Assembly (NCBI GenBank): GCA_902559905.1
Contig: CACEJV010000001.1
Coordinates: 52,495 to 116,494, forward strand
Length of the DNA stretch: 64,000 bases
Direction: 5' to 3'
Source of the DNA: an uncultured Bacteroidota bacterium
GTDB lineage: Bacteria > Bacteroidota > Bacteroidia > Flavobacteriales > Flavobacteriaceae
The position numbers were made by a program, and so were the translations under genes. A model generated the notes under the pieces. That model did no database searches and was not told the origin of the DNA. It saw nothing but the letters and a program-made list of their open reading frames with translations. This document shows positions 1-64,000 of this stretch, piece by piece. Each line of letters begins with the position of its first letter. The first letter of the stretch is position 1.

Positions 1-733
1 ATTGAGAAATTTTAGCTGTTTGTTTTAATGTGTCATAGATCCCATCAATACTATCATCTTGCATGGTTAGTAAGAAACATGAAGACATTTGTGGCTTGGG
101 AGTACCTGCATTAAATAAAGTTGGAGTTGCATGAGTAAAATATTTTTTTGACATTAACTCGTAAGTATCAATTACAGCATCAATATCATCAAGATGAATA
201 CCTACTGAGACTCTCATCAACATATGCTGAGGTCTCTCAACTATATTTCCATTAATTTTTAAAAGATATGATCTTTCAAGAGTTTTAAATCCGAAGTAAT
301 CATATCCGAAATCTCTATTGTAAATGATTTTTGAATCAAGTAACTCTGCATTTTTCTTAATCACTTTATAGACTTCATCTGATAATAGCGGAGCCTTTTT
401 ACCAGTTATTGGATTAACGTATACATGAAGATCCTTCATAGTATCAGAAAAGGACTTTGTGGTATTTTTATGTAAGTTTGAGACAGAAATTCTAGCTGCA
501 AGAGATGCATAATCTGGATGGGTAGTTGTCATAGTAGCAGCAATTTCTGCTGCTAGGTTATCTAATTCTGAAGTTGTAACACCATCATAAAGACCCTCAA
601 TCACCCTCATTGCAACTCTAACAGGATCAACCAACTCATTAAAACCATAGCAAAGCTTCTTTATCCTTGCGGTTATTTTATCAAACATTATGGGCTCTTT
701 TCTTCCGTCCCTTTTAATTACATACATAGACAT
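1..733 (-). CDS. nrdA: ribonucleoside-diphosphate reductase large (alpha) subunit, N-terminal part; the gene runs off the left edge
   Basis: Not in the ORF track because there is no stop in the window. The reverse complement from the ATG at 733-731 reads [27 protein letters not shown] (ATP-cone) ... [14 protein letters not shown] ... [23 protein letters not shown], typical of a class Ia R1 N-terminus. It lies directly downstream of nrdB. Confidence 0.85.
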
Positions 734-779
734 ATCCCTACTATACCATTTTTAAAATTAAATTAATTAAACGATTATT

Positions 780-1757
780 TTAGAAGTCATCGTCAAGATC
801 AAAGTTTGACTCTTCTTTTTTATCATTATTTAGAACACCTGCTTTTTGATATTCTGAAACTCTTTTCTCAAAGAAATTAGTTTTACCTTGAAGGTTAATC
901 ATATCCATAAAGTCGAACGGATTAGAAACATTAAATTCTTTTTCACATCCAAATTGATCTAAAAGTCTATCGGTAACAAATTCTAAATATTGCGTCATTA
1001 GTTTTGCATTCATTCCAATTAAACTCACAGGAAGTGATTCTGTTATAAATTCTCTTTCTATATTAAGAGCATCTATTAAAATTTCTTTAATTCTTTCCTT
1101 TGGTACTTTATTAATAATATGATTATTATGAAGATGAACTGCAAAATCACAATGCACACCTTCATCTCTTGAAATTAACTCGTTAGAAAAAGTTAATCCT
1201 GGCATCAGTCCTCTCTTTTTTAACCAAAAAATTGAACAGAATGAGCCTGAGAAAAATATTCCTTCTACACCAGCAAACGCAATTAATCTTTCGGCAAAGG
1301 AATCAGACTCAATCCATTTAAGAGCCCAGTCAGCTTTCTTCTTAATTGCTGGGAAATTTTCTATAGCCTTAAATAAAGTGTCTTTTTCCTTATCATCTTT
1401 TACATAAGTATCAATAAGTAAAGAATATGTTTCCGAGTGAATATTTTCCATCATAATCTGAAAACCATAGAAAAATTTTGCCTCAGAATACTGAACTTCA
1501 TTTACAAAATTTTCTGCTAAGTTCTCATTAACAATTCCATCTGATGCAGCAAAAAAAGCAAGGATGTGTTTGATAAAATATCTCTCGTCGTCATTTAATT
1601 TTGAACTCCAATCATTTAGATCTTGATGAAGATCAATCTCTTCGGCTGTCCAAAAACTGGCTTCACATTTTTTATACCATTCCCATATGTCATGGTGCTC
1701 AATTGGAAAAATTACAAATCTATCTTTATTTTCTTGTAAAAGTGGTTCTTGCTGCAT
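780..1757 (-). CDS. nrdB: ribonucleoside-diphosphate reductase small (beta) subunit, class Ia
   Basis: The 325-aa ORF carries di-iron/tyrosyl radical motifs: [41 protein letters not shown]. The acidic C-terminal tail DLDDDF is typical of the R1-binding end. Confidence 0.95.
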
Positions 1758-2026
1758 AATTAAAATTTTTTTGGTTTCTGAAAAATTCCTGACATCAAAT
1801 ATTTAAAATATAAATGAAAATTGAAAGTAGATTTTCTTAACATTAACATAAAGTTTTTAACAATGAAAAAAAATGTTTACATATAATTTTTTTTACTAAA
1901 AAAATAAAAAATTCTTATTCAATAATTTCTTAAGTTTTATAAAATATCTCCCCTATTTTCTAGCTTTAAAATGAAAGAAAAAAATATCTTCGAGAAAATT
2001 TTTTACCTTATGTTTGCAATCTGAAA

Positions 2027-2221
2027 ATGAAAAATCTAGAAAAAATTTTATTGTTTTTAACAATTTTGTTAGTAGTATTTAATTTAACACAGTTAAATAT
2101 CTATAATTTATTAGATGATGAAAACAAGATTGCGCTTATTTGTTTTATACTTTCTTTATGTGCATTGCTATTAATTTTGATATTAATGATTTCCAAAAGA
2201 ATCAGAGACAAAAATAAATAG
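2027..2221 (+). CDS. small hypothetical membrane protein (two predicted TM helices)
   Basis: 64-aa ORF with two hydrophobic stretches. A TAtgTTTG -7-like box lies at 2009-2016. No recognisable family. Confidence 0.4.
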   Translation: MKNLEKILLFLTILLVVFNLTQLNIYNLLDDENKIALICFILSLCALLLILILMISKRIRDKNK

Positions 2222-2641
2222 CTAGATCTCAATAAAATCAACCTCAACTCCCGACTTAGCGAGGAAATCAATTCCAGATTGATCTTTATATTTTTTGGAA
2301 TAAACAACCCTTTTTATTCCCGATTGAAAGATTAATTTACTGCATTCTCTACATGGAGATAATGTAATATAAAGAGTTGCTCCTTCTGTTGATTGAGTAG
2401 AACCAGACACTTTTGCTATAGCATTAGCTTCAGCATGAAGCACATACCATTTAGTATATCCCTCATCATCCTCACAAATATTTTCAAATCCGGAAGGAGT
2501 ACCATTATACCCATCTGAAATAATCATTTTATCTTTTACGATTAGTGCTCCAACTTGTCTTCGTTTACAATATGAAAGTTTAGACCATTCTTCAGCCATT
2601 TTTAAATATGCGAGATCATATTTTAATTGTTTATTTTTCAA
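2222..2641 (-). CDS. deoxycytidylate (dCMP) deaminase / ComEB-type cytidine-deoxycytidylate deaminase
   Basis: Zinc-binding motifs HAEANAI and PCRECSKLI. Size is 139 aa. Confidence 0.9.
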   Translation of the reverse strand: MKNKQLKYDLAYLKMAEEWSKLSYCKRRQVGALIVKDKMIISDGYNGTPSGFENICEDDEGYTKWYVLHAEANAIAKVSGSTQSTEGATLYITLSPCRECSKLIFQSGIKRVVYSKKYKDQSGIDFLAKSGVEVDFIEI

Positions 2642-2699
2642 GTAGTGTAATTGAATCCTAAATATAAGTTAATCTAAAATTATTAATTGGTAATCTTTA

Positions 2700-2707
2700 T
2701 ATATTTG
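2700..2707 (+). promoter_or_regulatory. candidate Bacteroidota -7 promoter box (TAnnTTTG)
   Basis: TATATTTG lies 12 nt upstream of the ATG at 2719. Confidence 0.4.
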
Positions 2708-2718
2708 TAAAAAAAAAT

Positions 2719-3129
2719 ATGTACCCAGAAGAAATCGTAAAACCATTTAAACTTGAATTAACAAACTCAGGTTTTTCAGAATTAACATCATCAGAAGATG
2801 TCAAAAATGCTCTATCTCAATCCGGAACTACTTTAATTGTAGTCAACTCAGTTTGTGGATGCGCTGCAAGAAATGCTAGACCTGGAGTAATTATGTCCTT
2901 ATCAAATCAGTCTACTCCTGATAATCTTTGTACAGTTTTTGCTGGATTTGATATTGAAGCAACTGATGCTGCAAGAGAAGAAATGTTACCATTTCCACCT
3001 TCATCTCCATCTATAGCTCTTTTTAAAGATGGTGAATTAGTACACATGGTCGAAAGACATCATATTGAAGGTAGAGATGCTAATATGATTTCACAAAATT
3101 TAGTTCAAGCTTATAACGAATTCTGCTAA
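2719..3129 (+). CDS. bacilliredoxin-like protein (YphP/YqiW, DUF1094 family)
   Basis: GTTLIVVNSVCGCAARNARPG carries the CGC redox motif and the surrounding context of the BrxA/BrxB family. Size is 136 aa. Confidence 0.75.
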   Translation: MYPEEIVKPFKLELTNSGFSELTSSEDVKNALSQSGTTLIVVNSVCGCAARNARPGVIMSLSNQSTPDNLCTVFAGFDIEATDAAREEMLPFPPSSPSIALFKDGELVHMVERHHIEGRDANMISQNLVQAYNEFC

Positions 3130-4575
3130 CTACTTTGGAAGAGTAATAGTAAAGTCTGTTCCCTTATTATTTTTTGATTTATAGGAAATTTTTCCTCTGT
3201 GAGAACTTATAATATTTCTTACAATACCAAGACCAAGACCCATACCATCAGATTTTGTTGTAAACTTTGGCTCAAATATCTTTTCACGATTGCTTTTTGA
3301 AACTCCAAGTCCATTGTCAGATACTAAAACTTTTACGTTATTTGAGTTTTCAGATATTTTAACTAAAATATCAGGCTCTCTATCATGAGGTATGGCTTGT
3401 ATACTATTTTTGATCAAGTTTGTCATTACTCTTATCCACTGAGCTTTATCTAACTTTATAAAAATACTATCACTTGAAGTCTCAAAAGTTATATTGTTTT
3501 GCTCAAATATTTCAACAGCTTTTTTAGTAGCATCAACTACATCTGTTTTTTCTAGCTGAGTTTTTGGAAGAGTAGCAAAATCTGAAAATGATGTTGCAAC
3601 ATTACTCATTGTGTCAATCTGTTCAATTAATGTATCACAAAAATCATTGATTTTATTATTTTCATCATTAGACACTATTCCACTATTTTTTTGAAAGCTT
3701 TGCACAGTTAGCCTCATAGGTGTTAATGGGTTTTTAATTTCATGAGCTACCTGTTTGGCCATTTCTTGCCAAGCCTGTTCTCTTTCTGTTTTAGCTAATC
3801 TCTGGGCACTATCCTCTAAGTCATCAATCATTTTATTGTAGGAATTAACAAGGCTATCAATTTCTTTAGTTGGATTTTTTAGATATATTTTTTCATTCTT
3901 TTTTAATAACCCAGTTTGACCAATTTTTAATCTTATTGTCTCTATTGATCGTGTTACAAACCTTGATATAAAATATGCTAGAACAATTGCAACAACTAAC
4001 ATTATAAAATAAATTTGATATAGGGTCGATAGAAAAACATTTAACTCGCTTTCTGCGAATGATACATCTTGAAAATATGGAAAAAATAAAATTGCATATT
4101 TTGTTCCTTTGTCATCTTTTAAAACACTGTAAGAAGCCTGAAACTTTCCAACATCAGTAGAGTTCTCAGAAGTAAATTTTCCTTCTTCATTAGAAACTAA
4201 CATTCTTGAAAAATCGCTATCTAAAGAATAATTGTTAGATATCACATCTAGGGGAAGATAAGAGTAGAAAAGAGGGGTTCCATCAATTTTAAATATTGAA
4301 TATTCAACACTATGAATTCGTGTTATTTCCTCAAAATCAGATTGATAATCTTCCCAAAGATCATAATTTTCTGAAAGATTGTATTTATTAACTATATAGT
4401 TTACCTGCCTTTTTAATTGACTTTCCTTTCTTTCTTGTCTGTAAGAGTTATACTGGTCAGACTCTGTCCTATACTGATAGTATGTCGATCCAAGAACAAG
4501 CAAAGTTGCTGTAAATACTAACAGAATCATTGAGATAAATATTCTCAATCTCAATGACATTTTATTCTGGAACAT
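3130..4575 (-). CDS. membrane-bound sensor histidine kinase (no adjacent response regulator)
   Basis: N-terminal TM, a second TM near residue 190, H-box HEIKNPLTPM, N-box NLIKNSIQA, G-boxes DNGLGV and GMGLGLGIV. Confidence 0.88.
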   Translation of the reverse strand: MFQNKMSLRLRIFISMILLVFTATLLVLGSTYYQYRTESDQYNSYRQERKESQLKRQVNYIVNKYNLSENYDLWEDYQSDFEEITRIHSVEYSIFKIDGTPLFYSYLPLDVISNNYSLDSDFSRMLVSNEEGKFTSENSTDVGKFQASYSVLKDDKGTKYAILFFPYFQDVSFAESELNVFLSTLYQIYFIMLVVAIVLAYFISRFVTRSIETIRLKIGQTGLLKKNEKIYLKNPTKEIDSLVNSYNKMIDDLEDSAQRLAKTEREQAWQEMAKQVAHEIKNPLTPMRLTVQSFQKNSGIVSNDENNKINDFCDTLIEQIDTMSNVATSFSDFATLPKTQLEKTDVVDATKKAVEIFEQNNITFETSSDSIFIKLDKAQWIRVMTNLIKNSIQAIPHDREPDILVKISENSNNVKVLVSDNGLGVSKSNREKIFEPKFTTKSDGMGLGLGIVRNIISSHRGKISYKSKNNKGTDFTITLPK

Positions 4576-4696
4576 AACTTATCAATTATTTACAGAGTAA
4601 ATATATTAAAAGTTTTGCCACAAGGTAAGTGTCTAACTGTAAATAGATAGACAAGTGACAAAATTAAAAATCGTAAAATTAGATGCTTATGAAAGA

Positions 4697-4819
4697 TTAA
4701 TCAATAACAGTGTGATCACCACATGTATTATTAACTTCAACCTTTACATTATGTTTTGCACAGACTAATGACTCTGTCATGTTTGTACAATTTACGCATG
4801 TATTAACTGTTTGAATCAT
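4697..4819 (-). CDS. candidate 40-aa Cys/His-containing mini-protein (unannotated, below the ORF-track cutoff)
   Basis: Reverse complement: MIQTVNTCVNCTNMTESLVCAKHNVKVEVNNTCGDHTVID, with C-x2-C ... C ... C plus two His. It stands alone in a 345-bp gap and has repeats upstream (4860-4902). Coding status is unproven. Confidence 0.3.
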   Translation of the reverse strand: MIQTVNTCVNCTNMTESLVCAKHNVKVEVNNTCGDHTVID

Positions 4820-4863
4820 TTTTATAATTTACCATAAAATTAATGCAAATAAACCTTAGAATG

Positions 4864-4896
4864 ATTATAAATTACTCATTTACAGTAATTTATAAT
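4864..4896. promoter_or_regulatory. 12-bp perfect inverted repeat (ATTATAAATTAC-N9-GTAATTTATAAT) flanked by a direct repeat of AATGATTAT
   Basis: Read directly from the sequence. AATGATTAT (4860-4868 and 4894-4902) is the complement of ATAATCATT, the core of the classical Fur box. The site lies between the stop of the Fe3+ ABC operon and the mini-ORF start. Confidence 0.3.
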
Positions 4897-4920
4897 GATT
4901 ATAAATAAGATATCAATATT

Positions 4921-5883
4921 CTATGTGAAGTAATTGCTACACTTTTTATCAAACTCTAATAAATCATTTTTATTAAAATCAATAAATAAGTCATTAGAAC
5001 TTGAAATGTTGTTGCTACTGAAGAAGTGAATTAAATCATCATTTAAAGTAGCCTCGATTTTGTACTCTTTACCAACAAAAGAAATTTTTTCAACCTTGAC
5101 TTTATATTTAGAATCTTTAACAATTTTTATTTTTTCGGGTCTAATGTAAAACTCCTTATCTTCAATTTGAATCTGATTAAGCTCTCCAAGCATTTTTGCG
5201 CAGTAACAATTTGCAGGGTTACAATACATCTCCTCAGGATTATCAAATTGTTGAACTATTCCAGCCTTAAAAACTAGTAGCTTATCCGAAATGTCAAAAG
5301 TATCTTTAATATCATGAGTTACAAGAATAGTTGTAGTGTTAGTTTTTTTTAAAATCTTGTAAATCTCATTCTGAATCTTAGATTTAATAGCAAAGTCTAG
5401 ATTACTAAATGGCTCATCCATTAGAAGAAGATCAGGCTCTCTAACAAGGGCTCTCGCTATTGAAACTCTTTGTTGCTCTCCTCCAGATAATTCATGAGGA
5501 AATCTTTTCAAAAGATTACTTAATCCCATTAAGTCTATATAGTAATCAATATTTGTATAATAAGATTCATTTAAATTAATTTTAATATTATCTAAAGTAT
5601 TTAAATGAGGGAATAATGGATAATCTTGAAAAATAAAACCAATTTTTCTAAGATGAGGTTTTATAAATATATCTTTATCATTTAAAATCTTATTGTTTAA
5701 AGTTATTACTCCAGAGTTTATTTTTTCAAGACCTGCTAAACATTTAAGAAATGTTGTTTTCCCTGAACCACTTTCTCCTATAAAAGAAACAAACTCGCCT
5801 TTTTCAACAGAGAAATCCAATTCTTTAATAATCGGATTATCCTTATTATAATATTTAACTAGTTTTTGAATGTTAAGATACAT
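4921..5883 (-). CDS. ABC transporter ATP-binding protein, Fe3+/polyamine-type importer (FbpC-like)
   Basis: Walker A GESGSGKTT, signature LSGGEQQRVSIARAL, Walker B LLLMDEPFS. It has a C-terminal regulatory/OB-like extension and overlaps the permease gene by 11 nt. Confidence 0.9.
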   Translation of the reverse strand: MYLNIQKLVKYYNKDNPIIKELDFSVEKGEFVSFIGESGSGKTTFLKCLAGLEKINSGVITLNNKILNDKDIFIKPHLRKIGFIFQDYPLFPHLNTLDNIKINLNESYYTNIDYYIDLMGLSNLLKRFPHELSGGEQQRVSIARALVREPDLLLMDEPFSNLDFAIKSKIQNEIYKILKKTNTTTILVTHDIKDTFDISDKLLVFKAGIVQQFDNPEEMYCNPANCYCAKMLGELNQIQIEDKEFYIRPEKIKIVKDSKYKVKVEKISFVGKEYKIEATLNDDLIHFFSSNNISSSNDLFIDFNKNDLLEFDKKCSNYFT

Positions 5884-7453
5884 TAATACTCTTATTGATT
5901 ATTTTCCTCAAAAATATTAATAATACCGTACCAAATAAAATTATTACTAGAGAGTATATTGATGATTTTGCAATCATCTCTTCAATTGCATATTCATATG
6001 TTTTCACAGCTAGTGTATCAAAATTAAATGGCCTAAGTATAAGTGTAATTGGGAGCTCTTTTATTATGTCAACAAAACATAAAATAAATGCTATTAAGAT
6101 AGAGGTCTTATTAATTGGCAAATGAATCTTACTAAAAATTTTGTAGTTGGTCATACCTAGGTTTCTTCCTGTTTGATCAAATGATTCAGGATGTTTCTCA
6201 AAACTGGATTTTAGAGGTGATATACCAACTGCCATGTATCTCATTACATATGCATAGATTAGTACAATTAAAGAACCAAATACGATTGAAATTCCTGAGA
6301 AGTTTGAAAAAGCTGAGATAATTAGTATTAATGATAATGCAATTACTGCTCCTGGAATTGCATATGTTAAGGACACAATCTCACTTAAAAAAAATATAGT
6401 TTTACTTCTAGATATTTTTTTAAAAAATTGAAACAAAATTGCAATTATTACAATTATCAAAGATGAAATAAAAGCTAAAAAAAATGAATTAAATGAAAGA
6501 ATATATAACTCATTTAAATCGATTTTACTAAATGTATCAATAGCATTTTTTATTATATAAATTACAGGAATAAAGAATCCAAGTATAAAAGGAATTATAC
6601 ATGTAAAGTATATAAGACTCTTTGATGATTTATTTAAAGTGTAATTTCCTGAGACATCATCGTTTGACTTATAGTTATAGTTGTATTTAGAGTTTGAATA
6701 TCTTTCAAGAATAAAGAAAATTGAAACAATAATTAAAAGACATACGGCAAGAATTGATGCAGTATCAACATCTTCCATTGAATACCATGACCTAAAAATT
6801 CCACTTGTGAAGGTATTAACTCCAAAATATTTTACTGCGCCATATTCATTGAGAACTTCCATAATCACTAGAAAAAGACCTGAAAAAATTGATACTCTTG
6901 AAATTGGAATTATAATTTTAAAAAAAGTTTTTAGTTGAGACATTCCAAGATTTCTTGCAACCTTTATGTAGTTTGATCCAATAAGCGAAAATGAAATCCT
7001 ACAGGCTGTATATATATATGGGTAAAGTACAAGTGCCATTAGTATAGATAAAATTTCAATTTGTAGGTAGTCTTGATTAAAATAAGGGTAAATATCAGGA
7101 TAATAGTTTCTTAAAAAACTTTGCATTGGTCCAGTATAACTCAATAAATCACTATATGTAAATGCAATAATATATGATGGTATGGCAAGAGGAAGAAATA
7201 GAACAACGTCAAAAAAGTTCTTTCCTTTAAAATTTGAAGTTGAAATAAACCACGCTGGAATTATTCCTAGTATTAGAGAAAATATAGAGGTTAGAAAAAC
7301 TAAGTATAGTGTATTAAATGAATAGCTAACAAGAAGATTATTCCATAAATAGATAAAATTCTCAAGGTTTAAACCCAAAACACTATAGACTAAATATATC
7401 AATGGACATATAAGTACTAGTGATATTATTAATGTTAATGATTTAACATTCAT
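5873..7453 (-). CDS. iron ABC transporter permease, duplicated (two fused TMD halves, FbpB-like)
   Basis: 526 aa and highly hydrophobic. Two EAA-like loops: ARNLGMSQLKTFFKIIIP and GRNLGMTNYKIFSKIHLP. Confidence 0.85.
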   Translation of the reverse strand: MNVKSLTLIISLVLICPLIYLVYSVLGLNLENFIYLWNNLLVSYSFNTLYLVFLTSIFSLILGIIPAWFISTSNFKGKNFFDVVLFLPLAIPSYIIAFTYSDLLSYTGPMQSFLRNYYPDIYPYFNQDYLQIEILSILMALVLYPYIYTACRISFSLIGSNYIKVARNLGMSQLKTFFKIIIPISRVSIFSGLFLVIMEVLNEYGAVKYFGVNTFTSGIFRSWYSMEDVDTASILAVCLLIIVSIFFILERYSNSKYNYNYKSNDDVSGNYTLNKSSKSLIYFTCIIPFILGFFIPVIYIIKNAIDTFSKIDLNELYILSFNSFFLAFISSLIIVIIAILFQFFKKISRSKTIFFLSEIVSLTYAIPGAVIALSLILIISAFSNFSGISIVFGSLIVLIYAYVMRYMAVGISPLKSSFEKHPESFDQTGRNLGMTNYKIFSKIHLPINKTSILIAFILCFVDIIKELPITLILRPFNFDTLAVKTYEYAIEEMIAKSSIYSLVIILFGTVLLIFLRKIINKSINVS

Positions 7454-7472
7454 TATTTAAAGCTTTAGGTTA

Positions 7473-8492
7473 TTATTTCCAACCAGCAGCGTCAAATATA
7501 CGAACCGCATTTTTTCTCTCTTTACCTAACATGTTTAAATCAAGTGGGTCTTTTTTAAAACTTCCCCAATCTTTAACAATTTGATTAGGCTCAATATTTG
7601 ATTTTACAGAATATTCAAATGTATTATTAACATATGTTTTTTGAGCATCATCACTTGTAAGATATTTTATCAACTTAAGAGCATTTGACTTATTTGGAGA
7701 ATTCTTTGCTAACGCAATTCCTGATACATTTATATGAGATCCTCTATCACCTTCAGCTTGATTAGGAAAGAAAACTGATATTGCCTTTCCAGCATTAATC
7801 TCTTCTTCATTTTCTGAAGATAGAAGCAAGCCAATATAATATGAGTTAACAATTGCTATATCACCTTGGCCAGCAGCAATTGCTTTAACTTGGTCTCTAT
7901 CATTACCCTTTGGATCCCTGGCAAAATTTGATACGATAGCGTTAGCCCAAGATTTTGTCTGTTCTTCACCAAGATTAGCGACTAATGATGATAACAATGC
8001 TTGATTGTATGAATTAGATGAAGATCTAACTAAAATTCTTCCTTTCCATTTATTGTCTGCAAGATCTTCATATGTACTTAACTCATTTTCCTTAACTCTT
8101 TCGTTGCTATACACAATTATCCTAGATCTATATGTTACAGGAATCCAATATCCATTTTTATCTAAAAGGGTTTCCGTAATTCCTTCTGTTATTGAGTTGT
8201 CTTCATATTTTTGAAGTAAGCCCATATCTGTTGCTTGCCAGAGTTTACCTACATCAACTGTTATGAATAGATCAGCAGGGCTATTATCTCCCTCATTTTT
8301 AATCCTCTGTAATAGTTCATCAGCGTTAGCTTTAATTACATTAACTTTTATCCCTGTTTCTTTTTCAAAATTATCATATTGTAGTTGATCCACATCATAA
8401 TGCCTTTGACTATATATGTTAACAATCATTTCGTCCTGATTGTTAGAGCATCCAATAGTGATTAAAAATAAAAGTGATAATATTTTCTTCAT
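7473..8492 (-). CDS. Fe3+ ABC transporter substrate-binding lipoprotein (FbpA/AfuA-like)
   Basis: The likely start is MKKILSLLFLITIGCSNN (lipobox). The ORF-track start at 8513 adds 7 aa. Periplasmic-binding fold type (IVNSYY, NVSGIALAKNSPN), first gene of the ABC operon. Confidence 0.85.
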   Translation of the reverse strand: MKKILSLLFLITIGCSNNQDEMIVNIYSQRHYDVDQLQYDNFEKETGIKVNVIKANADELLQRIKNEGDNSPADLFITVDVGKLWQATDMGLLQKYEDNSITEGITETLLDKNGYWIPVTYRSRIIVYSNERVKENELSTYEDLADNKWKGRILVRSSSNSYNQALLSSLVANLGEEQTKSWANAIVSNFARDPKGNDRDQVKAIAAGQGDIAIVNSYYIGLLLSSENEEEINAGKAISVFFPNQAEGDRGSHINVSGIALAKNSPNKSNALKLIKYLTSDDAQKTYVNNTFEYSVKSNIEPNQIVKDWGSFKKDPLDLNMLGKERKNAVRIFDAAGWK

Positions 8493-8532
8493 AATAATTA
8501 TTTGAGATAACAATATTAAAAAAATATTATTA

Positions 8533-8549
8533 TTTAGAACAATTCTAAA
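8533..8549. promoter_or_regulatory. candidate operator, palindrome TTTAGAA-CAA-TTCTAAA (copy 1 of 3)
   Basis: Perfect 7-bp arms. Lies in the divergent region between the Fe3+ ABC operon and a TonB-dependent receptor. Confidence 0.35.
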
Positions 8550-8577
8550 TAAAATATTTATATTAGGGGAAAAATAA

Positions 8578-8594
8578 TTTAGAACGGTTCTAAA
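8578..8594. promoter_or_regulatory. candidate operator, palindrome TTTAGAA-CGG-TTCTAAA (copy 2 of 3)
   Basis: Perfect 7-bp arms, centred 45 bp from copy 1. Confidence 0.35.
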
Positions 8595-8638
8595 TAGTGA
8601 TAAATCTTAATTTAAAGATTTATTATTTCCGTAAACCA

Positions 8639-8655
8639 TCTAGGACCGTTCTAAA
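8639..8655. promoter_or_regulatory. candidate operator, degenerate copy TCTAGGA-CCG-TTCTAAA (copy 3 of 3)
   Basis: 14 of 17 positions match copy 2. The right half-site is intact. It ends 34 nt upstream of the receptor ATG at 8689. Confidence 0.25.
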
Positions 8656-8688
8656 TGTATTTAATTAGAATTAAACACACTGAAAATT

Positions 8689-10902
8689 ATGAAAAAAATA
8701 TTATACACCCTAACGTTAATTTCTTCATTATTACTAAACTCACAAAGTCAAGAACAAATTCAAACAAGAATTGATTCTATAACTGCATTAGATGAAGTAA
8801 TAATTAAAGCCAATACAATACTTGGAAATAAATTTGTTGCAAAGAATAGAACTGGAGCTGCATATTTTTTATCAACTGCTGAACTAGCTGAATTTAACTA
8901 TACAGATATTAATAGAGCATTAAGTAAGATTGCGGGAATAAATTTTTATGAAGAAGACGGATTTGGGCTTAGACCCAACATAAGCATTAGAGGTACTTCA
9001 CCTGAGAGAAGTTCAAAAATTGCAATAATGGAAGATGGTATTTTAATCTCACCAGCCCCCTACAGCGCTTCATCAGCTTATTATTTTCCATCAATAGCAA
9101 GAATGCAGGCTGTTGAAGTATTAAAAGGTAGTAGTCAGATTCAATATGGACCATATACAACTGGTGGAGCTATAAACTTTGTTTCAACTGAAATACCAGA
9201 ATCTTTTAAGGGAAAAATCACAACCAATTATGGTAGCTTTAACACAGGTCAAACTCATTCAACATTTGGGAATAGTTTCGATAATTTTGGATATATGGTT
9301 GAGTATTTAAATTATAATTCAGATGGGTTTAAAGCATTGGGTAATGACTTAAATACTGGATTTGATATAAATGAAATAACTTCAAAGATCAGGCTAAACA
9401 GTTCAGATCAATCATTAATATCTCAAAGCTTAGAATTTAAGTTTCATTATTATGATGAAATATCAAATGAAACTTATTTAGGTCTAACAGATGATGATTT
9501 TGATATTAATCCTTCATTAAGATATCCGGGTTCAGAAAAAGATAAAATGGATGCAGAACATACACAATATTTAATTACACATCAACTAAATCTATCTGAA
9601 AGATTTAAAATTACATCTAATTTTTACCATAATGGTTTTAAAAGAAATTGGTACAAACTAGATGATATAGTTTATAATGGAGATTCACAAAAAATTTCGA
9701 AGGTATTATCAAATCCAGATAAATATTCTGGACATATGTCACTTGTCAGAGGAGAGTTGAATGAAACCGATAATTCTTTAAAAGTAAAAGCAAATAATAG
9801 AGAATATGTGTCAAAAGGAATTCAAACAAAAATTGATTACCATTGGTATGGGAAAAATGATTCATTTAATGACCTAGAAATTGGTTTTAGATTTCATTAT
9901 GATGAAGAAGATAGATTTCAATGGGAAGATATATATAATATAAATAATGGGTTCATGTCACTTAGTAAATATGGAGATAAAGGATCGCAGGGCAATAGAA
10001 TAAGTTCTGCTAATTCATTTGCTTCTTATATAATGTATAAATACAAATTAAAAAGATTTACAATTACACCGGGAATAAGATATGAATCTATTGACTTAGA
10101 GAGAAATGATTACGGAAAATCAAATCCTCAAAGAAATAAAAATGAGGTTTCATATAGACAAAATAAGGTTTCAGTATTTATACCTGGATTTGGCCTAAAT
10201 TACAGCTTTAACAACAATGTTTCTATGTTTGGTGGATTACATAAAGGTTATTCACCTCCAGGAAGTTCAGAGGGGCAGAAAGCTGAAGAAAGCATTAATA
10301 TTGAAATTGGAACTAGACTTTCATATAAAAAATTCAATTCAGAATTAATTTTTTATCAAAACAACTACACTAACTTATTGGGTAATGATTTAGCAGCAAC
10401 AGGTGGTTTTGGGGAGCTAGATCCATTTAATGCTGGTAAAGCTTTAGTAAATGGACTTGAATTTTTATTGAGAACAAGTTTATTAGAAAACAATGAAGTT
10501 TCTGTTCCTTTTTCGCTTTCCTATACTCTTACAAATGCAAAATTTCTAAGCGATTTTGGAAGTACCCAAGATATCTGGGGAGAAGTTAGTAATGGTGATA
10601 GGATTCCATATATACCTAAACATCAATTAAATTCTTCAATCAGCTTTCAAGCTGATAAATATGAAATTAATTTAAGCGGAAATTATAATGGTAAATTTTC
10701 AACTATTGCAAATGGTTCAATTGAGATACCCTCATATTTAATTTTTGACATATCCTTTAGATATAACTTAAGTTCAGATATTACATTTAGATCAAAAATA
10801 TTAAACCTTTTTGATAAAGATTATGCAGTTTCTAGAGCTCCTGCTGGATTAAGACCAGGTCATCCCTTTGGAATTTATGCTGGATTTGAATATCGATTTT
10901 AG
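8689..10902 (+). CDS. TonB-dependent outer-membrane receptor (iron-complex type by context)
   Basis: Signal peptide, plug motifs (LDEVIIKAN, GLRPNISIRG, VEVLKGSSQIQYGPYTTGGAINFVS), long beta-barrel, C-terminal GFEYRF. Confidence 0.9.
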   Translation: MKKILYTLTLISSLLLNSQSQEQIQTRIDSITALDEVIIKANTILGNKFVAKNRTGAAYFLSTAELAEFNYTDINRALSKIAGINFYEEDGFGLRPNISIRGTSPERSSKIAIMEDGILISPAPYSASSAYYFPSIARMQAVEVLKGSSQIQYGPYTTGGAINFVSTEIPESFKGKITTNYGSFNTGQTHSTFGNSFDNFGYMVEYLNYNSDGFKALGNDLNTGFDINEITSKIRLNSSDQSLISQSLEFKFHYYDEISNETYLGLTDDDFDINPSLRYPGSEKDKMDAEHTQYLITHQLNLSERFKITSNFYHNGFKRNWYKLDDIVYNGDSQKISKVLSNPDKYSGHMSLVRGELNETDNSLKVKANNREYVSKGIQTKIDYHWYGKNDSFNDLEIGFRFHYDEEDRFQWEDIYNINNGFMSLSKYGDKGSQGNRISSANSFASYIMYKYKLKRFTITPGIRYESIDLERNDYGKSNPQRNKNEVSYRQNKVSVFIPGFGLNYSFNNNVSMFGGLHKGYSPPGSSEGQKAEESINIEIGTRLSYKKFNSELIFYQNNYTNLLGNDLAATGGFGELDPFNAGKALVNGLEFLLRTSLLENNEVSVPFSLSYTLTNAKFLSDFGSTQDIWGEVSNGDRIPYIPKHQLNSSISFQADKYEINLSGNYNGKFSTIANGSIEIPSYLIFDISFRYNLSSDITFRSKILNLFDKDYAVSRAPAGLRPGHPFGIYAGFEYRF

Positions 10903-10941
10903 TTTTTTATGAATTAAAATTTCTTTTACTTTTGATTTATT

Positions 10942-11337
10942 ATGAATCAAGAAAATGAAATTATTATCTATGATGGAATCTGTGTTCTTTGTAATTTCTT
11001 TATGCGTTTTATACTAAAAAAAGACAAGAGTTTAAATTTTAAAGCAACTACTTTGCAAAGCAATTATACAATAAAAAACTATCCTCAAGTTACTAAAGTA
11101 GACTCTGTAGCTTTAATTCTCAAAAATGGTGATATTTTACAAAAAAGTAAAGCTGTTTATTACATTCTAAAAAAAGTAAAAACATTATTTTTAATCAGAG
11201 TTCTAATTTTCATACTACCCTCGTTTTTTTCTGATTTAGTTTATGACCTAGTTGCTAAAACTAGATATATGATTTTTGGCAGATATGATTCATGTCCTGC
11301 ATTAGAAGATAATTTAAATTCAAGGATAATTGAATAA
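10942..11337 (+). CDS. DCC-family thiol-disulfide oxidoreductase (DUF393)
   Basis: N-terminal IIYDGICVLCNFF matches the DGxCxxC motif of DCC1-like proteins. Size is 131 aa. Confidence 0.75.
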   Translation: MNQENEIIIYDGICVLCNFFMRFILKKDKSLNFKATTLQSNYTIKNYPQVTKVDSVALILKNGDILQKSKAVYYILKKVKTLFLIRVLIFILPSFFSDLVYDLVAKTRYMIFGRYDSCPALEDNLNSRIIE

Positions 11338-11343
11338 AAAATC

Positions 11344-11421
11344 TAAGGAACCTATATTGATATTTTATATTAACGATTTTTTAACAAATTCAATAAAATA
11401 AGGAACTTTCAGCTATATTTT
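11344..11421 (+). promoter_or_regulatory. pair of direct repeats TAAGGAAC-N8-ATATTTT (11344-11366 and 11399-11421), candidate activator sites
   Basis: Read from the sequence. The repeats start 55 bp apart. The second ends about 39 bp upstream of the -7 box at 11460. An AraC-family regulator is encoded at the end of this gene cluster. Confidence 0.25.
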
Positions 11422-11459
11422 TAAAACCTTAAATGTTATTATTATGAACTTTATGACAT

Positions 11460-11467
11460 TACATTTG
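11460..11467 (+). promoter_or_regulatory. candidate -7 promoter box (TACATTTG)
   Basis: TAnnTTTG match 17 nt upstream of the TTG start at 11484. Confidence 0.4.
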
Positions 11468-11483
11468 CATTTCAAAAAATTAC

Positions 11484-13550
11484 TTGTTGAGAACTCTAAA
11501 ACTGTCACTTCTCGTTATTTGTGTTTGCTTTTTTCAAATACTTAAAGCACAACAGACTTATGATACTCTTAATACCAACATTCTGGATGAAGTAATTATC
11601 TCTGCTACGAAAACTTTAAGGCAACTTTCGACCTTGCCACTTCCAGCCAAACTTATTTCAAAAGAAGAAATAATAAAGAGTAACTCAAGCAGTCTAACGG
11701 AGATTTTAGATGATCAAATTGGAATTTTTATAGTTCCTGATTTTGGAGGAAGTAATGGAGTTCAAATGCAAGGGCTAGATTCTGAATATACATTGTTATT
11801 GATTGATGGCTACCCATTAATTGGAAGACAATCAGGAACTCTTGATTTAGATAGGATATCTGTTGGAAATATTGAAAAAATTGAGATTATCAAAGGCAGC
11901 TCATCAAGCTTATATGGTACTGATGCAATTGGTGGAGTTATTAATTTAATCACATCTGAAGCACAAAAAGACCTATCATTTAATTCTAGCTATAAATATT
12001 CATCATACAACACAAATGATCTATCGTTAAATCTTGGAACAATTGTTAATGATAATCATCGGTTTAATGTTTATTTAAATTCTCTTAGCAGTGATGGATA
12101 CGACCTTATAGAAAATGATCTTATGAATACTGTTGAGCCATACAAAAGGTATACAGGATTCATTAGATATAATTATAATAACAAGAAATGGACAGTTTTC
12201 TCATCCATTAGAGGATATATAGAGAATCAAGACTTTAAATTGAACGATAATATTTATGGTGATAACATTACCAATGAATTTAGCTTAAATACCTCAATTA
12301 AATATTCAAGTAATGATAAGCTCATGGTAATTATAGATAATTATTTTACTAATTATAAGAATGATGAAGAATTGAAGTCTAATAATTTTAACTATGAAGA
12401 GTCATTTTTTGATCAATCACTTTACAAAGCAGAGCTAAGATCAATTTTTGATATAAACGAAGAAAATAAACTAATATTTGGTATTGGCTATAGTAATGAA
12501 TCATTAAGCAGAAATAATTTTTTTGATACTAATGTTTCTCAAAATTCAACAAATTACTTCATTCAGTATGAAGGCTTTGTCTTTGAAAATACGAATTATA
12601 TTTTTGGAGCCAGATTCGATAAGCATAAACAGTATCAGTCTGTATTTAGCCCAAGAGCTGCATTAAGAACTAAATTAAATGATAATATTTCAATTAAATT
12701 ATCTTTTGGGAAAGGTTTTAAAACCCCTGACTTTAGACAATTATATTTCAACTTTTCCAATTCAACATCTGGATATTCAGTAATTGGATTTAATGCTGCT
12801 AAAGAAATAATATCTAATCTTCAAGATTTAAATCAAATTGCAAATTTGATAATTTCTGAAGAGGAATTTAATGGAAACCTAAAACCTGAAACATCATTAA
12901 GCTTCAATCTAGGTTTGAATTATAAACCAAATAATAGAATCAATGTTGATATAAATTTATTTAGAAATCAAATTAAAAATCTTATTGATTACAAAATAAT
13001 TGCCACAAAAATCAATGGCCAAAATATTTTTAGCTATTACAATCTAAATAAAGTTTACACCCAAGGTCTAGAGGTAAATTCAACATTTAAGTTAAAAGAT
13101 AATATCGATTTTGCCATAGGCTATCAGTATCTTGACGCAAAGGATAATGATGCAGTAAATAGAATTGAAAATGGTGAGGTTTATGCAAGAATTAGTCCAA
13201 GAAGTTCTTCTTTTAGAATTGAATCAAATGATTATTTTGGATTATACAATCGTTCAAAACATAACATAAATTCAAAGATTACTATATCTTCAAAAAATAA
13301 TTTTCAAATCTATTTTAAGTCAAAATATAGAAGTAGATATGGCTTAATGGATAATAATGGGAATGATATTCTAGATAATTATGATCAATTTGTCAATCCT
13401 TTCATAATATCTGATTTGTCAATCTCCAAAAAAATTAAAAACTACACTTTCACTCTGGGATCAGATAACTTATTTGATTATTCAGATCCTCAAAATTTAC
13501 CGAATAACCCAGGGAGAATAGTTTATTCAAAAATTATAATATCAATTTAA
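11484..13550 (+). CDS. TonB-dependent outer-membrane receptor (HmuR-like heme/iron receptor by context)
   Basis: TTG start with a good signal peptide (LLVICVCFFQILKAQQ). Plug motifs LDEVIISATK and IEIIKGSSSSLYGTDAIGGVINLIT. Followed 20 nt later by an HmuY-family gene. Confidence 0.88.
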   Translation: MLRTLKLSLLVICVCFFQILKAQQTYDTLNTNILDEVIISATKTLRQLSTLPLPAKLISKEEIIKSNSSSLTEILDDQIGIFIVPDFGGSNGVQMQGLDSEYTLLLIDGYPLIGRQSGTLDLDRISVGNIEKIEIIKGSSSSLYGTDAIGGVINLITSEAQKDLSFNSSYKYSSYNTNDLSLNLGTIVNDNHRFNVYLNSLSSDGYDLIENDLMNTVEPYKRYTGFIRYNYNNKKWTVFSSIRGYIENQDFKLNDNIYGDNITNEFSLNTSIKYSSNDKLMVIIDNYFTNYKNDEELKSNNFNYEESFFDQSLYKAELRSIFDINEENKLIFGIGYSNESLSRNNFFDTNVSQNSTNYFIQYEGFVFENTNYIFGARFDKHKQYQSVFSPRAALRTKLNDNISIKLSFGKGFKTPDFRQLYFNFSNSTSGYSVIGFNAAKEIISNLQDLNQIANLIISEEEFNGNLKPETSLSFNLGLNYKPNNRINVDINLFRNQIKNLIDYKIIATKINGQNIFSYYNLNKVYTQGLEVNSTFKLKDNIDFAIGYQYLDAKDNDAVNRIENGEVYARISPRSSSFRIESNDYFGLYNRSKHNINSKITISSKNNFQIYFKSKYRSRYGLMDNNGNDILDNYDQFVNPFIISDLSISKKIKNYTFTLGSDNLFDYSDPQNLPNNPGRIVYSKIIISI

Positions 13551-13569
13551 ACAATCAAATCTTAAAATT

Positions 13570-14208
13570 ATGAGAAAAACAATTACCTATATTACTTTAT
13601 TATCACTAATACTTTCATCATGTAGTAAAGATGATGAAGTTCAGCTTTTAGATATTGTATCCGAAAGTTTTGAAAATCTTTATGCTCCTCAAAATGGAGG
13701 AGTTAATCCTAGAACTGGTCAGTTTACACCAATATCGGGCGAATTCACAAAATTCAATTTTTCATCCGGACAAATCACAACTAGTGAAACAGATTGGGAT
13801 GTTGCATTTAGAGGAACTGATATAATTGTTAACGGAGGCGAATCTCTTGGAACCATAGATGAACCTTCTAGAACAGGAAACGCTGCAGTATATATTGCAA
13901 GTGGGACTATGTTATCAGTTGTCGATGTTGATTTACAATCACTAAGTCAAGACTCCACATCTGGATATGCAATTCCATCTGGAGGAGGTAATGGATGGTA
14001 TACATATCAAGGACCTCCTGTTAATATAATCTCTCCAACACCAGGAAAAATATTAGTATTTAGAACTTTTGATGGTAAATATGCTAAAATGGAGATTTTA
14101 AGTTATTACAAAGATGCACCTGAAAGCCCTGACGCATTCACAGATGAGTCTAGATATTATACATTCAATTATGAATATCAGCCCAATGAGGGGATAACAA
14201 ATTTCTAA
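13570..14208 (+). CDS. HmuY-family lipoprotein (putative surface hemophore-like partner of the upstream receptor)
   Basis: Lipobox LSSCSKDDE. Three blocks align with my memory of P. gingivalis HmuY. FTKFNFSSGQITTSETDWDVAFRGTDIIVNGGES matches W.YFSF..G...DWDMALHRYDVRLNCGES. KILVFRTFDGKYAKMEILSYY matches RVFFVRGADGNIAKVQFTDY. YTFNYEYQ matches ITFTYTY. Confidence 0.72.
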   Translation: MRKTITYITLLSLILSSCSKDDEVQLLDIVSESFENLYAPQNGGVNPRTGQFTPISGEFTKFNFSSGQITTSETDWDVAFRGTDIIVNGGESLGTIDEPSRTGNAAVYIASGTMLSVVDVDLQSLSQDSTSGYAIPSGGGNGWYTYQGPPVNIISPTPGKILVFRTFDGKYAKMEILSYYKDAPESPDAFTDESRYYTFNYEYQPNEGITNF

Positions 14209-14225
14209 ACCAATTTGTTTAAAAA

Positions 14226-14260
14226 AGTATATCCATGGTAAAGGTGGATATACTTTTTTT
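14226..14260. terminator. bidirectional intrinsic terminator
   Basis: Perfect 10-bp stem AGTATATCCA/TGGATATACT with a 9-nt loop. An A-tract precedes it and a T-tract follows. It lies between convergent genes. Confidence 0.65.
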
Positions 14261-14265
14261 ATTAT

Positions 14266-15111
14266 TTAGTTTAGATATTTCTTTGGTGTGATACCAAATC
14301 TTTTTTTGAATGCACTAATAAAGTGACTAGCTGAGGAATAGCCTAAGTGTTGTGAAACTTCATTCACATTATAATTTTTACTTGATAACATTTGACTAGC
14401 TTTTGTCATTTTATATTCAGATAGAAAACCATAGACAGTATTTCCATACACTTGCTTAAACCCTGTTTTTAAATTTTTCAAAGGAATTTCAACTTTGGCA
14501 GCTAATTCATTTAATCCAGGTGGGTTATCAATATTTTGAAGAATAATTTCTTTAGCTCTTTTGATCTTGGCAATATTCTTATCATCAGCAAGAAATGGGC
14601 ATTGATCTAGATCAAATTCATTAGATGTATTATATAGAATACTTAAAAGCTCTAAAACCTTTCCATTAAAATATATTTTTTTGATATTATTATTTAGATT
14701 TTCATTTAAAATTTGATTTAATACAGTCAATGTTTTATTTGGAATAGAATCCTCTTTATAATATTTTTTATTAAGGTTATCATCTGAAATGAAAGAGATA
14801 GAACTTGCTGAATCAGAAAAGAGACTATGAAATTTATTAATGGAAATTAATAAGCTCACTAGTTTAGTTTTTGGAGAAATTTTACAATTAATTGGTATAT
14901 TTTTTGAAGGATTATAAAGAGTCAAAAACTTATTACTGTCTAAATTTAATTTATATGAGTCATTGTTGTAGCTAAATGAAGCATTACCATCTATGCAGAA
15001 ATGAAATTGAATATATTTTAAATCTACATCTAAGAAAAAATTACCAGAATTATCATCAATTTTAGATGTATAACACAAAGTTATTTCTTTATCTATATTC
15101 TCAATAATCAT
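14266..15111 (-). CDS. AraC-family transcriptional regulator
   Basis: C-terminal double HTH (NELAAKVEIPLKNLKTGFKQVYG ... VSQHLGYSSASHFISAFKKRFGITPKKY) with an N-terminal ligand/cupin-like domain. Confidence 0.9.
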   Translation of the reverse strand: MIIENIDKEITLCYTSKIDDNSGNFFLDVDLKYIQFHFCIDGNASFSYNNDSYKLNLDSNKFLTLYNPSKNIPINCKISPKTKLVSLLISINKFHSLFSDSASSISFISDDNLNKKYYKEDSIPNKTLTVLNQILNENLNNNIKKIYFNGKVLELLSILYNTSNEFDLDQCPFLADDKNIAKIKRAKEIILQNIDNPPGLNELAAKVEIPLKNLKTGFKQVYGNTVYGFLSEYKMTKASQMLSSKNYNVNEVSQHLGYSSASHFISAFKKRFGITPKKYLN

Positions 15112-15133
15112 AATAGATTCTCAATACTTTATA

Positions 15134-15141
15134 CAAATATA
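15134..15141 (-). promoter_or_regulatory. candidate -7 promoter box (TATATTTG on the minus strand)
   Basis: Plus strand CAAATATA, 22 nt upstream of the AraC-family start. Confidence 0.35.
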
Positions 15142-15187
15142 AAACTGAAAAATTACATATAGAATTTATTTCATTAAATTAGCCTAT

Positions 15188-16459
15188 ATGGATGTTGGAT
15201 CGATTTTAATTGTACTCCCTTTATTAATAATATTTTCATACTTGTTTGATATTTTTGCAAGGAGGACAAAATTTCCATCAGTAATCCTACTTGTTCTAAC
15301 GGGTATAATATTAAGGTTTTTTTCCTCATACTCCGGTTACAACAATTTTGAGTTTCTTGATAGTCTTGTTCCCGTTTTAGGCACAATAGGATTAATCTTA
15401 ATTGTTCTTGAGGCTGCACTGGAATTAGAAATAAAGAAAGAAAAAGCACAGATTATAGTTAAAGGGTTTTTAGCTGCGTTGGTTATCCTTGTTATCAATA
15501 TTGTGCTAGTAAGTATTTTCTTCAATCAAGTTATAGGATTAGAATATTCGACATCTGTTATATATGCTATTCCTTTATCAATAATTAGTAGCGCAGTAGC
15601 AATTCCATCAGCAACTGGACTAATAACTAACAATAAGGAGTTTGTTGTTTATGAATCTACATTCTCAGATATTCTGGGTATTATGATTTTTTACTATTGT
15701 ATTAGACAGGCAGAGAAGGGAGAGGCATTTATCGGACTTGAACCAATCTTTACATTAATAGGACAGATTTTCTTAATTATAGGTATTTCAATTGTTATAA
15801 CATATCTTTTATTTCAATTGATACAAAGAATTGAGCATCATGTAAAATTTTTTCTAATTCTAGCGTTATTAATCCTAGCTTATGAGATTGGAAAAGATTT
15901 TTTAAAACTTCCATCATTAGTCCTAATATTTATTTTTGGAATTTTTCTTTCGAATTTTACAAATCTTATTCCAAAGAGTTTAAAAAAATATATCAAAACT
16001 GATGATATTAAAAAGTCTGACTTACACGAATTCCATTTATTGACTGCTGAATCAACATTCTTAGTCAGAACCTTCTTCTTTTTATTCTTTGGTTTTTCAA
16101 TTCCTCTTGAGAGTTTTGTTGAGTTTGAACCATATATAATTGGTGCAACTGTTTTGCTGATTATGTATGGTGTTAGATATTTTTATTTGGCCCTTGTACT
16201 AAAAGATGAGGAATCTAAACCTCTTCTTTACTTTTCACCTAGGGGTTTAATAACCATACTTTTATTCTTAAGTATATCTGATTATGATATTCAAAAGAGC
16301 AATATTGTTGATGAAAAAGTACTACTAGTAATTATTATTGCTTCAATGCTAATAATGATTCAAGGGTCTATTAAGAGGATAAAGAAAGAAGATGAAGAAT
16401 CTAATGAACCCCAACAATCTTTATCTGAAATAGTCGACTCACAAATTGACAAAAAATGA
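15188..16459 (+). CDS. cation:proton antiporter (Na+/H+ exchanger, CPA1-like)
   Basis: 423 aa with about 11-12 TM helices and an acidic hydrophilic tail. Confidence 0.8.
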   Translation: MDVGSILIVLPLLIIFSYLFDIFARRTKFPSVILLVLTGIILRFFSSYSGYNNFEFLDSLVPVLGTIGLILIVLEAALELEIKKEKAQIIVKGFLAALVILVINIVLVSIFFNQVIGLEYSTSVIYAIPLSIISSAVAIPSATGLITNNKEFVVYESTFSDILGIMIFYYCIRQAEKGEAFIGLEPIFTLIGQIFLIIGISIVITYLLFQLIQRIEHHVKFFLILALLILAYEIGKDFLKLPSLVLIFIFGIFLSNFTNLIPKSLKKYIKTDDIKKSDLHEFHLLTAESTFLVRTFFFLFFGFSIPLESFVEFEPYIIGATVLLIMYGVRYFYLALVLKDEESKPLLYFSPRGLITILLFLSISDYDIQKSNIVDEKVLLVIIIASMLIMIQGSIKRIKKEDEESNEPQQSLSEIVDSQIDKK

Positions 16460-17589
16460 AAAAAATAAAAATTTTAGTAATAACTATAGCGGCATTATTT
16501 GCAGTTGTTTATACTCTAAATCTAGAGTATTTTGCAAGGGGTATTCGAATTGTATACTTAAATCTGGAAACCACAGTATTTATAGACGACTTGAAATATT
16601 TTGATTATGAGACGATTAAATCTCCATTAGAAAAATCTCCATGGGCAGAGAGTGAGGATAAGACAACTAATTTTTCTACAGAGTTTGAGAACTATAATAA
16701 AAAAATGAGGACTGCTGCCTATATTGTTATTCATAATGATACGATTATAGGCGAGAAATATTATGAAGATTATTCAGTTAACTCATCAACTAATTCTTTT
16801 TCAATGGCAAAAACCCCTGTATCATTAATGATGGCAAAGGCCTTTGAGCAAGGTTATATTAATAGTCTTGAAGATAAAGTGATTGACTACATTCCTGAAC
16901 TAAAGGGAGAATTTGCTAATGATGTCAAAATTATTGATCTAGCTGCTATGACCTCAGGTATAGATTGGGATGAAGGTACATCAAATCCTTTTAGTCCCGT
17001 TGCAAAACAGTACTTCTATGAAGATCTTGATAAATTGATGTTAGAACAGAAATTTATTGATGAGCCAAGTAAAACCTATAAATATTCAAGTGGTAATACC
17101 CAAATATTATCCATGGTTATTGAAAAAGCAACTGGTATGAAAACAAATGATTATTTTGAAAAAGAATTCTGGTCAAAAATTAATCCAGATAATGATGCAT
17201 ATTGGCAAACAGACAGTAAAGAATCAGGAAATGTAAAGTCATTCTGTTGTCTACATTCAAATGCAAGAGATTTTTCTAGACTAGGTAAACTATACATTGA
17301 TAATGGGAGTTGGAACGGAAGTCAGATTATTGATTCAACATTTATTCAAAAATCTACAAAGCCATATTTAGATAATTTTAGAGAATATGGCATTGGAGTT
17401 TGGCTATCTAATTATAAGGATTTAAAAATTTCTCTGATGAGTGGTCACCAGGGACAATATGTAATTATGATTCCCGAAAAAAAATTAATAATTACAAGGC
17501 TAGGAGAAAGAGATGTTGATCTTGGAAGGGCTGGAGTTTCACCAGACGTACTTGTATATATTGATGAAGCCTTAAAGCTAATTAACTAA
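16456..17589 (+). CDS. serine hydrolase, beta-lactamase/PBP4-like fold
   Basis: N-terminal anchor, S-x-x-K motif FSMAKT, family-typical YSSGNTQIL. Its ATGA overlaps the antiporter stop. Confidence 0.78.
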   Translation: MKKIKILVITIAALFAVVYTLNLEYFARGIRIVYLNLETTVFIDDLKYFDYETIKSPLEKSPWAESEDKTTNFSTEFENYNKKMRTAAYIVIHNDTIIGEKYYEDYSVNSSTNSFSMAKTPVSLMMAKAFEQGYINSLEDKVIDYIPELKGEFANDVKIIDLAAMTSGIDWDEGTSNPFSPVAKQYFYEDLDKLMLEQKFIDEPSKTYKYSSGNTQILSMVIEKATGMKTNDYFEKEFWSKINPDNDAYWQTDSKESGNVKSFCCLHSNARDFSRLGKLYIDNGSWNGSQIIDSTFIQKSTKPYLDNFREYGIGVWLSNYKDLKISLMSGHQGQYVIMIPEKKLIITRLGERDVDLGRAGVSPDVLVYIDEALKLIN

Positions 17590-18347
17590 AGAGATAGTTC
17601 AAGTTTTATTGGGCAATGATCAGAGTGGTAAACATCACTTAAAATTGATGCATTAACTATACTTTTCTCAATTGATTTTGATACTATGTTATAGTCAATT
17701 CTCCACCCCTTATTATTTGCTCTTGAATTTGCTCTGTAACTCCACCAACTATATTGATGCGGTGATGAGTTTACAAAACGAAATGTATCAATAAATCTTT
17801 CTCCAATAAAACTATCTAGCCATTCTCTTTCTTCTGGCAAAAACCCTGAGACGTTCTTATTTCTAATAGGGTCATGAATATCAATAGCTTTATGACAAAT
17901 ATTATAATCGCCACAAATAACTAAATTTTTAATTTCATCATTTAATTGATAAATGTAATCTTTAAAGTCATCCATGAATTTAAACTTAAAATCAAGTCTG
18001 TCTAAATTTGTTCCTGATGGAAGATATAAACTTATGATAGATACCTTATCAAAATCAAGTCTAATGAGTCTTCCCTCAAAATCCATATAGTCTATTCCTG
18101 AACCATATTCAACATGATTAGGTTTTTGTTTTGAAAATATTGCAACGCCACTATAGCCCTTTTTTTGAGCTGAAAACCAGAATGTGTTATATCCTAAGTT
18201 TTCAATTTCAGAAACCTCAACTTGTTCTTTATTTGCTTTTATTTCTTGAAGACATATGACATCAGGAGATTCTCTTTTTAGCCAGTCAACAAATCCTTTA
18301 TTTATTGCGGCTCTTATGCCATTTACGTTATAACTAATAATATTCAA
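17586..18347 (-). CDS. xth: exodeoxyribonuclease III (AP endonuclease)
   Basis: SYNVNGIRA, ICLQEIK, GDYNICH, SDHCPI. Confidence 0.93.
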   Translation of the reverse strand: MNIISYNVNGIRAAINKGFVDWLKRESPDVICLQEIKANKEQVEVSEIENLGYNTFWFSAQKKGYSGVAIFSKQKPNHVEYGSGIDYMDFEGRLIRLDFDKVSIISLYLPSGTNLDRLDFKFKFMDDFKDYIYQLNDEIKNLVICGDYNICHKAIDIHDPIRNKNVSGFLPEEREWLDSFIGERFIDTFRFVNSSPHQYSWWSYRANSRANNKGWRIDYNIVSKSIEKSIVNASILSDVYHSDHCPIKLELSL

Positions 18348-19883
18348 TTAAAGCTTTTTTAATAAACTTTTAAGTGTTAATTCACTATCAACAATAGATT
18401 TTAAATCTTCTATGTTTATTCTTTTTTGTTCCATTGAGTCCCTATCTCTTATTGTGAATGAATCATCTTCAATTGTTTGGTGATCAATCGTGATACAATA
18501 TGGAGTCCCAATTGCATCTTGTCTTCTATATCTTCTTCCAATTGCATCTTTTTCATCATAAACAAGATTAATCTTATGACTAAACTCATTCATAACTTTT
18601 CTAGCATATTCTGGAAGTCCATCTTTTTTGAGTAGTGGAAGAACTGCTAATTTGTTTGGAGCAATTTGCTTAGGTATACTCATAACATTTCTTGTAGATC
18701 CATCTTCTAGGGTTTCTAGTTTAAATGAGTTAGATATAATTGCAAGAAACATTCTATCTAAACCAATAGATGTCTCAAGAACATATGGTGTATAGTTCTT
18801 ATCTAATTCAGGATCAAAATATTGAATTTTCTTACCTGAAAGCTCCTCGTGGCTTTTAAGATCGAAATCAGTTCTTGAATGAATACCCTCAAGTTCTTTA
18901 AACCCAAATGGAAAATTAAACTCAATATCGCATGCAGCGTCAGCATAATGTGCAAGTTTATCATGATCATGGTATCTAAATAAACTTGGATCAATACCTA
19001 AATTTAAATGCCAGTTAAGTCTTTTATCTTTCCAATGATTAAACCAATTTTCCTGGGTTCCAGGTTTAATGAAAAATTGCATCTCCATCTGCTCAAATTC
19101 TCTCATTCTAAAGATAAATTGTCTGGCAACAATTTCATTTCTAAACGCCTTACCAGTTTGAGCAATTCCAAAAGGAATTTTCATTCTTGAGGTCTTTTGA
19201 ACATTTAAATAGTTTAAGAAAATTCCTTGAGCAGTTTCAGGTCTTAAATATAAATCCATACTTGACTCTTCAGAAGCTCCTAACTTAGTACTAAACATAA
19301 GGTTAAACTGTCTGACTTCTGTCCAATTACATGTTCCTGAAATTGGACATTTAATTTCCATATCGTCAATTATTTTTTTTACTTCTACCAAATCATCTTT
19401 TTCAAACGCTGATATCATTCTTGATTTTAATTCATTAATCTGATTTGTTATTTCTAAAATTTTTGGGCTAGTATTTAAGAACTGAACTTTATCAAATTTT
19501 TCTTTAAATCTTTTTTCAGCTTTTTGAACTTCTTTTTGAATTTTAGAATTTAGCTTTTCAATAAATTCTTCAATTAGAACATCAGCCCTATATCTTTTTT
19601 TTGAGTCCTTATTATCAATAAGAGGATCATTAAAAGCATCTACATGGCCTGATGCAACCCAAGTCTTTGGATGCATAAATATTGCAGAATCTATACCTAC
19701 AATATTTTCATTTAGCTGAACCATGGACCTCCACCAATATTCTCTGATATTATTTTTTAAAAGCACACCATTATGACCATAGTCATAAATTGCATTAAGG
19801 CCTTCATAAATTTCACTTGAGGGGAATATAAATCCATACTCTTTTGAGTGTGAAATAATTTTCTTGAATGAGTCTTTCTCCAT
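18348..19883 (-). CDS. glyQS: glycine--tRNA ligase, dimeric alpha2 type
   Basis: 511-aa class II aaRS: YLRPETAQGIF, FRNEI..R.FIFRMREFEQMEMQFF, ETSIGLDRM. There is no gap to xth. Confidence 0.94.
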   Translation of the reverse strand: MEKDSFKKIISHSKEYGFIFPSSEIYEGLNAIYDYGHNGVLLKNNIREYWWRSMVQLNENIVGIDSAIFMHPKTWVASGHVDAFNDPLIDNKDSKKRYRADVLIEEFIEKLNSKIQKEVQKAEKRFKEKFDKVQFLNTSPKILEITNQINELKSRMISAFEKDDLVEVKKIIDDMEIKCPISGTCNWTEVRQFNLMFSTKLGASEESSMDLYLRPETAQGIFLNYLNVQKTSRMKIPFGIAQTGKAFRNEIVARQFIFRMREFEQMEMQFFIKPGTQENWFNHWKDKRLNWHLNLGIDPSLFRYHDHDKLAHYADAACDIEFNFPFGFKELEGIHSRTDFDLKSHEELSGKKIQYFDPELDKNYTPYVLETSIGLDRMFLAIISNSFKLETLEDGSTRNVMSIPKQIAPNKLAVLPLLKKDGLPEYARKVMNEFSHKINLVYDEKDAIGRRYRRQDAIGTPYCITIDHQTIEDDSFTIRDRDSMEQKRINIEDLKSIVDSELTLKSLLKKL

Positions 19884-19893
19884 GAGTATATTG

Positions 19894-19901
19894 CAAAAAT
19901 A
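19894..19901 (-). promoter_or_regulatory. candidate -7 promoter box (TATTTTTG on the minus strand)
   Basis: Plus strand CAAAAATA, 10 nt upstream of the glyQS start. Confidence 0.35.
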
Positions 19902-19949
19902 GTTCTTTTTACTATTTTAAATACTTTAATTTGTATTTGAATTTATTCA

Positions 19950-21584
19950 ATGAAGAATTTAGTTTACATATTATTTTCACTAATTATACTTTTTGGTTGT
20001 GCTAAAAGAGGAACCCCAACTGGTGGACCCAAAGACAGCATCCCCCCTATTTTAGTTAATGCTAGCCCAAAATTAAATTCAACAAATTTTGATTCAGAGG
20101 AAATTAGACTAACTTTTGATGAATGGATTAAACTGGATAAGGTTCAAGATCAATTAGTAATTTCTCCTCCATTAGAAAAATCATCTTATGAAATTAAACC
20201 TCTAACTGGAGTTACAAAGAAAGTGTTTTTAACTTTTTTGGATAGCTTAGAAGCTGAGACTACTTACACAATTAATTTTGGTAATAGTATTAAGGACAAT
20301 AATGAAAATAATCCCCTAACATTTTTCAGCTATACGTTTTCTACAGGGGAGACAATCGACTCTCTTTATGTTAGGGGGAATACTAAAGATGCATTTAGTC
20401 AAGAATCTGATGAATTTATATCACTTCAATTGTATCGCGTAGATTCATTATTTAAAGACTCCATAATTTTTCAAGATAAACCCACATATATTTCCAATAC
20501 ACTTGATTCAACTAATTACAAATTTCAAAATTTAAAAGAAGGAAAATATTTATTAATTGCATTAAAAGATGTAGATAATAATTATTTTTTTGATCCTTTT
20601 TTTGATAAAATTGGATTTATAGACTCACTGATAACTCTACCTAGAGATTCAGTTATTGATCTAAAACTTTTTAAAGAAGAAACTGAAATAATATGGGATA
20701 AGCCTCACTTTATTAATAGCGAAAAAATTGGATTTGGTTATTACGGAAAATTAGATTTAGATAAAATAAAAATTGAGTCTAATATTCCTGATTCAGTTAA
20801 TTATGTGTTTATAAAAGAAAAAGAAACTGATACTCTAAATCTATGGCTTTCAAGAAATAGCTTTGATTCATTGAATTTTAGTTTAATTGAGACTGATACA
20901 ACCAAACTTACAACGGTAAAATTTGATAGAAAAAGAGATAGTTTAATTGACTCTTTAAATATAAGTCCCAAGACAGTTTCCGTTATCCATCTAAAAGAGT
21001 CATTTAAGATTTCATCAAACATTCCGTTAAATAAGATTGAAGACTCACTTATTACTATCAGAGATATTGACTCACTTATTATACCATTTACAACAAGTAT
21101 TAACGATAGGTTAGATGGAATCGATATTGATTTTGAAGTTTCACCATCGGACGATTATAGTATATTTATAAAACCAAGAGCAATTAAAGATATTCGAGGT
21201 ACAGAAAATGACACCCTACAGTTTAATGTTGTTAGTCAAACTTTAGAAGATTATGGAAATGTTTTTCTTGATGTTATATCAAATAATGATTCTAAATATA
21301 TCCTTCACTTGTTAGACTCAAATTCTAATATTATCAGAGAGTTTAACAATGTTAATTCAAATTCAACATATATTTTTGATTATATAAGACCCGGAAAATA
21401 CACTTTTAGGTTAATTGAAGATCTAAACTCAAATGATATTTGGGATACTGGAAATTATTTAAAACAAGTACAACCTGAACCAGTATATTATTTTCCTAAT
21501 GAGCTTGATGTTAGGGCAAATTGGGATCTTAATGAAACATTTAATTTAAATCTTTTAAATTCTTTAAAAGATTCAATAAACTAA
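19950..21584 (+). CDS. lipoprotein with N-terminal Ig-like (SbsA/Big_5-like) domain, function unknown
   Basis: Lipobox LFGCAKRGTPTGGPKDSIPP, typical of a conserved Bacteroidota family. The rest of the protein has beta-rich repeats. Confidence 0.55.
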   Translation: MKNLVYILFSLIILFGCAKRGTPTGGPKDSIPPILVNASPKLNSTNFDSEEIRLTFDEWIKLDKVQDQLVISPPLEKSSYEIKPLTGVTKKVFLTFLDSLEAETTYTINFGNSIKDNNENNPLTFFSYTFSTGETIDSLYVRGNTKDAFSQESDEFISLQLYRVDSLFKDSIIFQDKPTYISNTLDSTNYKFQNLKEGKYLLIALKDVDNNYFFDPFFDKIGFIDSLITLPRDSVIDLKLFKEETEIIWDKPHFINSEKIGFGYYGKLDLDKIKIESNIPDSVNYVFIKEKETDTLNLWLSRNSFDSLNFSLIETDTTKLTTVKFDRKRDSLIDSLNISPKTVSVIHLKESFKISSNIPLNKIEDSLITIRDIDSLIIPFTTSINDRLDGIDIDFEVSPSDDYSIFIKPRAIKDIRGTENDTLQFNVVSQTLEDYGNVFLDVISNNDSKYILHLLDSNSNIIREFNNVNSNSTYIFDYIRPGKYTFRLIEDLNSNDIWDTGNYLKQVQPEPVYYFPNELDVRANWDLNETFNLNLLNSLKDSIN

Positions 21585-21589
21585 AGTTT

Positions 21590-22717
21590 ATGAAAAGAAA
21601 ATTTTTACTACTTATTCTGTTTTTTGTATCAAACTCATTTAGTCAAACAACTTATTTTCCAACAGAAAAATGGGAGACTAGACCTCCATCTGAATTTGGT
21701 TACAACGAAAAAAAAATAAACCAAGCAATAGATTTTGTTATTAAAAATCAAAACCCGGGAAACAAGGATTTAAGAGTTGAAATTTTAAAAGGATTTTCCT
21801 CCGAACCATATCATAGCATATTAGGTCCTACTAAAAAAAGAGATGAGACTAATGGATTAATAATAAAAGATGGTTACATAATTGCATCTTGGGGTGATAC
21901 TAAAAGAGTAGATATGACATTTAGTGTTACAAAAAGCTATTTATCTGCTGTAACTGGTATTGCTTATGATAATAAACTAATTAAGTCTGAAGAAGATTAT
22001 GTTTCAAATTATTTATGGGATAAAACTTTTAATGGTAACAAGAATAGTAGAATTACATGGGAACATCTTCTTAATCAATCTTCTGACTGGGCAGGAAGCT
22101 TATGGGGTATAAATGATTGGGAAGACAGACCAGATACCTCAAAAGAGATTGATGATTGGAGGTCAGAACCTCAAAAAGAACCAGGTACATTTTATAAATA
22201 CAATGATGTTAGAGTAAACGTTTTAGCTTATTCTCTTCTTCATGTTTTTAGAGAACCTCTTCCAAAAGTTTTAAAAAAATATATAATGGATCCAATTGGA
22301 GCTTCCAGTTCATGGAGGTGGTATGGATATGAAAATTCATGGATAAATTTAGATGGTGTAATGACACAATCAGTTTCTGGAGGAGGACATAATGGAGGGG
22401 GGATATTTATAAACTCTGAAGATCATGCAAGATTTGGTTTATTATATTTAAATAATGGTGTTTGGGATAACAAAAGAATTATCTCGAAAGAGTGGATTGA
22501 TAAATCCTTAAATCCTTCGACAACAAATCCTGAATATGGATTTATGTGGTGGTTAAATACACAATGGAATAATCTTCCTGATAACCTATATTATGGTAGT
22601 GGTTTTGGCGGGAACTATATTGTAGTTATTCCCGATGAAAACATGGTTGTTGTTGGAAGATGGTTAGGAAGAAATACTATTGGTGATTTTATAGAAATGA
22701 TTTTAAAATCTAAATAG
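21590..22717 (+). CDS. secreted serine hydrolase, beta-lactamase family
   Basis: Signal peptide, S-x-x-K motif FSVTKSY, and YKYNDVRVN. Confidence 0.78.
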   Translation: MKRKFLLLILFFVSNSFSQTTYFPTEKWETRPPSEFGYNEKKINQAIDFVIKNQNPGNKDLRVEILKGFSSEPYHSILGPTKKRDETNGLIIKDGYIIASWGDTKRVDMTFSVTKSYLSAVTGIAYDNKLIKSEEDYVSNYLWDKTFNGNKNSRITWEHLLNQSSDWAGSLWGINDWEDRPDTSKEIDDWRSEPQKEPGTFYKYNDVRVNVLAYSLLHVFREPLPKVLKKYIMDPIGASSSWRWYGYENSWINLDGVMTQSVSGGGHNGGGIFINSEDHARFGLLYLNNGVWDNKRIISKEWIDKSLNPSTTNPEYGFMWWLNTQWNNLPDNLYYGSGFGGNYIVVIPDENMVVVGRWLGRNTIGDFIEMILKSK

Positions 22718-22718
22718 A

Positions 22719-23459
22719 TTAAAGCTTAGCTTTTAGAAATTCTTTATTCATCCTTGCAATGTTTTTAATTGATATTCCTTTTGGACACTCAACCTCGCAT
22801 GCTCCTGTATTAGTACAATTACCAAAGCCTTCTTCATCCATTTGCTTTACCATATTAAGAACTCTATCTTTTGCTTCGACTTGTCCTTGAGGTAAATATG
22901 AGAACTGGGATACTTTTGCTGATACAAAAAGCATTGCTGAAGCATTTTTACAAGTTGCAACACAAGCTCCACAACCTATACATGTAGCTGCATCAAAGGC
23001 ATTATCTGCATCTTCTTTTCTAATTGGAATTGTATTTGCGTCTTGTGTATTACCTGAAGTATTTATACTAATATATCCACCTGCATGTTGAATCCTATCA
23101 AAAGACTTTCTGTCAACAACTAAATCTTTAATGACTGGAAATGAACTAGCTCTAAATGGCTCAATAACTATTGAGTCTCCGTCTTGAAACTTTCTCATAT
23201 GCAGTTGACAAGTTGTGATTCCAGTATCAGGACCGTGAGCTCTCCCATTTATAAATAAAGAGCAACTTCCACAAATACCCTCTCTACAATCATGATCAAA
23301 TGCAACCGGGTCAACTCCTTCCATAATTAATTTCTCGTTTAAAACATCCATCATTTCAAGGAAAGACATATCAGGAGTTATTTCATCAATTTCATAATTT
23401 TGAAAAGATCCATTTGAATCTGCGTTAGTTTGTCTCCATATTTTTAAGTATAACTTCAT
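22719..23459 (-). CDS. sdhB: succinate dehydrogenase/fumarate reductase iron-sulfur subunit
   Basis: Three Fe-S cluster motifs: [38 protein letters not shown]. Confidence 0.94.
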
Positions 23460-23479
23460 ATTAATACTTTACTAGTTCA

Positions 23480-25483
23480 TTATTTGTAAGATCTTGTTTT
23501 AATCTCTATATCTTCATACTCCAAGTCTTCTTTATGAAGTATTGGCTTTGAAGGATCATCATTATATTCCCAAGCTGAAACAAATTTAAATTTTTTATCA
23601 TCTCTTATTGCCTCTCCATCATCTGTTTGAAACTCTTCTCTAAAGTGTCCTCCACAGGACTCATTTCTTTCAAGAGCATCAATTGCAAATAGTTCCCCAA
23701 GCTCTAGAAAATCAGAGACTCTAGTTGCTTTAGCAAGTTGCTCGTTAAATTCATTTAATCCACCAGGTATTTTTACATTTTTGTGAAAGTCTTCTCTTAA
23801 TTCTTTGATTTCTTTTATAGCAGACTTTAAATCTTTTTCATTTCTTGACATACCACATTTATTCCACATTATTTTACCTAACTTTTTATGGTAATAGTCT
23901 ACTGATTTTTCACCTTTGTTTGATATTAGCTTTTTTAATTTTGCTGATATTTCTTTTTCACTTTTATCAAATTCCGGAAGATCAGTAGAAATTTCACCAG
24001 TACTAATTTCATTTGACAGATAATCTCCAATAGTATATGGTAATACAAAATAACCATCTGCTAATCCCTGCATTAATGCTGATGCACCAAGTCTATTAGC
24101 ACCGTGGTCTGAGAAGTTTGCCTCACCAATTGCAAAACATCCAGGGATAGATGTCATTAAGTTATAGTCAACCCATACACCTCCCATGGTATAATGAACA
24201 GCTGGATATATTTTCATTGGTAATTCATATGGATTCTCGTCAACTATTTTCTCATACATCTGGAATAAATTACCATATTTTTGTTTGACAATTTCCTTTC
24301 CTAGTTTAGACACTAACTTTGAGTCAGATGAATCAAGCCCGCTGACTTTTGCCTTCTCTTCACCATATCTTATAATAGCATGAGAGAAATCTAAGTATAC
24401 TGCTTCACCAGTTTTATTAACTCCGTAGCCATTATCACACCTCTCTTTAGCAGCTCTTGAAGCGATATCTCTTGGTACAAGATTTCCAAAAGCAGGATAT
24501 TTTCTCTCTAAATAATAATCTCTTTTATCTTCTGGAATATCAACAGGTGATAATTTTCCCTCCCTTATTAATTTTGCATCAGCTTTTTCTTTTGGCACCC
24601 ATATTCTTCCATCATTTCTTAGTGATTCAGACATTAGGGTCAACTTTGACTGATAATCACCTGAAACAGGGATACATGTTGGATGTATTTGTGTAAAACA
24701 AGGGTTAGCAAAAAAAGCACCTTTTTTATGAATTTTCCAGGCTGCAGATACATTACTTCCCATAGCATTAGTAGAAAGAAAGAAAATGTTTCCATATCCA
24801 CCAGATGCAATTACTACAGCATGTGCAGAGTGTCTTTCAATTTCACCATTAACTAGGTTTCTAGCAATAATACCTCGAGCTTTACCTTTTACAATAACAA
24901 TATCCATCATTTCATGTCTACTGTACATCTTAATTTTACCACGAGCAATTTGTCTGTTCATTGCAGAGTAAGCACCAAGTAGAAGCTGTTGACCTGTTTG
25001 ACCCTTAGCATAAAAAGTTCTTGAAACTTGCACGCCACCAAAAGATCTATTATCTAAAAGTCCACCATAGTCTCTAGCAAATGGTACTCCCTGTGCAACA
25101 CATTGGTCAATTATATTTCCTGAGACTTCAGCAAGTCTATAAACATTTGCTTCTCTTGACCTGTAATCTCCACCTTTTATGGTATCATAAAAAAGTCTGT
25201 AAGTTGAATCCCCATCACCTTGATAGTTTTTTGCAGCATTTATTCCTCCCTGAGCAGCAATTGAATGAGCTCGTCTTGGTGAATCTTGAAAACAGAATGA
25301 TTTAACATTATAACCGAGTTCAGCCAGAGTAGCAGACGCAGATGCACCAGCTAGTCCAGTCCCAACAACAATAACATCAATATTTCTTTTATTTGATGGG
25401 CTAACAAGGTTGATCTTTCCTTTGTGATTTGTCCATTTACCTGCTAAGGGGCCATTTGGTATTTTAGAATTTAATTTATTCAT
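23480..25483 (-). CDS. sdhA: succinate dehydrogenase/fumarate reductase flavoprotein subunit
   Basis: FAD fold [46 protein letters not shown]. The 667-aa Bacteroidota-type long form. Confidence 0.95.
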
Positions 25484-26136
25484 GCTGTAAGATTATGGAA
25501 TATCGCTATAAATACGAACCCTGCAGGTATTATTACTGAAAATAGGAAAGTACCTTTTTGAATTAAATTATAATACTTGGAATCAACTCCAACTGTTTTA
25601 AAAGAAGAACTAAAACCATGTAACAGGTGTAATGCTAAAAAAATAAAAGAGAAAGAGTAAATAGCAGTTTTTAAAGGACTTTCAAATTTGTGAACTAACT
25701 CTTCAAAATATCTATTAGGATCCTCTGGTAGAACTTCAACATATTTATAATTCATCTCAGGTATCCAAAAATCAATAAAATGAATTACTAAAAAAACCAG
25801 TATGACTCCGCCGCTAAAAATCATATTTCTAGAAATCCATGAAGAATTTGAACCACCAGAAAATTTTGAGTAATTATTTTTTCTTGACTTTGCATTTAAA
25901 ATTTCAAGGTAAAATCCCATTACAAAGTGGAAAATGACTCCAAATATCAATATTGGTTGAAGAACAAACTGTACTAAAGGATTAGTTCCCATAAAATGGG
26001 AGAGTTTATTGAATATATCCTCACTAAATACAGAAGTTACATTAATTAAAAAGTGTTGTGTTAAAAACACAACCAAGAAGAGGCCCGAAAGAGCCATTAA
26101 TATTTTTCGTCCAATCGAAGAACTAAATAATTTCAT
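25480..26136 (-). CDS. sdhC: succinate dehydrogenase cytochrome b subunit (b558 family)
   Basis: 218 aa with 5 TM helices and conserved His residues. It overlaps sdhA by 4 nt, giving the sdhCAB order. Confidence 0.85.
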
Positions 26137-26153
26137 CTACATTAATTCTACAA

Positions 26154-26161
26154 CAAAATTA
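26154..26161 (-). promoter_or_regulatory. candidate -7 promoter box (TAATTTTG on the minus strand) for sdhCAB
   Basis: Plus strand CAAAATTA, 17 nt upstream of the sdhC start. Confidence 0.4.
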
Positions 26162-26181
26162 ATGCATAAACGTTTAAATAA

Positions 26182-28965
26182 CTACTGAATTTGGAATTCC
26201 TTTTCTAAATTATCGTTATCCGTAATAATTAAAACCTTATACAAACCTTTATCTAAATATTCATTATTATCCATTAAATCATAATTAACAAAGTTGAATC
26301 CCTTATCTAGTTTGCCTTCACTTTTGTATACATTATTTCCATTAGAGTCATTAATTGAAATATTATAATTAGTTGACAAAGATGAAAATAGAGTAATATC
26401 AAGCTTTGGAGCATAAGCTTGGCTCCAAATACTTCTTTGAACACCCCAAGAGTCAGACTTTTTTATGTTATTCAATGGATATATGTATAATGAAGATTCA
26501 AGTATTTCGTCTGATAAATCTTGGATTTTTTTAATATCAGCTAGATAGATTGATCTTCCATGTGTTCCAACTAATAAATGTTGTTCATCAGTCTGAATAA
26601 CTAAATCGTGCACAGCTGCAGATGTAAGACCTTTATTAAATGGCTCCCATGTTTTTCCTTGATTTAATGATATGTATACTCCATGGTCGTTTCCAACATA
26701 TAAAATGTTTTTATTCAGATTGTCCTCTATCACAACATTTATAGGAGAATCTGGTAGATTTGAACTTATAGACTCCCATGTTTTTCCATAGTTGTTACTT
26801 TTAAAAAGATAAGGTGAGAAGTTATCCCATCTATAACCATCCAGAGAAACGTAAATAACTTTCTCATCGTGATGTGAAGCATAAACATTACTAACCCATA
26901 GATCTTGTGGTAGGTTATCAGAGATATTCTTCCATGTTTTTCCACCATTTTTTGTTACATGAATAAGACCGTCATCACTTCCGACATATATTACTCCTTC
27001 TGTAACAGGGGATTCTGAAATTGTAGTAATTGTCCCATATGGCACATTCCCTTTTTTACCACCTTTGGTTAAATCTTCAGATATATTTTTCCAATCATCT
27101 CCTTGATTAGTTGACTTATGTAAGAAATTTGAGCCAAGATAAAGTACATCTTGATTATGTGGTGATAATAAAATAGGAGTCTGCCAGTTAAATCTAAAAG
27201 GGGACTGACCTAGTTCATGTATTGGTTTAATAGACTTTCTTTTACCGGAATCTAGATCTAACCTCGCGTAAAAACCAAATTGATATCCTGTAAAGACAAT
27301 ATTTGGATTTGTCTTATCAATTTGGATTTCCATTCCATCTCCACCTAGAATACCTTTCCATGGATATTGACCTGTCATGTTCCATCTTTTACTCTCCACT
27401 GAGTTATGAGGACCCATCCAGACCCCATTATCTTGAAGTCCACCATAAACATTATATGGCTTTTGATAGTCTACATTTATTGCATAAAATTGCCCAACTT
27501 CAGTAGAATTATTTTTTATCCAATTTTCTCCATCATCGTAAGTAATGTTTACCCCTCCATCATTACCATTTATTAAATGCCCTGGTTTTTCTGGATTTAT
27601 CCAGAGGTCATGATGATCAGCATGGACATTTTCCTTACCTATTCTGTAAAAGGTTTTTCCTCCATCATCAGAAGATAAAATTGGAACCCCATAAGTGTAT
27701 ATTTTTTCACTATTATTTGGATCAACATGGATCTTACCGAAGTAATATCCATAGGTATTATAAACTCCATCTAGATATGTATTATGTGTTTTAACCCATT
27801 TTTTTCCTCCATCATTGCTCCTATATACTTCTGCTCCAATTATTGGAGTGTCAAATAATTCAGAGTTTGCATTTACTAAATATTTATACAAATCTTCAGG
27901 TTGAAGTTTTCTATCATTAATATCTTTTTTAATAGCTTCAGGTTTATATTTAGATGGAAATCTATTAGATTTTAAAAAGGCTTTAAGATCATCAGTACTA
28001 ATCTTATTAAAGTTTTCTATTGTCATGCCTATAAAAGATTCTTTAGTTAAACCTTGATTTTCTTCTTTATCATTAGATTCTCTAAAGTTCTGATTATCTA
28101 CAACTGCATAAACTATATTTGTATCAAAAACTGCTAGTCCAATCCTCCCTATTCCAGGCCCAGTTGGAAAACCAGATTCATCATTAGATATTAAGCTCCA
28201 ATTATCTCCTCCATCAATACTTTTATATATACCTGAACCATTCCCATCTTCGTCAAATCTCCAAGCTTTTCTATCTTTTTCCCAAGATGTTGCATACATT
28301 ACATTGAAGTTTCCTGGAGTATCAGACATATCAATAATTCCACTTACATCATTTACATATAATGTCCTGTTCCAGTTTTCCCCACCATCTTTAGTTACAT
28401 ATACACCTCTATTAATATTATTTGAATATAAGTGTCCGGTAACTCCAATTACTACATGATCAGAATTTTCTGGATTTATTAAAATTTTTCCAATATGATG
28501 ACTATCATGTAAACCAACATTTTTCCAGTTTGAACCATCAGCATTTGTCTTTAATATTCCTATACCAGAATATGAGGATCTTGAGGAATTATTTTCTCCT
28601 GTTCCAACCCATAATATTCCATTACCCCAATCCATTGCAATTTCTCCAATATTTTGAGTTGGCCATTCATCAGAAATAGATTGAAATGATGTTCCATTAT
28701 TATCTGTATACCATACTCCCCCTGAAGCATAAGCAACATAGAATTTTGTGGGGTCTTGAGGATTAACCTCCAGTGCAACAACTCTTCCACTCATAATTGT
28801 TGGCCCGATATTTTTAAATTCGATATTTTTAACTCTAGATGATTGGACTAAAATCTCTTTATCCTTGTAGGCCTTAATTATACTTTCAGCATCTGTTGGA
28901 TTTGGTTGAGAAAACATAACAACAGAACTTATTAAGCTTAAAGAAATTGGCAAAAACTTTTTCAT
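26182..28965 (-). CDS. secreted BNR/Asp-box repeat protein (sortilin/VPS10-like double beta-propeller)
   Basis: Signal peptide and many Asp-box S-x-D-x-G-x-T-W variants: TKDGGENW, SIDGGDNW, SNDGGKKW, SDDGGKTF, TKNGGKTW, SNNYGKTW, SLNQGKTW. Confidence 0.8.
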   Translation of the reverse strand: MKKFLPISLSLISSVVMFSQPNPTDAESIIKAYKDKEILVQSSRVKNIEFKNIGPTIMSGRVVALEVNPQDPTKFYVAYASGGVWYTDNNGTSFQSISDEWPTQNIGEIAMDWGNGILWVGTGENNSSRSSYSGIGILKTNADGSNWKNVGLHDSHHIGKILINPENSDHVVIGVTGHLYSNNINRGVYVTKDGGENWNRTLYVNDVSGIIDMSDTPGNFNVMYATSWEKDRKAWRFDEDGNGSGIYKSIDGGDNWSLISNDESGFPTGPGIGRIGLAVFDTNIVYAVVDNQNFRESNDKEENQGLTKESFIGMTIENFNKISTDDLKAFLKSNRFPSKYKPEAIKKDINDRKLQPEDLYKYLVNANSELFDTPIIGAEVYRSNDGGKKWVKTHNTYLDGVYNTYGYYFGKIHVDPNNSEKIYTYGVPILSSDDGGKTFYRIGKENVHADHHDLWINPEKPGHLINGNDGGVNITYDDGENWIKNNSTEVGQFYAINVDYQKPYNVYGGLQDNGVWMGPHNSVESKRWNMTGQYPWKGILGGDGMEIQIDKTNPNIVFTGYQFGFYARLDLDSGKRKSIKPIHELGQSPFRFNWQTPILLSPHNQDVLYLGSNFLHKSTNQGDDWKNISEDLTKGGKKGNVPYGTITTISESPVTEGVIYVGSDDGLIHVTKNGGKTWKNISDNLPQDLWVSNVYASHHDEKVIYVSLDGYRWDNFSPYLFKSNNYGKTWESISSNLPDSPINVVIEDNLNKNILYVGNDHGVYISLNQGKTWEPFNKGLTSAAVHDLVIQTDEQHLLVGTHGRSIYLADIKKIQDLSDEILESSLYIYPLNNIKKSDSWGVQRSIWSQAYAPKLDITLFSSLSTNYNISINDSNGNNVYKSEGKLDKGFNFVNYDLMDNNEYLDKGLYKVLIITDNDNLEKEFQIQ

Positions 28966-29030
28966 AATTTTTAATTTTACCTTTAATTTAAAAACATTAT
29001 ATTAAAAAAGAGTTAATTGATAAAAATAAA

Positions 29031-30323
29031 ATGAGATATACTCCACTGAGTAATTCAATATACAAAAGGAACAGAAGGAATTTCATGAATGAAATGAAGG
29101 GTAATTCTATGGCTGTTTTCAACTCTAATGATATATATCCAGTAAGTGCTGATTCAGAACTACCTTTTGAACAACATAGAGATATTTTTCATCTAACAGG
29201 TATTGATCAAGAAGAAACTATATTATTGTTGTATCCTCCATCAAAAGATGATAAGACAAGAGAAATACTATTTATAAGAAAGTCAGACAATCATACTAAA
29301 GTTTGGGAAGGTGAGAAATTAAGTAAAAAACAGGCAAATGAACTATCTGGTATTGATAGCATATACTTTATTGATGATTTCAAAGATATCCTTAGTTCAA
29401 TTGCAACTAAAGTTGATACTTTTTATATAAATAAAAATGAGCACTATAGAGCAAATTCTCCAGTTGAAACTAGAGAGGATAGATTTATTTCATGGCTATT
29501 AAAAAATTACCCTGCTCACAATGTTGCAAAAAGTAATCCAATTCTTCAAAGACAAAGATCTATTAAGCACCCAGATGAAATTGATCAAATAAAAAAAGCA
29601 TGTGATATAACAAGGAAAGGATTCAACAGAGTCTTAAAATTTATTAAACCTGGTGTATGGGAATATGAAATTGAAGCAGAGTTTATTCATGAATTTATTA
29701 ATAGCTCATCTAAAGGTTTTGCATATTCTCCAATTATTGCCAGTGGAAATGATAATAATGTCCTTCACTATATAAAAAACAATAAGCAATGTAAAAGTGG
29801 GGAATTAATATTAATGGATGTGGGAGCAGAATATGGAAATTATTCTAGTGATATGACTAGAACTATTCCTGTGTCAGGGAAATTTACAAAAAGACAAAAG
29901 GAAATTTACAATGCTGTTTTAAGAGTTAAGAATGAAGCTACTAAATTGTTAACTGTTGGTAACAATTGGAAATTATTTCATGAGCAAGTAGGAGAAATTA
30001 TGACAAAAGAGTTGCTTGAAGTAGGACTCATTGATAAAAATGATATAAAAAATCAGACAAAGAAGAACCCTGCTTACAAAAAATATTTTATGCATGGTAC
30101 TTCACATCACCTTGGACTAGATACTCATGATTATGGACTTCTTGAAGACCCATTCCAAGAGAATATGGTTTTTACTGTGGAACCTGGAATATATATTCCT
30201 GATGAAGGTTTTGGAATAAGGCTGGAAGATGACGTAGTGATTCAATCAAAAGGTGCACCAAGAAATCTTATGAGTGATATTGTAATAGAAGCCGACGAGA
30301 TTGAGGATATGATGAACAAATAA
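29031..30323 (+). CDS. pepP: Xaa-Pro aminopeptidase (M24B)
   Basis: Metal ligand blocks LMDVGAEYGNYSSDMTRT, HGTSHHLGLDTHD, EPGIY, IRLEDDVV. Confidence 0.9.
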   Translation: MRYTPLSNSIYKRNRRNFMNEMKGNSMAVFNSNDIYPVSADSELPFEQHRDIFHLTGIDQEETILLLYPPSKDDKTREILFIRKSDNHTKVWEGEKLSKKQANELSGIDSIYFIDDFKDILSSIATKVDTFYINKNEHYRANSPVETREDRFISWLLKNYPAHNVAKSNPILQRQRSIKHPDEIDQIKKACDITRKGFNRVLKFIKPGVWEYEIEAEFIHEFINSSSKGFAYSPIIASGNDNNVLHYIKNNKQCKSGELILMDVGAEYGNYSSDMTRTIPVSGKFTKRQKEIYNAVLRVKNEATKLLTVGNNWKLFHEQVGEIMTKELLEVGLIDKNDIKNQTKKNPAYKKYFMHGTSHHLGLDTHDYGLLEDPFQENMVFTVEPGIYIPDEGFGIRLEDDVVIQSKGAPRNLMSDIVIEADEIEDMMNK

Positions 30324-30334
30324 CAATCAATACT

Positions 30335-30994
30335 TTAAAATTCCTTCTTTAAAATATAAATGTCTTCTATAAGTCTTTCCATTGATTCAGAGTTTGTTCC
30401 ATCATAAAAGCCTCTTATTCTTCTGTTAGGATCAACTAATACAAAATTTTCAGTATGAATCATATCATACTTAATATCACTTTCAATATCCTCTGCTACT
30501 AGATAAGACTTTCTGGCAAGATTATATATTTGTTTTTTATCTCCAGTCACAAGATTCCATTTTGAATCAATAATTCCATTATCTATAGAATAATCTTTTA
30601 GAATGTCAACCGAATCAATTTCAGGGGTAACGGTATGAGAAAGAAGTAAAACTTGATTATCGTTAATAAACTCTTTTTGGATATCAATCATGTTGTCCTT
30701 CATAATTGGACAAATTCCTGGACATGTAGTAAAGAAAAAATCAGCTACATAAATTTTTCCATCATATATTTCATTTGTGACTGTATCGTTATTCTGATTA
30801 ATTAATTTAAAGTCATCGATTTTATGAAATCTTTTTACATGTTGAATTGTACTATCAACTAATTGAAACTTTACCATACTAGGTTGATATATTGGTAATT
30901 TTTTTTCAGGTGTCAATACATTATAAAATGAAAACACTGTTATAAGAGAAATTATTATCATTGAAGTTGCAAAAAGCCAGTACTTTTTTAACAT
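30335..30994 (-). CDS. SCO1/SenC-family copper chaperone / thiol-disulfide oxidoreductase
   Basis: Membrane anchor and CPGICP (CxxxC) within a thioredoxin fold. The likely start is MLKKYWLF. The ORF-track start at 31030 is 12 codons longer. Confidence 0.85.
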   Translation of the reverse strand: MLKKYWLFATSMIIISLITVFSFYNVLTPEKKLPIYQPSMVKFQLVDSTIQHVKRFHKIDDFKLINQNNDTVTNEIYDGKIYVADFFFTTCPGICPIMKDNMIDIQKEFINDNQVLLLSHTVTPEIDSVDILKDYSIDNGIIDSKWNLVTGDKKQIYNLARKSYLVAEDIESDIKYDMIHTENFVLVDPNRRIRGFYDGTNSESMERLIEDIYILKKEF

Positions 30995-31046
30995 ATTTTT
31001 TCTAAATATTGGGAAACAAAGATAATTCAAGGAATTAAAAAAATAT

Positions 31047-31054
31047 TAAATTTG
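31047..31054 (+). promoter_or_regulatory. candidate -7 promoter box (TAAATTTG)
   Basis: Lies 18 nt upstream of the rseP ATG. Confidence 0.4.
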
Positions 31055-31071
31055 CTGTTCAAAATTAATTT

Positions 31072-32394
31072 ATGTTATCACCTGAATTTTTAATTAAAGC
31101 TGCACAATTATTTCTGTCTTTATCAATACTTATTATTCTTCATGAATTAGGACATTTTATTCCTGCAAAGCTTTTTGGAACAAGAGTAGAAAAATTTTAC
31201 TTATTTTTTGATGTTAAATATTCTCTTTTTAAGAAAAAAATTGGTGAAACAATTTATGGTATAGGTTGGCTTCCTCTTGGAGGATATGTAAAAATATCAG
31301 GTATGATTGATGAGAGTTTTGATAAAGAACAAATGAGCAAACCTCCTCAGCCATGGGAATTTAGGTCAAAGCCAGCTTGGCAAAGATTAATAATTATGCT
31401 TGGAGGTGTCACAGTAAATCTTATACTTGGATTTGTAATTTATATGATGGTTTTGTTTGTCTGGGGAAAAGAAACACTTCCACAAGAAAATATTCCCCTT
31501 GGAATGCAACCCTCTGAAATCATTCAAGAGATTGGATTTGAAAAAGGAGATAAAATTATTAATGTAGATGGTAAAGAGCTAGATAATGTCCTTGAGATAA
31601 ATAGGATGTTGTTGTTTAGACCAATTGATTATATAACTGTTAAGAAGAATAGTGGTTTGACCTCTGTAATTGATATCCCAAATGATATAGGAAACGAAAT
31701 TTTCCAAAGTGGTCAAATAAATAGTTTTAGTCCAATTTTTGCTGCTGAGATTGATAGTGTAATTCCAGATTCACCAGCCCTGAAATCAGGATTAAAATCT
31801 GGTGATAGAATTTTAAGTGTTAATAATGAAATAGTTGAAGACTGGGTCTCCTTTTCAAACTGGATGGACACAAATGATGATGATATCATTGAATTAATAG
31901 TTGAAAGAAATAATTTAAATTATAATTTATCAATTGATAGAGATAGTGATGGTACAATTGGTGTTTATCCTGCTTTTAATATTAGTACAATTAATAAATC
32001 TGTAGGATTAGTAGATAGTGTCGTCCAAGGATTTAATTATGGATATTGGACCTTATATGAATATGTAGCAGGGTTTCAATTTATTTTTACAAAAAAAGGA
32101 GCACAACAGCTTGGTGGTTTTGGAACTATTGGTAGCATATTTCCAGCAAAGTGGGATTGGAAAGGCTTTTGGTTAAGTACTGCACTTCTCTCAATTATTC
32201 TTGCATTCATGAATGTACTTCCAATTCCTGCTTTGGATGGAGGACATGTAATGTTTTTATTTTATGAAATGATTACTGGAAAGAAACTCAGTGATAAGTT
32301 TATGGAAACCGCAACAATGATTGGATTCTTTCTTTTAATTGCACTTGTTTTATATGCAAATGGTAATGATGTATATAGATTCCTAAATGGATAA
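31072..32394 (+). CDS. rseP: RIP site-2 metalloprotease RseP
   Basis: HELGH in TM1, a PDZ region, and NVLPIPALDGGH. Confidence 0.92.
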   Translation: MLSPEFLIKAAQLFLSLSILIILHELGHFIPAKLFGTRVEKFYLFFDVKYSLFKKKIGETIYGIGWLPLGGYVKISGMIDESFDKEQMSKPPQPWEFRSKPAWQRLIIMLGGVTVNLILGFVIYMMVLFVWGKETLPQENIPLGMQPSEIIQEIGFEKGDKIINVDGKELDNVLEINRMLLFRPIDYITVKKNSGLTSVIDIPNDIGNEIFQSGQINSFSPIFAAEIDSVIPDSPALKSGLKSGDRILSVNNEIVEDWVSFSNWMDTNDDDIIELIVERNNLNYNLSIDRDSDGTIGVYPAFNISTINKSVGLVDSVVQGFNYGYWTLYEYVAGFQFIFTKKGAQQLGGFGTIGSIFPAKWDWKGFWLSTALLSIILAFMNVLPIPALDGGHVMFLFYEMITGKKLSDKFMETATMIGFFLLIALVLYANGNDVYRFLNG

Positions 32395-32400
32395 AAAAAA

Positions 32401-32418
32401 GGCTGGGTTAACCCAGCC
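32401..32418. terminator. bidirectional intrinsic terminator
   Basis: GGCTGGGTTAACCCAGCC is a perfect 7-bp stem with a TTAA loop (the full 18-mer is self-complementary). It is preceded by A8 and lies between convergent rseP and the receptor gene. Confidence 0.65.
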
Positions 32419-32448
32419 CTTAACAAATAACTTCAAATACAAAAAACT

Positions 32449-34605
32449 TTAGAAGTTATATTTTAATCCAACAGATATGTTTCTACCCATCTCATGAATT
32501 CCTGCTGTTTTAAGTCTTGATAAATGATCGTAGTATTCTTTATCAAAAACATTATCAATATTCCAGAAAATATTTAAGTCATTTCCTAGTAATGATGTCA
32601 TCCATGATCCAGATAAATTTAAAAGTGAATATCCATCAGTAGACTCCTCATACATTGCTGTTCTATTTTGTTGAGCCTTGGCTACAAAGTCTACTTCAAA
32701 TGAATAATTGCTAGAAAAACTAATGTTGAAAACTTGATTGAAAGTTAATGGTGATATATATGGTAATGCCATACCGTCTTGTGTTTCACCAAAAATATAT
32801 TCTAGGGAAGAATAAAAAGATAACCAGTCAAAACTTGTATTTTTATTTAGATGTATTTCCCCTCCATAAAGTGTTGCATCTTGCTGTAAATAATTATGAA
32901 GCATTAAACCATCAATAACAGTGTTTGTTGGCTCCAAGTATATGTAATCTCTAATATCATTAAAAAATAAATCAAATGATAAGACTGAATTTTCACCATT
33001 AACTTGAAGTGATAAATCTGTTTGGAAGCTATTTTCAGCTAGTAAATTAGGATCCCCTTTTTTATACATGAATGTCCCATGATGAGATCCATCAGCATAT
33101 AGCTCAATTAAGTTTGGTGACCTAAAACCAGTACTTAAATTAAATCTTAAAGTTGAGTTAGAAAATTCTTTTTTCAAACCAAGTGATCCATTAAAATTAG
33201 AAAAATCGGAAGAAGATGATCCAGATGAAATGGATCTATTGTCATATCTAATTCCAATTAGTGCATCTGAAGAATTGCTAAGTGTAAACTGTCCAAGAGC
33301 ATATAGTCCAAAATCGTTCATCTCTGCATCTGGTATTAAAGTTTCATGACCAAAATTCTTATTCGTCTGACTTAATAGACTCGTACCAATAGTTAGATTC
33401 AAATCTTCTGACTGAGGGAGTACTAAACTAATGTCTAATGTATTTGTTAATAGTTCCATGTCTAATTCAGCTTCACCTTCTTCATGTCCTTCATGATCAT
33501 CATGATCATCGTGATCATCGTGATCCATATGATCATCGTGGTCCTCTTCACCATGTTCTTCATGATCATCATGATCATCATGATCATCATGTTCCTCCTC
33601 ACCATGGCCCCCAAATTCTTTTCTTTCGTTAAATTGTTGACCTAATGTGACATTAAGTACATGATTGTTTCCAAGATCAAACGAATTCTTCCATGTTAAG
33701 GTTGTATGCTTTAGTTCTTGGTAATGATCATCACCGTGTCCTTCATGATCGTCGTGGTCATCATGGTCCATATGATCATCGTGGTCATCATGGTCCATAT
33801 GATCGTCGTGGTTATCATGGTCCATATGATCGTCGTGGTCATCATGACCTTCATCCATATGAGGAATTCCAAGATCACTATCAACTCTACTAAATCTCAG
33901 CTCAGAGGTAAATTTATCACTAGAGTATTGTAAATCTGCTTTAAGCTCATTTTGTTCAAACCATGTGTTTTCAATTTCACCATCTGGAGTAGAAAAATTA
34001 TCATTGTCAATCATATCTGCTCTAAGATTAAAACTAAACTTTCCAGAAGTACCTTTAATTCCTAGATTGTTAGTAACCCCATTATAATTTGAATTGTAAA
34101 CTCCTGTATAGTCAATTGCTAAACCATTACTTGTGTTGAATTTTTCAGGCTCAACATAAAGAACTCCTCCCATAGCGTCACTACCGTAGAGAACATATAA
34201 TGGTCCCTTTATAACCTCTATAGACTCAACACCTGAAGATGAGATACCGATACCGTGCTCTTCACCCCATTGTTGATTTTCTAATCTCACGCCTTGATTA
34301 TATACAACCACTCTATTGAAACTTAATCCTCTAACTGATGGCTTTGCAATATTAGGTCCTGTTGTTATTACAGATACTCCTGGTAACTTTGAGAGTGATT
34401 TACTAATATATTGTTTTAGTATTGGGTTAATATCACCCATATTAATTTTATCAACTTTGATTACAGATTTACCTAGTGTTTGACTAAAAGGTATTGATAA
34501 TACTATTTCATCTAACTCAAATGGGTCCGTAGCTACTTGTGATAAAACTGGTTTTGTTAAAAATAGCATAACTGCTATGATACTTATAATATGTTTTATT
34601 TTCAT
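32449..34605 (-). CDS. TonB-dependent outer-membrane receptor with two long His/Asp/Glu-rich inserts (putative divalent-metal, e.g. zinc, receptor)
   Basis: Signal peptide, plug (LDEIVLSIP, IEVIKGPLYVLYGSDAMGGVLYV), barrel, terminal KYNF. The first insert is HMDEGHDDHDDHMDHDNHDDHMDHDDHDDHMDHDDHDDHEGHGDDH (33724-33861). The second is GGHGEEEHDDHDDHDDHEEHGEEDHDDHMDHDDHDDHDDHEGHEEGE (33472-33612). Confidence 0.9.
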   Translation of the reverse strand: MKIKHIISIIAVMLFLTKPVLSQVATDPFELDEIVLSIPFSQTLGKSVIKVDKINMGDINPILKQYISKSLSKLPGVSVITTGPNIAKPSVRGLSFNRVVVYNQGVRLENQQWGEEHGIGISSSGVESIEVIKGPLYVLYGSDAMGGVLYVEPEKFNTSNGLAIDYTGVYNSNYNGVTNNLGIKGTSGKFSFNLRADMIDNDNFSTPDGEIENTWFEQNELKADLQYSSDKFTSELRFSRVDSDLGIPHMDEGHDDHDDHMDHDNHDDHMDHDDHDDHMDHDDHDDHEGHGDDHYQELKHTTLTWKNSFDLGNNHVLNVTLGQQFNERKEFGGHGEEEHDDHDDHDDHEEHGEEDHDDHMDHDDHDDHDDHEGHEEGEAELDMELLTNTLDISLVLPQSEDLNLTIGTSLLSQTNKNFGHETLIPDAEMNDFGLYALGQFTLSNSSDALIGIRYDNRSISSGSSSSDFSNFNGSLGLKKEFSNSTLRFNLSTGFRSPNLIELYADGSHHGTFMYKKGDPNLLAENSFQTDLSLQVNGENSVLSFDLFFNDIRDYIYLEPTNTVIDGLMLHNYLQQDATLYGGEIHLNKNTSFDWLSFYSSLEYIFGETQDGMALPYISPLTFNQVFNISFSSNYSFEVDFVAKAQQNRTAMYEESTDGYSLLNLSGSWMTSLLGNDLNIFWNIDNVFDKEYYDHLSRLKTAGIHEMGRNISVGLKYNF
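33763..33843 (-). repeat. three tandem 27-bp coding repeats (each encoding an HDDHDDHMD-type unit)
   Basis: Units at 33763-33789, 33790-33816 and 33817-33843 differ at only a few positions. They lie in frame inside the receptor gene. Confidence 0.9.
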
Positions 34606-34655
34606 TTTATTAATTATTTATTATTGTGAACTTCTTAATTATAGTTCTATAAAAA

Positions 34656-34675
34656 CCCCTCCTATAAAGAAGGGG
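34656..34675 (-). terminator. terminator-like hairpin between the mini-lipoprotein gene and the receptor gene
   Basis: The minus strand reads CCCCTTC-TTTATA-GGAGGGG followed by TTTTTAT. The stem is 7 bp including one G-U pair. It could attenuate read-through. Confidence 0.4.
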
Positions 34676-34685
34676 TATTTTACTT

Positions 34686-34817
34686 TTATCTGTTTGTAAC
34701 AAATGCAATGTGGTCATGATCGTCATCGTGGTCATGGCCATCATGATCATCTTTTTCACATGATGCTAATGCAAGTGAAATAACAGAAAACATTAGTATG
34801 TATATATACTTATTCAT
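34686..34817 (-). CDS. 43-aa His/Asp-rich mini-lipoprotein (unannotated, below the ORF-track cutoff)
   Basis: Reverse complement: MNKYIYILMFSVISLALASCEKDDHDGHDHDDDHDHIAFVTNR. It has a signal peptide plus lipobox LASC, then EKDD (acidic surface-export-like residues), then a His/Asp run of the same flavour as the receptor inserts. It lies 80 nt upstream of the receptor gene on the same strand. Confidence 0.55.
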   Translation of the reverse strand: MNKYIYILMFSVISLALASCEKDDHDGHDHDDDHDHIAFVTNR

Positions 34818-34887
34818 AGTTAAAAATTTAAAATTTTAGAAAAATGCTAGATCACATATTTGATCCAACAAAAAATTGAATTAATAG

Positions 34888-35196
34888 TTAAGCCAAATTA
34901 GGTGGGCCTCTTTTTTTAGTAGATTTGTAATCTGTTTTTACAAATAATCTATCATACTTATAAAAAGAATAACTAAAGATGTGAGGTGTAAATGATTCAT
35001 AAATATCTTGTGAAAAAAAACCAGTCTCATCTTCTTGATTTGAAAACAAAGAAATCTGACATTTTAACTTGGAATCATTGATATTTACACCTTCTGAAAT
35101 AAAAGTGTCATGGGAATCATACAAAACATGAAAAGCTTCAACTACTGTTGGAAACAACAGAGAGGTGAACAAAATAAAACTGTATAGATTCCTCAC
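34888..35196 (-). CDS. hypothetical secreted protein, 102 aa, first gene of the putative metal-receptor operon
   Basis: Signal peptide MRNLYSFILFTSLLFPTVVEA. No recognisable family. A -7 box lies immediately upstream. Confidence 0.5.
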   Translation of the reverse strand: MRNLYSFILFTSLLFPTVVEAFHVLYDSHDTFISEGVNINDSKLKCQISLFSNQEDETGFFSQDIYESFTPHIFSYSFYKYDRLFVKTDYKSTKKRGPPNLA

Positions 35197-35201
35197 GAAA
35201 A

Positions 35202-35209
35202 CAAATATA
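35202..35209 (-). promoter_or_regulatory. candidate -7 promoter box (TATATTTG on the minus strand)
   Basis: Plus strand CAAATATA, only 5 nt upstream of the ATG at 35196, which implies a very short or absent leader. Confidence 0.4.
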
Positions 35210-35243
35210 ACAATTAGATTGAATTTAAATACAAAAAATAATT

Positions 35244-35251
35244 TATATTTG
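35244..35251 (+). promoter_or_regulatory. candidate -7 promoter box (TATATTTG) for tRNA-Asn
   Basis: It ends 10 nt before the first tRNA nucleotide. Confidence 0.45.
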
Positions 35252-35261
35252 CCGACTACAA

Positions 35262-35335
35262 TCCTCCTTAGCTCAGTTGGTTAGAGCATCTGACTGTTAA
35301 TCAGAGGGTCCTTGGTTCGAGTCCAAGAGGGGGAG
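35262..35335 (+). tRNA. tRNA-Asn (anticodon GTT)
   Basis: Cloverleaf folded by hand. Acceptor TCCTCCT/AGGGGGA (one G-U), D arm GCTC-AGTTGGTTA-GAGC, anticodon arm TCTGA-CTGTTAA-TCAGA, T arm CTTGG-TTCGAGT-CCAAG, discriminator G. Length 74 nt; CCA is not encoded. Confidence 0.96.
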
Positions 35336-35369
35336 CAAGCTAACCGCTACATTACACAAATTATTTAAA

Positions 35370-35394
35370 CCCTTCACCTACTGGAGGGTTTTTT
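35370..35394 (+). terminator. intrinsic terminator after tRNA-Asn
   Basis: CCCTTC-ACCTACT-GGAGGG followed by TTTTTT. Confidence 0.6.
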
Positions 35395-35396
35395 CT

Positions 35397-35621
35397 TTAG
35401 TCACAAGGTCCCTCTGTAAATGATTTAACTCCACTAAAAGTTGAGGCATAACAATAGTTGGGATATGTTTTACCATCACATCCACATACTGGATCATATA
35501 TCTCTATACAAGCAGATGTAATATCGATTAATGATTCATCAATACAATTTTCATTGTTATTTTCTTTATCCTTAGAGCAAGAAACTATTATTAGGATTAA
35601 TAGAGATATCCATTTTTTCAT
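35397..35621 (-). CDS. Kazal-type protease-inhibitor domain lipoprotein
   Basis: Lipobox IVSCSKDKE. CIEIYDPVCGCDGKTYPNYCYASTFSGVKSFTEGPC fits the Kazal signature (Y-x-P-V-C-G-x-D-G-x-T-Y-x-N-x-C). Confidence 0.8.
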   Translation of the reverse strand: MKKWISLLILIIVSCSKDKENNNENCIDESLIDITSACIEIYDPVCGCDGKTYPNYCYASTFSGVKSFTEGPCD

Positions 35622-35777
35622 AATTTTTTAAAAAATTATTGTGGAGGTCCATCCCCATGAATTTGAATGTCGTTTAAATCAACTCCTGTTTTATTCTTAA
35701 AGTCTTTTTTAAACTTTTCATTTCTTTTTTTTCTATCAATTAAGATTTTGATAAATCTTTTTATCATAAAATTAAAG

Positions 35778-35966
35778 CTATCCTCCTCTACCCACTTTTC
35801 TTACTCCTGAGGTTCCAGAGTTTTTAAAACCTTTATTTTGGACTTTACTTTTTGTATCTGAATTTGAAGAAATCTTATTCTTTGATTTTGACTTTCTGCC
35901 CTTAAATAATCTCTTACCATTTGTCTCACGGTTATCATTTTTGTTTCCAAAAAACTTACTACCCAT
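35778..35966 (-). CDS. hypothetical very basic, low-complexity 62-aa protein
   Basis: ORF rich in K/S/N/G with no hydrophobic core. Coding status is uncertain. It sits inside a same-strand gene string. Confidence 0.3.
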   Translation of the reverse strand: MGSKFFGNKNDNRETNGKRLFKGRKSKSKNKISSNSDTKSKVQNKGFKNSGTSGVRKVGRGG

Positions 35967-36007
35967 ATTTAACTATTTAATTGTTTTTCTAAATTACTTA
36001 ATTTTTA

Positions 36008-37027
36008 TTACCAATCATCATTAATTGGAGGCTCTGGCAAAAAATGAATTACATAATTATCATAAATAGGGTCATAATAATGACCTGCCTCTTTGTAATC
36101 ATCGTTCCAAATTTTATTTCCACTTTCATCTACCTTATATAAGTAAGGTGAGAGATGTAACCTTTCTAAGTGCCATCGGCCTTCCTTCCCTGAGGGAATA
36201 TCCTCTCCACTACCGTATAACATTAAACCGCCTTCAGCAAACACTTCAAATCCTGGGTTTACATCATTGTATTCATGACTAACATTAATTAATTTATGAC
36301 CTAGCTCGTGGGCGATTGTTTTTCTATATCTTTCCTCCGTTGAAAGGTTTGTTATGGTTATAACACCTCTAAGCTCTTTAGGAATTTGGTCAACATAGCT
36401 ATATGAGGGAAATGATAACCCTCCTGTTCGAACTGTTTTCATCATCCAATTTCGACCTTCGGCTAAAGTCAAAAATGGATAAAAAACATCTTGCAGAGCA
36501 ATTAAGTATATCGTTCTTGAATTATTAATATCTTTTTCTACAATACTTCTAAAAGCATTAATTGCATGAGTTGTTGGAATTGATGGATGCCTTCTTGAAT
36601 TTTCATATAGATTAACATATTCCGTATCAGGAATACCAGGAGTCTCATTAGCCTGAATTGATAAATAACTTGAATTTATATTACCTGTTTTAGCAAATAA
36701 CAAGTTTAACTGTACATCAGTTAGTTTGAAGATTTCCTTTGCAAAAAGGAAGCTTTCTATCATCCTGTTAAATGTTACTTTAGTAAATGTTGAGTCCAAA
36801 TTTGAAGGAAAATATATTCCAATATCAACTGTAGGCTTGCCATTTACGAGATCACTATTTATTTGATTGATGTCAATTGAATCAATAAGGCTCCAATTAA
36901 CATCAGGTTCTGAATCATCATTATAATTTGAAGTAAGATTAGATGAATTTATACAACCTGTAACCATTAAAAATATTAAGAAAACTGGCATAGTGTTTAT
37001 AGCTACAAAATTTCTGATACTGTTCAT
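36008..37027 (-). CDS. putative zinc metalloprotease lipoprotein (HExxH)
   Basis: Lipobox MVTGCINSS and the motif TIAHELGHKLINVSHEY. No closer family assignment is possible by eye. Confidence 0.65.
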   Translation of the reverse strand: MNSIRNFVAINTMPVFLIFLMVTGCINSSNLTSNYNDDSEPDVNWSLIDSIDINQINSDLVNGKPTVDIGIYFPSNLDSTFTKVTFNRMIESFLFAKEIFKLTDVQLNLLFAKTGNINSSYLSIQANETPGIPDTEYVNLYENSRRHPSIPTTHAINAFRSIVEKDINNSRTIYLIALQDVFYPFLTLAEGRNWMMKTVRTGGLSFPSYSYVDQIPKELRGVITITNLSTEERYRKTIAHELGHKLINVSHEYNDVNPGFEVFAEGGLMLYGSGEDIPSGKEGRWHLERLHLSPYLYKVDESGNKIWNDDYKEAGHYYDPIYDNYVIHFLPEPPINDDW

Positions 37028-37031
37028 ATGT

Positions 37032-37415
37032 CTAATTTATTCCTCCAACATAAGATTTAATAATTGGATTCATAGCTTTTATTTTTTCTTTGAATGCATC
37101 ATTGATTTCTCCTAGAACAGTAAGTTTTTCTACTTTAAATAATTCTCTAAATCTGAGATTTATTGGTGAACCAATAACTTTATTGCCAAGTTCTTCCCAA
37201 ACGTTTGAATTCTCGAATTTTTCAATTAAGGTTGCTGTCTTATCTTCCTCATTTATAAACCACTCAAACCTAATGATACCTTCGTCTTTTAGGTTAAAAA
37301 AAACAGGACATTGCTCATCTCTTATATATTGATTTACAACATCAGTACTTTCAGTAAATGAAACATCAATAATTACAGTAACATTATTGTTTGGTGTATT
37401 TAGTTTTCTTTTCAT
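37032..37415 (-). CDS. hypothetical protein, possibly ABM-like (dimeric alpha-beta barrel)
   Basis: The likely start is MKRKLNTP. The ORF-track start at 37472 adds 19 aa. The pattern of alternating beta/alpha segments is only a weak call. Confidence 0.45.
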   Translation of the reverse strand: MKRKLNTPNNNVTVIIDVSFTESTDVVNQYIRDEQCPVFFNLKDEGIIRFEWFINEEDKTATLIEKFENSNVWEELGNKVIGSPINLRFRELFKVEKLTVLGEINDAFKEKIKAMNPIIKSYVGGIN

Positions 37416-37667
37416 ATTATAATAATTCAAAATATGTAATGCAGAATCCGGTAATAAATCCAATGATAACAAAGACCATCCAGTATTTTTTTACAAAAGG
37501 CATATTCATTTTCTTTTTTTTATCTCTTCTATACTCCAATATAATGATAAAACAAATAATACTAATCTTAGGTAAAAACCAAAATTAAAATTGCCATCCA
37601 TAGCAAGGAGAATTGCTCTGGTAGCAAAATAAATAGGGAATACTAAATATATATAACTTTTCAAAAT

Positions 37668-38387
37668 TTATACTTTTGATAATTCACTCAAAAAAATTGC
37701 TACAGAGTTAGCTACATTTAAACTATCAGGTTTCAATTTTCCAGTTCTAAAATGTGGTATAGTTAACTCACAATTTAAATTTTTTAAAATGTCTTTTGAT
37801 ATACCGTGAGATTCACTACCAAATATATAAGTGGCGTTTTTAACCAATCTATACTTATAAATTGATTTGCCATTTAAGCTTGCCCCAAAAATTGGTTTTT
37901 TTAATGATTTTAAAGAATCCCCTAGATTATCTAAATAATGGCATCTAACTCTTACAATTGATCCCATAGAGGCTTGTATTACTTTTGGGTTATAACAATC
38001 AACAGTTTCATTACTACATAATATTTGAGATAGCCCAAACCAATCACATAATCGAATGATTGTTCCTAAATTACCTGGATCACTAATTCCATCTATTGCA
38101 ATTGTAGTTGACTCTGACATAATTCTTTTTGATTGAGGCAAATTAAAGACACCCAAAACTGGACTTGGAGTCTTAAAATGGGTTATTTGCTTCATCTGAC
38201 TTAATTTTATTGGTTTTGCGTCTGGATAAAGATTTTTTATAGTAGAAAATAGCATTTCATATTTCCAACCATTGCTTATTAATTCTTCAATTGTTTTTTC
38301 ACCTTCAGCTACAAAAAGTTTATTTAGGACTCGATACTTTTTTTTACTTAATTGAAATATTAGTTTGCGATCCTTAATTGATAACAT
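37668..38387 (-). CDS. TrmH/SpoU-family RNA 2'-O-methyltransferase
   Basis: SpoU motifs: DGISDPGNLGTIIRLCDWFG, IFGSESHGIS, SLNVANSVAIFL. Confidence 0.88.
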   Translation of the reverse strand: MLSIKDRKLIFQLSKKKYRVLNKLFVAEGEKTIEELISNGWKYEMLFSTIKNLYPDAKPIKLSQMKQITHFKTPSPVLGVFNLPQSKRIMSESTTIAIDGISDPGNLGTIIRLCDWFGLSQILCSNETVDCYNPKVIQASMGSIVRVRCHYLDNLGDSLKSLKKPIFGASLNGKSIYKYRLVKNATYIFGSESHGISKDILKNLNCELTIPHFRTGKLKPDSLNVANSVAIFLSELSKV

Positions 38388-38511
38388 ATTGCCTTAGTTG
38401 TATATATTCTAAACTTAATATAATTAATTATTAATAATTCAATAAATTAAAATAATCTATAAAAACTGATAATAATCATTTTAAAATTCTACATTTACAC
38501 AAATTAAATTA

Positions 38512-38712
38512 ATGAATCAAGGAACTGTAAAGTTCTTTAATGAAACAAAAGGATTTGGTTTTATTAAAGAGATTGATTCAGATGCCGAACATTTCGTTCA
38601 TATTTCTGGAGTAATTGACAGGATAAAAGAAGGAGACAAAGTAGAATTTGAATTAATAGAAGGTAAAAAGGGGCTAAATGCAGTTAATGTAAAAATTGCC
38701 TCTGAAGACTAA
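38512..38712 (+). CDS. cold-shock protein (CspA family)
   Basis: GTVKFFNETKGFGFI (RNP1) and HFVHISG (RNP2-like). Size is 66 aa. Confidence 0.95.
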   Translation: MNQGTVKFFNETKGFGFIKEIDSDAEHFVHISGVIDRIKEGDKVEFELIEGKKGLNAVNVKIASED

Positions 38713-38713
38713 A

Positions 38714-38746
38714 TAAAAAAACCCCCTAATAATTTAGGGGGTTTTT
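38714..38746. terminator. bidirectional intrinsic terminator
   Basis: CCCCCTAA-TAAT-TTAGGGGG is an 8-bp stem, with an A-tract before it and a T-tract after it. Confidence 0.8.
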
Positions 38747-38754
38747 CATTAAAA

Positions 38755-38877
38755 TTAGACAGCTTCAGCCAACTCAATTTCTCTGTTTTGAGTCTGAGCA
38801 TGGTTTTGAAGTTCTTTTTTTAATGCTAATGCGTGGCCTTGGTTTGGTTCCAAAGCTAACATAATCATATCATTCAT
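38755..38877 (-). CDS. candidate 40-aa ORF downstream of the G+C-rich element (unannotated)
   Basis: Reverse complement: MNDMIMLALEPNQGHALALKKELQNHAQTQNREIELAEAV. It ends just before the bidirectional terminator. Coding status is unproven. Confidence 0.25.
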   Translation of the reverse strand: MNDMIMLALEPNQGHALALKKELQNHAQTQNREIELAEAV

Positions 38878-38904
38878 AATCTTAAACTTTAAAGTTAAAC
38901 TTAT

Positions 38905-38995
38905 GTAACGATTCATTCGGGTGCGTTCTCTCCACCCGCGACTATATTATTGAACCCAGTCCACACGGGTTATCGATAAAGGAAATCGACAATTA
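38905..38995 (-). ncRNA. unassigned G+C-rich structured element (candidate cis-regulatory leader or small RNA); strand uncertain
   Basis: Three adjacent hairpins, described here on the minus strand. The first is TTGTCGAT-TTCCTTT-ATCGATAA (38970-38992). The second is AACCC-GTGTGGACT-GGGTT (38953-38971). The third is CGGGTG-GAGAGAACG-CACCCG (38918-38938). By my hand count of about 80 nt, roughly half the bases are G+C, well above the surrounding AT-rich DNA. Confidence 0.25.
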
Positions 38996-39014
38996 AATTT
39001 ACAAAAAAAATAGT

Positions 39015-39221
39015 TTAACTATCATTCATCTTTCTTAACTCTGAAAGCAAAAAATTTGACCTCTGCTTAAATGTCAAGGGAGTTCCAGGTTCATTTATTT
39101 TATCATAAAGTCTCCAATAATCATCAATACGATCAGAGCAAATATTTGAATGCAATAAATACTTTTCAAACTCTTTTCTTGTCATTAAATTATAAGTATT
39201 AATGTTATTCTTGTCTTGCAA
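39015..39221 (-). CDS. hypothetical 68-aa protein, translationally coupled to the LOG gene
   Basis: The ORF overlaps the 3' end of the upstream LOG gene by 17 nt. No recognisable family. Confidence 0.45.
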   Translation of the reverse strand: MQDKNNINTYNLMTRKEFEKYLLHSNICSDRIDDYWRLYDKINEPGTPLTFKQRSNFLLSELRKMNDS

Positions 39222-39783
39222 ACTTTAATGCATCATCTGTCCAATCTGGAATATCTTTTATAATATCTACAATGTTGTTAGTTGCATCAACAACATTCCA
39301 CATTTTTAAATGCCTTTTATCCATAAAATTTTGATCAACACATCTCTCCAACATTTGTAATAAAGGATTATAAAAGCCTTGGATATTAATAATGACTATT
39401 GGCTTTAAGAAGAGGCCTAACCTCTTTAATGTAATCGCTTCTATAAGTTCATCTAAGGTTCCACATCCACCTGGCAAAGCTATTACTGCATCAATATTCT
39501 CTAAAAACTTAGATTTTCTCTCATGCATTGTATCGACAAGTTCTAATTTTTCTAGTCTTTTATGAGTCCATTCAATATCTTTCATAAACTTTGGACTAAT
39601 GCCTGTAATTTTTCCACCATTATCTAAAATTACATCAGCAAGATGACCCATTAGTCCTCCGCCTCCCCCTCCATAAACAACTTCAACATTTTCCTTTAAA
39701 AACTCTTTAGCTAGATCTTTAGTGCAGTCAAAATATTTTTTTTCAATTTTTGAACTTGAAGAACAATAAACACAAATTTTCAT
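39205..39783 (-). CDS. LOG-family protein (TIGR00730; nucleotide 5'-monophosphate nucleosidase/phosphoribohydrolase)
   Basis: GGGGGGLMG and PGGCGTLDELIEAIT (PGGxGTxxE) motifs. Size is 192 aa. Confidence 0.9.
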   Translation of the reverse strand: MKICVYCSSSSKIEKKYFDCTKDLAKEFLKENVEVVYGGGGGGLMGHLADVILDNGGKITGISPKFMKDIEWTHKRLEKLELVDTMHERKSKFLENIDAVIALPGGCGTLDELIEAITLKRLGLFLKPIVIINIQGFYNPLLQMLERCVDQNFMDKRHLKMWNVVDATNNIVDIIKDIPDWTDDALKFARQE

Positions 39784-39845
39784 CTCATCTAAATTATAAA
39801 AACTTAGTTAATAATATCGGATATTCATTGTTGAATAAAATAATT

Positions 39846-39853
39846 TACCTTTG
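39846..39853 (+). promoter_or_regulatory. candidate -7 promoter box (TACCTTTG)
   Basis: Lies 20 nt upstream of the ATG at 39873. Confidence 0.4.
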
Positions 39854-39872
39854 AATTCTAAAACAATTAATC

Positions 39873-40787
39873 ATGAAAAAAATTTTAATATTATTTACTA
39901 TTTTAACCACAAGTGTTGTGCTTTCTCAAAAAGAAGCTAATGGGAAGATCTATATTGAACATCCTGCAATTGAAATTGTTGATCAATTTACAAAGGCATA
40001 TGTAGCTGGAGATCTTGAAAAAATAAAAGAACTTGTGACAGATGACGTACAAGTAATTACCTTGAGAGACAGAACTCCAAGAAAGTTGAATTGGATTCTT
40101 GGAACATCAAATTACTTAAGTAAAAACTTTGTAAATTTTAACATTAAACATTATGGTGGGTCGTACCCTGATGTATTAGAATATAAACAAGATAATGTTG
40201 TTGATGTTAAAACCTATGAGAGATTAACTGGATATGATAAGAATACAGGTTTAAGTCTTGATATGCCAAGATATTCAACATTTAGAATGAATGGTGATAA
40301 AATTGCAGGCATATGGATTAATGATGACCAGGTATTATGGCAAAAAAATTCTGAAGCTTATGGTACATCAAAAAATGGTGTAATCTATAAAGACCATCCT
40401 TTAGTTACAAAAGTCAGGCTACTTTATCAGGATTATCTTACTATGGATGTAGAAAAAATCAAATCCAACTATACAGAAAACACGTTATTTTATAATGTAA
40501 TGAACTCAGGAATAGACGAATTTAAGACTTTAGATGAAGAATTTTCTCAGTTTGATCAATATATGGAGATGTTTGAACTTGTTGGTTTAAGAGAAAGCGG
40601 ATTTCCAGATTTACTAGACTATGATGGTGAGGGTGCAGTAGTTATTTCATGGATTGAAATGACATTTAAAAATAGAAAATCAGGTAATACTGCAACTATT
40701 TTACAACATATTCAACATTGGTTTAATGATGAGGGCGAAATAGTAAGAGAAGACTACTACTTTAATCCTGCTCAACTACCTCAATAA
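39873..40787 (+). CDS. secreted protein with two SnoaL/NTF2-like domains, function unknown
   Basis: Signal peptide and two repeats of an NTF2-like pattern (VDQFTKAYVAGDLEKIKELVTDD ... and LLYQDYLTMDVEKIKSNYTEN ...). Confidence 0.5.
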   Translation: MKKILILFTILTTSVVLSQKEANGKIYIEHPAIEIVDQFTKAYVAGDLEKIKELVTDDVQVITLRDRTPRKLNWILGTSNYLSKNFVNFNIKHYGGSYPDVLEYKQDNVVDVKTYERLTGYDKNTGLSLDMPRYSTFRMNGDKIAGIWINDDQVLWQKNSEAYGTSKNGVIYKDHPLVTKVRLLYQDYLTMDVEKIKSNYTENTLFYNVMNSGIDEFKTLDEEFSQFDQYMEMFELVGLRESGFPDLLDYDGEGAVVISWIEMTFKNRKSGNTATILQHIQHWFNDEGEIVREDYYFNPAQLPQ

Positions 40788-40801
40788 ATATGAATTATTA
40801 A

Positions 40802-40828
40802 CCCCCCTCATTTAAGATGGGGGTTTTT
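40802..40828. terminator. intrinsic terminator (bidirectional position)
   Basis: A C-run pairs with a G-run (CCCCCCTCA ... GATGGGGG), followed by TTTTT. Confidence 0.5.
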
Positions 40829-41237
40829 ATTTTTTAAGAGCAGATAATTCTCTTATTCTCGATTTATTAAGTATACTGTCTTTTAATTCTCTCTTTCTTT
40901 CAAACTCATTGTCTGTAACATTGATTTTCATTCTCTCTCTATTTACAGTATAAATCTCATAATTAAACATTGCAAGATTAAGAAATTCAAGAGCTTTGAT
41001 TTCATTATCTACACCACCTAAATTTTCGTCAAGGGCAATTGCTCTAGAATAAACTGAAATAATTTCATCTGCAATAATACCATAAGCTTCAACTGATGCG
41101 TCGTTAAGAGTAGAGGAATTCAACTGTTTGGTTTCATATGAAGGTTCACCTAAGTCAGAATAATTGTAACTATCTAAATAATAAATTTCATTACCGCATC
41201 CAATCATTAATAGCGATATAAAAAAAATCTTTCTCAT
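40827..41237 (-). CDS. hypothetical lipoprotein
   Basis: The likely start is MRKIFFISLLMIGCGNE (lipobox). The ORF-track start at 41264 adds 9 aa. Confidence 0.5.
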   Translation of the reverse strand: MRKIFFISLLMIGCGNEIYYLDSYNYSDLGEPSYETKQLNSSTLNDASVEAYGIIADEIISVYSRAIALDENLGGVDNEIKALEFLNLAMFNYEIYTVNRERMKINVTDNEFERKRELKDSILNKSRIRELSALKK

Positions 41238-41300
41238 ATTTAAATTTAAAAAAAACTCTAACAATTATTATTGTAAATTAGGAAAATACTTTAATGATAA

Positions 41301-41795
41301 GTGATTTTACCAGTAAGCTATACAATCAACCTTGAGTTTGACAAGACTAAAGTCTGGTCTATTCTTTCAAAAAGAGAACATCTAAATCTTTTCCATCCTT
41401 TTTGCAAAAAAAATATTGCCTATTCATGGAATAAAAAATCAAGAGAGGACTCTTTGGAGTATCTCAATGGAGTTAAACTGCATAGAAATTTTTTTGAATG
41501 GAATGAAGGTTCTGGCTTTAAATTAATTATTGGTAGAAAAGATGGTAAAAAATCCAAAGTAATTTGGGAAGTAAAAGGAGATAAAAATACTAAGGTTAAA
41601 ATAACTGTTTACCCTCATATTCTTAGTGGAGTAAACAAACTATTTTACCTATTTGCATATATATTTGTTATTAGACCAGGTCTAAAAAAATATTTAAAAT
41701 CTGTTTTACTTGGGCTAGAGTGGTATCTTAAAAATCAAAGGCCAATTACTAACAACCAGTTTGGTTCTCACAAATGGTTTTCTCTAGTTGACTAA
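41301..41795 (+). CDS. hypothetical protein, SRPBCC/START-like fold suspected
   Basis: GTG start, 164 aa. The N-terminal two thirds resemble polyketide-cyclase/SRPBCC proteins (weak), and the C-terminus is hydrophobic. Its 3' end overlaps the convergent gene by 47 nt. Confidence 0.45.
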   Translation: MILPVSYTINLEFDKTKVWSILSKREHLNLFHPFCKKNIAYSWNKKSREDSLEYLNGVKLHRNFFEWNEGSGFKLIIGRKDGKKSKVIWEVKGDKNTKVKITVYPHILSGVNKLFYLFAYIFVIRPGLKKYLKSVLLGLEWYLKNQRPITNNQFGSHKWFSLVD

Positions 41796-42315
41796 TTGGA
41801 TTATCATGATTCATCTTACTATGATCCATCATATTGTGATCCATGTGTTTTTTGCCAATGTTAAATATTGGAGTCATTATACCTATAGTTTTCATCATTT
41901 CTGATTGATTGTAGAAAACTTTAAGATTTTTATTTTTGAAAAGCTTATACTCAACACCAAAATATGGTTCAGTTCCATCCATGTCCATATCCATATCCAT
42001 ATTCATACCCATATTCATATTCATTGACATGTCAGATTCACTTTGCATTTTCATGTCCATTAAACCAGCTGCAATGTTAAATCTTCCTAGATTGTATTTT
42101 ATGTTGTACATTATTTCATAGTCACCATCTGTTTCAAATGGTGTTATCATCAAACCAGCACCCAATGTTACTTTTGGGAGAACCATATAGTTGATACCTA
42201 CTCCTAACTTAGCGATATCATTTTCCACATCCATAGCTCCTGAGGCACCAATATGAAATTGAGAATAAACAGCTGAGGAAAATAGTATTGATAATGTAAT
42301 AATTAGATTTCTCAT
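41749..42315 (-). CDS. small beta-barrel outer-membrane protein with Met/Asp-repeat loop and Met/His C-terminal tail (putative copper-binding)
   Basis: Signal peptide SSAVYSQ, with alternating beta-strand pattern and aromatic strand ends. The insert is MKMQSESDMSMNMNMGMNMDMDMDMDG (41977-42060). The tail is HMDHNMMDHSKMNHD (41803-41847). Confidence 0.7.
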   Translation of the reverse strand: MRNLIITLSILFSSAVYSQFHIGASGAMDVENDIAKLGVGINYMVLPKVTLGAGLMITPFETDGDYEIMYNIKYNLGRFNIAAGLMDMKMQSESDMSMNMNMGMNMDMDMDMDGTEPYFGVEYKLFKNKNLKVFYNQSEMMKTIGIMTPIFNIGKKHMDHNMMDHSKMNHDNPISQLEKTICENQTGC

Positions 42316-42320
42316 AAATT

Positions 42321-42494
42321 TTATTTTGGTAAAGAACCATGACGGTCATAATAGTCTTTATCGTAGTTTATTTTTTCTTTATTAGATAAAATTAGTGAAA
42401 TTAGTACAAGGATAGTTACTAAAACTCCAAAAATGAATATTGATGCAGTTAAGTCTCCTAAAAGTAAGTCTCGAATTTGACCGTATCTGTTCAT
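42321..42494 (-). CDS. candidate 57-aa single-pass membrane protein (unannotated, just below the cutoff)
   Basis: Reverse complement: MNRYGQIRDLLLGDLTASIFIFGVLVTILVLISLILSNKEKINYDKDYYDRHGSLPK. It ends 5 nt before the start of the Met-rich OMP gene. A -7 box lies 4 nt upstream. Confidence 0.4.
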   Translation of the reverse strand: MNRYGQIRDLLLGDLTASIFIFGVLVTILVLISLILSNKEKINYDKDYYDRHGSLPK

Positions 42495-42498
42495 AGAA

Positions 42499-42506
42499 CA
42501 AACTTA
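42499..42506 (-). promoter_or_regulatory. candidate -7 promoter box (TAAGTTTG on the minus strand)
   Basis: Plus strand CAAACTTA immediately upstream of the 57-aa ORF start. Confidence 0.35.
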
Positions 42507-42710
42507 TTCATATAGACAAAAATAAATACTTAATGAGATATAATTAACAAAAATTTTGGATTTTATTATTAAACTAAAATCTACATTTGTATTGTGTTTA
42601 AGTATAAAAAAATTCCTAAACAGTACTATCCAGAAATCCTATTTATGGTATTTCTAATAGTTATGTTTGCTAAGGTATATTTCATGGTTCAATTAGCTAA
42701 TGCTTAAGCC

Positions 42711-44351
42711 CTAATTATCAATTCTAGGTACTATTCCATTTAAAATTGAAGAATCGTTGTTGAGCTCCCAGTGAAATAATGTCATTGGTATATTACCTAT
42801 GTCTATTAGTTTTTTAAAAAAATTTTTAAGATTAGAATTTGGATCTTTTTCATTTATTCTTGAATATTCTGCTAGAGCATTTTCAAATAGATATTTACCA
42901 GTAATATAACTAGTTCCATATCCTGGTTGTCTAAGATATAAATGTTGCTCAAATATTAGTAATTCTTTTTCAGTTTTCATCCAACCTCTAGGAGTATATT
43001 CTGAATGAATCTTTCCAGCCTCTTCCATTGTCATAAGATTTGCATGTGCATACAATGAACCAAGTCCTCTAGCTGCTCTTTGTGCAATTAAAATGTACAC
43101 AATTTCCTTGGACCTTGGATTAGACTCATATAATCCGGCTTGCATAAACATCTCTTCAACAGATGTAGCAACTCCTTCATTTCGACTATCAAAAATGTTA
43201 TACAATACCGCATCTTTTCTTATTATATTTCCATGAGGGTTTAAATCCATTTCAGCTAATTCAAACCAATGAAAAAAATGTGAATAAAGTGGTTTTGGGT
43301 CTAAATGTGCAGTTATCCAAAAAAAGTTTCTTGTATCCTCCGGAATAAACTTACCCAATCTTTCATCAAGAGCATCTTTATAATAATCTTTAACATTTAT
43401 TACTTGTTGTTTATCAAGAAATTCTATTAGATCTTTTGATGCATGCTGAGCTTTCTTTAGATATTCTTCCTGATTTGATACTGAAGTAAGTTTAGGTAAA
43501 TTTCTGTTTTTATGTTCTTCTAACTTAAGAGAAGACCATGCTCTTGCAAGCTCTCTTTTTAATAACATAACCTCATCATCCCATGAAAGAGGAACAAGAT
43601 GAACATTCTTTTGGTACCATGTATAATTATCTTTTCCAATACCTGATGGACCTGTTTTATTTTTTGATTCATCCTTTAACCACATAGATAAGCTTTTAGT
43701 TGACCTTATACTCTCATCAATAATTTGAATAAGATCTTTTTGCTTTTTCACACCAGGAAAGTTCTTTAATAATTCAAGATTTGAGACTTGAGTCTCTATA
43801 TCTCTAATTCCTGCAATCCATAAATCCCTAGCATTCCCTATTAAATTATTTTTGGCTTGTTCATTGAACGCTGGTATTATACTAAGCTCATTAGTTAGCT
43901 TTTTTAATTGTTGCTTTGGCAGTGGAAAATCATATTGCCATACCTCTACAACCATATGATGTGTTGGTCCCTCATGAGCTGGGACATCACTTCTGTTCAT
44001 CCATAAGGATTTATAAAAAGCAGGATCTCTTTCCCAGGGCTTAAGTATATTATAGTTAAATTCAAAACCATTCATTTCAGCCCATATTAAGGTCCAATCT
44101 ACTTGACTTTTAACATCAAGTTGTTCTCTATCAATTTGATTAAGTCTATTTCTAAGATTGTTAAATTCTTCAATTCTTATATCAAAAGTATTTAATCTAT
44201 AATCAGGTGCACCATTAAATAATGGTGGTTTTTCAAATTCACGCCAATCTATAAACAGATTCTCTAGAGATTCTCTCATGTCCACTTGAGAGTATGCAGA
44301 AATCAAAAAGAACAAATTGAAAAGCGTAAAAAATAATATCTTCTTTCTCAC
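42711..44351 (-). CDS. secreted DUF885-like protein (divergent)
   Basis: Signal peptide. The C-terminal blocks EGVATSVEEMFMQ, RAARGLGSLYAHANLMTMEEA and LRQPGYGTSYITG resemble the DUF885 pattern EGWA.Y.E / R..R...D...H / PGQA.sY..G. I do not see the usual HE..PGH block. Confidence 0.55.
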   Translation of the reverse strand: MRKKILFFTLFNLFFLISAYSQVDMRESLENLFIDWREFEKPPLFNGAPDYRLNTFDIRIEEFNNLRNRLNQIDREQLDVKSQVDWTLIWAEMNGFEFNYNILKPWERDPAFYKSLWMNRSDVPAHEGPTHHMVVEVWQYDFPLPKQQLKKLTNELSIIPAFNEQAKNNLIGNARDLWIAGIRDIETQVSNLELLKNFPGVKKQKDLIQIIDESIRSTKSLSMWLKDESKNKTGPSGIGKDNYTWYQKNVHLVPLSWDDEVMLLKRELARAWSSLKLEEHKNRNLPKLTSVSNQEEYLKKAQHASKDLIEFLDKQQVINVKDYYKDALDERLGKFIPEDTRNFFWITAHLDPKPLYSHFFHWFELAEMDLNPHGNIIRKDAVLYNIFDSRNEGVATSVEEMFMQAGLYESNPRSKEIVYILIAQRAARGLGSLYAHANLMTMEEAGKIHSEYTPRGWMKTEKELLIFEQHLYLRQPGYGTSYITGKYLFENALAEYSRINEKDPNSNLKNFFKKLIDIGNIPMTLFHWELNNDSSILNGIVPRIDN

Positions 44352-44797
44352 ATTCTTTGATTTACTTCAATCCAATTACCTTCAGGGTCGGTTAAATAAA
44401 TTTGAAGTGCGTTGTCATGAGGTCTAATATTATATTGAAGTTTTTTACCATCCCAACTTTCAAAGTAAATTTCATTATCTTTTAAATATTCCATGAAAAT
44501 TTCAAGGTTATTTACAGTAACTGCTAAATGATTTGCTTTGATTTTCTCATGATTTGCTTCTTTGTTTTCACCTAGATGAATTTCAAAGCCATCTCCAATA
44601 TCAAACCATCTCAATGAAGGGTTATCTAATTCAATTTCTTTAAACTTAAATATATTTTTAAAAAAGTTTCCTACTTTATTTAAATCTTTAACCTCATATG
44701 CAACGTGATCAGTTTTACTAATTATAAATTCCTGCGAATAAAGAGTATTTATTTGAAAAAATAATAATATTAAAGCAAGCCTATGAGTCAAATTCAT
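44348..44797 (-). CDS. VOC-family (glyoxalase/bleomycin-resistance fold) protein with signal peptide
   Basis: DHVAYEVKDL ... HLAVTV ... YLTDPEGNWIEV, typical of VOC beta-alpha-beta-beta-beta modules. Confidence 0.72.
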   Translation of the reverse strand: MNLTHRLALILLFFQINTLYSQEFIISKTDHVAYEVKDLNKVGNFFKNIFKFKEIELDNPSLRWFDIGDGFEIHLGENKEANHEKIKANHLAVTVNNLEIFMEYLKDNEIYFESWDGKKLQYNIRPHDNALQIYLTDPEGNWIEVNQRM

Positions 44798-44842
44798 ATT
44801 TACAAGTTAATCAAAAAGTTTAAAATTGATTAAATTAGATTG

Positions 44843-45634
44843 ATGTTACACTTGTTAAGGAGTTTTAAAGTATTTCTAATTTTTCTAATATTTATATCCT
44901 GTGAACCTATTGATGATTCCAATAAATGGGTTAGTTTATTTGATGGAAAAAGTCTAGATGGCTGGGAAATGAAAATTTCTGGTTATGAATTAAATAATAA
45001 TCATAGAAATACTTTTAGAGTTGGTGATGGCACTATCAAAGTGACATATGAAGATTATGATTTATTTGATGAAAATTTTGGGCATATTTTTTATACTAAT
45101 AAGAAATTTAAAAATTACCATTTGAAACTTGATTATAGATTTTATGGTGAACATGTTAATTTATTTACAAACGAGAATGATGCATGGAATTATAAAAACA
45201 GCGGAGTAATGCTACATTCTGAACATCCAAATCAAATGTTTTTAGATCAAGGATTTCCTGTAAGTATAGAAGGGCAATTTCTTGGAGGCTCTGGTGTAAA
45301 TGATAGACCAACACTTAATATGTGTTCACCTGGAACTGAGGTTGACATAAATGGAACTCAAGCTATGCAGCACTGTGTTAACTCATCCTCAAAAACAATT
45401 CATACTGAAGAATGGGTGAGTGTTGAGTTTCTTGTTTTTTCTGATTCAATTGTTCACCATATAGTTGATAAAGACACAGTAATGACATATTCTAATATTC
45501 GTTTCGGAGGAACATACTTGTCTAAAAACTTCACTGATAAAGTTGGCGAGCCTTTGAAAGAAGGCTATATATCCCTTCAATCTGAAGGTCATCCTATTGA
45601 ATTTAAAAATATCAGAGTTAAAGAACTTGATTAA
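44843..45634 (+). CDS. DUF1080 (3-keto-disaccharide hydrolase family) protein
   Basis: WVSLFDGKSLDGWEM at the N-terminus and GYISLQSEGHPIEFKNIRVKEL at the C-terminus are the family hallmarks. Confidence 0.8.
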   Translation: MLHLLRSFKVFLIFLIFISCEPIDDSNKWVSLFDGKSLDGWEMKISGYELNNNHRNTFRVGDGTIKVTYEDYDLFDENFGHIFYTNKKFKNYHLKLDYRFYGEHVNLFTNENDAWNYKNSGVMLHSEHPNQMFLDQGFPVSIEGQFLGGSGVNDRPTLNMCSPGTEVDINGTQAMQHCVNSSSKTIHTEEWVSVEFLVFSDSIVHHIVDKDTVMTYSNIRFGGTYLSKNFTDKVGEPLKEGYISLQSEGHPIEFKNIRVKELD

Positions 45635-45636
45635 TA

Positions 45637-45918
45637 CTATAATATCTTACCCCAATCTCCTCCGGTATATATTTCAATTATAGACCAAGCCGAGAACAAA
45701 CTAGTTATTATTATAAAAATTAGAGTGTAAAAAATCCAAAATAATTTTTTTTTAATTAAATAAAATAAAGACCCAACTATAAAAGAAGGTACATTAAGAA
45801 TTAAAACAAGCATTAAAGGATCAATTAAAATAAATGTCTCAAAGTCAAAGTTGTGGATCAAAAAGAAAACTAATCCTAATATATAGCTTAAAATAATATA
45901 TGACTTTAACTTACTCAT
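45637..45918 (-). CDS. hypothetical membrane protein (3 TM)
   Basis: 93 aa and strongly hydrophobic. Confidence 0.45.
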   Translation of the reverse strand: MSKLKSYIILSYILGLVFFLIHNFDFETFILIDPLMLVLILNVPSFIVGSLFYLIKKKLFWIFYTLIFIIITSLFSAWSIIEIYTGGDWGKIL

Positions 45919-45931
45919 TAGATAAATAATT

Positions 45932-46621
45932 CTAAAGCTTTTTAATTTTTATATTCCTAAATGAAAGATCATTACCATAATCTTGAAAGCCAATATATCC
46001 AGTCTTAAACTCACCATAATCTTTATTATCTCGCCACATTGAATTATTTTTCTTTTCATACCATTCATCTGACCAAGGTGTAAATGATAAAACTTTATTA
46101 CCATTTAACCAATATTCAACATTTTCCTCAGTAAATATAATTTTGGAAGAATTCCACTGACCTACAGGATTTAAAATTTTCATTTTTGGATCTGCTGCAT
46201 ACATCCCGTAATCAGAGGCTGTTTTTTGTAGCGGTGTTAATGAAATTCCATGAATTGAATCATAATTAACATCGTCAATTATTTGATACTCTGGTGATCC
46301 TCCGCCAAATTCTTGTAAATGATAAAAAATACCACTGTTACCGCCAGGTGGAATCTTCCACTCCAAATAAAGCTCAAAATTGTCAAACATTTCAGCACCA
46401 TAAATAATATCTATTTTTTCATCCTCTTCTGTACCTTTTTTCCTTAGAGTTAAGGTTCCATCAATTATTTTCCAACCAGAGTGTAAGTTAGACCCATCTC
46501 TTGCTAACCAACCACTAGTAGATGAACCATCAAATAAGTTTATCCATTCAGACTCTGACTGAACATTAGAATTACATGAGATAAGCAGGAAATAAATTGA
46601 AAACAAGATTTTTTTTATCAT
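45932..46621 (-). CDS. DUF1080 (3-keto-disaccharide hydrolase family) protein
   Basis: WINLFDGSSTSGW and GYIGFQDYGNDLSFRNIKIKKL. Confidence 0.8.
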   Translation of the reverse strand: MIKKILFSIYFLLISCNSNVQSESEWINLFDGSSTSGWLARDGSNLHSGWKIIDGTLTLRKKGTEEDEKIDIIYGAEMFDNFELYLEWKIPPGGNSGIFYHLQEFGGGSPEYQIIDDVNYDSIHGISLTPLQKTASDYGMYAADPKMKILNPVGQWNSSKIIFTEENVEYWLNGNKVLSFTPWSDEWYEKKNNSMWRDNKDYGEFKTGYIGFQDYGNDLSFRNIKIKKL

Positions 46622-46630
46622 TGTTCTAAT

Positions 46631-47962
46631 TTAAAAAATTCTATATTTTGAACCTAGGAATTGATTAACTTCAGAGTCTTCAAATTTAAAATTTTCTTTA
46701 TCCCATTTAAGTAATCTATTTGGAAATCGTCCGGCAATAACACCTAAAAGAACTACCTGTGTTAATCTACCAGAATAAGAAAAAGGAGTTGAACAATCTG
46801 TCTTTCCCAAACACGCATCAACGAATTCATGATAATGTACTTTTGCATCTAAATTATATTCTCTGTAAGGTTTTCTTAATTTCAATGCTTCAGGATACTT
46901 AGATATATCAATTTTTTTATACTCACCTTTAACAATTAGCCTTGGCTCTTGCATAAAATGTGGTAGAAGTAATTTGCCTTTTTCTCCAATAAACATTGAC
47001 CCTTGAAGTGGAAGTCTATCTTGTTTAGGTAATATCAAATCTTTCACGGTTAATGGAAATTGTCCATCTGTCCAAACCAAAGTCATATTGTCAGTTGTAT
47101 ATGCTGTTCCTGGAAAATTATATGTTACAGTACTTTTTGTAGGAAAACTAAAACCATTAAATTCTCTACATTCATTTTTAATACTAATTGGAAAATCTAA
47201 TTCTAAAGCATTGTAAGGGGTATCTAAAATATGTACTCCCATATCACCTAATGTTCCACAACCATAGTCAATTACTTTTCGCCATTGACTAGGATGGTAG
47301 TAGCCTTCTTTATATGGTCTTTTCTTAGATGTTCCAAGCCATAAGTTCCAATCGAGAGACTCAGGAATAGGATCATTTCCAATTGGGACAGTTCCATCAT
47401 AACCAGAGTTTCCATTAGTCCAGGCTCTAACTTTTTTTACTTTCCCTATAATCCCTTCTTTGATTAAAATAGTTGCTAGTTTGTAATCATAAAAAGAGTG
47501 AACTTGGATTCCCATTTGAGTTATTAAATTTTTTTCATTAGCAATTCTAATCATTGATCTTGCTTCTTTTGGATTATGTGTAAGGGGTTTTTGACAATAA
47601 ACATGTTTATTTAAATTCATTGCCATGATAGCTGCAGGTGCATGAGTATGATCAGGAGTTGATATTTGGACTGCATCAATTTGATTCTTCATCTCCTTTA
47701 GCATTATTCGATAATCAGAATATTGTAATGCATTGGGGTATATTTCCTTTAAATTATCTAATGCCAAAGAATCAACATCACATAATCCAACAATTTCAAC
47801 TTGAGAATGTGAAGAAATAGAATTTAGATCCTGTGCTCCCATTCCACCTACTCCAATCTGAGCGATTCTAATTTTTTCTCTACCTAATGACCACACTGGT
47901 GAGGGTAGAACTGCTAGTGATGCTAAAGCAGCTGATCTTTTTAAAAAATCTCTTTTTTTCAC
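46631..47962 (-). CDS. Gfo/Idh/MocA-family oxidoreductase with Tat-like signal
   Basis: MKKRDFLKRSAALASLAVLP is a twin-arginine-type motif with KR in place of RR. The Rossmann block is IRIAQIGVGGMGAQD, and CQKPLTH is also present. Confidence 0.87.
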   Translation of the reverse strand: MKKRDFLKRSAALASLAVLPSPVWSLGREKIRIAQIGVGGMGAQDLNSISSHSQVEIVGLCDVDSLALDNLKEIYPNALQYSDYRIMLKEMKNQIDAVQISTPDHTHAPAAIMAMNLNKHVYCQKPLTHNPKEARSMIRIANEKNLITQMGIQVHSFYDYKLATILIKEGIIGKVKKVRAWTNGNSGYDGTVPIGNDPIPESLDWNLWLGTSKKRPYKEGYYHPSQWRKVIDYGCGTLGDMGVHILDTPYNALELDFPISIKNECREFNGFSFPTKSTVTYNFPGTAYTTDNMTLVWTDGQFPLTVKDLILPKQDRLPLQGSMFIGEKGKLLLPHFMQEPRLIVKGEYKKIDISKYPEALKLRKPYREYNLDAKVHYHEFVDACLGKTDCSTPFSYSGRLTQVVLLGVIAGRFPNRLLKWDKENFKFEDSEVNQFLGSKYRIF

Positions 47963-47972
47963 AATTAAAGAA

Positions 47973-49601
47973 TCAAGGATTTAAAGTCTTTCTTAGAACT
48001 TCACCAGCCTTAAGGCCCATAAAGTTAAAATTATCTACAGCTAATTCTCCATTTACTATTACGTACTTAATTCCATCTGGATACTGATGAGGAGATGTGA
48101 AAGTAGCATTATCTTTTACCGTGTTTTTATCGAAAATCGTTATATCTGCTTTCATACCTTTTTTTATCAATCCCCTATCATTTATTCCAAAAGCGATTGC
48201 AGGGAGATGTGTCATTTTATAAATAGCTTCACTTAATTTTAGAACTTGATCCTCTCTTACGTACTTTCCTAAAACTCTTGGGAAAGTTCCATAAGCTCTA
48301 GGATGTGGATGTCCAACTCCCGGCTCAGATAATCTTCCATCAGAAGCAATCATAGTATGAGGATACTTCATTATATTTTTAACATCTAATTCATCCATAG
48401 CATGAAAAATACAACCTGCCCCTCCATTTAATTCAGCTTCAATTACAAGTTTAGCTCCATTTTCTACAGTCGGTTCTAAACCTTTCATTAATGACCAATC
48501 TTTGAGAGTCCTTCCTTCAAGATCTGGATTCCAGCTTACTCTTGAAAATTGAACTCTATCTAAATCATTTCCTCCTCTATCATTTAAAATATTAAAGACT
48601 ATTTCTTCTTCAATTTTATTTCTTATTTCTTCATCAGATACTCTATTCTTAAATTCCTCACTACCGCCAGCTCTGGCCCATGTAGGAATTAATACATTTA
48701 TGCCTGTGTGACTCGCACTATATGGATATTGATCTGCCATAATCTTAATCCCTTTTTGTCTTGCTGAATCTACTAGAGAAAGTGTCATTTCACTTTTCCC
48801 CCACATTGGCTTTCCAATTACCTTGTGATGTGTAAGAACTACATTTATATCAGCCTCTTTTGCAATTAAAATTGCCTCATTAACAGCATCAATTATTTTT
48901 AATCCCTCATCTCTAAGGTGAGTAGTATATATGCCTCCCTTTTTTGATATTTCTTTAGAAATTTCAATCACTTCTTCAACTTTAGAAAAATTTCCAGGCA
49001 GATATTTTAACCCAGTAGAAATACCAAATGCCCCCTCATCCATAGCCTTACTTGCAAGCATCCTCATTTCATTTAATTCATCTTTAGTTGGGTCCCTATT
49101 TTCTAAGTTCATTACTAATCTTCTAATTTTATTGTGACCAGTTAAAAATCCAACATTCATACCAACTCCAACTTTTTCAATAGAATCTAAGAATTCTTTA
49201 AAACCATATTTCAATGGCACACCTCTTCCATCTGGTCCTCCAAAACTTGTAGTTACACCTTGCCTTACATGGCTTTCACCATCTGATAGATTTATGAAAT
49301 TATCTATTGGATCAAGGTGAGCATGTGTATCAATAAAACCAGGTGAGACTACCAGACCTGAAGCGTCAATTATTTTAAGGGCATTATTTGATTCAATATT
49401 TCCAATCCTAACTATCTCATCTCCAATAATTCCAATATCTTGAATTTTAGATTCACTTCCTGAGCCATCATATACTTCTCCATTAATAATTACGATATCA
49501 TAATCTAAAGGACCAATAACTCTTTTAGTTATGGATATCAAAGCAATAATGGCAATTAAAAAGTATATATATGATAATATTCTCTGAGATGAAGAAGTCA
49601 T
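47973..49601 (-). CDS. N-acyl-D-amino-acid deacylase (D-aminoacylase) family amidohydrolase, membrane-anchored
   Basis: N-terminal TM, PGFIDTHAH metal motif, VLTHHKV, and the family-typical length of 542 aa. Confidence 0.78.
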   Translation of the reverse strand: MTSSSQRILSYIYFLIAIIALISITKRVIGPLDYDIVIINGEVYDGSGSESKIQDIGIIGDEIVRIGNIESNNALKIIDASGLVVSPGFIDTHAHLDPIDNFINLSDGESHVRQGVTTSFGGPDGRGVPLKYGFKEFLDSIEKVGVGMNVGFLTGHNKIRRLVMNLENRDPTKDELNEMRMLASKAMDEGAFGISTGLKYLPGNFSKVEEVIEISKEISKKGGIYTTHLRDEGLKIIDAVNEAILIAKEADINVVLTHHKVIGKPMWGKSEMTLSLVDSARQKGIKIMADQYPYSASHTGINVLIPTWARAGGSEEFKNRVSDEEIRNKIEEEIVFNILNDRGGNDLDRVQFSRVSWNPDLEGRTLKDWSLMKGLEPTVENGAKLVIEAELNGGAGCIFHAMDELDVKNIMKYPHTMIASDGRLSEPGVGHPHPRAYGTFPRVLGKYVREDQVLKLSEAIYKMTHLPAIAFGINDRGLIKKGMKADITIFDKNTVKDNATFTSPHQYPDGIKYVIVNGELAVDNFNFMGLKAGEVLRKTLNP

Positions 49602-49688
49602 TTTTTATATTTATTTAAATTTTGTTTCTAGAAGGTAAATATTCTTTTAATTTTAACCAAGTTTCATTTAACCCCCAATAGATAAAAT

Positions 49689-50891
49689 ATGTCACTAGAT
49701 AAAAGAGAATTTGATATTATAATTTGGGGAGCTTCAGGATTTACAGGTAGGCTTGTAGCAGAGTATTTATTTCAAAAATATAATTCCCAAGATTTAAAAT
49801 GGGCAATAGCAGGAAGAGATATAGCCAAATTAACATCTGTAAGAGATAGTTATCTGGATACAAGTATACCAATTTTTATTGCAGATAGTTTTGATGAAGT
49901 ATCTCTAAAGAAAATTACTACAAAAACAAAAGTTATTTGTTCAACTGTTGGGCCATATTCAAAATATGGATCTTTAATTGTAAAGTCATGTGTAGAATCA
50001 TGTACTGATTATTGTGATTTAGCTGGAGAATCTCAATGGATTAGAAAAATGATAGATTTCTACCATAAGAAAGCAGAGTCAAATAAAGTAAAAATTGTAA
50101 ATAGCTGTGGGTTCGATTCGATACCCTCAGATATGGGAGTTTATTTTATCTATAAGGATATTTTAAAGAAAGACTTACAAATTAGTATGAGAGTAGCTGG
50201 AGCAAAAGGAGGATATAGTGGGGGTACTTATGCAAGTATAAATAATATAATTAGCGAAGCTTCAAAAAATAAAGAAATTAGGAAGGATTTAATTAACCCA
50301 TATGGTTTAAATCCAGAAGGAGAAAAAAATGGGCCTGATCAAAGAGACTTGAACTCTGTAATTTTTGATAAAAAAATAAAAAAATGGATAGCTCCATTTT
50401 TAATGGCTGGGATTAATACAAAAATTGTAAGGAGATCTAACGCTCTATCAAATTATACTTATGGAAAAAATTTTAGATATGACGAAGCAGTAATAACTGG
50501 CAATGGATTTATGGGCAGATTAAGGGGAATAATGGTATCAATACCATTAATTTTTTTAGCTGCCAAACCCGGATCAATCATGAAGAGTATTTTTAATATT
50601 TTTTCACCTAATCCAGGTCAAGGTCCAAACAAAAAAGAAAGAGAATCTGGTTACTTTAATATCAGATTCTATGTGTTTGGCGAATCAGTTACTTTAATTT
50701 ATAAAGTTACTGGAGATAGAGATCCTGGATACGGTTCAACTTCTAAAATGCTTGCAGAAAGTGCTGTTTGTTTAGCAAAAGATTCCTTGAATGAATCTTA
50801 TGGAGTTCTTACACCATCAACTTCAATGGGTGATGAAATTTTAAAAAGGCTAGAGTTGAATGCAGGGTTAAAATTTTCTAAAATTAAATAA
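49689..50891 (+). CDS. saccharopine dehydrogenase-like NAD(P)-binding oxidoreductase (trans-acting enoyl reductase family)
   Basis: FDIIIWGASGFTGRLVAEYL Rossmann start, VNSCGFDSIPSD, and GDRDPGYGSTSKMLAESAVCLA. Confidence 0.83.
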   Translation: MSLDKREFDIIIWGASGFTGRLVAEYLFQKYNSQDLKWAIAGRDIAKLTSVRDSYLDTSIPIFIADSFDEVSLKKITTKTKVICSTVGPYSKYGSLIVKSCVESCTDYCDLAGESQWIRKMIDFYHKKAESNKVKIVNSCGFDSIPSDMGVYFIYKDILKKDLQISMRVAGAKGGYSGGTYASINNIISEASKNKEIRKDLINPYGLNPEGEKNGPDQRDLNSVIFDKKIKKWIAPFLMAGINTKIVRRSNALSNYTYGKNFRYDEAVITGNGFMGRLRGIMVSIPLIFLAAKPGSIMKSIFNIFSPNPGQGPNKKERESGYFNIRFYVFGESVTLIYKVTGDRDPGYGSTSKMLAESAVCLAKDSLNESYGVLTPSTSMGDEILKRLELNAGLKFSKIK

Positions 50892-51014
50892 TGGTTAAAC
50901 TAAAATTTAAAAATTGTTATTTTTCTTAAAACATAGATAATTAGTTATAAATATCGATGAAAATTTATGGGAAAATTATTAATTTTGCACAAAATTTAAA
51001 CCCATTTAAAAACC

Positions 51015-51338
51015 ATGAAAAATTTCATTATTTCTTTAACTATTTTTATAAGTTCTTCATCATATTCAGCTATTGAAAATCCTAATAATATATACGGATA
51101 TTGGCTAAATAATGAAAGTGAAATATTATTAATTCAACTAGATAATTCTTTTACAAGAAGTAATAAATTCTCAGTACTTGCTCAGGGAAATGTAGAATTT
51201 ATTGATGATAAAATTTTAGTCTACAGAACAGATACTAATGAAGAATATGCTTTAGAATATTTTCTAGGAAAAGAGACACTTGTTGTAATGAAACCAGACT
51301 CTCAAGAAGCTTGGTTATTTTCAAGAATTGGCGACTAA
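51015..51338 (+). CDS. hypothetical secreted protein
   Basis: Signal peptide, 107 aa, no recognisable family. Confidence 0.45.
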   Translation: MKNFIISLTIFISSSSYSAIENPNNIYGYWLNNESEILLIQLDNSFTRSNKFSVLAQGNVEFIDDKILVYRTDTNEEYALEYFLGKETLVVMKPDSQEAWLFSRIGD

Positions 51339-51363
51339 CTTATTTATTCTAATTGAAAAAATA

Positions 51364-52812
51364 TTATTCAATTATAGCTTCTGCTTCAATTTCTACAAGA
51401 TAATCTTCGCCTACAAGATTAGCTTGAACTAATGTATTAGCAGGATTAATATCTTTAAATCTTTTACCATGAGTTTCTGCAACATCTTTCCAATCATCCA
51501 TATTTTTGACAAAAATTCTTGTTCTAACAATATCGCTTAGACTACCACCTAATGAAGAGACTGCTGCATCTATCTTATCAATAATGAAGTTTGTTTGAGC
51601 GATTGGATCATTTTTACCAATAACCTTTTCTTTATGAGTAGCTGTAGTTCCTGAGACAATTATTCTGTTATCATATTTAACTGCCCTAGAATAACTTGCC
51701 ATTTCTTCCCAACTAGTATTACTTGAAATATATTCTCTTTTTTTTGTCACTTTAGAAATTTCATAAACTTTTGGCATTGAACTTAAGTGATGACTTAAAT
51801 CACCAGATGCAGTGAGAAATGGTGGTTTTCTATACTCATCACCACAATCCCCTGGAACTACATTTAATAAATTTAATGATTTAGATAATAGTTTCTTATC
51901 CACTTCACTAAAATTAACATCGTATATTTTTTTGTTATCATTGATGTGATCGCTCTCTCCTAACCTTGCTCCAATTATAACTGCTGCAACGTTTGGATCT
52001 TCAAGAATATATCTACTAGCAATATTTGAAATTGAAGTATTATTTTTTATTGCTAATTCATCCAAAGTCTCAAGGAGATTCTGAAATTTTTTCCATCCTC
52101 CTGTCACATCAATAAATCTTTTATATTTCATTTGAGACCAGTTTAGATCATCATTAATTTTAGGTTCTTTTTTACCTAACCATTTTTTTGATAGAAATCC
52201 TCCAGCTAGAGTCCCAAATGCAAATAATTTAATATCAAATTCTTGACAAATTTCTGACATTTCTCCACTTGCTCTTCTATCAAGCAATGAATAACATATT
52301 TGATTTGAAACTAATTTTATTCCACTAGATAGTGCAATTCTTAAATGAGCTGAATCAAAATTTGTTACCCCAATATTTTTAATTAGTCCTTCACGTCTTA
52401 ATTCATCAAGATAAAATAGAGCATCAATCCAGCTTGGGTCAGAATATTGCCAAGCATGAAATTGCATAAGATCAATTTGAGATTGATTCATCCTACTTAA
52501 AGATTTTAATACAGCATCCTTTGTTAATTTCCTGTCTATTTTCCCAGGGGTAGGCACCCATTTAGTAAAAAGATTTATATCAGAATTATTGTGATAATTA
52601 TTTTTAAAAACTCCAGCAATTATTTCACTAGATCCATAGTGATCTGCCATATCAAAAGAAGTAAATCCATTTTTAGCATATAAGTTCATGTACTTTGAAG
52701 TAACATCGGGATCTAATGTTTTACCATCTTTTTCCATATCAGCTATTTGCCATAGACCTATTAAAACTCTTGGAACTGAAAGCTTATCAGATATTTTAAT
52801 TATTTCTTGCAT
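51364..52812 (-). CDS. fusion protein: aldo/keto reductase domain + RidA/YjgF/TdcF (Rid) domain
   Basis: The N-terminal about 330 aa are AKR-like (FDMADHYGSSE, IDLMQFHAW, GVTNF). The C-terminal about 130 aa are Rid-like (IVRTRIFVKNMDDW ... NPANTLVQANLVGEDYLVEIEAEAI). Confidence 0.8.
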   Translation of the reverse strand: MQEIIKISDKLSVPRVLIGLWQIADMEKDGKTLDPDVTSKYMNLYAKNGFTSFDMADHYGSSEIIAGVFKNNYHNNSDINLFTKWVPTPGKIDRKLTKDAVLKSLSRMNQSQIDLMQFHAWQYSDPSWIDALFYLDELRREGLIKNIGVTNFDSAHLRIALSSGIKLVSNQICYSLLDRRASGEMSEICQEFDIKLFAFGTLAGGFLSKKWLGKKEPKINDDLNWSQMKYKRFIDVTGGWKKFQNLLETLDELAIKNNTSISNIASRYILEDPNVAAVIIGARLGESDHINDNKKIYDVNFSEVDKKLLSKSLNLLNVVPGDCGDEYRKPPFLTASGDLSHHLSSMPKVYEISKVTKKREYISSNTSWEEMASYSRAVKYDNRIIVSGTTATHKEKVIGKNDPIAQTNFIIDKIDAAVSSLGGSLSDIVRTRIFVKNMDDWKDVAETHGKRFKDINPANTLVQANLVGEDYLVEIEAEAIIE

Positions 52813-54281
52813 TACTCAGATGGTAAAGATTTAAAAATATTATTATTGTTTCTTTTAATTTTTATCCATCTTATAAGAAAATATAATGATGCTAAAGTCA
52901 TTACAATTAGATAGATTAATGTTGAATGGAAATACCAAGCATCAACTTCTGATGTCAAATCTTTATAGGTGTGAATTACTAAAAAGATAACTATTACAAA
53001 TGAGCCCACATATCCAATAATCTTTTGAAGTGATCTATTTTTAAATATTTTGATTTCCTGATATAGTTTTGGGTTGACCTTAACTATTGTAATAACAGTA
53101 ATACACATTAGTAAAAAATTTACCATCATTGAGGTAACCATTATATCAATACCAAGAAAAAAATCACCTGCAAAGTGAGAACCTATTGAACCAATACTTG
53201 CTACAATTCCTACAATTAATATAGATATATATGGGGTACTATACTTTTTATGTATACTTGAAACTTTATCTGGAAAAATTTTGTCTTTGGACCAAGCAAA
53301 CATCAATCTTGATACAGATAAAATCATTGCAGGTAAGTCATTTATGAGAGCTATTGTTGCTCCCAGAATTATTAATATTCCCCAAAATGGTGGCAAAACG
53401 TAACTTAATAGTCCTGGTGCAGTAATATCCTTAATTAATGATTCATCAGCTACAAAATTCCATGGGACAATATTATATACAGATATAGTAAAAAGTATAT
53501 AATAAATTGAAACTATAAATATTGCCAGTAATATTGCCCTAGGAATATTTTTAGTTGGATTTTTTGCCTCATTTCCAGTTTGAGCAATTGCATCAAAGCC
53601 AATAAAACTTGAGAAAAGCAGAGTAGATGCAGTTAGAAAAACCCTCCAATCAAATTGTTTATATTGAATTGAAGTTATTTCCCTTTTATCAATTTCAAAT
53701 ACCGCAGTAATAAAATCATTTTGATTAAATAATAATCCCGATACAATAACTATACTTCCAAGAGCAAACATTATAATTAACATTGGAATCAATGTGTTTC
53801 TGTAGAGCTTTCCTCCAATAATATTTATATATACAAATACCCAAATTAAAATCAATGATATTGATAATCTTACATATCCTACTTCTAGAAAACCTGAAAT
53901 ACTTATTAAGCCTAAATTATAAAATACATCTCTTATAAAGGGCACAATAATATATGCAATAACTCCTATTACTATTGACAATCCAAACCATTGGGAAAAA
54001 CTTGCTATAAACCCAAGATATGGGCTAAGTCCTCTACTCGCATATAGATAGCTTCCTCCTGCTCTCGGCATTGAAGAGGATAAAATTGCATATGAGTAAG
54101 CAGCAAATATTGCAGGTATTGCAGCAAATAAAAATGCTGGAACCACATATGGACCAATTCCAGGAACATTCTTTTGGATCATAAATGGTATGACATTTAT
54201 TGAGGCACCCATCATTGAACATATACCTGTCGCTGTAACAAGCATAAGTCCCATTTGTCTAAGAAGTTTTTTTTGGCTCAC
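52812..54281 (-). CDS. APC-superfamily amino acid/polyamine permease
   Basis: 489 aa with about 12 TM helices and a GSINVIPF-type N-terminal block. Its stop overlaps the start of the fusion gene by 1 nt. Confidence 0.87.
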   Translation of the reverse strand: MSQKKLLRQMGLMLVTATGICSMMGASINVIPFMIQKNVPGIGPYVVPAFLFAAIPAIFAAYSYAILSSSMPRAGGSYLYASRGLSPYLGFIASFSQWFGLSIVIGVIAYIIVPFIRDVFYNLGLISISGFLEVGYVRLSISLILIWVFVYINIIGGKLYRNTLIPMLIIMFALGSIVIVSGLLFNQNDFITAVFEIDKREITSIQYKQFDWRVFLTASTLLFSSFIGFDAIAQTGNEAKNPTKNIPRAILLAIFIVSIYYILFTISVYNIVPWNFVADESLIKDITAPGLLSYVLPPFWGILIILGATIALINDLPAMILSVSRLMFAWSKDKIFPDKVSSIHKKYSTPYISILIVGIVASIGSIGSHFAGDFFLGIDIMVTSMMVNFLLMCITVITIVKVNPKLYQEIKIFKNRSLQKIIGYVGSFVIVIFLVIHTYKDLTSEVDAWYFHSTLIYLIVMTLASLYFLIRWIKIKRNNNNIFKSLPSE

Positions 54282-54342
54282 TTAAAGTTTTTAAGTATCA
54301 CAAATTACATATATTTTATAACTAGTTTTTGTAAATTTAAAT

Positions 54343-54948
54343 ATGTCAACAAAATCTCATTGGGATAAAATATACAAAGAAAAGAGTCCTAATGAAGTAT
54401 CATGGACACAAGAAGTTCCAGTTACATCAATTAAGTTTTTTGAGAAATTTAATATAGATAAGTCGTCACCCATAATTGATATTGGTGGGGGTGAGAGTAG
54501 GTTTGTTGACTATCTAATCCAGAACGAATACAAAAATATATCTGTACTTGATATTTCTATAAATGCTATCAACAGAGTAAAAGATAGACTTGGAAAAGAT
54601 TCTGATAATGTAAATTGGATCGTTAGTGATATATATGATTTTAATCCAGAAACTCAATACTCTTTTTGGCATGATCGAGCTGTATTTCATTTTTTAACTG
54701 AAAAAAAAGCAATCAAGAGATATGTCAAACTAGTTAATGAATTTTCCAAAAATTTTGTTGTTGGTACTTTCTCAAAATCAGGGCCCTTAAAATGTAGTGG
54801 TTTAAATATTTCTCAGTATGATAAAGATTCTCTTGAAAAATTATTTTGTGATGGAGATCTATCAATCAATGATTATGAATATATTAATCATACAACTCCT
54901 TTTGAAACGACTCAAAATTTTATATTTTGCGGATTCTCGTTAAAGTAA
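54343..54948 (+). CDS. class I SAM-dependent methyltransferase
   Basis: Motif I IIDIGGGESRF, followed by an acidic residue at VLDIS. Confidence 0.78.
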   Translation: MSTKSHWDKIYKEKSPNEVSWTQEVPVTSIKFFEKFNIDKSSPIIDIGGGESRFVDYLIQNEYKNISVLDISINAINRVKDRLGKDSDNVNWIVSDIYDFNPETQYSFWHDRAVFHFLTEKKAIKRYVKLVNEFSKNFVVGTFSKSGPLKCSGLNISQYDKDSLEKLFCDGDLSINDYEYINHTTPFETTQNFIFCGFSLK

Positions 54949-54965
54949 ACTAATTATTATAACTA

Positions 54966-55997
54966 ATGGAATATAACAAACTACCTGGGACAAATATTGA
55001 AGTAAGTAAAATTTGTCTTGGTACTATGACATGGGGTAGACAAAATTCTGAGTCTGAAGCTTTTGAACAAATGGATTATAGTTTAGATCACGGAGTAAAC
55101 TTTTTTGATACAGCAGAATTATATCCAGTTCCTGCAACTCCTGACAGGTATGCCGATACTGAAAGAATAATTGGGAATTGGTTATCTCTAAGAAATAATA
55201 GAGAAAAAATAATATTAGCTTCAAAAATTGCTGGACCTGGAGACTACACAGCTCATATTAGAAAAACAGGTTTTAAAGGAGACTCAATTGAAGATGCAGT
55301 AAATGGAAGTTTAAAAAGACTTAAAACTGATTACTTGGATTTATATCAACTTCACTGGCCAGAAAGAATGACAAACTTTTTTGGAAAAAGAGGATTTACA
55401 TATGCTAATGATGGATGGGAAGATAACTTTCAAGAGATTTTGGAGAAACTAAAAAAAATAGTTGATGAGGGAAAAGTAAGATATGTTGGTTTATCAAATG
55501 AAAATCCTTGGGGGTTCATGAAGTTTATTGAATACTCTAAAATTGGGTTACCTAAAATGATAACGATCCAAAATCCTTATTCACTTTTAAATAGACTTTT
55601 TGAAGTTGGTAATGCAGAAATATGTAAAAGAGAGAACGTTGGATTGTTGGCATATTCACCTCTTGGGTTTGGTGTGCTTTCTGGAAAATACAGAAATGGT
55701 GAGATGCCTGAAAATAGTAGGCTTAAACTATTTCCCAATTTATCAAGATTTAGTAATAATAATTGTGCAAAGGCAATTGATATGTATTTTGAAATTTCAC
55801 AAAAGCATAATATGACATTAACAGAGATGTCGCTTGCATTTGTTAATGATAGGCCATTTGTAACTAGTAATATAATTGGGGCTACATCAATGGATCAGTT
55901 GAAAGAAAATATTAATAGTATTAATATTAAATTATCTGATGAAATTATCTCAGAAATTAATTTAGTTAATGAGAAAATACCAAATCCAGCTCCATAA
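54966..55997 (+). CDS. NADP(H)-dependent aldo/keto reductase (Tas/YajO-like)
   Basis: LGTMTWG, FFDTAELY, LDLYQLHWP, and YVGLSNE. Confidence 0.9.
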   Translation: MEYNKLPGTNIEVSKICLGTMTWGRQNSESEAFEQMDYSLDHGVNFFDTAELYPVPATPDRYADTERIIGNWLSLRNNREKIILASKIAGPGDYTAHIRKTGFKGDSIEDAVNGSLKRLKTDYLDLYQLHWPERMTNFFGKRGFTYANDGWEDNFQEILEKLKKIVDEGKVRYVGLSNENPWGFMKFIEYSKIGLPKMITIQNPYSLLNRLFEVGNAEICKRENVGLLAYSPLGFGVLSGKYRNGEMPENSRLKLFPNLSRFSNNNCAKAIDMYFEISQKHNMTLTEMSLAFVNDRPFVTSNIIGATSMDQLKENINSINIKLSDEIISEINLVNEKIPNPAP

Positions 55998-56007
55998 TTT
56001 TTAAAAT

Positions 56008-56391
56008 TTAGAAATCCCTGTTTTCAAAATTATCATTTTTTGGATTTGGTCCAAATTGATTTTCGCCTTGTTCACCTTCAGTAGCAAAAAGAATTATAAG
56101 CCATATAGCTCCAATTATTGGAATTAATACAAGTAAGTAGTACCATCCTGATTTGCCTATATCGTGCAGTCTTCGAATAGCTACAGATAAACTTGGGACA
56201 AATACTGCTAGACCATATCCTATGTAAATAGGTCCGTATCCAATTGCCCATGTGGTTCCAAGCATATTATCTAAGAGAAGACAGAAAATTGAAATAAGAG
56301 AATTGATAAAAACAAACATCCAATACTCCATTCTTCTGGATCTTCCGTTAAAATCAAAATAAGAATTGATTACTTTTAAATACCATTCCAT
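56008..56391 (-). CDS. DUF805-family inner-membrane protein
   Basis: FDFNGRSRRMEYWMF and RRLHDIGKSGW are the family hallmarks. Confidence 0.82.
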   Translation of the reverse strand: MEWYLKVINSYFDFNGRSRRMEYWMFVFINSLISIFCLLLDNMLGTTWAIGYGPIYIGYGLAVFVPSLSVAIRRLHDIGKSGWYYLLVLIPIIGAIWLIILFATEGEQGENQFGPNPKNDNFENRDF

Positions 56392-56425
56392 TTGATTAAT
56401 TTACAAAATAATTTCCTCTTGTCTG

Positions 56426-59400
56426 ATGAGCTTTGATAAATCTAAAATATCATTAAATGAAGCCACAAAAATTTTAAAATCTATATATAATTTAGATGGA
56501 GAAATCTCAATTCTTGATGGAGAGATTGACTTTAACTTCAAAGTAATATCAAATAATTCTAAAAAATATTTATTGAAAATATCTAGATCAAGTTTTGATC
56601 AAGAGTACATTGACTATCAAATCCTATTGTTAGATCATCTAAACAAAAACTCTAAAATCAAACTGCCTAAAATAGTTTTCTCAAGTAATAATAAAAAATC
56701 ATCTATTATTCAAGATAGTCATGGATTTAATAGGTCTGTAAGATTAATGAGCTGGATAGATGGTAGGTTATGGAGCTCAGTTAATCCAATAACAAAATCA
56801 TTAAGATATAACTTAGGATATTCATGTTCTGAATTATCAAAATCTCTGCAAGGTTTTAAACATTCTTATGCTGACAGAGAAATTGAGTGGGATATTGCAA
56901 AATCACTATGGGTAGAAAGTCATATAGATAAATTTGATGCTAGGAAACATAAGATCTTAAAAAAATTTATAAAAAATTTCAAAGAGAATCTTCATCTCTA
57001 CCATAAGCTTGAAAAATCGATTATTCACAACGATATTAATGATAATAATATTATTGTTACTAATGATTTTTTAAATCCAACGGTTAAATCGGTAATCGAT
57101 TTTGGTGACTCGGTATTTTCTCAAACTATTAATGATCTTGCAATCACTTGTTCATATGGTATAATGAATCTGAATGACCCTCTCTCTGGATGTATAGATA
57201 TATTAAAAGGATATAATAAAAATAGAAAGGTTAAAGACAATGAACTAAAGCTATTATATAATTTGATTGCTATGAGGCTGGTCATTTCTGTAACAAAATC
57301 ATCTATTAATAGATATAAAGAACCCGATAACAAATATCTTTTAATTAGTGAAAAATCTGCATGGAATCTTCTTTATAAATGGAGTGAAATTGATTCAGAG
57401 TTTGCATATTATTCATTTAGAAAAGCATGCTCATTAGATGCTCATCCTGATAAAAAGAAATTTCATAAGTGGGCTAAAAATAATAGCTTCTCAATTAAAG
57501 ATTTATTACCAGAAATAAATAAAACAAAATTTTATAATCTAGATTTAAGTATAGGTAGTAAATGGTTAGGTAGTAGAAATGAAATTGAGGATTTAGATTT
57601 TTTTCAATTTAAAGTTGAAAAACTACAAAAAAGTATACCGGATCATATTATTTCTGGTGGATATCTTGAACCAAGATCAATCTATTCTTCAAATTCATAT
57701 GAGAAAACTGGAAATGAGGGTGAGGAAAACAGAACTGTTCACTTAGGTTTAGACTTTTGGGTACCTGCAGGGACAAAAGTGAGTAGCATTTTTGATGGCG
57801 AAATATTAGCTGCGTTGAATGATGAAGGGAATAAAGAATATGGAGGACTAGTAATCATAAAACATAATGTTGAGGACTTTGAATTTTTTACACTATATGG
57901 GCATAACACAGTTGATAGCGTATTAAAAAATAAGATAGGCTCAAGAGTTAAGAGGGGAGAAATAATTGCTGAGGTAGCAAATTACCCTGAGAATGGAAAT
58001 TGGGCACCTCATCTTCATTTCCAAATTATGCTCTCTATGTTAAATTTTAAAGTTGATTATCCAGGTGTATGTTATTCAACACAAGAAGATGTTTGGAAAG
58101 ATATATGTCCAGATCCTAACACCATATTTAAGAATAAAGGATTGATCTCATTAAAGAATAAGACTAATAGTGAAATAATAGATTATAGAAAAAAACATAT
58201 TGGAAAGAGTCTTAAACTTCATTACGATATACCAATTAAGATAGTTCGTGGAGAAGGAGTTTATTTAATTGATCATAAAGGCAAGAAATATTTAGATACC
58301 GTAAATAATGTCGCTCATGTTGGACATGAAAATGAAGAAGTAGTAAGTGTAGGAAAAAGTCAAATGTCAGTTCTTAATACTAACTCAAGATACTTACATG
58401 AAAATATTAACCACCTTACAAAAGAAATACTTAACACCTTACCTGATGAGTTAAATGTTGTTCATTATGTTAACTCAGGGAGTGAAGCTAACGAACTTGC
58501 AATAAGGATGATGAAAGCTCATACAGGCAATGTCGATATAATAGTATCTCAGCATGGTTATCATGGAAACACTAATACATGTGTTGATATTTCATCATAT
58601 AAATTTGATGGAAAAGGTGGTAGTGGAGCACCTAAAAATACTCATGTGATTCCTATTCCAAACAATTTTAAGGGAAAATACAAAGGAGATAAAAAAGACG
58701 ATAAATATGTTGATGAGGTTAAAAAACAAATAAAAAAAATTAAACAGAAGAATAAAGGGCTTGGTGGATTTATTATTGAACCAATTATAAGTTGTGGAGG
58801 TCAAGTTGAATTACCGAATGGATTTTTAAAAAAAGCATACAAAGAAGTTAGGAAAAATGGAGGTGTCTGTATATCAGATGAAGTTCAGGTAGGATGTGGA
58901 AGAATGGGTAAAACATTCTGGGGTTTTCAAATGCACAACGTTATCCCTGATATTATTACAATAGGAAAACCCATTGGAAATGGCCACCCAGTTGGAGTTG
59001 TTGTCTGCACTAAAGAAATTGCAGAGAGTTTTGCAAATGGAATGGAATTTTTTAACACATTTGGGGGGAATCCAGTTTCATGTTCAATCGCCCTAGAAGT
59101 TCTCAAAACTGTTAAGAAAAATAATCTTCAAAAAAATGCTAAAGTTGTTGGGAATTATTTTAAAAAAGAACTAAAAAAACTGGTAAAAGAAAACAGAATT
59201 ATTGCAGATGTAAGAGGTCAAGGACTCTTCTTAGGTATTGAATTTCTTGATGATAATGATAGACCATTAAATGAGAAAGCTCACTATATTATAAACAGGT
59301 TAAGGGATTTTGGAATCCTTTCTAGTATTGACGGGCCGTTTAATAATGTAATTAAGATTAAACCTCCTTTGACATTTAGTAAATCTAATTGTGATTTATT

Positions 59401-59452
59401 TATAAAATATTTTAAAGAAATCTTGAAGGAAGACTTTATTGCAAAATATTAA
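56426..59452 (+). CDS. three-domain fusion: aminoglycoside/hydroxylysine-kinase-like phosphotransferase + M23 peptidase-like domain + class-III PLP aminotransferase-fold (AGXT2L-type phospho-lyase-like) domain
   Basis: The kinase part has IIHNDINDNNIIV and VIDFGDS. The M23 part has HLGLDFWVPAGTKV and APHLHFQI. The PLP part has NSGSEANELAIRM, DEVQVGCGRMGKTFWGFQ and TIGKPIGNGHPVGVVV. It is a single uninterrupted 1008-aa ORF. Confidence 0.85.
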   Translation: MSFDKSKISLNEATKILKSIYNLDGEISILDGEIDFNFKVISNNSKKYLLKISRSSFDQEYIDYQILLLDHLNKNSKIKLPKIVFSSNNKKSSIIQDSHGFNRSVRLMSWIDGRLWSSVNPITKSLRYNLGYSCSELSKSLQGFKHSYADREIEWDIAKSLWVESHIDKFDARKHKILKKFIKNFKENLHLYHKLEKSIIHNDINDNNIIVTNDFLNPTVKSVIDFGDSVFSQTINDLAITCSYGIMNLNDPLSGCIDILKGYNKNRKVKDNELKLLYNLIAMRLVISVTKSSINRYKEPDNKYLLISEKSAWNLLYKWSEIDSEFAYYSFRKACSLDAHPDKKKFHKWAKNNSFSIKDLLPEINKTKFYNLDLSIGSKWLGSRNEIEDLDFFQFKVEKLQKSIPDHIISGGYLEPRSIYSSNSYEKTGNEGEENRTVHLGLDFWVPAGTKVSSIFDGEILAALNDEGNKEYGGLVIIKHNVEDFEFFTLYGHNTVDSVLKNKIGSRVKRGEIIAEVANYPENGNWAPHLHFQIMLSMLNFKVDYPGVCYSTQEDVWKDICPDPNTIFKNKGLISLKNKTNSEIIDYRKKHIGKSLKLHYDIPIKIVRGEGVYLIDHKGKKYLDTVNNVAHVGHENEEVVSVGKSQMSVLNTNSRYLHENINHLTKEILNTLPDELNVVHYVNSGSEANELAIRMMKAHTGNVDIIVSQHGYHGNTNTCVDISSYKFDGKGGSGAPKNTHVIPIPNNFKGKYKGDKKDDKYVDEVKKQIKKIKQKNKGLGGFIIEPIISCGGQVELPNGFLKKAYKEVRKNGGVCISDEVQVGCGRMGKTFWGFQMHNVIPDIITIGKPIGNGHPVGVVVCTKEIAESFANGMEFFNTFGGNPVSCSIALEVLKTVKKNNLQKNAKVVGNYFKKELKKLVKENRIIADVRGQGLFLGIEFLDDNDRPLNEKAHYIINRLRDFGILSSIDGPFNNVIKIKPPLTFSKSNCDLFIKYFKEILKEDFIAKY

Positions 59453-59542
59453 TTAACGAGACCAGGAAGAAATAGTTGTTAAGAATATCCTAAACCAGAT
59501 TCGATTGGGTTTTTATGACCTATGAATATTTATATTTATTAA

Positions 59543-60112
59543 ATGATTAATACGATGTCAAAATTTAATTTTTTAATTGCATTTATATTTTTAAACTCAT
59601 CAATGGTTTTTTCACAGAAATATGAAACACAGGAGTATCAAGTAGTAGAACAAATTGATAATGCTGAAATAAGATTTTATCCTAGTGCTGCTATGGTCAA
59701 GATATCTGCTGATCAGAATAGAAATAACAATTTTGGTAAACTCTTTAGATATATTGCTGGTAACAATCAAGAGAATGAAGAGATTGCTATGACTACTCCT
59801 GTATATATGTCTGATCAAAATAAAACTATGGAGTTTGTTCTTCCAAAAAAATATTTAACAGAAGACCTTCCTATTCCAAATGATACAGACCTTGAAGCCT
59901 ATATTTCTAATCCAAGATATTTTGCAGCAATTAGATATTCAGGATACTCAAATCCTAATAAAATTCTGAAACATAGAAATGAACTCAAATCTATTCTTGA
60001 AAATAATGGACTTGAGATAATTAGTGACTTCTATGTACTTTCATACGATGCTCCAACGAAGTTCTACAACAGAAGAAACGAAATATTATTTGAAATTAGT
60101 TATAAAGATTAA
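59543..60112 (+). CDS. SOUL/HBP-family heme-binding-like protein, secreted
   Basis: Signal peptide. YETQEYQVVE..DNAEIRFYPS ... FGKLFRYIAGNNQENEEIAMTTPV fits the SOUL pattern. Confidence 0.72.
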   Translation: MINTMSKFNFLIAFIFLNSSMVFSQKYETQEYQVVEQIDNAEIRFYPSAAMVKISADQNRNNNFGKLFRYIAGNNQENEEIAMTTPVYMSDQNKTMEFVLPKKYLTEDLPIPNDTDLEAYISNPRYFAAIRYSGYSNPNKILKHRNELKSILENNGLEIISDFYVLSYDAPTKFYNRRNEILFEISYKD

Positions 60113-60248
60113 ATCTTAATTTTTATAAGATTCCAAAAAAAGAACTGCTCAAATTTAATTTTTCTAAAAATTTCTTATTGTAAAATATTATTTTAATAAA
60201 AATGGAATCTTTTCAAAAAAAATAAGTTTTTATAATAGTGGTATAATA

Positions 60249-60256
60249 TAGATTTG
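60249..60256 (+). promoter_or_regulatory. candidate -7 promoter box (TAGATTTG) for the porin-glnK-amtB unit
   Basis: Lies 24 nt upstream of the ATG at 60280. Confidence 0.4.
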
Positions 60257-60279
60257 ATTTTTTAATCAAAAATATAATT

Positions 60280-60951
60280 ATGAAATTATTTAAATTAAAC
60301 TTTTCTAATACAATAAGAACTGGAATTTTAACTACGATTGCAATATTATCTAGCAATATTTCATTTTCTCAAGATTTTGGAGCAGATGTAGTAAGTTCTT
60401 ACGTTTGGAGAGGTACTCAGTTTGGATCAGGAGCTCACATTCAACCATATATGACTCTTGGTTCTGGAAATTTAGAAGCTGGTGTTTGGGGAAGTTTCCC
60501 TACTACAGCTAACGGTGGTGGTAATGAATTAGATGCTTACTTAAGCTATGATTTTGGACCATTTGCACTTACAGTTACTAACTATACTTTCCCAGTTGAA
60601 GGTGGACTATATGACAGCGATGGTTATGGTTTTTTTGAAGGAGACTATACAGAAATTAGTGGATCAACATCTATTGGTGGTGTAGATTTACTCGCAGGAT
60701 ACTTTACTGATTTAGAAGCTTTATATGTGGAGCTAGCTTTTGGAGCTGGTCCAGTTGATATTGCAATTGGTTATGGTGATGATCAAGGAGATGCATGGTA
60801 TGCTAATGGAGGAAGTGGAATTGTAAATATGTCTTTTAGTGGATCTAAAGAAATACAAATTTCTGACTCATTTGCACTTCCTGTGTTTGGATCATTCATC
60901 CTGAATCCTGATGCTGAAGCAGCATTTTTAGTATTTGGAGTTAGTTTTTAA
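60280..60951 (+). CDS. putative small outer-membrane porin linked to ammonium uptake
   Basis: Signal peptide, Gly/aromatic-rich alternating strands, terminal VFGVSF. It lies immediately upstream of glnK-amtB. Confidence 0.55.
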   Translation: MKLFKLNFSNTIRTGILTTIAILSSNISFSQDFGADVVSSYVWRGTQFGSGAHIQPYMTLGSGNLEAGVWGSFPTTANGGGNELDAYLSYDFGPFALTVTNYTFPVEGGLYDSDGYGFFEGDYTEISGSTSIGGVDLLAGYFTDLEALYVELAFGAGPVDIAIGYGDDQGDAWYANGGSGIVNMSFSGSKEIQISDSFALPVFGSFILNPDAEAAFLVFGVSF

Positions 60952-60963
60952 ACTCAAACCGTT

Positions 60964-61302
60964 ATGAAAAAAATAGAAGCAATTATTAGAAAGTCAAAAT
61001 TTGACGAGGTAGTTAAAGCTTTGCATGATGCAGAGGTTTATTTTTTCAGCTATTGGGATGTAACCGGAGTTGGAAATGAGAAGATAGGAAAAGTATACAG
61101 AGGTATTACTTATAGCACTAAAGATATCCAAAGAAGATATTTATCAATTGTTGTGTCCGATACATTCGTTGATGCTACAGTTGATGCTATAATCAAATCG
61201 GGAGCTACAGGTAATGTTGGTGATGGTAAGATCTTCATACTTCCATGTGAAGAATCTTACAGAATAAGAACGGGTGAAAAAGGAAATAAATCATTTAATT
61301 AA
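60964..61302 (+). CDS. glnK: P-II nitrogen regulatory protein
   Basis: MKKIEAIIRKSKFDEVVKALHD, a T-loop region YRGITYSTKD, and GDGKIFILP. Confidence 0.92.
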   Translation: MKKIEAIIRKSKFDEVVKALHDAEVYFFSYWDVTGVGNEKIGKVYRGITYSTKDIQRRYLSIVVSDTFVDATVDAIIKSGATGNVGDGKIFILPCEESYRIRTGEKGNKSFN

Positions 61303-61307
61303 AAATT

Positions 61308-62549
61308 ATGGAACTATTAACAACAAATAATGTTTGGATGATGCTGTGTGCAGCATTAGTATTTTTTATGCATCTTGGGTTCTCTTTTTTAGAAATTGGA
61401 CTTACAAGACAAAAAAACACAATAAATATTTTATTCAAAAACTTCTTTATAATAACTATGGGGCTGATATCTTATTGTTTTATTGGCTTTAATTTAATGT
61501 ACCCAGGAGATTTTAATATTTTAGGAGCATTTGGTGGTGTACTTGGATTTGCTGGGGCTGGTTTAGATGCAGCTGCAGCTGCAGATCTTTCATATAGTGA
61601 AGGTTATACTTATTGGACTGACTTCTTATTTCAAGGAATGTTTGCAGCAACAGCCGGAACAATAATTTCCGGAGCAGTTGCGGAGAGAATAAAAATTAAT
61701 TCGTTTATGCTAATTGTATTATTATATGTCACCATTGTTTATCCAATTGTAGGATCATGGCAGTGGGGATCTGGCTTTCTTTCTACTTTTACAGATGAAG
61801 TAGGATTTTATGATTTTGCTGGATCAACATTGGTTCATTCTGTAGGTGGATGGGGAGCATTAGTCATTATATATCTTTTAGGAGCGAGAAAAGGAAAATT
61901 TGATAGTAATGGAAAAGCATTAGCTATTCCAGGTTCTAATATACCATTATCAGCAGCTGGAGTTCTTATACTTTGGTTGGGATGGTTTGGATTTAACGGA
62001 GGATCGGTATTATCTGCTGATCCAGCAAATACCTCTCTTGTTCTTGTAACAACATGCCTTGCGGCAGCAGCTGGAGGACTTGGTGCAGCATTATTTTCTG
62101 GATTTTTATATAAAAATCTTGATTTGACAATGTTTATGAACGGTGTACTTGGAGGTTTAGTTGGAATAACAGCTGGTGCAGACCAGATGGGACCAACTGA
62201 AGCAATAATAATTGGAGCAATTGGAGGTATAATTGTAGTTTTAGGTGTTGCATTATTAGATAAATGTAAGCTTGATGACCCAGTAGGTGCAATACCTGTC
62301 CACTTATTCGCTGGAATCTGGGGAACTTTAGCTGTAGGTATATTTGGAGCATCTGCTAGTTTCGATCAATTTATGGTTCAACTTGCAAGTGTTGGAATTG
62401 TAGGAGCTTTTTGTGTAATCTGTACTGCTATAATTGCTCTTGCAGTAAAATCAATAATGGGACTAAGAGTTTCAGATGAGGAGGAGACACAAGGTTTAGA
62501 TATATCAGAACATGGTTCTGGTGCCTATGCAGATTTTTCAATGAGATAA
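61308..62549 (+). CDS. amtB: ammonium transporter
   Basis: Amt signature blocks DFAGSTLVHSVGGWGAL, WFGFNGGS and IPVHLFAGIWGTLAVGIF. Size is 413 aa. Confidence 0.95.
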   Translation: MELLTTNNVWMMLCAALVFFMHLGFSFLEIGLTRQKNTINILFKNFFIITMGLISYCFIGFNLMYPGDFNILGAFGGVLGFAGAGLDAAAAADLSYSEGYTYWTDFLFQGMFAATAGTIISGAVAERIKINSFMLIVLLYVTIVYPIVGSWQWGSGFLSTFTDEVGFYDFAGSTLVHSVGGWGALVIIYLLGARKGKFDSNGKALAIPGSNIPLSAAGVLILWLGWFGFNGGSVLSADPANTSLVLVTTCLAAAAGGLGAALFSGFLYKNLDLTMFMNGVLGGLVGITAGADQMGPTEAIIIGAIGGIIVVLGVALLDKCKLDDPVGAIPVHLFAGIWGTLAVGIFGASASFDQFMVQLASVGIVGAFCVICTAIIALAVKSIMGLRVSDEEETQGLDISEHGSGAYADFSMR

Positions 62550-62573
62550 TACTTCTATTATTTTCATTTCTAA

Positions 62574-62599
62574 AAGGAGATCATTTGATCTCCTTTTTT
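62574..62599 (+). terminator. intrinsic terminator after amtB
   Basis: Perfect 9-bp stem AAGGAGATC-ATTT-GATCTCCTT followed by a T-run. Confidence 0.8.
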
Positions 62600-62649
62600 G
62601 ATTTATATAAATATTAAATAAACCATTTATAATATATTAGATTATAATT

Positions 62650-64000
62650 ATGAAGAAAGTAGTTATTATTGGTAGTGGAATTAATGGACTAGTTGCTGCA
62701 AATTATCTTGCAAAAAATGGATACCAAGTTGAGATTATTGAAAAAAAGACATTTACTGGAGGTGCATGTATAAAAGATACTGTCTCAATAGATAATAAAA
62801 AAGTTGATTTTGCATACGGAGCAACTGTTTTAGGTATGATGCCTGATTTTATATTTAATGAAACTGGTCTTAGCAAAAAAATTCATGCTTACTGCCCAAA
62901 AAATCCAAAGCTTGTATATTTTAACGGTGAGGAAACTTCTACAAAAATATATCAAGATAATGACAGACTTGAAAAAGAACTTAAACATAAATGGGGAGAG
63001 ACCGGAAAGGTTAATGAATTTAGAAATGATGAAAATAAAGTAGTTGAGTTTATTCAAAAATTATATAAAAACGCAACAAGCCCCTCAATCGAGTTAGCAA
63101 ATCAATTTTTAGGAAAAGAGCTTACTAGTCTTTGGATTAGTGGTACAGCTAAAGATCTTTTAGATCATTACTTTTCTTCTGAAAAAGCAAAACTTTATAT
63201 GGGCATGACAGTAATTGAAAGTGGACCTGCTTCAATTTATGACCCAGGAACAGCATTTACAATTCCTTTGATGGATTCAGGATCAATATTTGATGGATAC
63301 TGGGGGTTTGTAAAGACAGGAATATGGAAGATTACTGAGAACTTAACTGAAATAAATAAAGAACTTGGGGTTAAATTTTATTTAGAATCAAACATAAAAG
63401 AAGTTGATAGCACTAAGCAATCTATTTTATTTTCTAAAAACAATAAAGACACTAAATTAAATTACGATCATCTAATTTTTGCCACGGATCCTATAACTCC
63501 TTCAAAACTTATTAAAGACTTTGAAAATCAGAATAGTTTGGATTTAATCGGAACTAGCGGAAAAGTAACAGCTTTTTTTAAAAATCCTGTAAGATGGAAA
63601 GATGCAAATAATTATTCTGATTCTTTTAGATTTATTTTTTCAGTTAACTCACTTGAAGATTTTGAAAATGCGAGTCAAAAAGCTTTAAAAAATAATGGTG
63701 ATTACTTTCCTGGATTTATTCAAATTTATCCTGAGGGAAGTGCTCAAAGAAATATGGATAATCATGAAGATTATGATAAATTAATTTTCTTTACTAAAAA
63801 TCTTAGTTTTGATAAAAAAGCAGATAATGTATCTGATATAAAAGATAGAATTATTTCAAAAGTAATTCCTCACATTGAAAATCCTGAAGATATTGTTTTT
63901 TCAAAATTTTTGACTCCTATGGACTTGAATGAAACTTTTCTTTTTCCAAAAGGAAATATTGATCACATAACATTAACTGGAAATCAGAATTATGAAAAAA
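62650..64000 (+). CDS. FAD/NAD(P)-dependent oxidoreductase, phytoene-desaturase (CrtI)/amine-oxidase-like; runs off the right edge
   Basis: Not in the ORF track because there is no stop in the window. It starts MKKVVIIGSGINGLVAANYLAKNGYQVEIIEKKTFTGGAC (a GxGxxG dinucleotide fold plus E and GG) and stays open for 450 codons to the window end. Confidence 0.8.
   Translation, partial: MKKVVIIGSGINGLVAANYLAKNGYQVEIIEKKTFTGGACIKDTVSIDNKKVDFAYGATVLGMMPDFIFNETGLSKKIHAYCPKNPKLVYFNGEETSTKIYQDNDRLEKELKHKWGETGKVNEFRNDENKVVEFIQKLYKNATSPSIELANQFLGKELTSLWISGTAKDLLDHYFSSEKAKLYMGMTVIESGPASIYDPGTAFTIPLMDSGSIFDGYWGFVKTGIWKITENLTEINKELGVKFYLESNIKEVDSTKQSILFSKNNKDTKLNYDHLIFATDPITPSKLIKDFENQNSLDLIGTSGKVTAFFKNPVRWKDANNYSDSFRFIFSVNSLEDFENASQKALKNNGDYFPGFIQIYPEGSAQRNMDNHEDYDKLIFFTKNLSFDKKADNVSDIKDRIISKVIPHIENPEDIVFSKFLTPMDLNETFLFPKGNIDHITLTGNQNYEK

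What the first reader, a model, noticed from the sequence alone, without database searches (positions are those of the whole stretch)
32449..34605. TonB-dependent receptor with two about 46-residue, almost pure His/Asp/Glu inserts
Seen in the sequence: an otherwise ordinary 718-aa TonB-dependent receptor contains two unusual inserts.
- The first is HMDEGHDDHDDHMDHDNHDDHMDHDDHDDHMDHDDHDDHEGHGDDH (33724-33861).
- The second is GGHGEEEHDDHDDHDDHEEHGEEDHDDHMDHDDHDDHDDHEGHEEGE (33472-33612).
- They are separated by a normal barrel segment.

Established: His/Asp-rich surface loops occur in zinc receptors such as Neisseria/Acinetobacter ZnuD, where they capture Zn2+.

Inference: this is a divalent-metal receptor (Zn, possibly Ni/Co/Cu) with very high-capacity capture loops. 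In a low-metal ocean setting, such loops could act as an antenna or buffer.
Basis: partly seen in the sequence, partly recalled or inferred. Interest (0 to 1): 0.7.

Follow-up and report, generated by a model that had tools for sequence, protein, structure and literature searches.

The report
ZnuD-like metal receptor with histidine-rich antenna loops
A small-genome marine flavobacterium carries an outer-membrane importer related to the zinc receptor ZnuD, with two surface loops expanded into long, length-variable histidine/aspartate/glutamate repeats and a tiny histidine-rich lipoprotein gene beside it, which most likely form a system for catching scarce metal ions from seawater.

Summary
ORF 32449-34605 (-) is a 718-aa TonB-dependent transporter. 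It holds two inserts of 46-47 aa that are 83-85% His/Asp/Glu, against 13.6% in the rest of the protein.

- **Location of the inserts.** A usable AlphaFold model (pLDDT 78) shows 22 strands. The inserts lie in extracellular loops L3 and L4.
- **Closest relative.** ZnuD of Neisseria is the best solved relative both by profile (E 4e-64) and by fold.
- **Metal site.** Counterparts of three ZnuD zinc ligands are conserved: E116 (94 of 95 homologues), H117 and H508 (95 of 95 each). The fourth ligand maps ambiguously, to E330 or E375.
- **Distribution.** Both inserts occur throughout a clade of uncultured marine Flavobacteriales (Ca. Marisimplicoccus / MED-G11 / MED-G14).
- **Length variation.** Alleles with identical cores differ by whole 8-aa units.
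- **Wider family.** In more distant homologues, 19 of 19 species-named proteins from genera I know as marine have a shorter His/Glu-rich L4. All eight Flavobacterium proteins have 7 residues and no His. The L3 insert is specific to this clade.
- **New parts.** A conserved 40-46-aa lipoprotein lies directly upstream in 13 of 13 loci that carry it. It has a His/Asp-rich mature part and a surface-export signal (C-X-K-D-D). A conserved ~100-aa 'RGPP' protein lies next to it.

The zinc/divalent-metal reading is supported by homology and topology only. The metal itself is untested. I rate this a new variant of a known kind.

The parts
32449..34605 (-). TonB-dependent transporter gene, 718 aa, ZnuD-like. 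It lacks the N-terminal CarboxypepD_reg domain that its 30-40%-identical flavobacterial homologues have. It contains no cysteine.
34540..34605 (-). Signal peptide, aa 1-22 (MKIKHIISIIAVMLFLTKPVLSQ | VATD). The cleavage site was read by eye.
   Evidence: Sequence. The model shows an N-terminal helix at aa 2-15. No signal-peptide predictor was available.
34492..34518 (-). TonB-box-like segment, aa 30-38 (ELDEIVLSI). The family consensus is EEVIVST.
   Evidence: Consensus and invariant columns. The assignment rests on resemblance to the TonB-box consensus, which is my own knowledge.
34162..34455 (-). Plug domain (Pfam match, aa 51-148).
34255..34260 (-). E116-H117 within the motif NQQWGEEHG at the plug apex. 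They align with ZnuD zinc ligands D99-H100.
   Evidence: Three independent alignments agree. H117 is in 95 of 95 and E116 in 94 of 95 homologues. ZnuD ligands are from PMC4557270.
33724..33861 (-). Insert 1, aa 249-294, forming extracellular loop L3. It is a His/Asp tandem repeat (unit HMDHDDHDD, 27 nt, 3.8 copies) and is disordered in the model.
   Evidence: In 89 distant homologues this loop is a constant 16-17 residues without His.
33613..33723 (-). Barrel strands 6 and 7 (aa 295-312 and 315-331) joined by a 2-residue periplasmic turn. This hairpin separates the two inserts. It contains invariant N326, R328 and E330; E330 (33616-33618) is a candidate counterpart of ZnuD ligand E340.
   Evidence: The E330 mapping is my own strand-register argument. 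HMMER and MAFFT place E340 near E375 instead.
33472..33612 (-). Insert 2, aa 332-378, forming extracellular loop L4. It is a His/Asp/Glu repeat array and is disordered in the model. Its C-terminal end (HEGHEEGEAELD) is conserved in the close family.
   Evidence: The homologous loop is 7-45 residues long in distant homologues.
33043..33126 (-). Loop L7 segment FRSP...H508-H509...DPNL (aa 494-521). H508 aligns with ZnuD zinc ligand H499. The flanking boxes resemble the FRAP/NPNL boxes of haem receptors.
   Evidence: H508 in 95 of 95. The FRAP/NPNL comparison is my own knowledge.
34686..34817 (-). Mini-lipoprotein gene, 43 aa: MNKYIYILMFSVISLALAS|CEKDDHDGHDHDDDHDHIAFVTNR. It has a lipobox, a C-X-K-D-D surface-export signal, and a 24-aa mature peptide with 5 His and 9 Asp/Glu.
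   Evidence: The export-signal consensus is from PMC5080379. It is found directly upstream of the transporter gene in 13 of 13 loci that carry it.
34655..34676 (-). G+C-rich hairpin followed by a T run, lying between the mini-lipoprotein gene and the transporter gene. It looks like an intrinsic terminator.
   Evidence: free energy -20.5 kcal/mol, z-score -3.8. A hairpin with a different sequence sits at the same place in L008, L014, L015, L020 and L032.
34845..34870 (-). Conserved intergenic element holding the palindrome GATCA-N6-TGATC, upstream of the mini-lipoprotein gene. It may be a promoter or operator.
   Evidence: It is conserved only among close relatives (L003, L008, L021, L038, L039). 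Its function is unknown.
34888..35196 (-). Conserved 102-aa 'RGPP' protein gene. The product has an N-terminal hydrophobic segment, invariant His23 and Cys46, and a C-terminal RGPP motif. Homologues lie immediately upstream of the homologous transporter gene in Polaribacter, Zhouia and ocean MAGs.
   Evidence: It has no Pfam or NCBIfam family.
32398..32421 (-). Terminator-like hairpin downstream of the transporter gene, shared with the convergent rseP-like gene.

Best explanation
This is a TonB-dependent outer-membrane importer of the ZnuD type. It most likely takes up a free or weakly bound divalent transition-metal ion, with Zn2+ the best guess. The host is an uncultured, small-genome marine flavobacterium of the Ca. 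Marisimplicoccus / MED-G11 group.

**Shown here**
- The protein has a plug inside a 22-strand barrel.
- The two His/Asp/Glu arrays are the extracellular loops L3 and L4. They are predicted to be disordered.
- Residues that align with three ZnuD zinc ligands are conserved across the family: E116/H117 on the plug apex and H508 in L7. A fourth acidic candidate is E330 or E375.

**Inferred**
- The two polyanionic loops together carry 28 His and 50 Asp/Glu. They sweep the space above the barrel and bind metal ions weakly at many sites. This is the 'fishing net' role proposed for ZnuD loop 3.
- The loops hand the ion down to the buried site. TonB-driven movement of the plug then releases it into the periplasm.
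- The 24-residue His/Asp lipopeptide encoded just upstream carries the flavobacterial surface-export signal. It would sit in the outer leaflet beside the barrel as an extra capture arm or lid.
- Its own terminator hairpin would let it be made in excess over the transporter.
- The conserved 'RGPP' protein is a further partner of unknown role.

**Repeat behaviour**
The loop arrays are in-frame tandem repeats of 9, 24 or 27 nt, encoded by self-complementary GATCAT-type DNA. Loop length therefore changes by whole units without breaking the reading frame.
For: - **Family.** Plug and barrel domains are present.
- **Nearest solved relative.** ZnuD is best by sequence (E 1.3e-13), by family profile (220 bits against 115 for PhuR, about 105-108 for ShuA/ChuA and about 103 for OprC) and by fold (ranks 1-4, target TM-score 0.77-0.87).
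- **Topology.** The model has pLDDT 78 and 22 strands. The inserts fall between strands 5/6 and 7/8. All periplasmic turns are 2-6 residues.
- **Loop alignment.** ZnuD's L3 His/Asp cluster 'GLPAHSHEYDDCHAD' aligns with 'GIPHMDEGHDD'.
- **Ligand counterparts.** E116 is in 94 of 95 homologues; H117, H508 and E330 are each in 95 of 95.
- **Published basis.** His/Asp stretches are proposed to capture zinc, and the high-affinity site is D99/H100/E340/H499 (PMC2895646; PMC4557270).
- **Selection on composition.** Both inserts persist down to 43% identity with many different repeat units, yet always H/D/E.
- **Habitat pattern.** The 19 species-named proteins from genera I know as marine have a 21-41-aa His/Glu-rich L4. 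All 8 Flavobacterium proteins have 7 residues and no His.
- **Iron and haem are covered elsewhere.** The same window holds an Fbp-like ABC system, a siderophore-type transporter, and a second transporter followed by an HmuY-like gene.
- **No copper-type site.** The protein has no cysteine, so an OprC-type Cys/Met site is impossible.
- **Lipopeptide.** It has a lipobox and an exact C-X-K-(D/E)2-X export signal. It lies directly upstream in 13 of 13 loci, and its indels are in whole codons (PMC5080379).
Against: - No binding, transport or expression data exist. The metal is inferred only from homology and composition, and His/Asp/Glu peptides also bind Ni, Co, Cu and Fe(II).
- The protein scores 124 bits against a cutoff of 950 for NCBIfam's ZnuD model. 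It scores slightly higher on the generic haem-receptor model (139 bits, also below its cutoff).
- Identity to ZnuD in the structural alignment is only 16-17%.
- The fourth zinc ligand cannot be placed with confidence: E330 by strand register, E375 by HMMER and MAFFT.
- The window contains no zur, znuABC or ZIP gene. No recognised Zur box was found.
- The lipopeptide has no proteomic support and only 6 database entries. It is absent from the sub-clade with HGDEDHDE repeats.
- Some of the copy-number variation may come from short-read assembly. One related locus has an N gap inside insert 2.
Confidence: 0.62

Rival explanations
1. It is the same kind of transporter and capture loops, but the physiological substrate is another cation (Ni2+, Co2+, Cu2+, Fe2+ or Mn2+) rather than zinc.
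For: - His-rich acidic stretches are not metal-specific (my own knowledge).
- OprC, a copper transporter, is the second-best structural and profile match.
- The window's insert 1 has Met in every unit (HMDHDDHDD).
- A SCO1/SenC copper-chaperone gene lies two genes away in conserved synteny.
Against: - ZnuD scores about twice as high as OprC with the family profile.
- The protein has no cysteine, so an OprC-like Cys/Met site cannot form.
- Met is not part of the repeat unit in most of the clade (HGDEDHDE, HDDHDDHEG).
- The conserved candidate ligands are His/Glu, as in the ZnuD zinc site.
- Iron and haem systems are encoded separately in the window.
Confidence: 0.2
2. It is a haem or haemoprotein receptor of the HemR/ShuA/HmuR type, and the His-rich loops bind haem iron.
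For: - The top NCBIfam partial hits are TonB-hemin (139 bits) and hemoglobin/transferrin/lactoferrin receptors (125 bits).
- FRAP/NPNL-like boxes (FRSP...DPNL) flank the conserved H508, and there is a conserved plug His. This is the layout of haem receptors (plus my own knowledge).
- ZnuD itself is structurally close to haem receptors (PMC4557270).
Against: - Both NCBIfam scores are far below their cutoffs.
- The family profile prefers ZnuD by more than 100 bits, and the fold search ranks ZnuD first.
- Another transporter in the window is paired with an HmuY-like gene.
- There is no haem-handling gene at this locus.
- Loops made of 50 Asp/Glu and 28 His look like a cation binder.
- ZnuD, which has the same two-His clamp, did not bind haem-agarose (PMC4557270).
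Confidence: 0.08
3. The repeat loops are mainly a variable surface feature. They could be a decoy or shield against phages, grazers or bacteriocins that use the transporter as a receptor, or a generic cation cloud. Under this reading they are not part of substrate capture.
For: - Loop length differs between alleles whose cores are 100% identical.
- Repeat units are homogenised differently in close relatives (HMD against HEG units).
- Transporters of this class are common phage and bacteriocin receptors (my own knowledge).
Against: - Composition is tightly held (83-85% H/D/E) across lineages down to 43% identity while the sequence is free to change. This points to selection on chemistry rather than on novelty.
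- The same chemistry appears in the separately encoded lipopeptide.
- It also appears in the L4 of many marine genera.
- ZnuD has homologous clusters in L3.
Confidence: 0.07
4. The 43-codon ORF upstream is not a lipoprotein. It would be a leader peptide whose His/Asp codons, together with the hairpin that follows, attenuate transcription of a very His/Asp-rich protein according to the supply of charged tRNA.
For: - A short ORF rich in His and Asp codons is followed 10 nt later by a stable terminator hairpin and then by the His/Asp-rich gene.
- The hairpin is kept in structure but not in sequence in other lineages.
Against: - The ORF keeps a full lipoprotein signal: a basic N-terminus, a hydrophobic core and a lipobox with an invariant Cys.
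- It also keeps an exact C-X-K-D-D export signal and an invariant C-terminal HDHIA-x-V motif. A leader peptide needs none of these (PMC5080379).
- I looked for no alternative antiterminator pairing and none is evident.
- The sub-clade that lacks the ORF still has equally His-rich inserts.
Confidence: 0.1

Closest known systems
ZnuD (TdfJ) of Neisseria meningitidis, PDB 4RDR / 4RDT / 4RVW
   Same: - It is a TonB-dependent transporter and the best solved relative by sequence, profile and fold.
- It has His/Asp/Glu-rich clusters in extracellular loop 3, starting at the same aligned position ('GLPAHSHEYDD' against 'GIPHMDEGHDD').
- Counterparts of its zinc ligands D99/H100 and H499 are conserved here (E116/H117, H508).
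- Its loops are proposed to act as a 'fishing net' (PMC4557270).
   Different: - Identity in the structural alignment is only 16-17%, and the NCBIfam ZnuD model gives 124 bits against a cutoff of 950.
- ZnuD has two 11-residue clusters, both in L3, brought together by a disulfide. This protein has no Cys.
- This protein has a 46-aa array in L3 and a second 47-aa array in L4.
- The arrays are tandem repeats whose length varies.
- The host is a free-living marine flavobacterium, not a mucosal pathogen.
- A His-rich lipopeptide gene and an 'RGPP' gene accompany it.
Unnamed flavobacterial TonB-dependent receptors with a His/Glu-rich L4 (Polaribacter, Zunongwangia, Salegentibacter, Muricauda and others; P0271-P0390)
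   Same: - They belong to the same protein family at 30-40% identity.
- H117, E330 and H508 are invariant.
- The same 'RGPP' gene lies upstream.
- L4 carries a 21-41-aa His/Glu-rich insert in the marine genera.
   Different: - They have an extra N-terminal CarboxypepD_reg domain.
- Their L3 is a constant 16-17 residues without His.
- They have DUF6146 and DUF6787 genes upstream and no mini-lipoprotein.
- Their inserts are Glu-based rather than Asp-based.
- Sources name them only 'TonB-dependent receptor', and I found no paper on them.
Haem receptors ShuA / ChuA / PhuR / HmuR
   Same: They share the fold, the plug-apex His paired with a loop His, and FRAP/NPNL-like boxes. They are next after ZnuD in the profile search and follow ZnuD and OprC in the fold search.
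   Different: - Profile scores are much lower.
- They have no His/Asp/Glu arrays.
- There is no haem-handling neighbour at this locus, whereas a separate transporter in the window is paired with an HmuY-like gene.
OprC / NosA copper transporters
   Same: They take up an ionic metal through a TonB-dependent transporter, and they are the second-best structural match.
   Different: The OprC site uses Cys and Met, and this protein has no Cys. TIGR01778 gives 80 bits against a cutoff of 472.
[quoted passage not shown]
   Same: It is a flexible His/Asp-rich stretch thought to catch zinc and pass it to a high-affinity site. Both ZnuD papers cite it as the analogy.
   Different: It belongs to a different protein in a different compartment, and it is a single short loop, not a tandem-repeat array.
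Bacteroidota surface lipoprotein plus TonB-dependent transporter pairs (SusCD, BtuB-BtuG, HmuR-HmuY)
   Same: A lipoprotein gene lies next to the transporter gene, and the lipoprotein carries the phylum's surface-export signal (PMC5080379; PMC10404256 listed).
   Different: The partner here is only 24 residues when mature and has no folded domain. The substrate would be a bare ion. No complex has been shown.

Membership tests
TonB-dependent transporter (Pfam PF07715 + PF00593) | Plug domain and beta-barrel domain both above the Pfam gathering scores | tested here: met
   Plug scores 53.7 bits (cutoff 23.9) and the barrel 108.5 bits (cutoff 27).
TonB-dependent transporter (Pfam PF07715 + PF00593) | A 22-strand barrel with short periplasmic turns, long extracellular loops and a C-terminal aromatic residue | tested here: met
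   The AlphaFold model (pLDDT 78) has 22 strands and turns of 2-6 residues. The protein ends in Phe718.
TonB-dependent transporter (Pfam PF07715 + PF00593) | N-terminal signal peptide and TonB box | tested here: inconclusive
   A hydrophobic N-terminus and the segment ELDEIVLSI (family consensus EEVIVST) are present. Both were judged by eye; no predictor was available.
ZnuD (NCBIfam NF038289, zinc piracy TonB-dependent receptor) | Score at or above the curated cutoff of the family model | tested here: not met
   The score is 124.4 bits against a cutoff of 950. The protein is therefore not ZnuD in the strict sense.
ZnuD (NCBIfam NF038289, zinc piracy TonB-dependent receptor) | ZnuD is the nearest characterised or solved relative | tested here: met
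   E 1.3e-13, top hit; E 4.4e-64, more than 100 bits above the next protein; Foldseek ranks 1-4.
ZnuD (NCBIfam NF038289, zinc piracy TonB-dependent receptor) | His/Asp-rich stretches in extracellular loop 3 | tested here: met
   Insert 1 lies in L3 and aligns with ZnuD cluster 1. It is about four times longer, and a second array sits in L4.
ZnuD (NCBIfam NF038289, zinc piracy TonB-dependent receptor) | High-affinity zinc site D99, H100, E340, H499 | tested here: inconclusive
   E116/H117 and H508 align consistently and are conserved in 94, 95 and 95 of 95 homologues. E340 maps to E330 or E375 depending on the alignment.
ZnuD (NCBIfam NF038289, zinc piracy TonB-dependent receptor) | Two L3 cysteines that bring the His/Asp stretches together | tested here: not met
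   The protein has no cysteine.
ZnuD (NCBIfam NF038289, zinc piracy TonB-dependent receptor) | Zinc/Zur-regulated expression, or linkage to znuABC or zur | tested here: inconclusive
   No zur, znuABC or ZIP gene was found among the annotated window ORFs. Conserved upstream palindromes exist but cannot be assigned to a regulator. Expression cannot be tested with these tools.
ZnuD (NCBIfam NF038289, zinc piracy TonB-dependent receptor) | Binds and transports Zn2+ | not testable with these tools
   This needs biochemistry or genetics.
Haem/haemoglobin TonB-dependent receptors (TIGR01785, TIGR01786) | Score at or above the curated cutoffs | tested here: not met
   The scores are 139 against 316.85 and 125.1 against 323.75.
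Haem/haemoglobin TonB-dependent receptors (TIGR01785, TIGR01786) | FRAP/NPNL boxes around a conserved loop His, plus a plug His | tested here: met
   FRSP (494-497), H508 and DPNL (518-521) are present, as is H117. ZnuD shares this layout, so it does not discriminate between the two families.
Haem/haemoglobin TonB-dependent receptors (TIGR01785, TIGR01786) | Haem-handling partner genes at the locus | tested here: not met
   None is present at this locus. An HmuY-like gene follows a different transporter at 11484-14208.
OprC/NosA copper receptor (TIGR01778) | Model cutoff reached and a Cys/Met/His copper site present | tested here: not met
   The score is 80.5 bits against a cutoff of 472.45. 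The protein has zero Cys.
Bacteroidota surface-lipoprotein partner of a TonB-dependent transporter | Adjacent gene encoding a lipoprotein with a lipobox and the export signal C-X-K-(D/E)2-X | tested here: met
   The sequence is LALAS|C-E-K-D-D-H. C20, K22, D23 and D24 are invariant in 8 aligned sequences. The consensus comes from PMC5080379. The gene is adjacent in 13 of 13 loci.
Bacteroidota surface-lipoprotein partner of a TonB-dependent transporter | Surface exposure and a physical complex with the transporter | not testable with these tools
   This needs surface proteomics or labelling, or co-purification.

The most novel reading that the evidence does not exclude
The locus encodes a three-part surface system for harvesting bare metal ions, not described so far.

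1. A ZnuD-like transporter whose L3 and L4 are disordered tandem-repeat 'antennae'. Their length is adjusted in whole units by slippage or recombination within natural populations.
2. A surface-exposed, lipid-anchored 24-residue His/Asp peptide. It would be the smallest known lipoprotein partner of a TonB-dependent transporter and would act as an extra capture arm.
3. A conserved small His/Cys 'RGPP' membrane protein.

If this is right, the family would be the main route by which marine Flavobacteriia obtain zinc (or another trace cation) at picomolar free-ion levels. Loop length would then be an ecologically tuned trait, readable in metagenomes as a marker of metal stress.
Probability: 0.3. 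Interest if true: 0.8.

Novelty: new variant of a known kind. Interest (0 to 1): 0.6.

Why it matters
**Open question.** To my knowledge, how free-living marine heterotrophs obtain zinc and other trace cations is poorly understood. Free-ion levels in seawater are picomolar (my own knowledge). Zinc uptake through TonB-dependent transporters has been characterised mainly in mucosal pathogens (PMC2895646).

**What this family offers.**
- It is abundant in ocean metagenomes; the nearest protein cluster alone has 267 member sequences.
- It is widespread in marine Flavobacteriaceae.
- It gives a concrete, testable candidate for that uptake route.

**Unusual protein design.**
- About 13% of an outer-membrane protein is devoted to two disordered metal-binding repeat arrays.
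- The length of these arrays changes between otherwise identical alleles.
- A lipopeptide with the same chemistry is encoded beside it.

If confirmed, loop length and gene expression could serve as field markers of trace-metal stress in Flavobacteriia. The lipopeptide would extend the 'surface lipoprotein plus transporter' principle of Bacteroidota to bare ions.

Tried and rejected
- **First structure prediction failed.** With 26 close homologues (75-97% identity) the model had pLDDT 29 and I did not use it. A profile search supplied 89 diverse homologues, and the second prediction worked.
- **No family for the small proteins.** NCBIfam and Pfam gave no significant family for the 'RGPP' protein, the mini-lipoprotein, the HExxH protein or the 146-aa neighbour. 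The lipopeptide's only hits were two weak N-terminal matches to lipoprotein signal peptides.
- **Database search with the mini-lipoprotein.** It gave only 6 hits, all from the same clade.
- **Metagenome scan with the mini-lipoprotein.** The scan used a low-specificity His/Asp pattern and confirmed only 2 further loci. Both have the same gene order.
- **Placing ZnuD ligand E340 by alignment.** HMMER and MAFFT thread ZnuD's long L3 across strands 6 and 7 of this protein and land on E375. Strand register suggests E330. I leave this open.
- **Looking for a regulator site.** The palindrome TAATTC-N4-GAATTA lies 33-50 nt upstream of the first gene in five related loci, but not in the window. The window's own palindrome GATCA-N6-TGATC is shared only with close relatives. 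Neither can be assigned to Zur or Fur.
- **Copper reading rejected as the main one.** The protein has no Cys, and Met is not conserved in the repeats.
- **Leader-peptide attenuation kept only as a minor rival** for the 43-codon ORF.
- **Literature searches.** Searches on ZnuD in Flavobacteria or Bacteroidota, on His-rich transporters in marine bacteria, and on Marisimplicoccus found no description of this family. The library is limited to open-access papers and preprints.
- **Antisense ORFs dismissed.** The ORFs at 33438-33632, 33693-33893 and 33718-33933 (+) are by-products of the self-complementary repeat DNA.

Full report
**1. Observation**

It has a Pfam Plug domain (aa 51-148) and a TonB-dependent receptor barrel domain (aa 288-686).

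- Insert 1 is aa 249-294 (nt 33724-33861): 15 His, 21 Asp and 2 Glu in 46 residues.
- Insert 2 is aa 332-378 (nt 33472-33612): 13 His, 16 Asp and 11 Glu in 47 residues.
- These are 83% and 85% H/D/E, against 13.6% in the other 625 residues.
- The protein has 39 His in all and no Cys.

At DNA level the inserts are in-frame tandem repeats. A 27-nt unit occurs 3.8 times with 94% matches at 33745-33846. Units of 9 and 51 nt cover 33491-33606. His-Asp is encoded largely as GATCAT, so the repeat DNA is self-complementary. The region holds 24 inverted-repeat pairs and a high density of GATC sites. This also explains the His-rich antisense ORFs listed there, which I regard as artefacts.

**2. Where the inserts sit**

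A first AlphaFold run on 26 close homologues failed (pLDDT 29). I then searched with a family profile and obtained 120 diverse flavobacterial homologues at 30-40% identity. With 89 of these in a 95-sequence alignment, the model reached pLDDT 78 and pTM 0.77.

The model has a plug and exactly 22 strands. Insert 1 lies between strand 5 (232-246) and strand 6 (295-312). Insert 2 lies between strand 7 (315-331) and strand 8 (381-395). In this fold, strand 1 starts and strand 22 ends on the periplasmic side, so odd-to-even connections are extracellular. On that parity the inserts are loops L3 and L4.

The assignment is self-consistent. All ten even-to-odd connections are 2-6 residues long, and every long connection falls on the other side. 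Both inserts are predicted disordered (pLDDT below 50). The 37 residues between them are a normal barrel hairpin with a 2-residue periplasmic turn.

**3. What the protein is related to**

ZnuD of Neisseria meningitidis is the nearest solved structure.

- Single sequence: E 1.3e-13.
- Profile of 51 family members: E 4.4e-64 and 220 bits. The next proteins are PhuR at 115 bits, ShuA/ChuA at 105-108 and OprC at about 103.
- Fold search with the model: ZnuD entries take ranks 1-4.

NCBIfam places the protein in no curated family. The scores are TonB-hemin 139 bits (cutoff 317), ZnuD 124 (cutoff 950) and copper receptor 80 (cutoff 472). It is therefore ZnuD-like, not ZnuD in the strict sense.

The ZnuD structure paper gives the high-affinity zinc site as D99, H100, E340 and H499. 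It describes two His/Asp/Glu clusters in L3 that act like a 'fishing net' (PMC4557270). The original paper noted that all ZnuD homologues share such His/Asp regions (PMC2895646).

Three independent alignments place ZnuD D99-H100 on E116-H117 (motif NQQWGEEHG at the plug apex) and H499 on H508. H117 and H508 are in 95 of 95 homologues and E116 in 94 of 95.

The fourth ligand is ambiguous. HMMER and MAFFT place E340 near E375, at the conserved end of insert 2. Strand register places it on E330, which is in 95 of 95 homologues. ZnuD's first cluster ('GLPAHSHEYDDCHAD') aligns with the start of insert 1 ('GIPHMDEGHDD').

**4. How widespread the inserts are**

All 120 closest database proteins (70-96% identity, almost all from ocean metagenomes and single-cell genomes) have both inserts.

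A scan of one genome per species found the gene in Ca. Marisimplicoccus, 'Cryomorphaceae MED-G11 / MED-G14' and many uncultured Bacteroidetes single-cell genomes. Both inserts persist down to 43% identity.

The repeat unit differs between lineages: HMDHDDHDD, HDDHDDHEG, HGDEDHDE, HDDHDEEG and others. The H/D/E composition is kept throughout. This points to selection on chemistry rather than on sequence.

Insert lengths step in whole units: 13, 21, 29, 37 and 45 residues for insert 1 and 11, 19, 27, 35, 43 and 51 for insert 2. There are 1394 pairs of proteins that are at least 97% identical outside the inserts but differ in insert length. The 15 most similar of these pairs are 100% identical outside the inserts.

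One caveat applies. Arrays of up to about 150 nt are hard for short-read assemblers. One related locus has an N gap inside insert 2, and another has a frameshift that looks like a long-read error. Some of the variation may therefore be technical, although the single-cell genomes also differ.

**5. The wider family**

In the 89 homologues at 30-40% identity, L3 is a constant 16-17 residues with essentially no His. L4 ranges from 7 to 45 residues.

Among proteins with an organism name:
- All 19 species-named proteins from genera I know as marine have a 21-41-aa His/Glu-rich L4. These are Zhouia, Polaribacter, Autumnicola, Muricauda, Zunongwangia, Joostella, Flagellimonas, Tenacibaculum, Salinimicrobium, Salegentibacter, Christiangramia and Maribacter.
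- All eight Flavobacterium proteins have a 7-residue 'EDSNxAx' L4.
- Three Tara ocean proteins also have a short L4, and Flavobacterium is a single clade. The habitat link is therefore suggestive only.

So a His-rich L4 is common and unremarked; sources call these proteins only 'TonB-dependent receptor'. The L3 array, the Asp-based repeats and the loss of the N-terminal CarboxypepD_reg domain are specific to the clade of this window.

**6. Neighbours**

*The mini-lipoprotein.* Eighty nucleotides upstream of the transporter gene lies a 43-codon ORF (34686-34817, -): MNKYIYILMFSVISLALASCEKDDHDGHDHDDDHDHIAFVTNR.

- It has a lipoprotein-type signal with a lipobox Cys.
- Directly after the Cys comes C-E-K-D-D. 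This matches the optimal flavobacterial surface-export signal C-X-K-(D/E)2-X (PMC5080379).
- The 24-residue mature part has 5 His and 9 Asp/Glu.
- An ORF of this kind (40-46 codons) lies directly upstream of the transporter gene in 13 of 13 loci where it occurs. These are the window and twelve others, whose transporters are about 63-98% identical to the window's. It occurs nowhere else in any locus or in the 64-kb window.
- M1, C20, K22, D23, D24 and the tail HDHIA-x-V are invariant. Length differences are whole codons.
- It is missing in the HGDEDHDE sub-clade.

*The hairpin.* A stable hairpin followed by a T run comes after the ORF (free energy -20.5 kcal/mol, z-score -3.8). Other lineages have a hairpin with a different sequence at the same place.

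*The 'RGPP' protein.* Further upstream, the 102-aa ORF 34888-35196 (-) is homologous to a ~100-aa protein found immediately upstream of the homologous transporter gene in Polaribacter, Zhouia and ocean MAGs. It has an N-terminal hydrophobic segment, invariant His23 and Cys46, and a C-terminal RGPP motif. It has no Pfam or NCBIfam family.

*The rest of the window.* It holds no zur, znuABC or ZIP gene. It does hold an apparent iron/haem region at 4.9-15.1 kb: an Fbp-like ABC system, a siderophore-type transporter, and a second transporter followed by an HmuY-like gene and an AraC regulator. Iron and haem therefore seem to be covered by other systems.

**7. Most likely mechanism**

*Shown:* the fold, the extracellular position and disorder of the arrays, the ZnuD relationship and the conserved candidate ligands.

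*Inferred:* the two polyanionic His-rich loops bind divalent transition-metal ions at many weak sites and pass them to a buried site formed by E116/H117, H508 and a conserved Glu. TonB action on the plug then admits the ion. Zinc is the best guess because of ZnuD and the His/carboxylate ligand set. Ni, Co, Cu or Fe(II) are not excluded.

The lipopeptide would be a surface-tethered extra capture arm, possibly made in excess because of its own terminator. Repeat slippage or recombination changes loop length without loss of frame.

Rivals are listed with their evidence: another metal, a haem receptor, loops as a variable decoy, and the mini-ORF as an attenuator leader.

**8. Comparison, novelty and score**

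The protein works like ZnuD but fails strict membership. It is below the family model cutoff, has no L3 disulfide, and no zinc regulation is shown. The idea that His/Asp loops on a TonB-dependent receptor catch zinc is established.

What is new here:
- the scale (93 residues in two loops);
- the tandem-repeat nature and population-level length variation;
- the second array in L4, with its spread across marine Flavobacteriaceae;
- the His-rich surface lipopeptide and the 'RGPP' partner.

I found no paper describing any of these, within the limits of the open-access library. I rate it a new variant of a known kind, with interest 0.6.

Noticed in passing
window 34686-34817 (-): A 43-codon ORF encodes a lipoprotein with a C-E-K-D-D surface-export signal and a 24-aa His/Asp-rich mature peptide. 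It lies directly upstream of the transporter gene and is conserved in 12 other loci. Databases hold almost no copies (6 hits).
   Followed up: yes
window 34888-35196 (-); L004 7615-7887, L005 7588-7923, L006 7618-7932: A ~100-aa protein lies immediately upstream of this transporter family across Flavobacteriia. It has an N-terminal hydrophobic segment, invariant His and Cys, and a C-terminal RGPP motif. It has no Pfam or NCBIfam family. In distant genomes it follows DUF6146 and DUF6787 genes.
   Followed up: partly
L012 452-467, L013 906-921, L014 2709-2724, L017 2716-2731, L024 916-931: An exact palindrome TAATTC-N4-GAATTA lies 33-50 nt upstream of the first gene (mini-lipoprotein or transporter) in five related loci. 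I estimate about 0.3 chance matches across all loci. It may be an operator. It is absent from the window, which has GATCA-N6-TGATC at 34848-34867 instead.
   Followed up: partly
window 4921-15111: An apparent iron/haem uptake region. It contains an ABC transporter (ATPase, double permease, Fbp-like binding protein), a siderophore-type TonB-dependent receptor (8689-10902), a DCC1-like oxidoreductase, a second receptor (11484-13550) followed by an HmuY-like protein (13570-14208), and an AraC-type regulator.
   Followed up: partly
alignment A3, loop L4 (query aa 332-380): All 19 species-named homologues from genera I know as marine Flavobacteriaceae have a 21-41-aa His/Glu-rich L4. All eight Flavobacterium homologues have a 7-residue L4 without His. 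Three Tara ocean proteins are also short, and phylogeny confounds the pattern.
   Followed up: partly
window 33438-33933 (+): Three antisense ORFs of 64-71 aa with His-rich or Ile/Val/Met-rich translations overlap the inserts. They arise because (GATCAT)n-type repeat DNA is self-complementary. The inserts hold 13 GATC sites in 279 nt, against 197 in the whole 64-kb window.
   Followed up: yes
L021 3001-5106; L024 961-2935: Two related loci have a disrupted transporter gene. L021 has a frameshift just after insert 1 in a long-read, polished MAG. L024 has a 100-N scaffold gap inside insert 2. Both look like assembly problems near the repeats rather than real pseudogenes.
   Followed up: partly
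window 35262-35336 (+), 35397-35621 (-), 35778-35966 (-), 36008-37027 (-): Upstream of the locus lie a tRNA-Asn(GTT), a 74-aa Kazal-type lipoprotein, a 62-aa very basic Lys/Ser/Gly-rich protein, and a 339-aa secreted protein with an HELGH zinc-protease motif that fits no family. All are syntenic in relatives L001 and L002.
   Followed up: no
window 30335-31030 (-), 31072-32394 (+): A SCO1/SenC copper-chaperone homologue and an RseP-type M50 site-2 protease lie just downstream of the transporter gene, in synteny conserved in L001, L002 and L003. No functional link to the transporter is evident.
   Followed up: no
window 44840-47962 and 59543-62549: Two 3-keto-disaccharide hydrolase paralogues lie next to a GFO/IDH/MocA oxidoreductase. 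Elsewhere there are a SOUL haem-binding-domain protein and an ammonium transporter with a small upstream ORF.
   Followed up: no

What the first reader, a model, noticed from the sequence alone, without database searches (positions are those of the whole stretch)
34686..34817. Unannotated 43-aa lipoprotein whose mature part is essentially a His/Asp metal-binding peptide
Seen: a minus-strand ORF gives MNKYIYILMFSVISLALASCEKDDHDGHDHDDDHDHIAFVTNR. It has a canonical signal peptide and lipobox (LASC). The mature peptide would be about 24 residues, and 13 of them form a DDHDGHDHDDDHDH run. It lies 80 nt upstream of the His-rich receptor on the same strand.

Established: in Bacteroidota, a Lys plus acidic residues right after the +1 Cys act as a lipoprotein surface-export signal, as described in Capnocytophaga canimorsus. 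Here the sequence is C-E-K-D-D. TonB-dependent receptors in this phylum usually work with a surface lipoprotein partner (SusD, HmuY and similar).

Inference: this is a minimal, lipid-tethered metal-capture partner for the receptor. It is easily missed by gene callers because of its size.
Basis: partly seen in the sequence, partly recalled or inferred. Interest (0 to 1): 0.65.

Follow-up and report, generated by a model that had tools for sequence, protein, structure and literature searches.

The report
Tiny His/Asp lipoprotein beside metal receptor
A real, conserved 43-codon gene in an uncultured marine flavobacterium (NS5 group) encodes a lipid-anchored peptide of about 24 residues, mostly histidine and aspartate, that always sits just upstream of a ZnuD/OprC-like outer-membrane metal receptor and probably acts as a tethered metal-catching line for it.

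Summary
ORF 34686..34817(-) encodes MNKYIYILMFSVISLALASCEKDDHDGHDHDDDHDHIAFVTNR, 80 nt upstream of a His-rich TonB-dependent receptor.

It is a real gene:
- Orthologues upstream of receptors only 60-66% identical keep the frame. pN/pS is 0.2-0.45 and all indels are multiples of 3.
- The lipobox Cys is kept, with an invariant C-x-K-D-D. This matches the published optimal Bacteroidota surface-export signal, C-X-K-(D/E)2-X.
- It belongs to an unnamed family of 30-60 aa lipoproteins in marine Flavobacteriales: 288 clusters at 90% identity, about 34 at 50%.
- Family members always lie in the order ~100-aa 'RGPP' protein, mini-lipoprotein, GC-rich hairpin, (181-aa lipoprotein), receptor.

New points:
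- A stable terminator-like hairpin follows the stop codon in all 31 distinct sequences folded.
- The gene is absent from several sublineages.
- In a second subfamily the receptor has no His-rich loops.
- One relative of the 181-aa lipoprotein carries the His/Asp stretch fused after its own lipobox Cys.

A leader-peptide attenuator is disfavoured. Metal binding, surface exposure, hand-off and the identity of the metal (zinc is my guess) remain inference. No library model or paper describes the family. I rate it a new variant of a known kind.

The parts
34686..34817 (-). Mini-lipoprotein gene (43 codons plus TAA)
   Evidence: Sequence and ORF list. Purifying selection and in-frame indels across orthologues. 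Family of 288 clusters.
34761..34817 (-). Type II (lipoprotein) signal peptide, residues 1-19. The lipobox L-A-S-C spans 34758..34769.
   Evidence: K2/K3 and the hydrophobic core are conserved and the Cys is invariant. A PROSITE-type lipobox is present in 162 of 168 family clusters. The only library similarities are to N-termini of Bacteroidota lipoproteins.
34746..34760 (-). C-E-K-D-D, candidate lipoprotein surface-export signal (LES)
   Evidence: K+3, D+4 and D+5 are invariant in the 16-sequence alignment. The published optimum is C-X-K-(D/E)2-X. The exact pattern occurs in 121 of 168 family clusters, and an acidic pair near the Cys in 163.
34710..34751 (-). His/Asp tract DDHDGHDHDDDHDH (5 His, 8 Asp), the presumed metal-binding part
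   Evidence: Conserved in composition. Its length varies by whole codons, giving 3-6 His in almost all of the 168 family clusters. GAT/GAC and CAT/CAC wobble changes occur between orthologues.
34689..34709 (-). C-terminal tail IAFVTNR, part of the conserved motif H-I-A-[YFM]-V
   Evidence: H36, I37, A38 and V40 are invariant in the Marisimplicoccus-type subfamily. Subfamily b has a different hydrophobic tail, [SA]A[IL][IV]...N[IL]A.
34649..34676 (-). GC-rich hairpin ACCCCTTCT-TTAT-AGGAGGGGT followed by a T-run. It looks like an intrinsic terminator and starts 9 nt after the stop codon.
   Evidence: Terminator scan. A hairpin at the same place with unrelated stem sequences in all 31 distinct sequences folded, dG -15 to -28 kcal/mol, z -3.7 to -8.1. 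It stands alone in the minimum-free-energy fold of the region.
32449..34605 (-). TonB-dependent receptor, 718 aa. Nearest solved relatives are ZnuD (zinc) and OprC (copper).
   Evidence: Pfam Plug plus TonB_dep_Rec_b-barrel. NCBIfam sub-threshold hits to the heme, ZnuD and copper receptor models. PDB 4rdr E 1.3e-13 and 6fom E 1.4e-12.
33706..33861 (-). Receptor His/Asp-rich stretch 1 (residues 249-300)
   Evidence: Present in all orthologues. Its numbering coincides with the ZnuD loop-3 His/Asp clusters at 241-251 and 288-298, given the plug alignment offset of about 3 residues. That correspondence is inference.
33454..33606 (-). Receptor His/Asp/Glu-rich stretch 2 (residues 334-384)
   Evidence: It is separated from stretch 1 by about 33 residues that read as two strands with a short G-N-N turn, so both stretches lie on the same side of the membrane (inference).
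32398..32421 (-). Terminator-like hairpin after the receptor gene, marking the end of the unit
   Evidence: 10 pairs, 6 of them G-C, followed by a T-run.
34888..35196 (-). 102-aa 'RGPP' ORF (GTG start), the conserved first gene of this locus type. It has an N-terminal hydrophobic helix, invariant H23, H29 and C46, and ends in R-G-P-P.
   Evidence: Also present in subfamily-b loci and in Prevotellaceae (L018) and Flavobacteriaceae (L020) loci. No Pfam or NCBIfam hit and no source name.
34845..34870 (-). Palindrome or hairpin (GGATCAAATATGTGATCT core) between the RGPP ORF and the mini-lipoprotein gene
   Evidence: Analogous dyads occur at the same place in other loci, including loci without the mini-gene. 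Function unknown: operator or weak terminator.
35202..35209 (-). TATATTTG, an exact match to the Bacteroidota -7 promoter box TAnnTTTG, 5 nt before the GTG of the RGPP ORF
   Evidence: Conserved in orthologous loci. No exact box lies before the mini-gene or the receptor, which suggests one transcription unit (inference). The consensus itself is from my own knowledge.

Best explanation
The ORF is a genuine gene for a very small Bacteroidota lipoprotein.

Proposed mechanism:
1. The precursor is exported and cut by signal peptidase II, then acylated at Cys20.
2. It is sent to the outer membrane. Because it carries C-x-K-D-D, it is flipped to the cell surface.
3. What remains is a lipid-anchored, probably disordered peptide of about 24 residues with two parts. 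One is a (Asp/His) tract of 12-18 residues that binds divalent transition-metal ions; zinc is most likely, and Co, Ni or Cu are possible. The other is a short conserved hydrophobic tail (H-I-A-Y/F-V) that I infer docks on the receptor or a partner.
4. The peptide acts as a tethered 'fishing line'. It raises the local metal concentration at the mouth of the adjacent ZnuD/OprC-like TonB-dependent receptor and passes metal to the receptor's own His/Asp loops for TonB-driven import.
5. The gene is probably transcribed from the promoter in front of the upstream 'RGPP' gene. The conserved hairpin just after its stop codon probably ends or stabilises most transcripts. The lipopeptide would then be made in excess over the receptor, which is reached by read-through.

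Shown here: the gene is real and under purifying selection; the lipoprotein and export-signal motifs are present; the link to the receptor locus is obligate; the hairpin is conserved.

Inferred: lipidation, surface exposure, metal binding, which metal, hand-off to the receptor, and the stoichiometry role of the hairpin.
For: Coding:
- pN/pS is 0.2-0.45, with pS near saturation. Indels are multiples of 3 and third-position changes dominate.
- The conserved N-terminal M-K-K-Y supports the ATG at 34817 as the start.

Lipoprotein:
- Invariant Cys; a lipobox in 162 of 168 family clusters.
- Only Bacteroidota lipoprotein N-termini match in NCBIfam.

Surface signal:
- Invariant C-x-K-D-D, against the experimentally defined optimum C-X-K-(D/E)2-X and minimum K-(D/E)2 (PMC5080379).

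Link to the receptor:
- 8 of the 30 genome loci fetched with the receptor carry the mini-gene.
- 17 of 18 loci found by the peptide alone have the receptor directly downstream.
- Subfamily b always has RGPP, mini-gene, hairpin, 181-aa lipoprotein, receptor.

The His/Asp tract as a module that works in cis or in trans:
- Subfamily-b receptors have no His/Asp loops; the maximum is 2-3 His in any 20 residues.
- P0191, a full-length homologue of the 181-aa lipoprotein (E 5e-9), carries the tract fused after its own lipobox Cys.
- ZnuD uses flexible extracellular His/Asp clusters to capture zinc (PMC4557270).

Hairpin:
- Present after the stop codon in all 31 distinct sequences folded, with unrelated stems.
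Against: - There are no experimental data of any kind: no expression, lipidation, localisation or metal binding.
- The acidic residues of the export signal are also simply the start of the Asp/His tract, so the match could be partly coincidental. K+3 is not invariant in subfamily b.
- The gene is absent in at least four sublineages whose receptors look the same. The receptor therefore works without it, and there is no visible compensation in the length of the receptor loops.
- The T-run after the hairpin is weak or missing in some loci (L037, L047, L048). 'Terminator' may therefore be the wrong name in those.
- The metal cannot be assigned. The receptor scores equally poorly against the heme, ZnuD and copper receptor models, and a SCO1/SenC copper chaperone gene lies 1.4 kb away.
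- Short His/Asp peptides typically bind Zn only with micromolar to nanomolar affinity (my own knowledge). That is weak compared with picomolar free Zn in seawater.
- Whether the receptor's His/Asp stretches are extracellular was not shown, because the structure model failed.
Confidence: 0.55

Rival explanations
1. Same gene and same lipid anchor, but the peptide faces the periplasm, on the inner leaflet of the outer membrane or on the inner membrane. There it acts as a metal acceptor or buffer that takes metal released by the receptor and passes it on. It would play the role of the His-rich loops of ZnuA or ZinT.
For: His-rich flexible segments are well known in periplasmic zinc proteins (ZnuA and ZinT are cited in PMC10957091, and PMC4557270). 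The D-D of the 'export signal' may simply be part of the metal tract. The companion RGPP protein has one N-terminal helix and conserved His/Cys, so it could be a periplasm-facing membrane partner.
Against: K+3-D-D at the exact optimal position is invariant in this subfamily. In C. canimorsus that motif is sufficient to send a periplasmic lipoprotein to the surface. The 181-aa lipoprotein of subfamily b also starts C-S-K-D-D, as expected for a surface complex.
Confidence: 0.17
2. The lipopeptide is on the surface and binds cations, but it does not feed the receptor. It might be a metal buffer or shield against toxic metals. It might bind Ca/Mg to stabilise the outer membrane. Or it might capture another ligand such as heme, through His ligation, for a heme-type receptor.
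For: The receptor's best NCBIfam scores are to the heme/hemoglobin receptor models (139 and 125 bits). It has an FRSP...DPNL box with two His, like heme receptors (the motif comparison is from my own knowledge). The gene is dispensable in several lineages.
Against: The gene is never seen away from this receptor locus type in any locus examined. The receptor itself carries the same His/Asp chemistry. ZnuD resembles heme receptors yet imports zinc.
Confidence: 0.15
3. The ORF is mainly a regulatory leader peptide. Translation through the His/Asp codons, 9 nt ahead of a terminator hairpin, would set how much transcription reads through into the receptor gene. That gene itself needs 39 His and 76 Asp codons. 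The logic would be that of the his and thr attenuators.
For: Short ORF with 5 His and 8 Asp codons, then a terminator-like hairpin, then the receptor gene. A weak Rfam Thr_leader match at 34647..34761 (23.2 bits, E 0.13). A ribosome at the stop codon would cover the 5' arm of the hairpin (inference).
Against: The Rfam score is far below the gathering score of 55. No alternative antiterminator pairing appears in the minimum-free-energy or centroid fold; the hairpin stands alone. The signal peptide, lipobox Cys, K-D-D and C-terminal HIAYV motif are under purifying selection, which a leader peptide does not need. The downstream genes are not amino-acid biosynthesis genes. In subfamily b the next gene is another lipoprotein.
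Confidence: 0.04
4. Spurious ORF, or a decaying remnant of the 5' end of a longer lipoprotein gene such as a 181-aa lipoprotein with an N-terminal His/Asp stretch like P0191.
For: Larger lipoproteins that start with the same signal peptide plus His/Asp stretch exist. Small ORFs are abundant in this AT-rich sequence.
Against: The length is stable: the mature part is 21-29 residues in most of the 168 clusters. pN/pS is well below 1. The stop codon is followed by a hairpin in every locus. The mini-gene co-exists with the intact 181-aa lipoprotein in subfamily b.
Confidence: 0.02

Closest known systems
His/Asp clusters of extracellular loop 3 of the zinc receptor ZnuD (Neisseria; PDB 4rdr)
   Same: Flexible stretches rich in His, Asp and Glu at the receptor mouth capture zinc and pass it to a buried site (PMC4557270). 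ZnuD is the nearest solved relative of the window's receptor. That receptor carries much longer stretches of the same kind at the corresponding numbering.
   Different: In ZnuD the stretches are part of the receptor chain. Here an additional copy is a separate, lipid-anchored 24-residue peptide with its own gene and hairpin. In subfamily b it is the only copy.
Surface lipoprotein partners of TonB-dependent receptors in Bacteroidota (SusD, HmuY, BtuG, XusB)
   Same: Encoded next to the receptor, lipid-anchored, carrying an N-terminal export signal, and thought to capture the ligand at the surface (PMC5080379; PMC6143338 is listed; the rest is my own knowledge).
   Different: Those are folded proteins of roughly 20-60 kDa with defined binding pockets. 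This one is about 2.8 kDa, of low complexity and probably unfolded, with no homology to any of them (no Pfam or NCBIfam hit).
His-rich flexible segments of periplasmic or secreted zinc proteins (ZnuA loop, ZinT and ZepA N-termini, PA4063 loops)
   Same: Unstructured His/acidic segments that bind zinc with modest affinity and assist delivery to a transporter.
   Different: Those are appendages of folded soluble proteins. Here the segment is essentially the whole mature protein, and it is membrane-tethered.
PG1828 family lipoprotein (NCBIfam NF050142, 59-position model) and other very small lipoproteins (entericidins, Lpp)
   Same: Very short Bacteroidota lipoprotein precursors. 25 of 28 family members give weak hits to the PG1828 model.
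   Different: The hits cover only the signal peptide and lipobox (positions 1-27) and score 19-27 bits against a cut-off of 50. The window's member gives no hit. No His/Asp tract or receptor linkage is known for those families (my own knowledge).
Leader-peptide attenuators (hisL, thrL)
   Same: A tiny ORF rich in one or two codons, followed by a terminator, ahead of the regulated gene.
   Different: There is no antiterminator and the Rfam match is sub-threshold. The peptide has a conserved export and lipidation signal.

Membership tests
Bacterial lipoprotein precursor (signal peptidase II substrate) | Positively charged N-region, hydrophobic core, lipobox [LVI][ASTVI][GAS]-C with an invariant Cys | tested here: met
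   The precursor starts M-N-K-Y, has the core IYILMFSVISLA, and ends the signal peptide in L-A-S-C. The Cys is invariant. The PROSITE-type lipobox pattern is met in 162 of 168 family clusters.
Bacterial lipoprotein precursor (signal peptidase II substrate) | Acylation of the Cys and cleavage by LspA | not testable with these tools
   Needs globomycin sensitivity, palmitate labelling or mass spectrometry.
Bacteroidota surface-exposed lipoproteins carrying a lipoprotein export signal (LES) | C-X-K-(D/E)2-X at +1 to +6, or the minimal K-(D/E)2 or Q-A-(D/E)2 | tested here: met
   The definition is from PMC5080379. The window has C-E-K-D-D-H. K+3, D+4 and D+5 are invariant in A2. 121 of 168 clusters match exactly, and 163 of 168 have an acidic pair within two residues of the Cys.
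Bacteroidota surface-exposed lipoproteins carrying a lipoprotein export signal (LES) | Demonstrated exposure on intact cells | not testable with these tools
   Needs protease shaving or surface labelling.
SusD / HmuY / BtuG / other named receptor-partner lipoprotein families | Sequence membership in the family model | tested here: not met
   No Pfam or NCBIfam family reaches its threshold for the window protein or for any of the 28 family members scanned.
PG1828 family lipoprotein (NF050142) | Score of at least 50 bits over the 59-position model | tested here: not met
   The best score is 27.5 bits and covers only positions 1-27. The window member gives no hit.
Leader-peptide transcription attenuator | Short ORF with a run of regulatory codons followed by an intrinsic terminator | tested here: met
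   Five His and eight Asp codons, with a hairpin plus T-run starting 9 nt after the stop codon.
Leader-peptide transcription attenuator | A mutually exclusive antiterminator that overlaps the ORF end and the terminator 5' arm | tested here: not met
   The minimum-free-energy and centroid folds of 34600..34900 keep the terminator hairpin isolated, and no complementary segment lies in the ORF.
Leader-peptide transcription attenuator | Match to a curated leader RNA model | tested here: not met
   Thr_leader scores 23.2 bits against a gathering score of 55, E 0.13.
ZnuD zinc receptor (NCBIfam NF038289), for the adjacent receptor | Score at or above the curated cut-off of 950 bits | tested here: not met
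   124.4 bits. It is a related TonB-dependent receptor but not a ZnuD equivalog. The OprC/copper model scores 80.5 bits against a cut-off of 472.
ZnuD zinc receptor (NCBIfam NF038289), for the adjacent receptor | His/Asp clusters on an extracellular loop | tested here: inconclusive
   Two long His/Asp/Glu stretches lie at residues 249-300 and 334-384, numerically matching ZnuD loop 3. Topology was not confirmed because the AlphaFold2 model had a pLDDT of 33.

The most novel reading that the evidence does not exclude
The family may be a ribosomally made, lipid-tethered 'zincophore'. It would be the smallest known surface partner of a TonB-dependent receptor: a movable His/Asp module that evolution places on receptor loops, on the N-terminus of a 181-aa lipoprotein, or as a free-standing lipopeptide. 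It would be made in excess thanks to its own terminator, and possibly shed on vesicles as a shared metal scavenger. In streamlined ocean flavobacteria it would take the place of small-molecule metallophores.
Probability: 0.3. Interest if true: 0.8.

Novelty: new variant of a known kind. Interest (0 to 1): 0.6.

Why it matters
The NS5 marine group, to which Ca. [quoted passage not shown] How such streamlined cells obtain trace metals is poorly known.

If the reading is right, a gene of 132 nt supplies a metal-capture device for an outer-membrane importer. Gene callers and family libraries largely miss it.

- It would extend the 'receptor plus surface lipoprotein' rule of Bacteroidota to metals, and to a partner that is little more than a lipid plus a metal-binding peptide.
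- It would give an easily synthesised, testable object for studying hand-off of metal ions to TonB-dependent receptors.
- Presence or absence of the gene between close relatives could be a marker of adaptation to metal scarcity in ocean metagenomes.
- The equally uncharacterised 'RGPP' protein and 181-aa lipoprotein define, with it, a locus type with no library model.

Tried and rejected
1. Structure prediction failed.
- The receptor, folded without an alignment, gave pLDDT 33.
- The RGPP protein, with a 20-sequence alignment, gave pLDDT 48.
- Neither model was usable, so no fold search was run and the loop topology stays inferred.

2. Pfam and NCBIfam gave nothing above threshold for the mini-lipoprotein, the RGPP protein or the 181-aa lipoprotein. 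The recurrent PG1828-family hit is similarity of the signal peptide only.

3. I recalled an NCBI family name, 'HYC_CC_PP', as possibly fitting the RGPP protein. No such hit appeared in NCBIfam and no paper holds the term, so I dropped it.

4. Rfam gave only a sub-threshold Thr_leader match. I rejected the attenuator idea after folding the region.

5. I tested whether the His/Asp tract is a recent copy of the receptor's loop DNA. Only 9-20-nt matches appeared, as expected from repeated GAT/CAT codons. There is no evidence for recent duplication.

6. I tested whether receptors without the mini-gene compensate with longer His/Asp loops. No trend was seen.

7. I looked for an exact Bacteroidota -7 box (TAnnTTTG) before the mini-gene or the receptor. 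There is none; the only one lies before the RGPP ORF.

8. Literature searches for a His-rich small lipoprotein with a TonB-dependent receptor in Bacteroidota or Flavobacteria found nothing that describes it.

9. The last homologue search, on the RGPP protein, returned only unnamed close relatives.

Caveats on sampling:
- The metagenome scan used the single motif D[DG]HDHIA[YFM], so those 18 loci are biased towards that subfamily.
- The neighbour-joining tree has no support values.
Full report
**1. The observation**

The minus-strand ORF 34686..34817 reads MNKYIYILMFSVISLALASCEKDDHDGHDHDDDHDHIAFVTNR.
- It has a positively charged start, a hydrophobic core and the lipobox L-A-S-C.
- The mature part is 24 residues. 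Fourteen of them form the run DDHDGHDHDDDHDH.
- Eighty nucleotides downstream, on the same strand, starts a 718-aa TonB-dependent receptor (32449..34605) with Plug and barrel domains.
- The receptor has two long His/Asp/Glu stretches at residues 249-300 and 334-384.

All stated details are correct. The sequence is about 30% G+C. Its closest relatives are single-cell genomes and MAGs of uncultured marine Flavobacteriales, including Candidatus Marisimplicoccus. That genus is the NS5_A lineage of the abundant NS5 marine group.

**2. Is it a gene?**

I fetched 30 genome loci with the receptor as query.
- A homologous mini-ORF sits at the same place in L001 and L014, where it is identical.
- It also sits there in L007, L008, L009, L010, L013 and L025, where the receptor is only 63-66% identical.

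In a codon alignment of seven versions:
- synonymous differences are near saturation (pS 0.54-0.73), while non-synonymous ones are 0.12-0.25 (pN/pS 0.2-0.45);
- all length differences are whole codons;
- third positions change most, for example GAT/GAC and CAT/CAC.

The Met-Lys-Lys-Tyr start, the Cys, Lys+3-Asp-Asp and a C-terminal His-Ile-Ala-[Tyr/Phe/Met]-Val are conserved. A scan of metagenome contigs with the peptide motif alone gave 18 more loci. Seventeen have the receptor directly downstream, and the eighteenth contig ends too early.

A profile of 16 versions found 288 clusters in a database of 5.8 billion proteins. They are nearly all 30-60 aa and are unnamed or called 'hypothetical protein'. 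A search without a word index, against 1.84 billion representatives at 50% identity, found 65 hits, about 34 of them clear family members.

Among 168 family-like clusters:
- 162 have a PROSITE-type lipobox;
- 121 have exactly C-x-K-[DE][DE];
- most have a mature length of 21-29 residues;
- almost all have 3-6 His.

So this is a real protein-coding family under purifying selection.

**3. Anatomy of the locus**

Upstream on the same strand lies a 102-aa ORF (34888..35196, GTG start).
- It has an N-terminal hydrophobic helix, invariant His23, His29 and Cys46, and the C-terminal motif Arg-Gly-Pro-Pro.
- It heads the locus in every relative, with or without the mini-gene.
- It is also found before related receptors in a Prevotellaceae MAG and a Flavobacteriaceae MAG.
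- An exact Bacteroidota-type -7 box, TATATTTG, lies 5 nt before its start. No exact box lies before the mini-gene or the receptor.

Between this ORF and the mini-gene is a dyad or hairpin (34845..34870). Analogues occur in other loci.

Nine nucleotides after the mini-gene's stop codon comes a G+C-rich hairpin followed by a T-run (34649..34676).
- A hairpin of -15 to -28 kcal/mol (z -3.7 to -8.1 against shuffles) follows the stop codon in all 31 distinct sequences I folded.
- The stem sequences are unrelated, so structure is conserved and sequence is not.
- The T-run is strong in the window's clade but weak or absent in some others.

A second terminator-like hairpin closes the receptor gene. 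Neighbouring genes are housekeeping: tRNA-Asn, a site-2 protease, an aminopeptidase, an rRNA methylase. The exception is a SCO1/SenC gene 1.4 kb away.

**4. A second subfamily and what it adds**

Many hits are 44-45-aa proteins such as MKKYLLLLFAFTSLAVVSCEKEDDHDDHDGHDHSAILIDDSQNLA. That one is listed in 414 blocks of the collection, on contigs of up to 1.2 Mb.

Their loci read: RGPP-type ORF, mini-lipoprotein, hairpin, a 181-aa lipoprotein that starts C-S-K-D-D-P, then an ~800-aa receptor with an N-terminal carboxypeptidase-regulatory-like domain.
- These receptors have no His/Asp stretch. No 20-residue window holds more than 2-3 His. The mini-lipoprotein is therefore the only His/Asp-rich element of the locus.
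- P0191, a 187-aa full-length homologue of the 181-aa lipoprotein (BLASTP E 5e-9), carries the stretch fused directly after its own lipobox Cys: SCKKEDKDHDDHSHEGE.

The same module thus occurs in three forms: in the receptor chain, on a larger partner lipoprotein, or free-standing. This is the strongest contextual argument that it works with the receptor.

**5. Distribution**

On a neighbour-joining tree of the receptors, the mini-gene is present across the ingroup. It is missing in L002/L003, L005/L006, L011 and L012, and in the outgroup L022/L024 (no support values).
- In the loci that lack it, the RGPP gene is followed directly by the receptor, and no remnant of the His/Asp codons is visible.
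- Receptors with and without the partner have similar His/Asp loops.

The gene is therefore accessory, not essential.

**6. Mechanism**

The published export signal for surface lipoproteins of Capnocytophaga canimorsus is optimally C-X-K-(D/E)2-X. It is sufficient to move a periplasmic lipoprotein to the surface. Acidic variants from Bacteroides and Flavobacterium also work (PMC5080379). The mini-lipoprotein matches the optimum exactly.

ZnuD is the nearest solved relative of the receptor. It uses flexible extracellular His/Asp clusters as a 'fishing net' for zinc (PMC4557270).

I therefore propose that the product is a surface-exposed, lipid-anchored metal-binding peptide. It would concentrate zinc, or another divalent transition metal, at the receptor and hand it over. 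Its conserved hydrophobic tail would provide docking. The hairpin would set a molar excess of lipopeptide over receptor.

Only the sequence features and the linkage are shown. Every biochemical step is inferred.

**7. Rivals**

- A periplasm-facing metal acceptor remains possible (0.17).
- A surface cation binder unrelated to import, or one that serves heme or copper, is also possible (0.15). The receptor cannot be assigned a substrate: its scores are heme models 139 and 125 bits, ZnuD 124 bits and copper 80 bits, all far below their cut-offs.
- An attenuator is disfavoured (0.04). The Rfam Thr_leader hit is 23 bits against a gathering score of 55, no antiterminator forms, and a leader peptide would not need a conserved lipoprotein signal.
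- A spurious ORF or pseudogene is excluded for practical purposes.

**8. Comparison with what is known**

The product works like the His/Asp loops of ZnuD and like the surface-lipoprotein partners of Bacteroidota receptors. It is a member of none of the named families, since no Pfam or NCBIfam model reaches its threshold. The PG1828 small-lipoprotein model gives sub-threshold hits on the signal peptide only.

I found no paper that describes it. I rate it a new variant of a known kind.

**9. What failed**

Both structure predictions were unusable, so the extracellular position of the receptor's His/Asp stretches rests on two inferences:
- their numerical correspondence to ZnuD loop 3;
- the two-strand, short-turn spacing between them.

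**Verdict**

Interest is 0.6.

Noticed in passing
window 34888..35196 (-); also L018, L020, L049, L053, L056, L059, L060: A ~100-aa protein heads this receptor locus type across Flavobacteriales and even in a Prevotellaceae MAG. It has one N-terminal helix, invariant His23, His29 and Cys46, and a C-terminal R-G/A-P-P. It has no Pfam or NCBIfam model and no source name. The AlphaFold2 model was unusable.
   Followed up: partly
L049 5239..5784, L053 5676..6230, L056 5238..5783, L059 6320..6865; P0191: A 181-184-aa lipoprotein family lies between the mini-lipoprotein and the receptor in subfamily-b loci. It starts C-S-K-D-D-P, has conserved I-E-E-A-D-E-H and L-I-H-Q/G-P motifs, and has no Pfam hit. 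One homologue (P0191) carries a His/Asp stretch fused after its lipobox Cys.
   Followed up: partly
window 34845..34870 (-); L002, L009, L011, L038, L039, L045, L047, L048: A dyad or hairpin between the RGPP gene and the next gene (window core GGATCAAATATGTGATCT; elsewhere ATTAGA...TCTAAT with compensating changes). It is also present in loci that lack the mini-gene. It could be an operator for a metal regulator or a weak terminator.
   Followed up: partly
window 33454..33861 (-) compared with L001, L032, L033: The receptor's His/Asp stretches differ in length between near-identical relatives (718 aa here, 706 aa in L001). This suggests repeat slippage. The mini-lipoprotein's tract likewise ranges from 3 to 6 His in almost all family clusters.
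   Followed up: partly
window 35202..35209 (-) and start codon at 35196: The exact -7 promoter box lies only 5 nt before the GTG start of the RGPP ORF, and 5-20 nt before the start in relatives. This implies a leaderless or nearly leaderless mRNA.
   Followed up: no
window 35397..35621 (-): A 74-aa ORF with a lipoprotein-type signal (…VSC) and a Kazal protease-inhibitor domain (Pfam Kazal_1 E 3.6e-6, above its cut-off). It is conserved in synteny in L064-L066. A Kazal domain is unusual in a bacterial small lipoprotein.
   Followed up: no
L036-L048, L064 (hairpins after the mini-gene): Many of the post-ORF hairpins are built from ACCTCC(T)/(A)GGAGGT arms. These are the anti-Shine-Dalgarno and Shine-Dalgarno sequences, in a phylum whose ribosomes largely ignore Shine-Dalgarno sites. 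It may be coincidence in G+C-poor genomes.
   Followed up: no
L007, L009, L013, L036-L048 (between hairpin and receptor start): A second small conserved dyad, such as GCTTTGTGCAAAGC, GCTTTATGTAAAGC or AGCTAAAGCATAATAGCT, followed by AAAATGCA-like sequence, lies just before the receptor gene in several clades. It is absent in the window's clade.
   Followed up: no
window 30335..31030 (-); L064-L066: A SCO1/SenC copper-chaperone gene lies 1.4 kb beyond the receptor, past a site-2 protease gene on the other strand. In L064-L066 it is followed by a PF10634 (Iron_transport) gene. The synteny is conserved, so a link to copper cannot be excluded.
   Followed up: no
L031 (receptor residues about 62-69) and L033 (about residue 658): The receptor reading frame is broken in two metagenome contigs that keep an intact mini-gene. 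These are assembly errors or pseudogenes.
   Followed up: no
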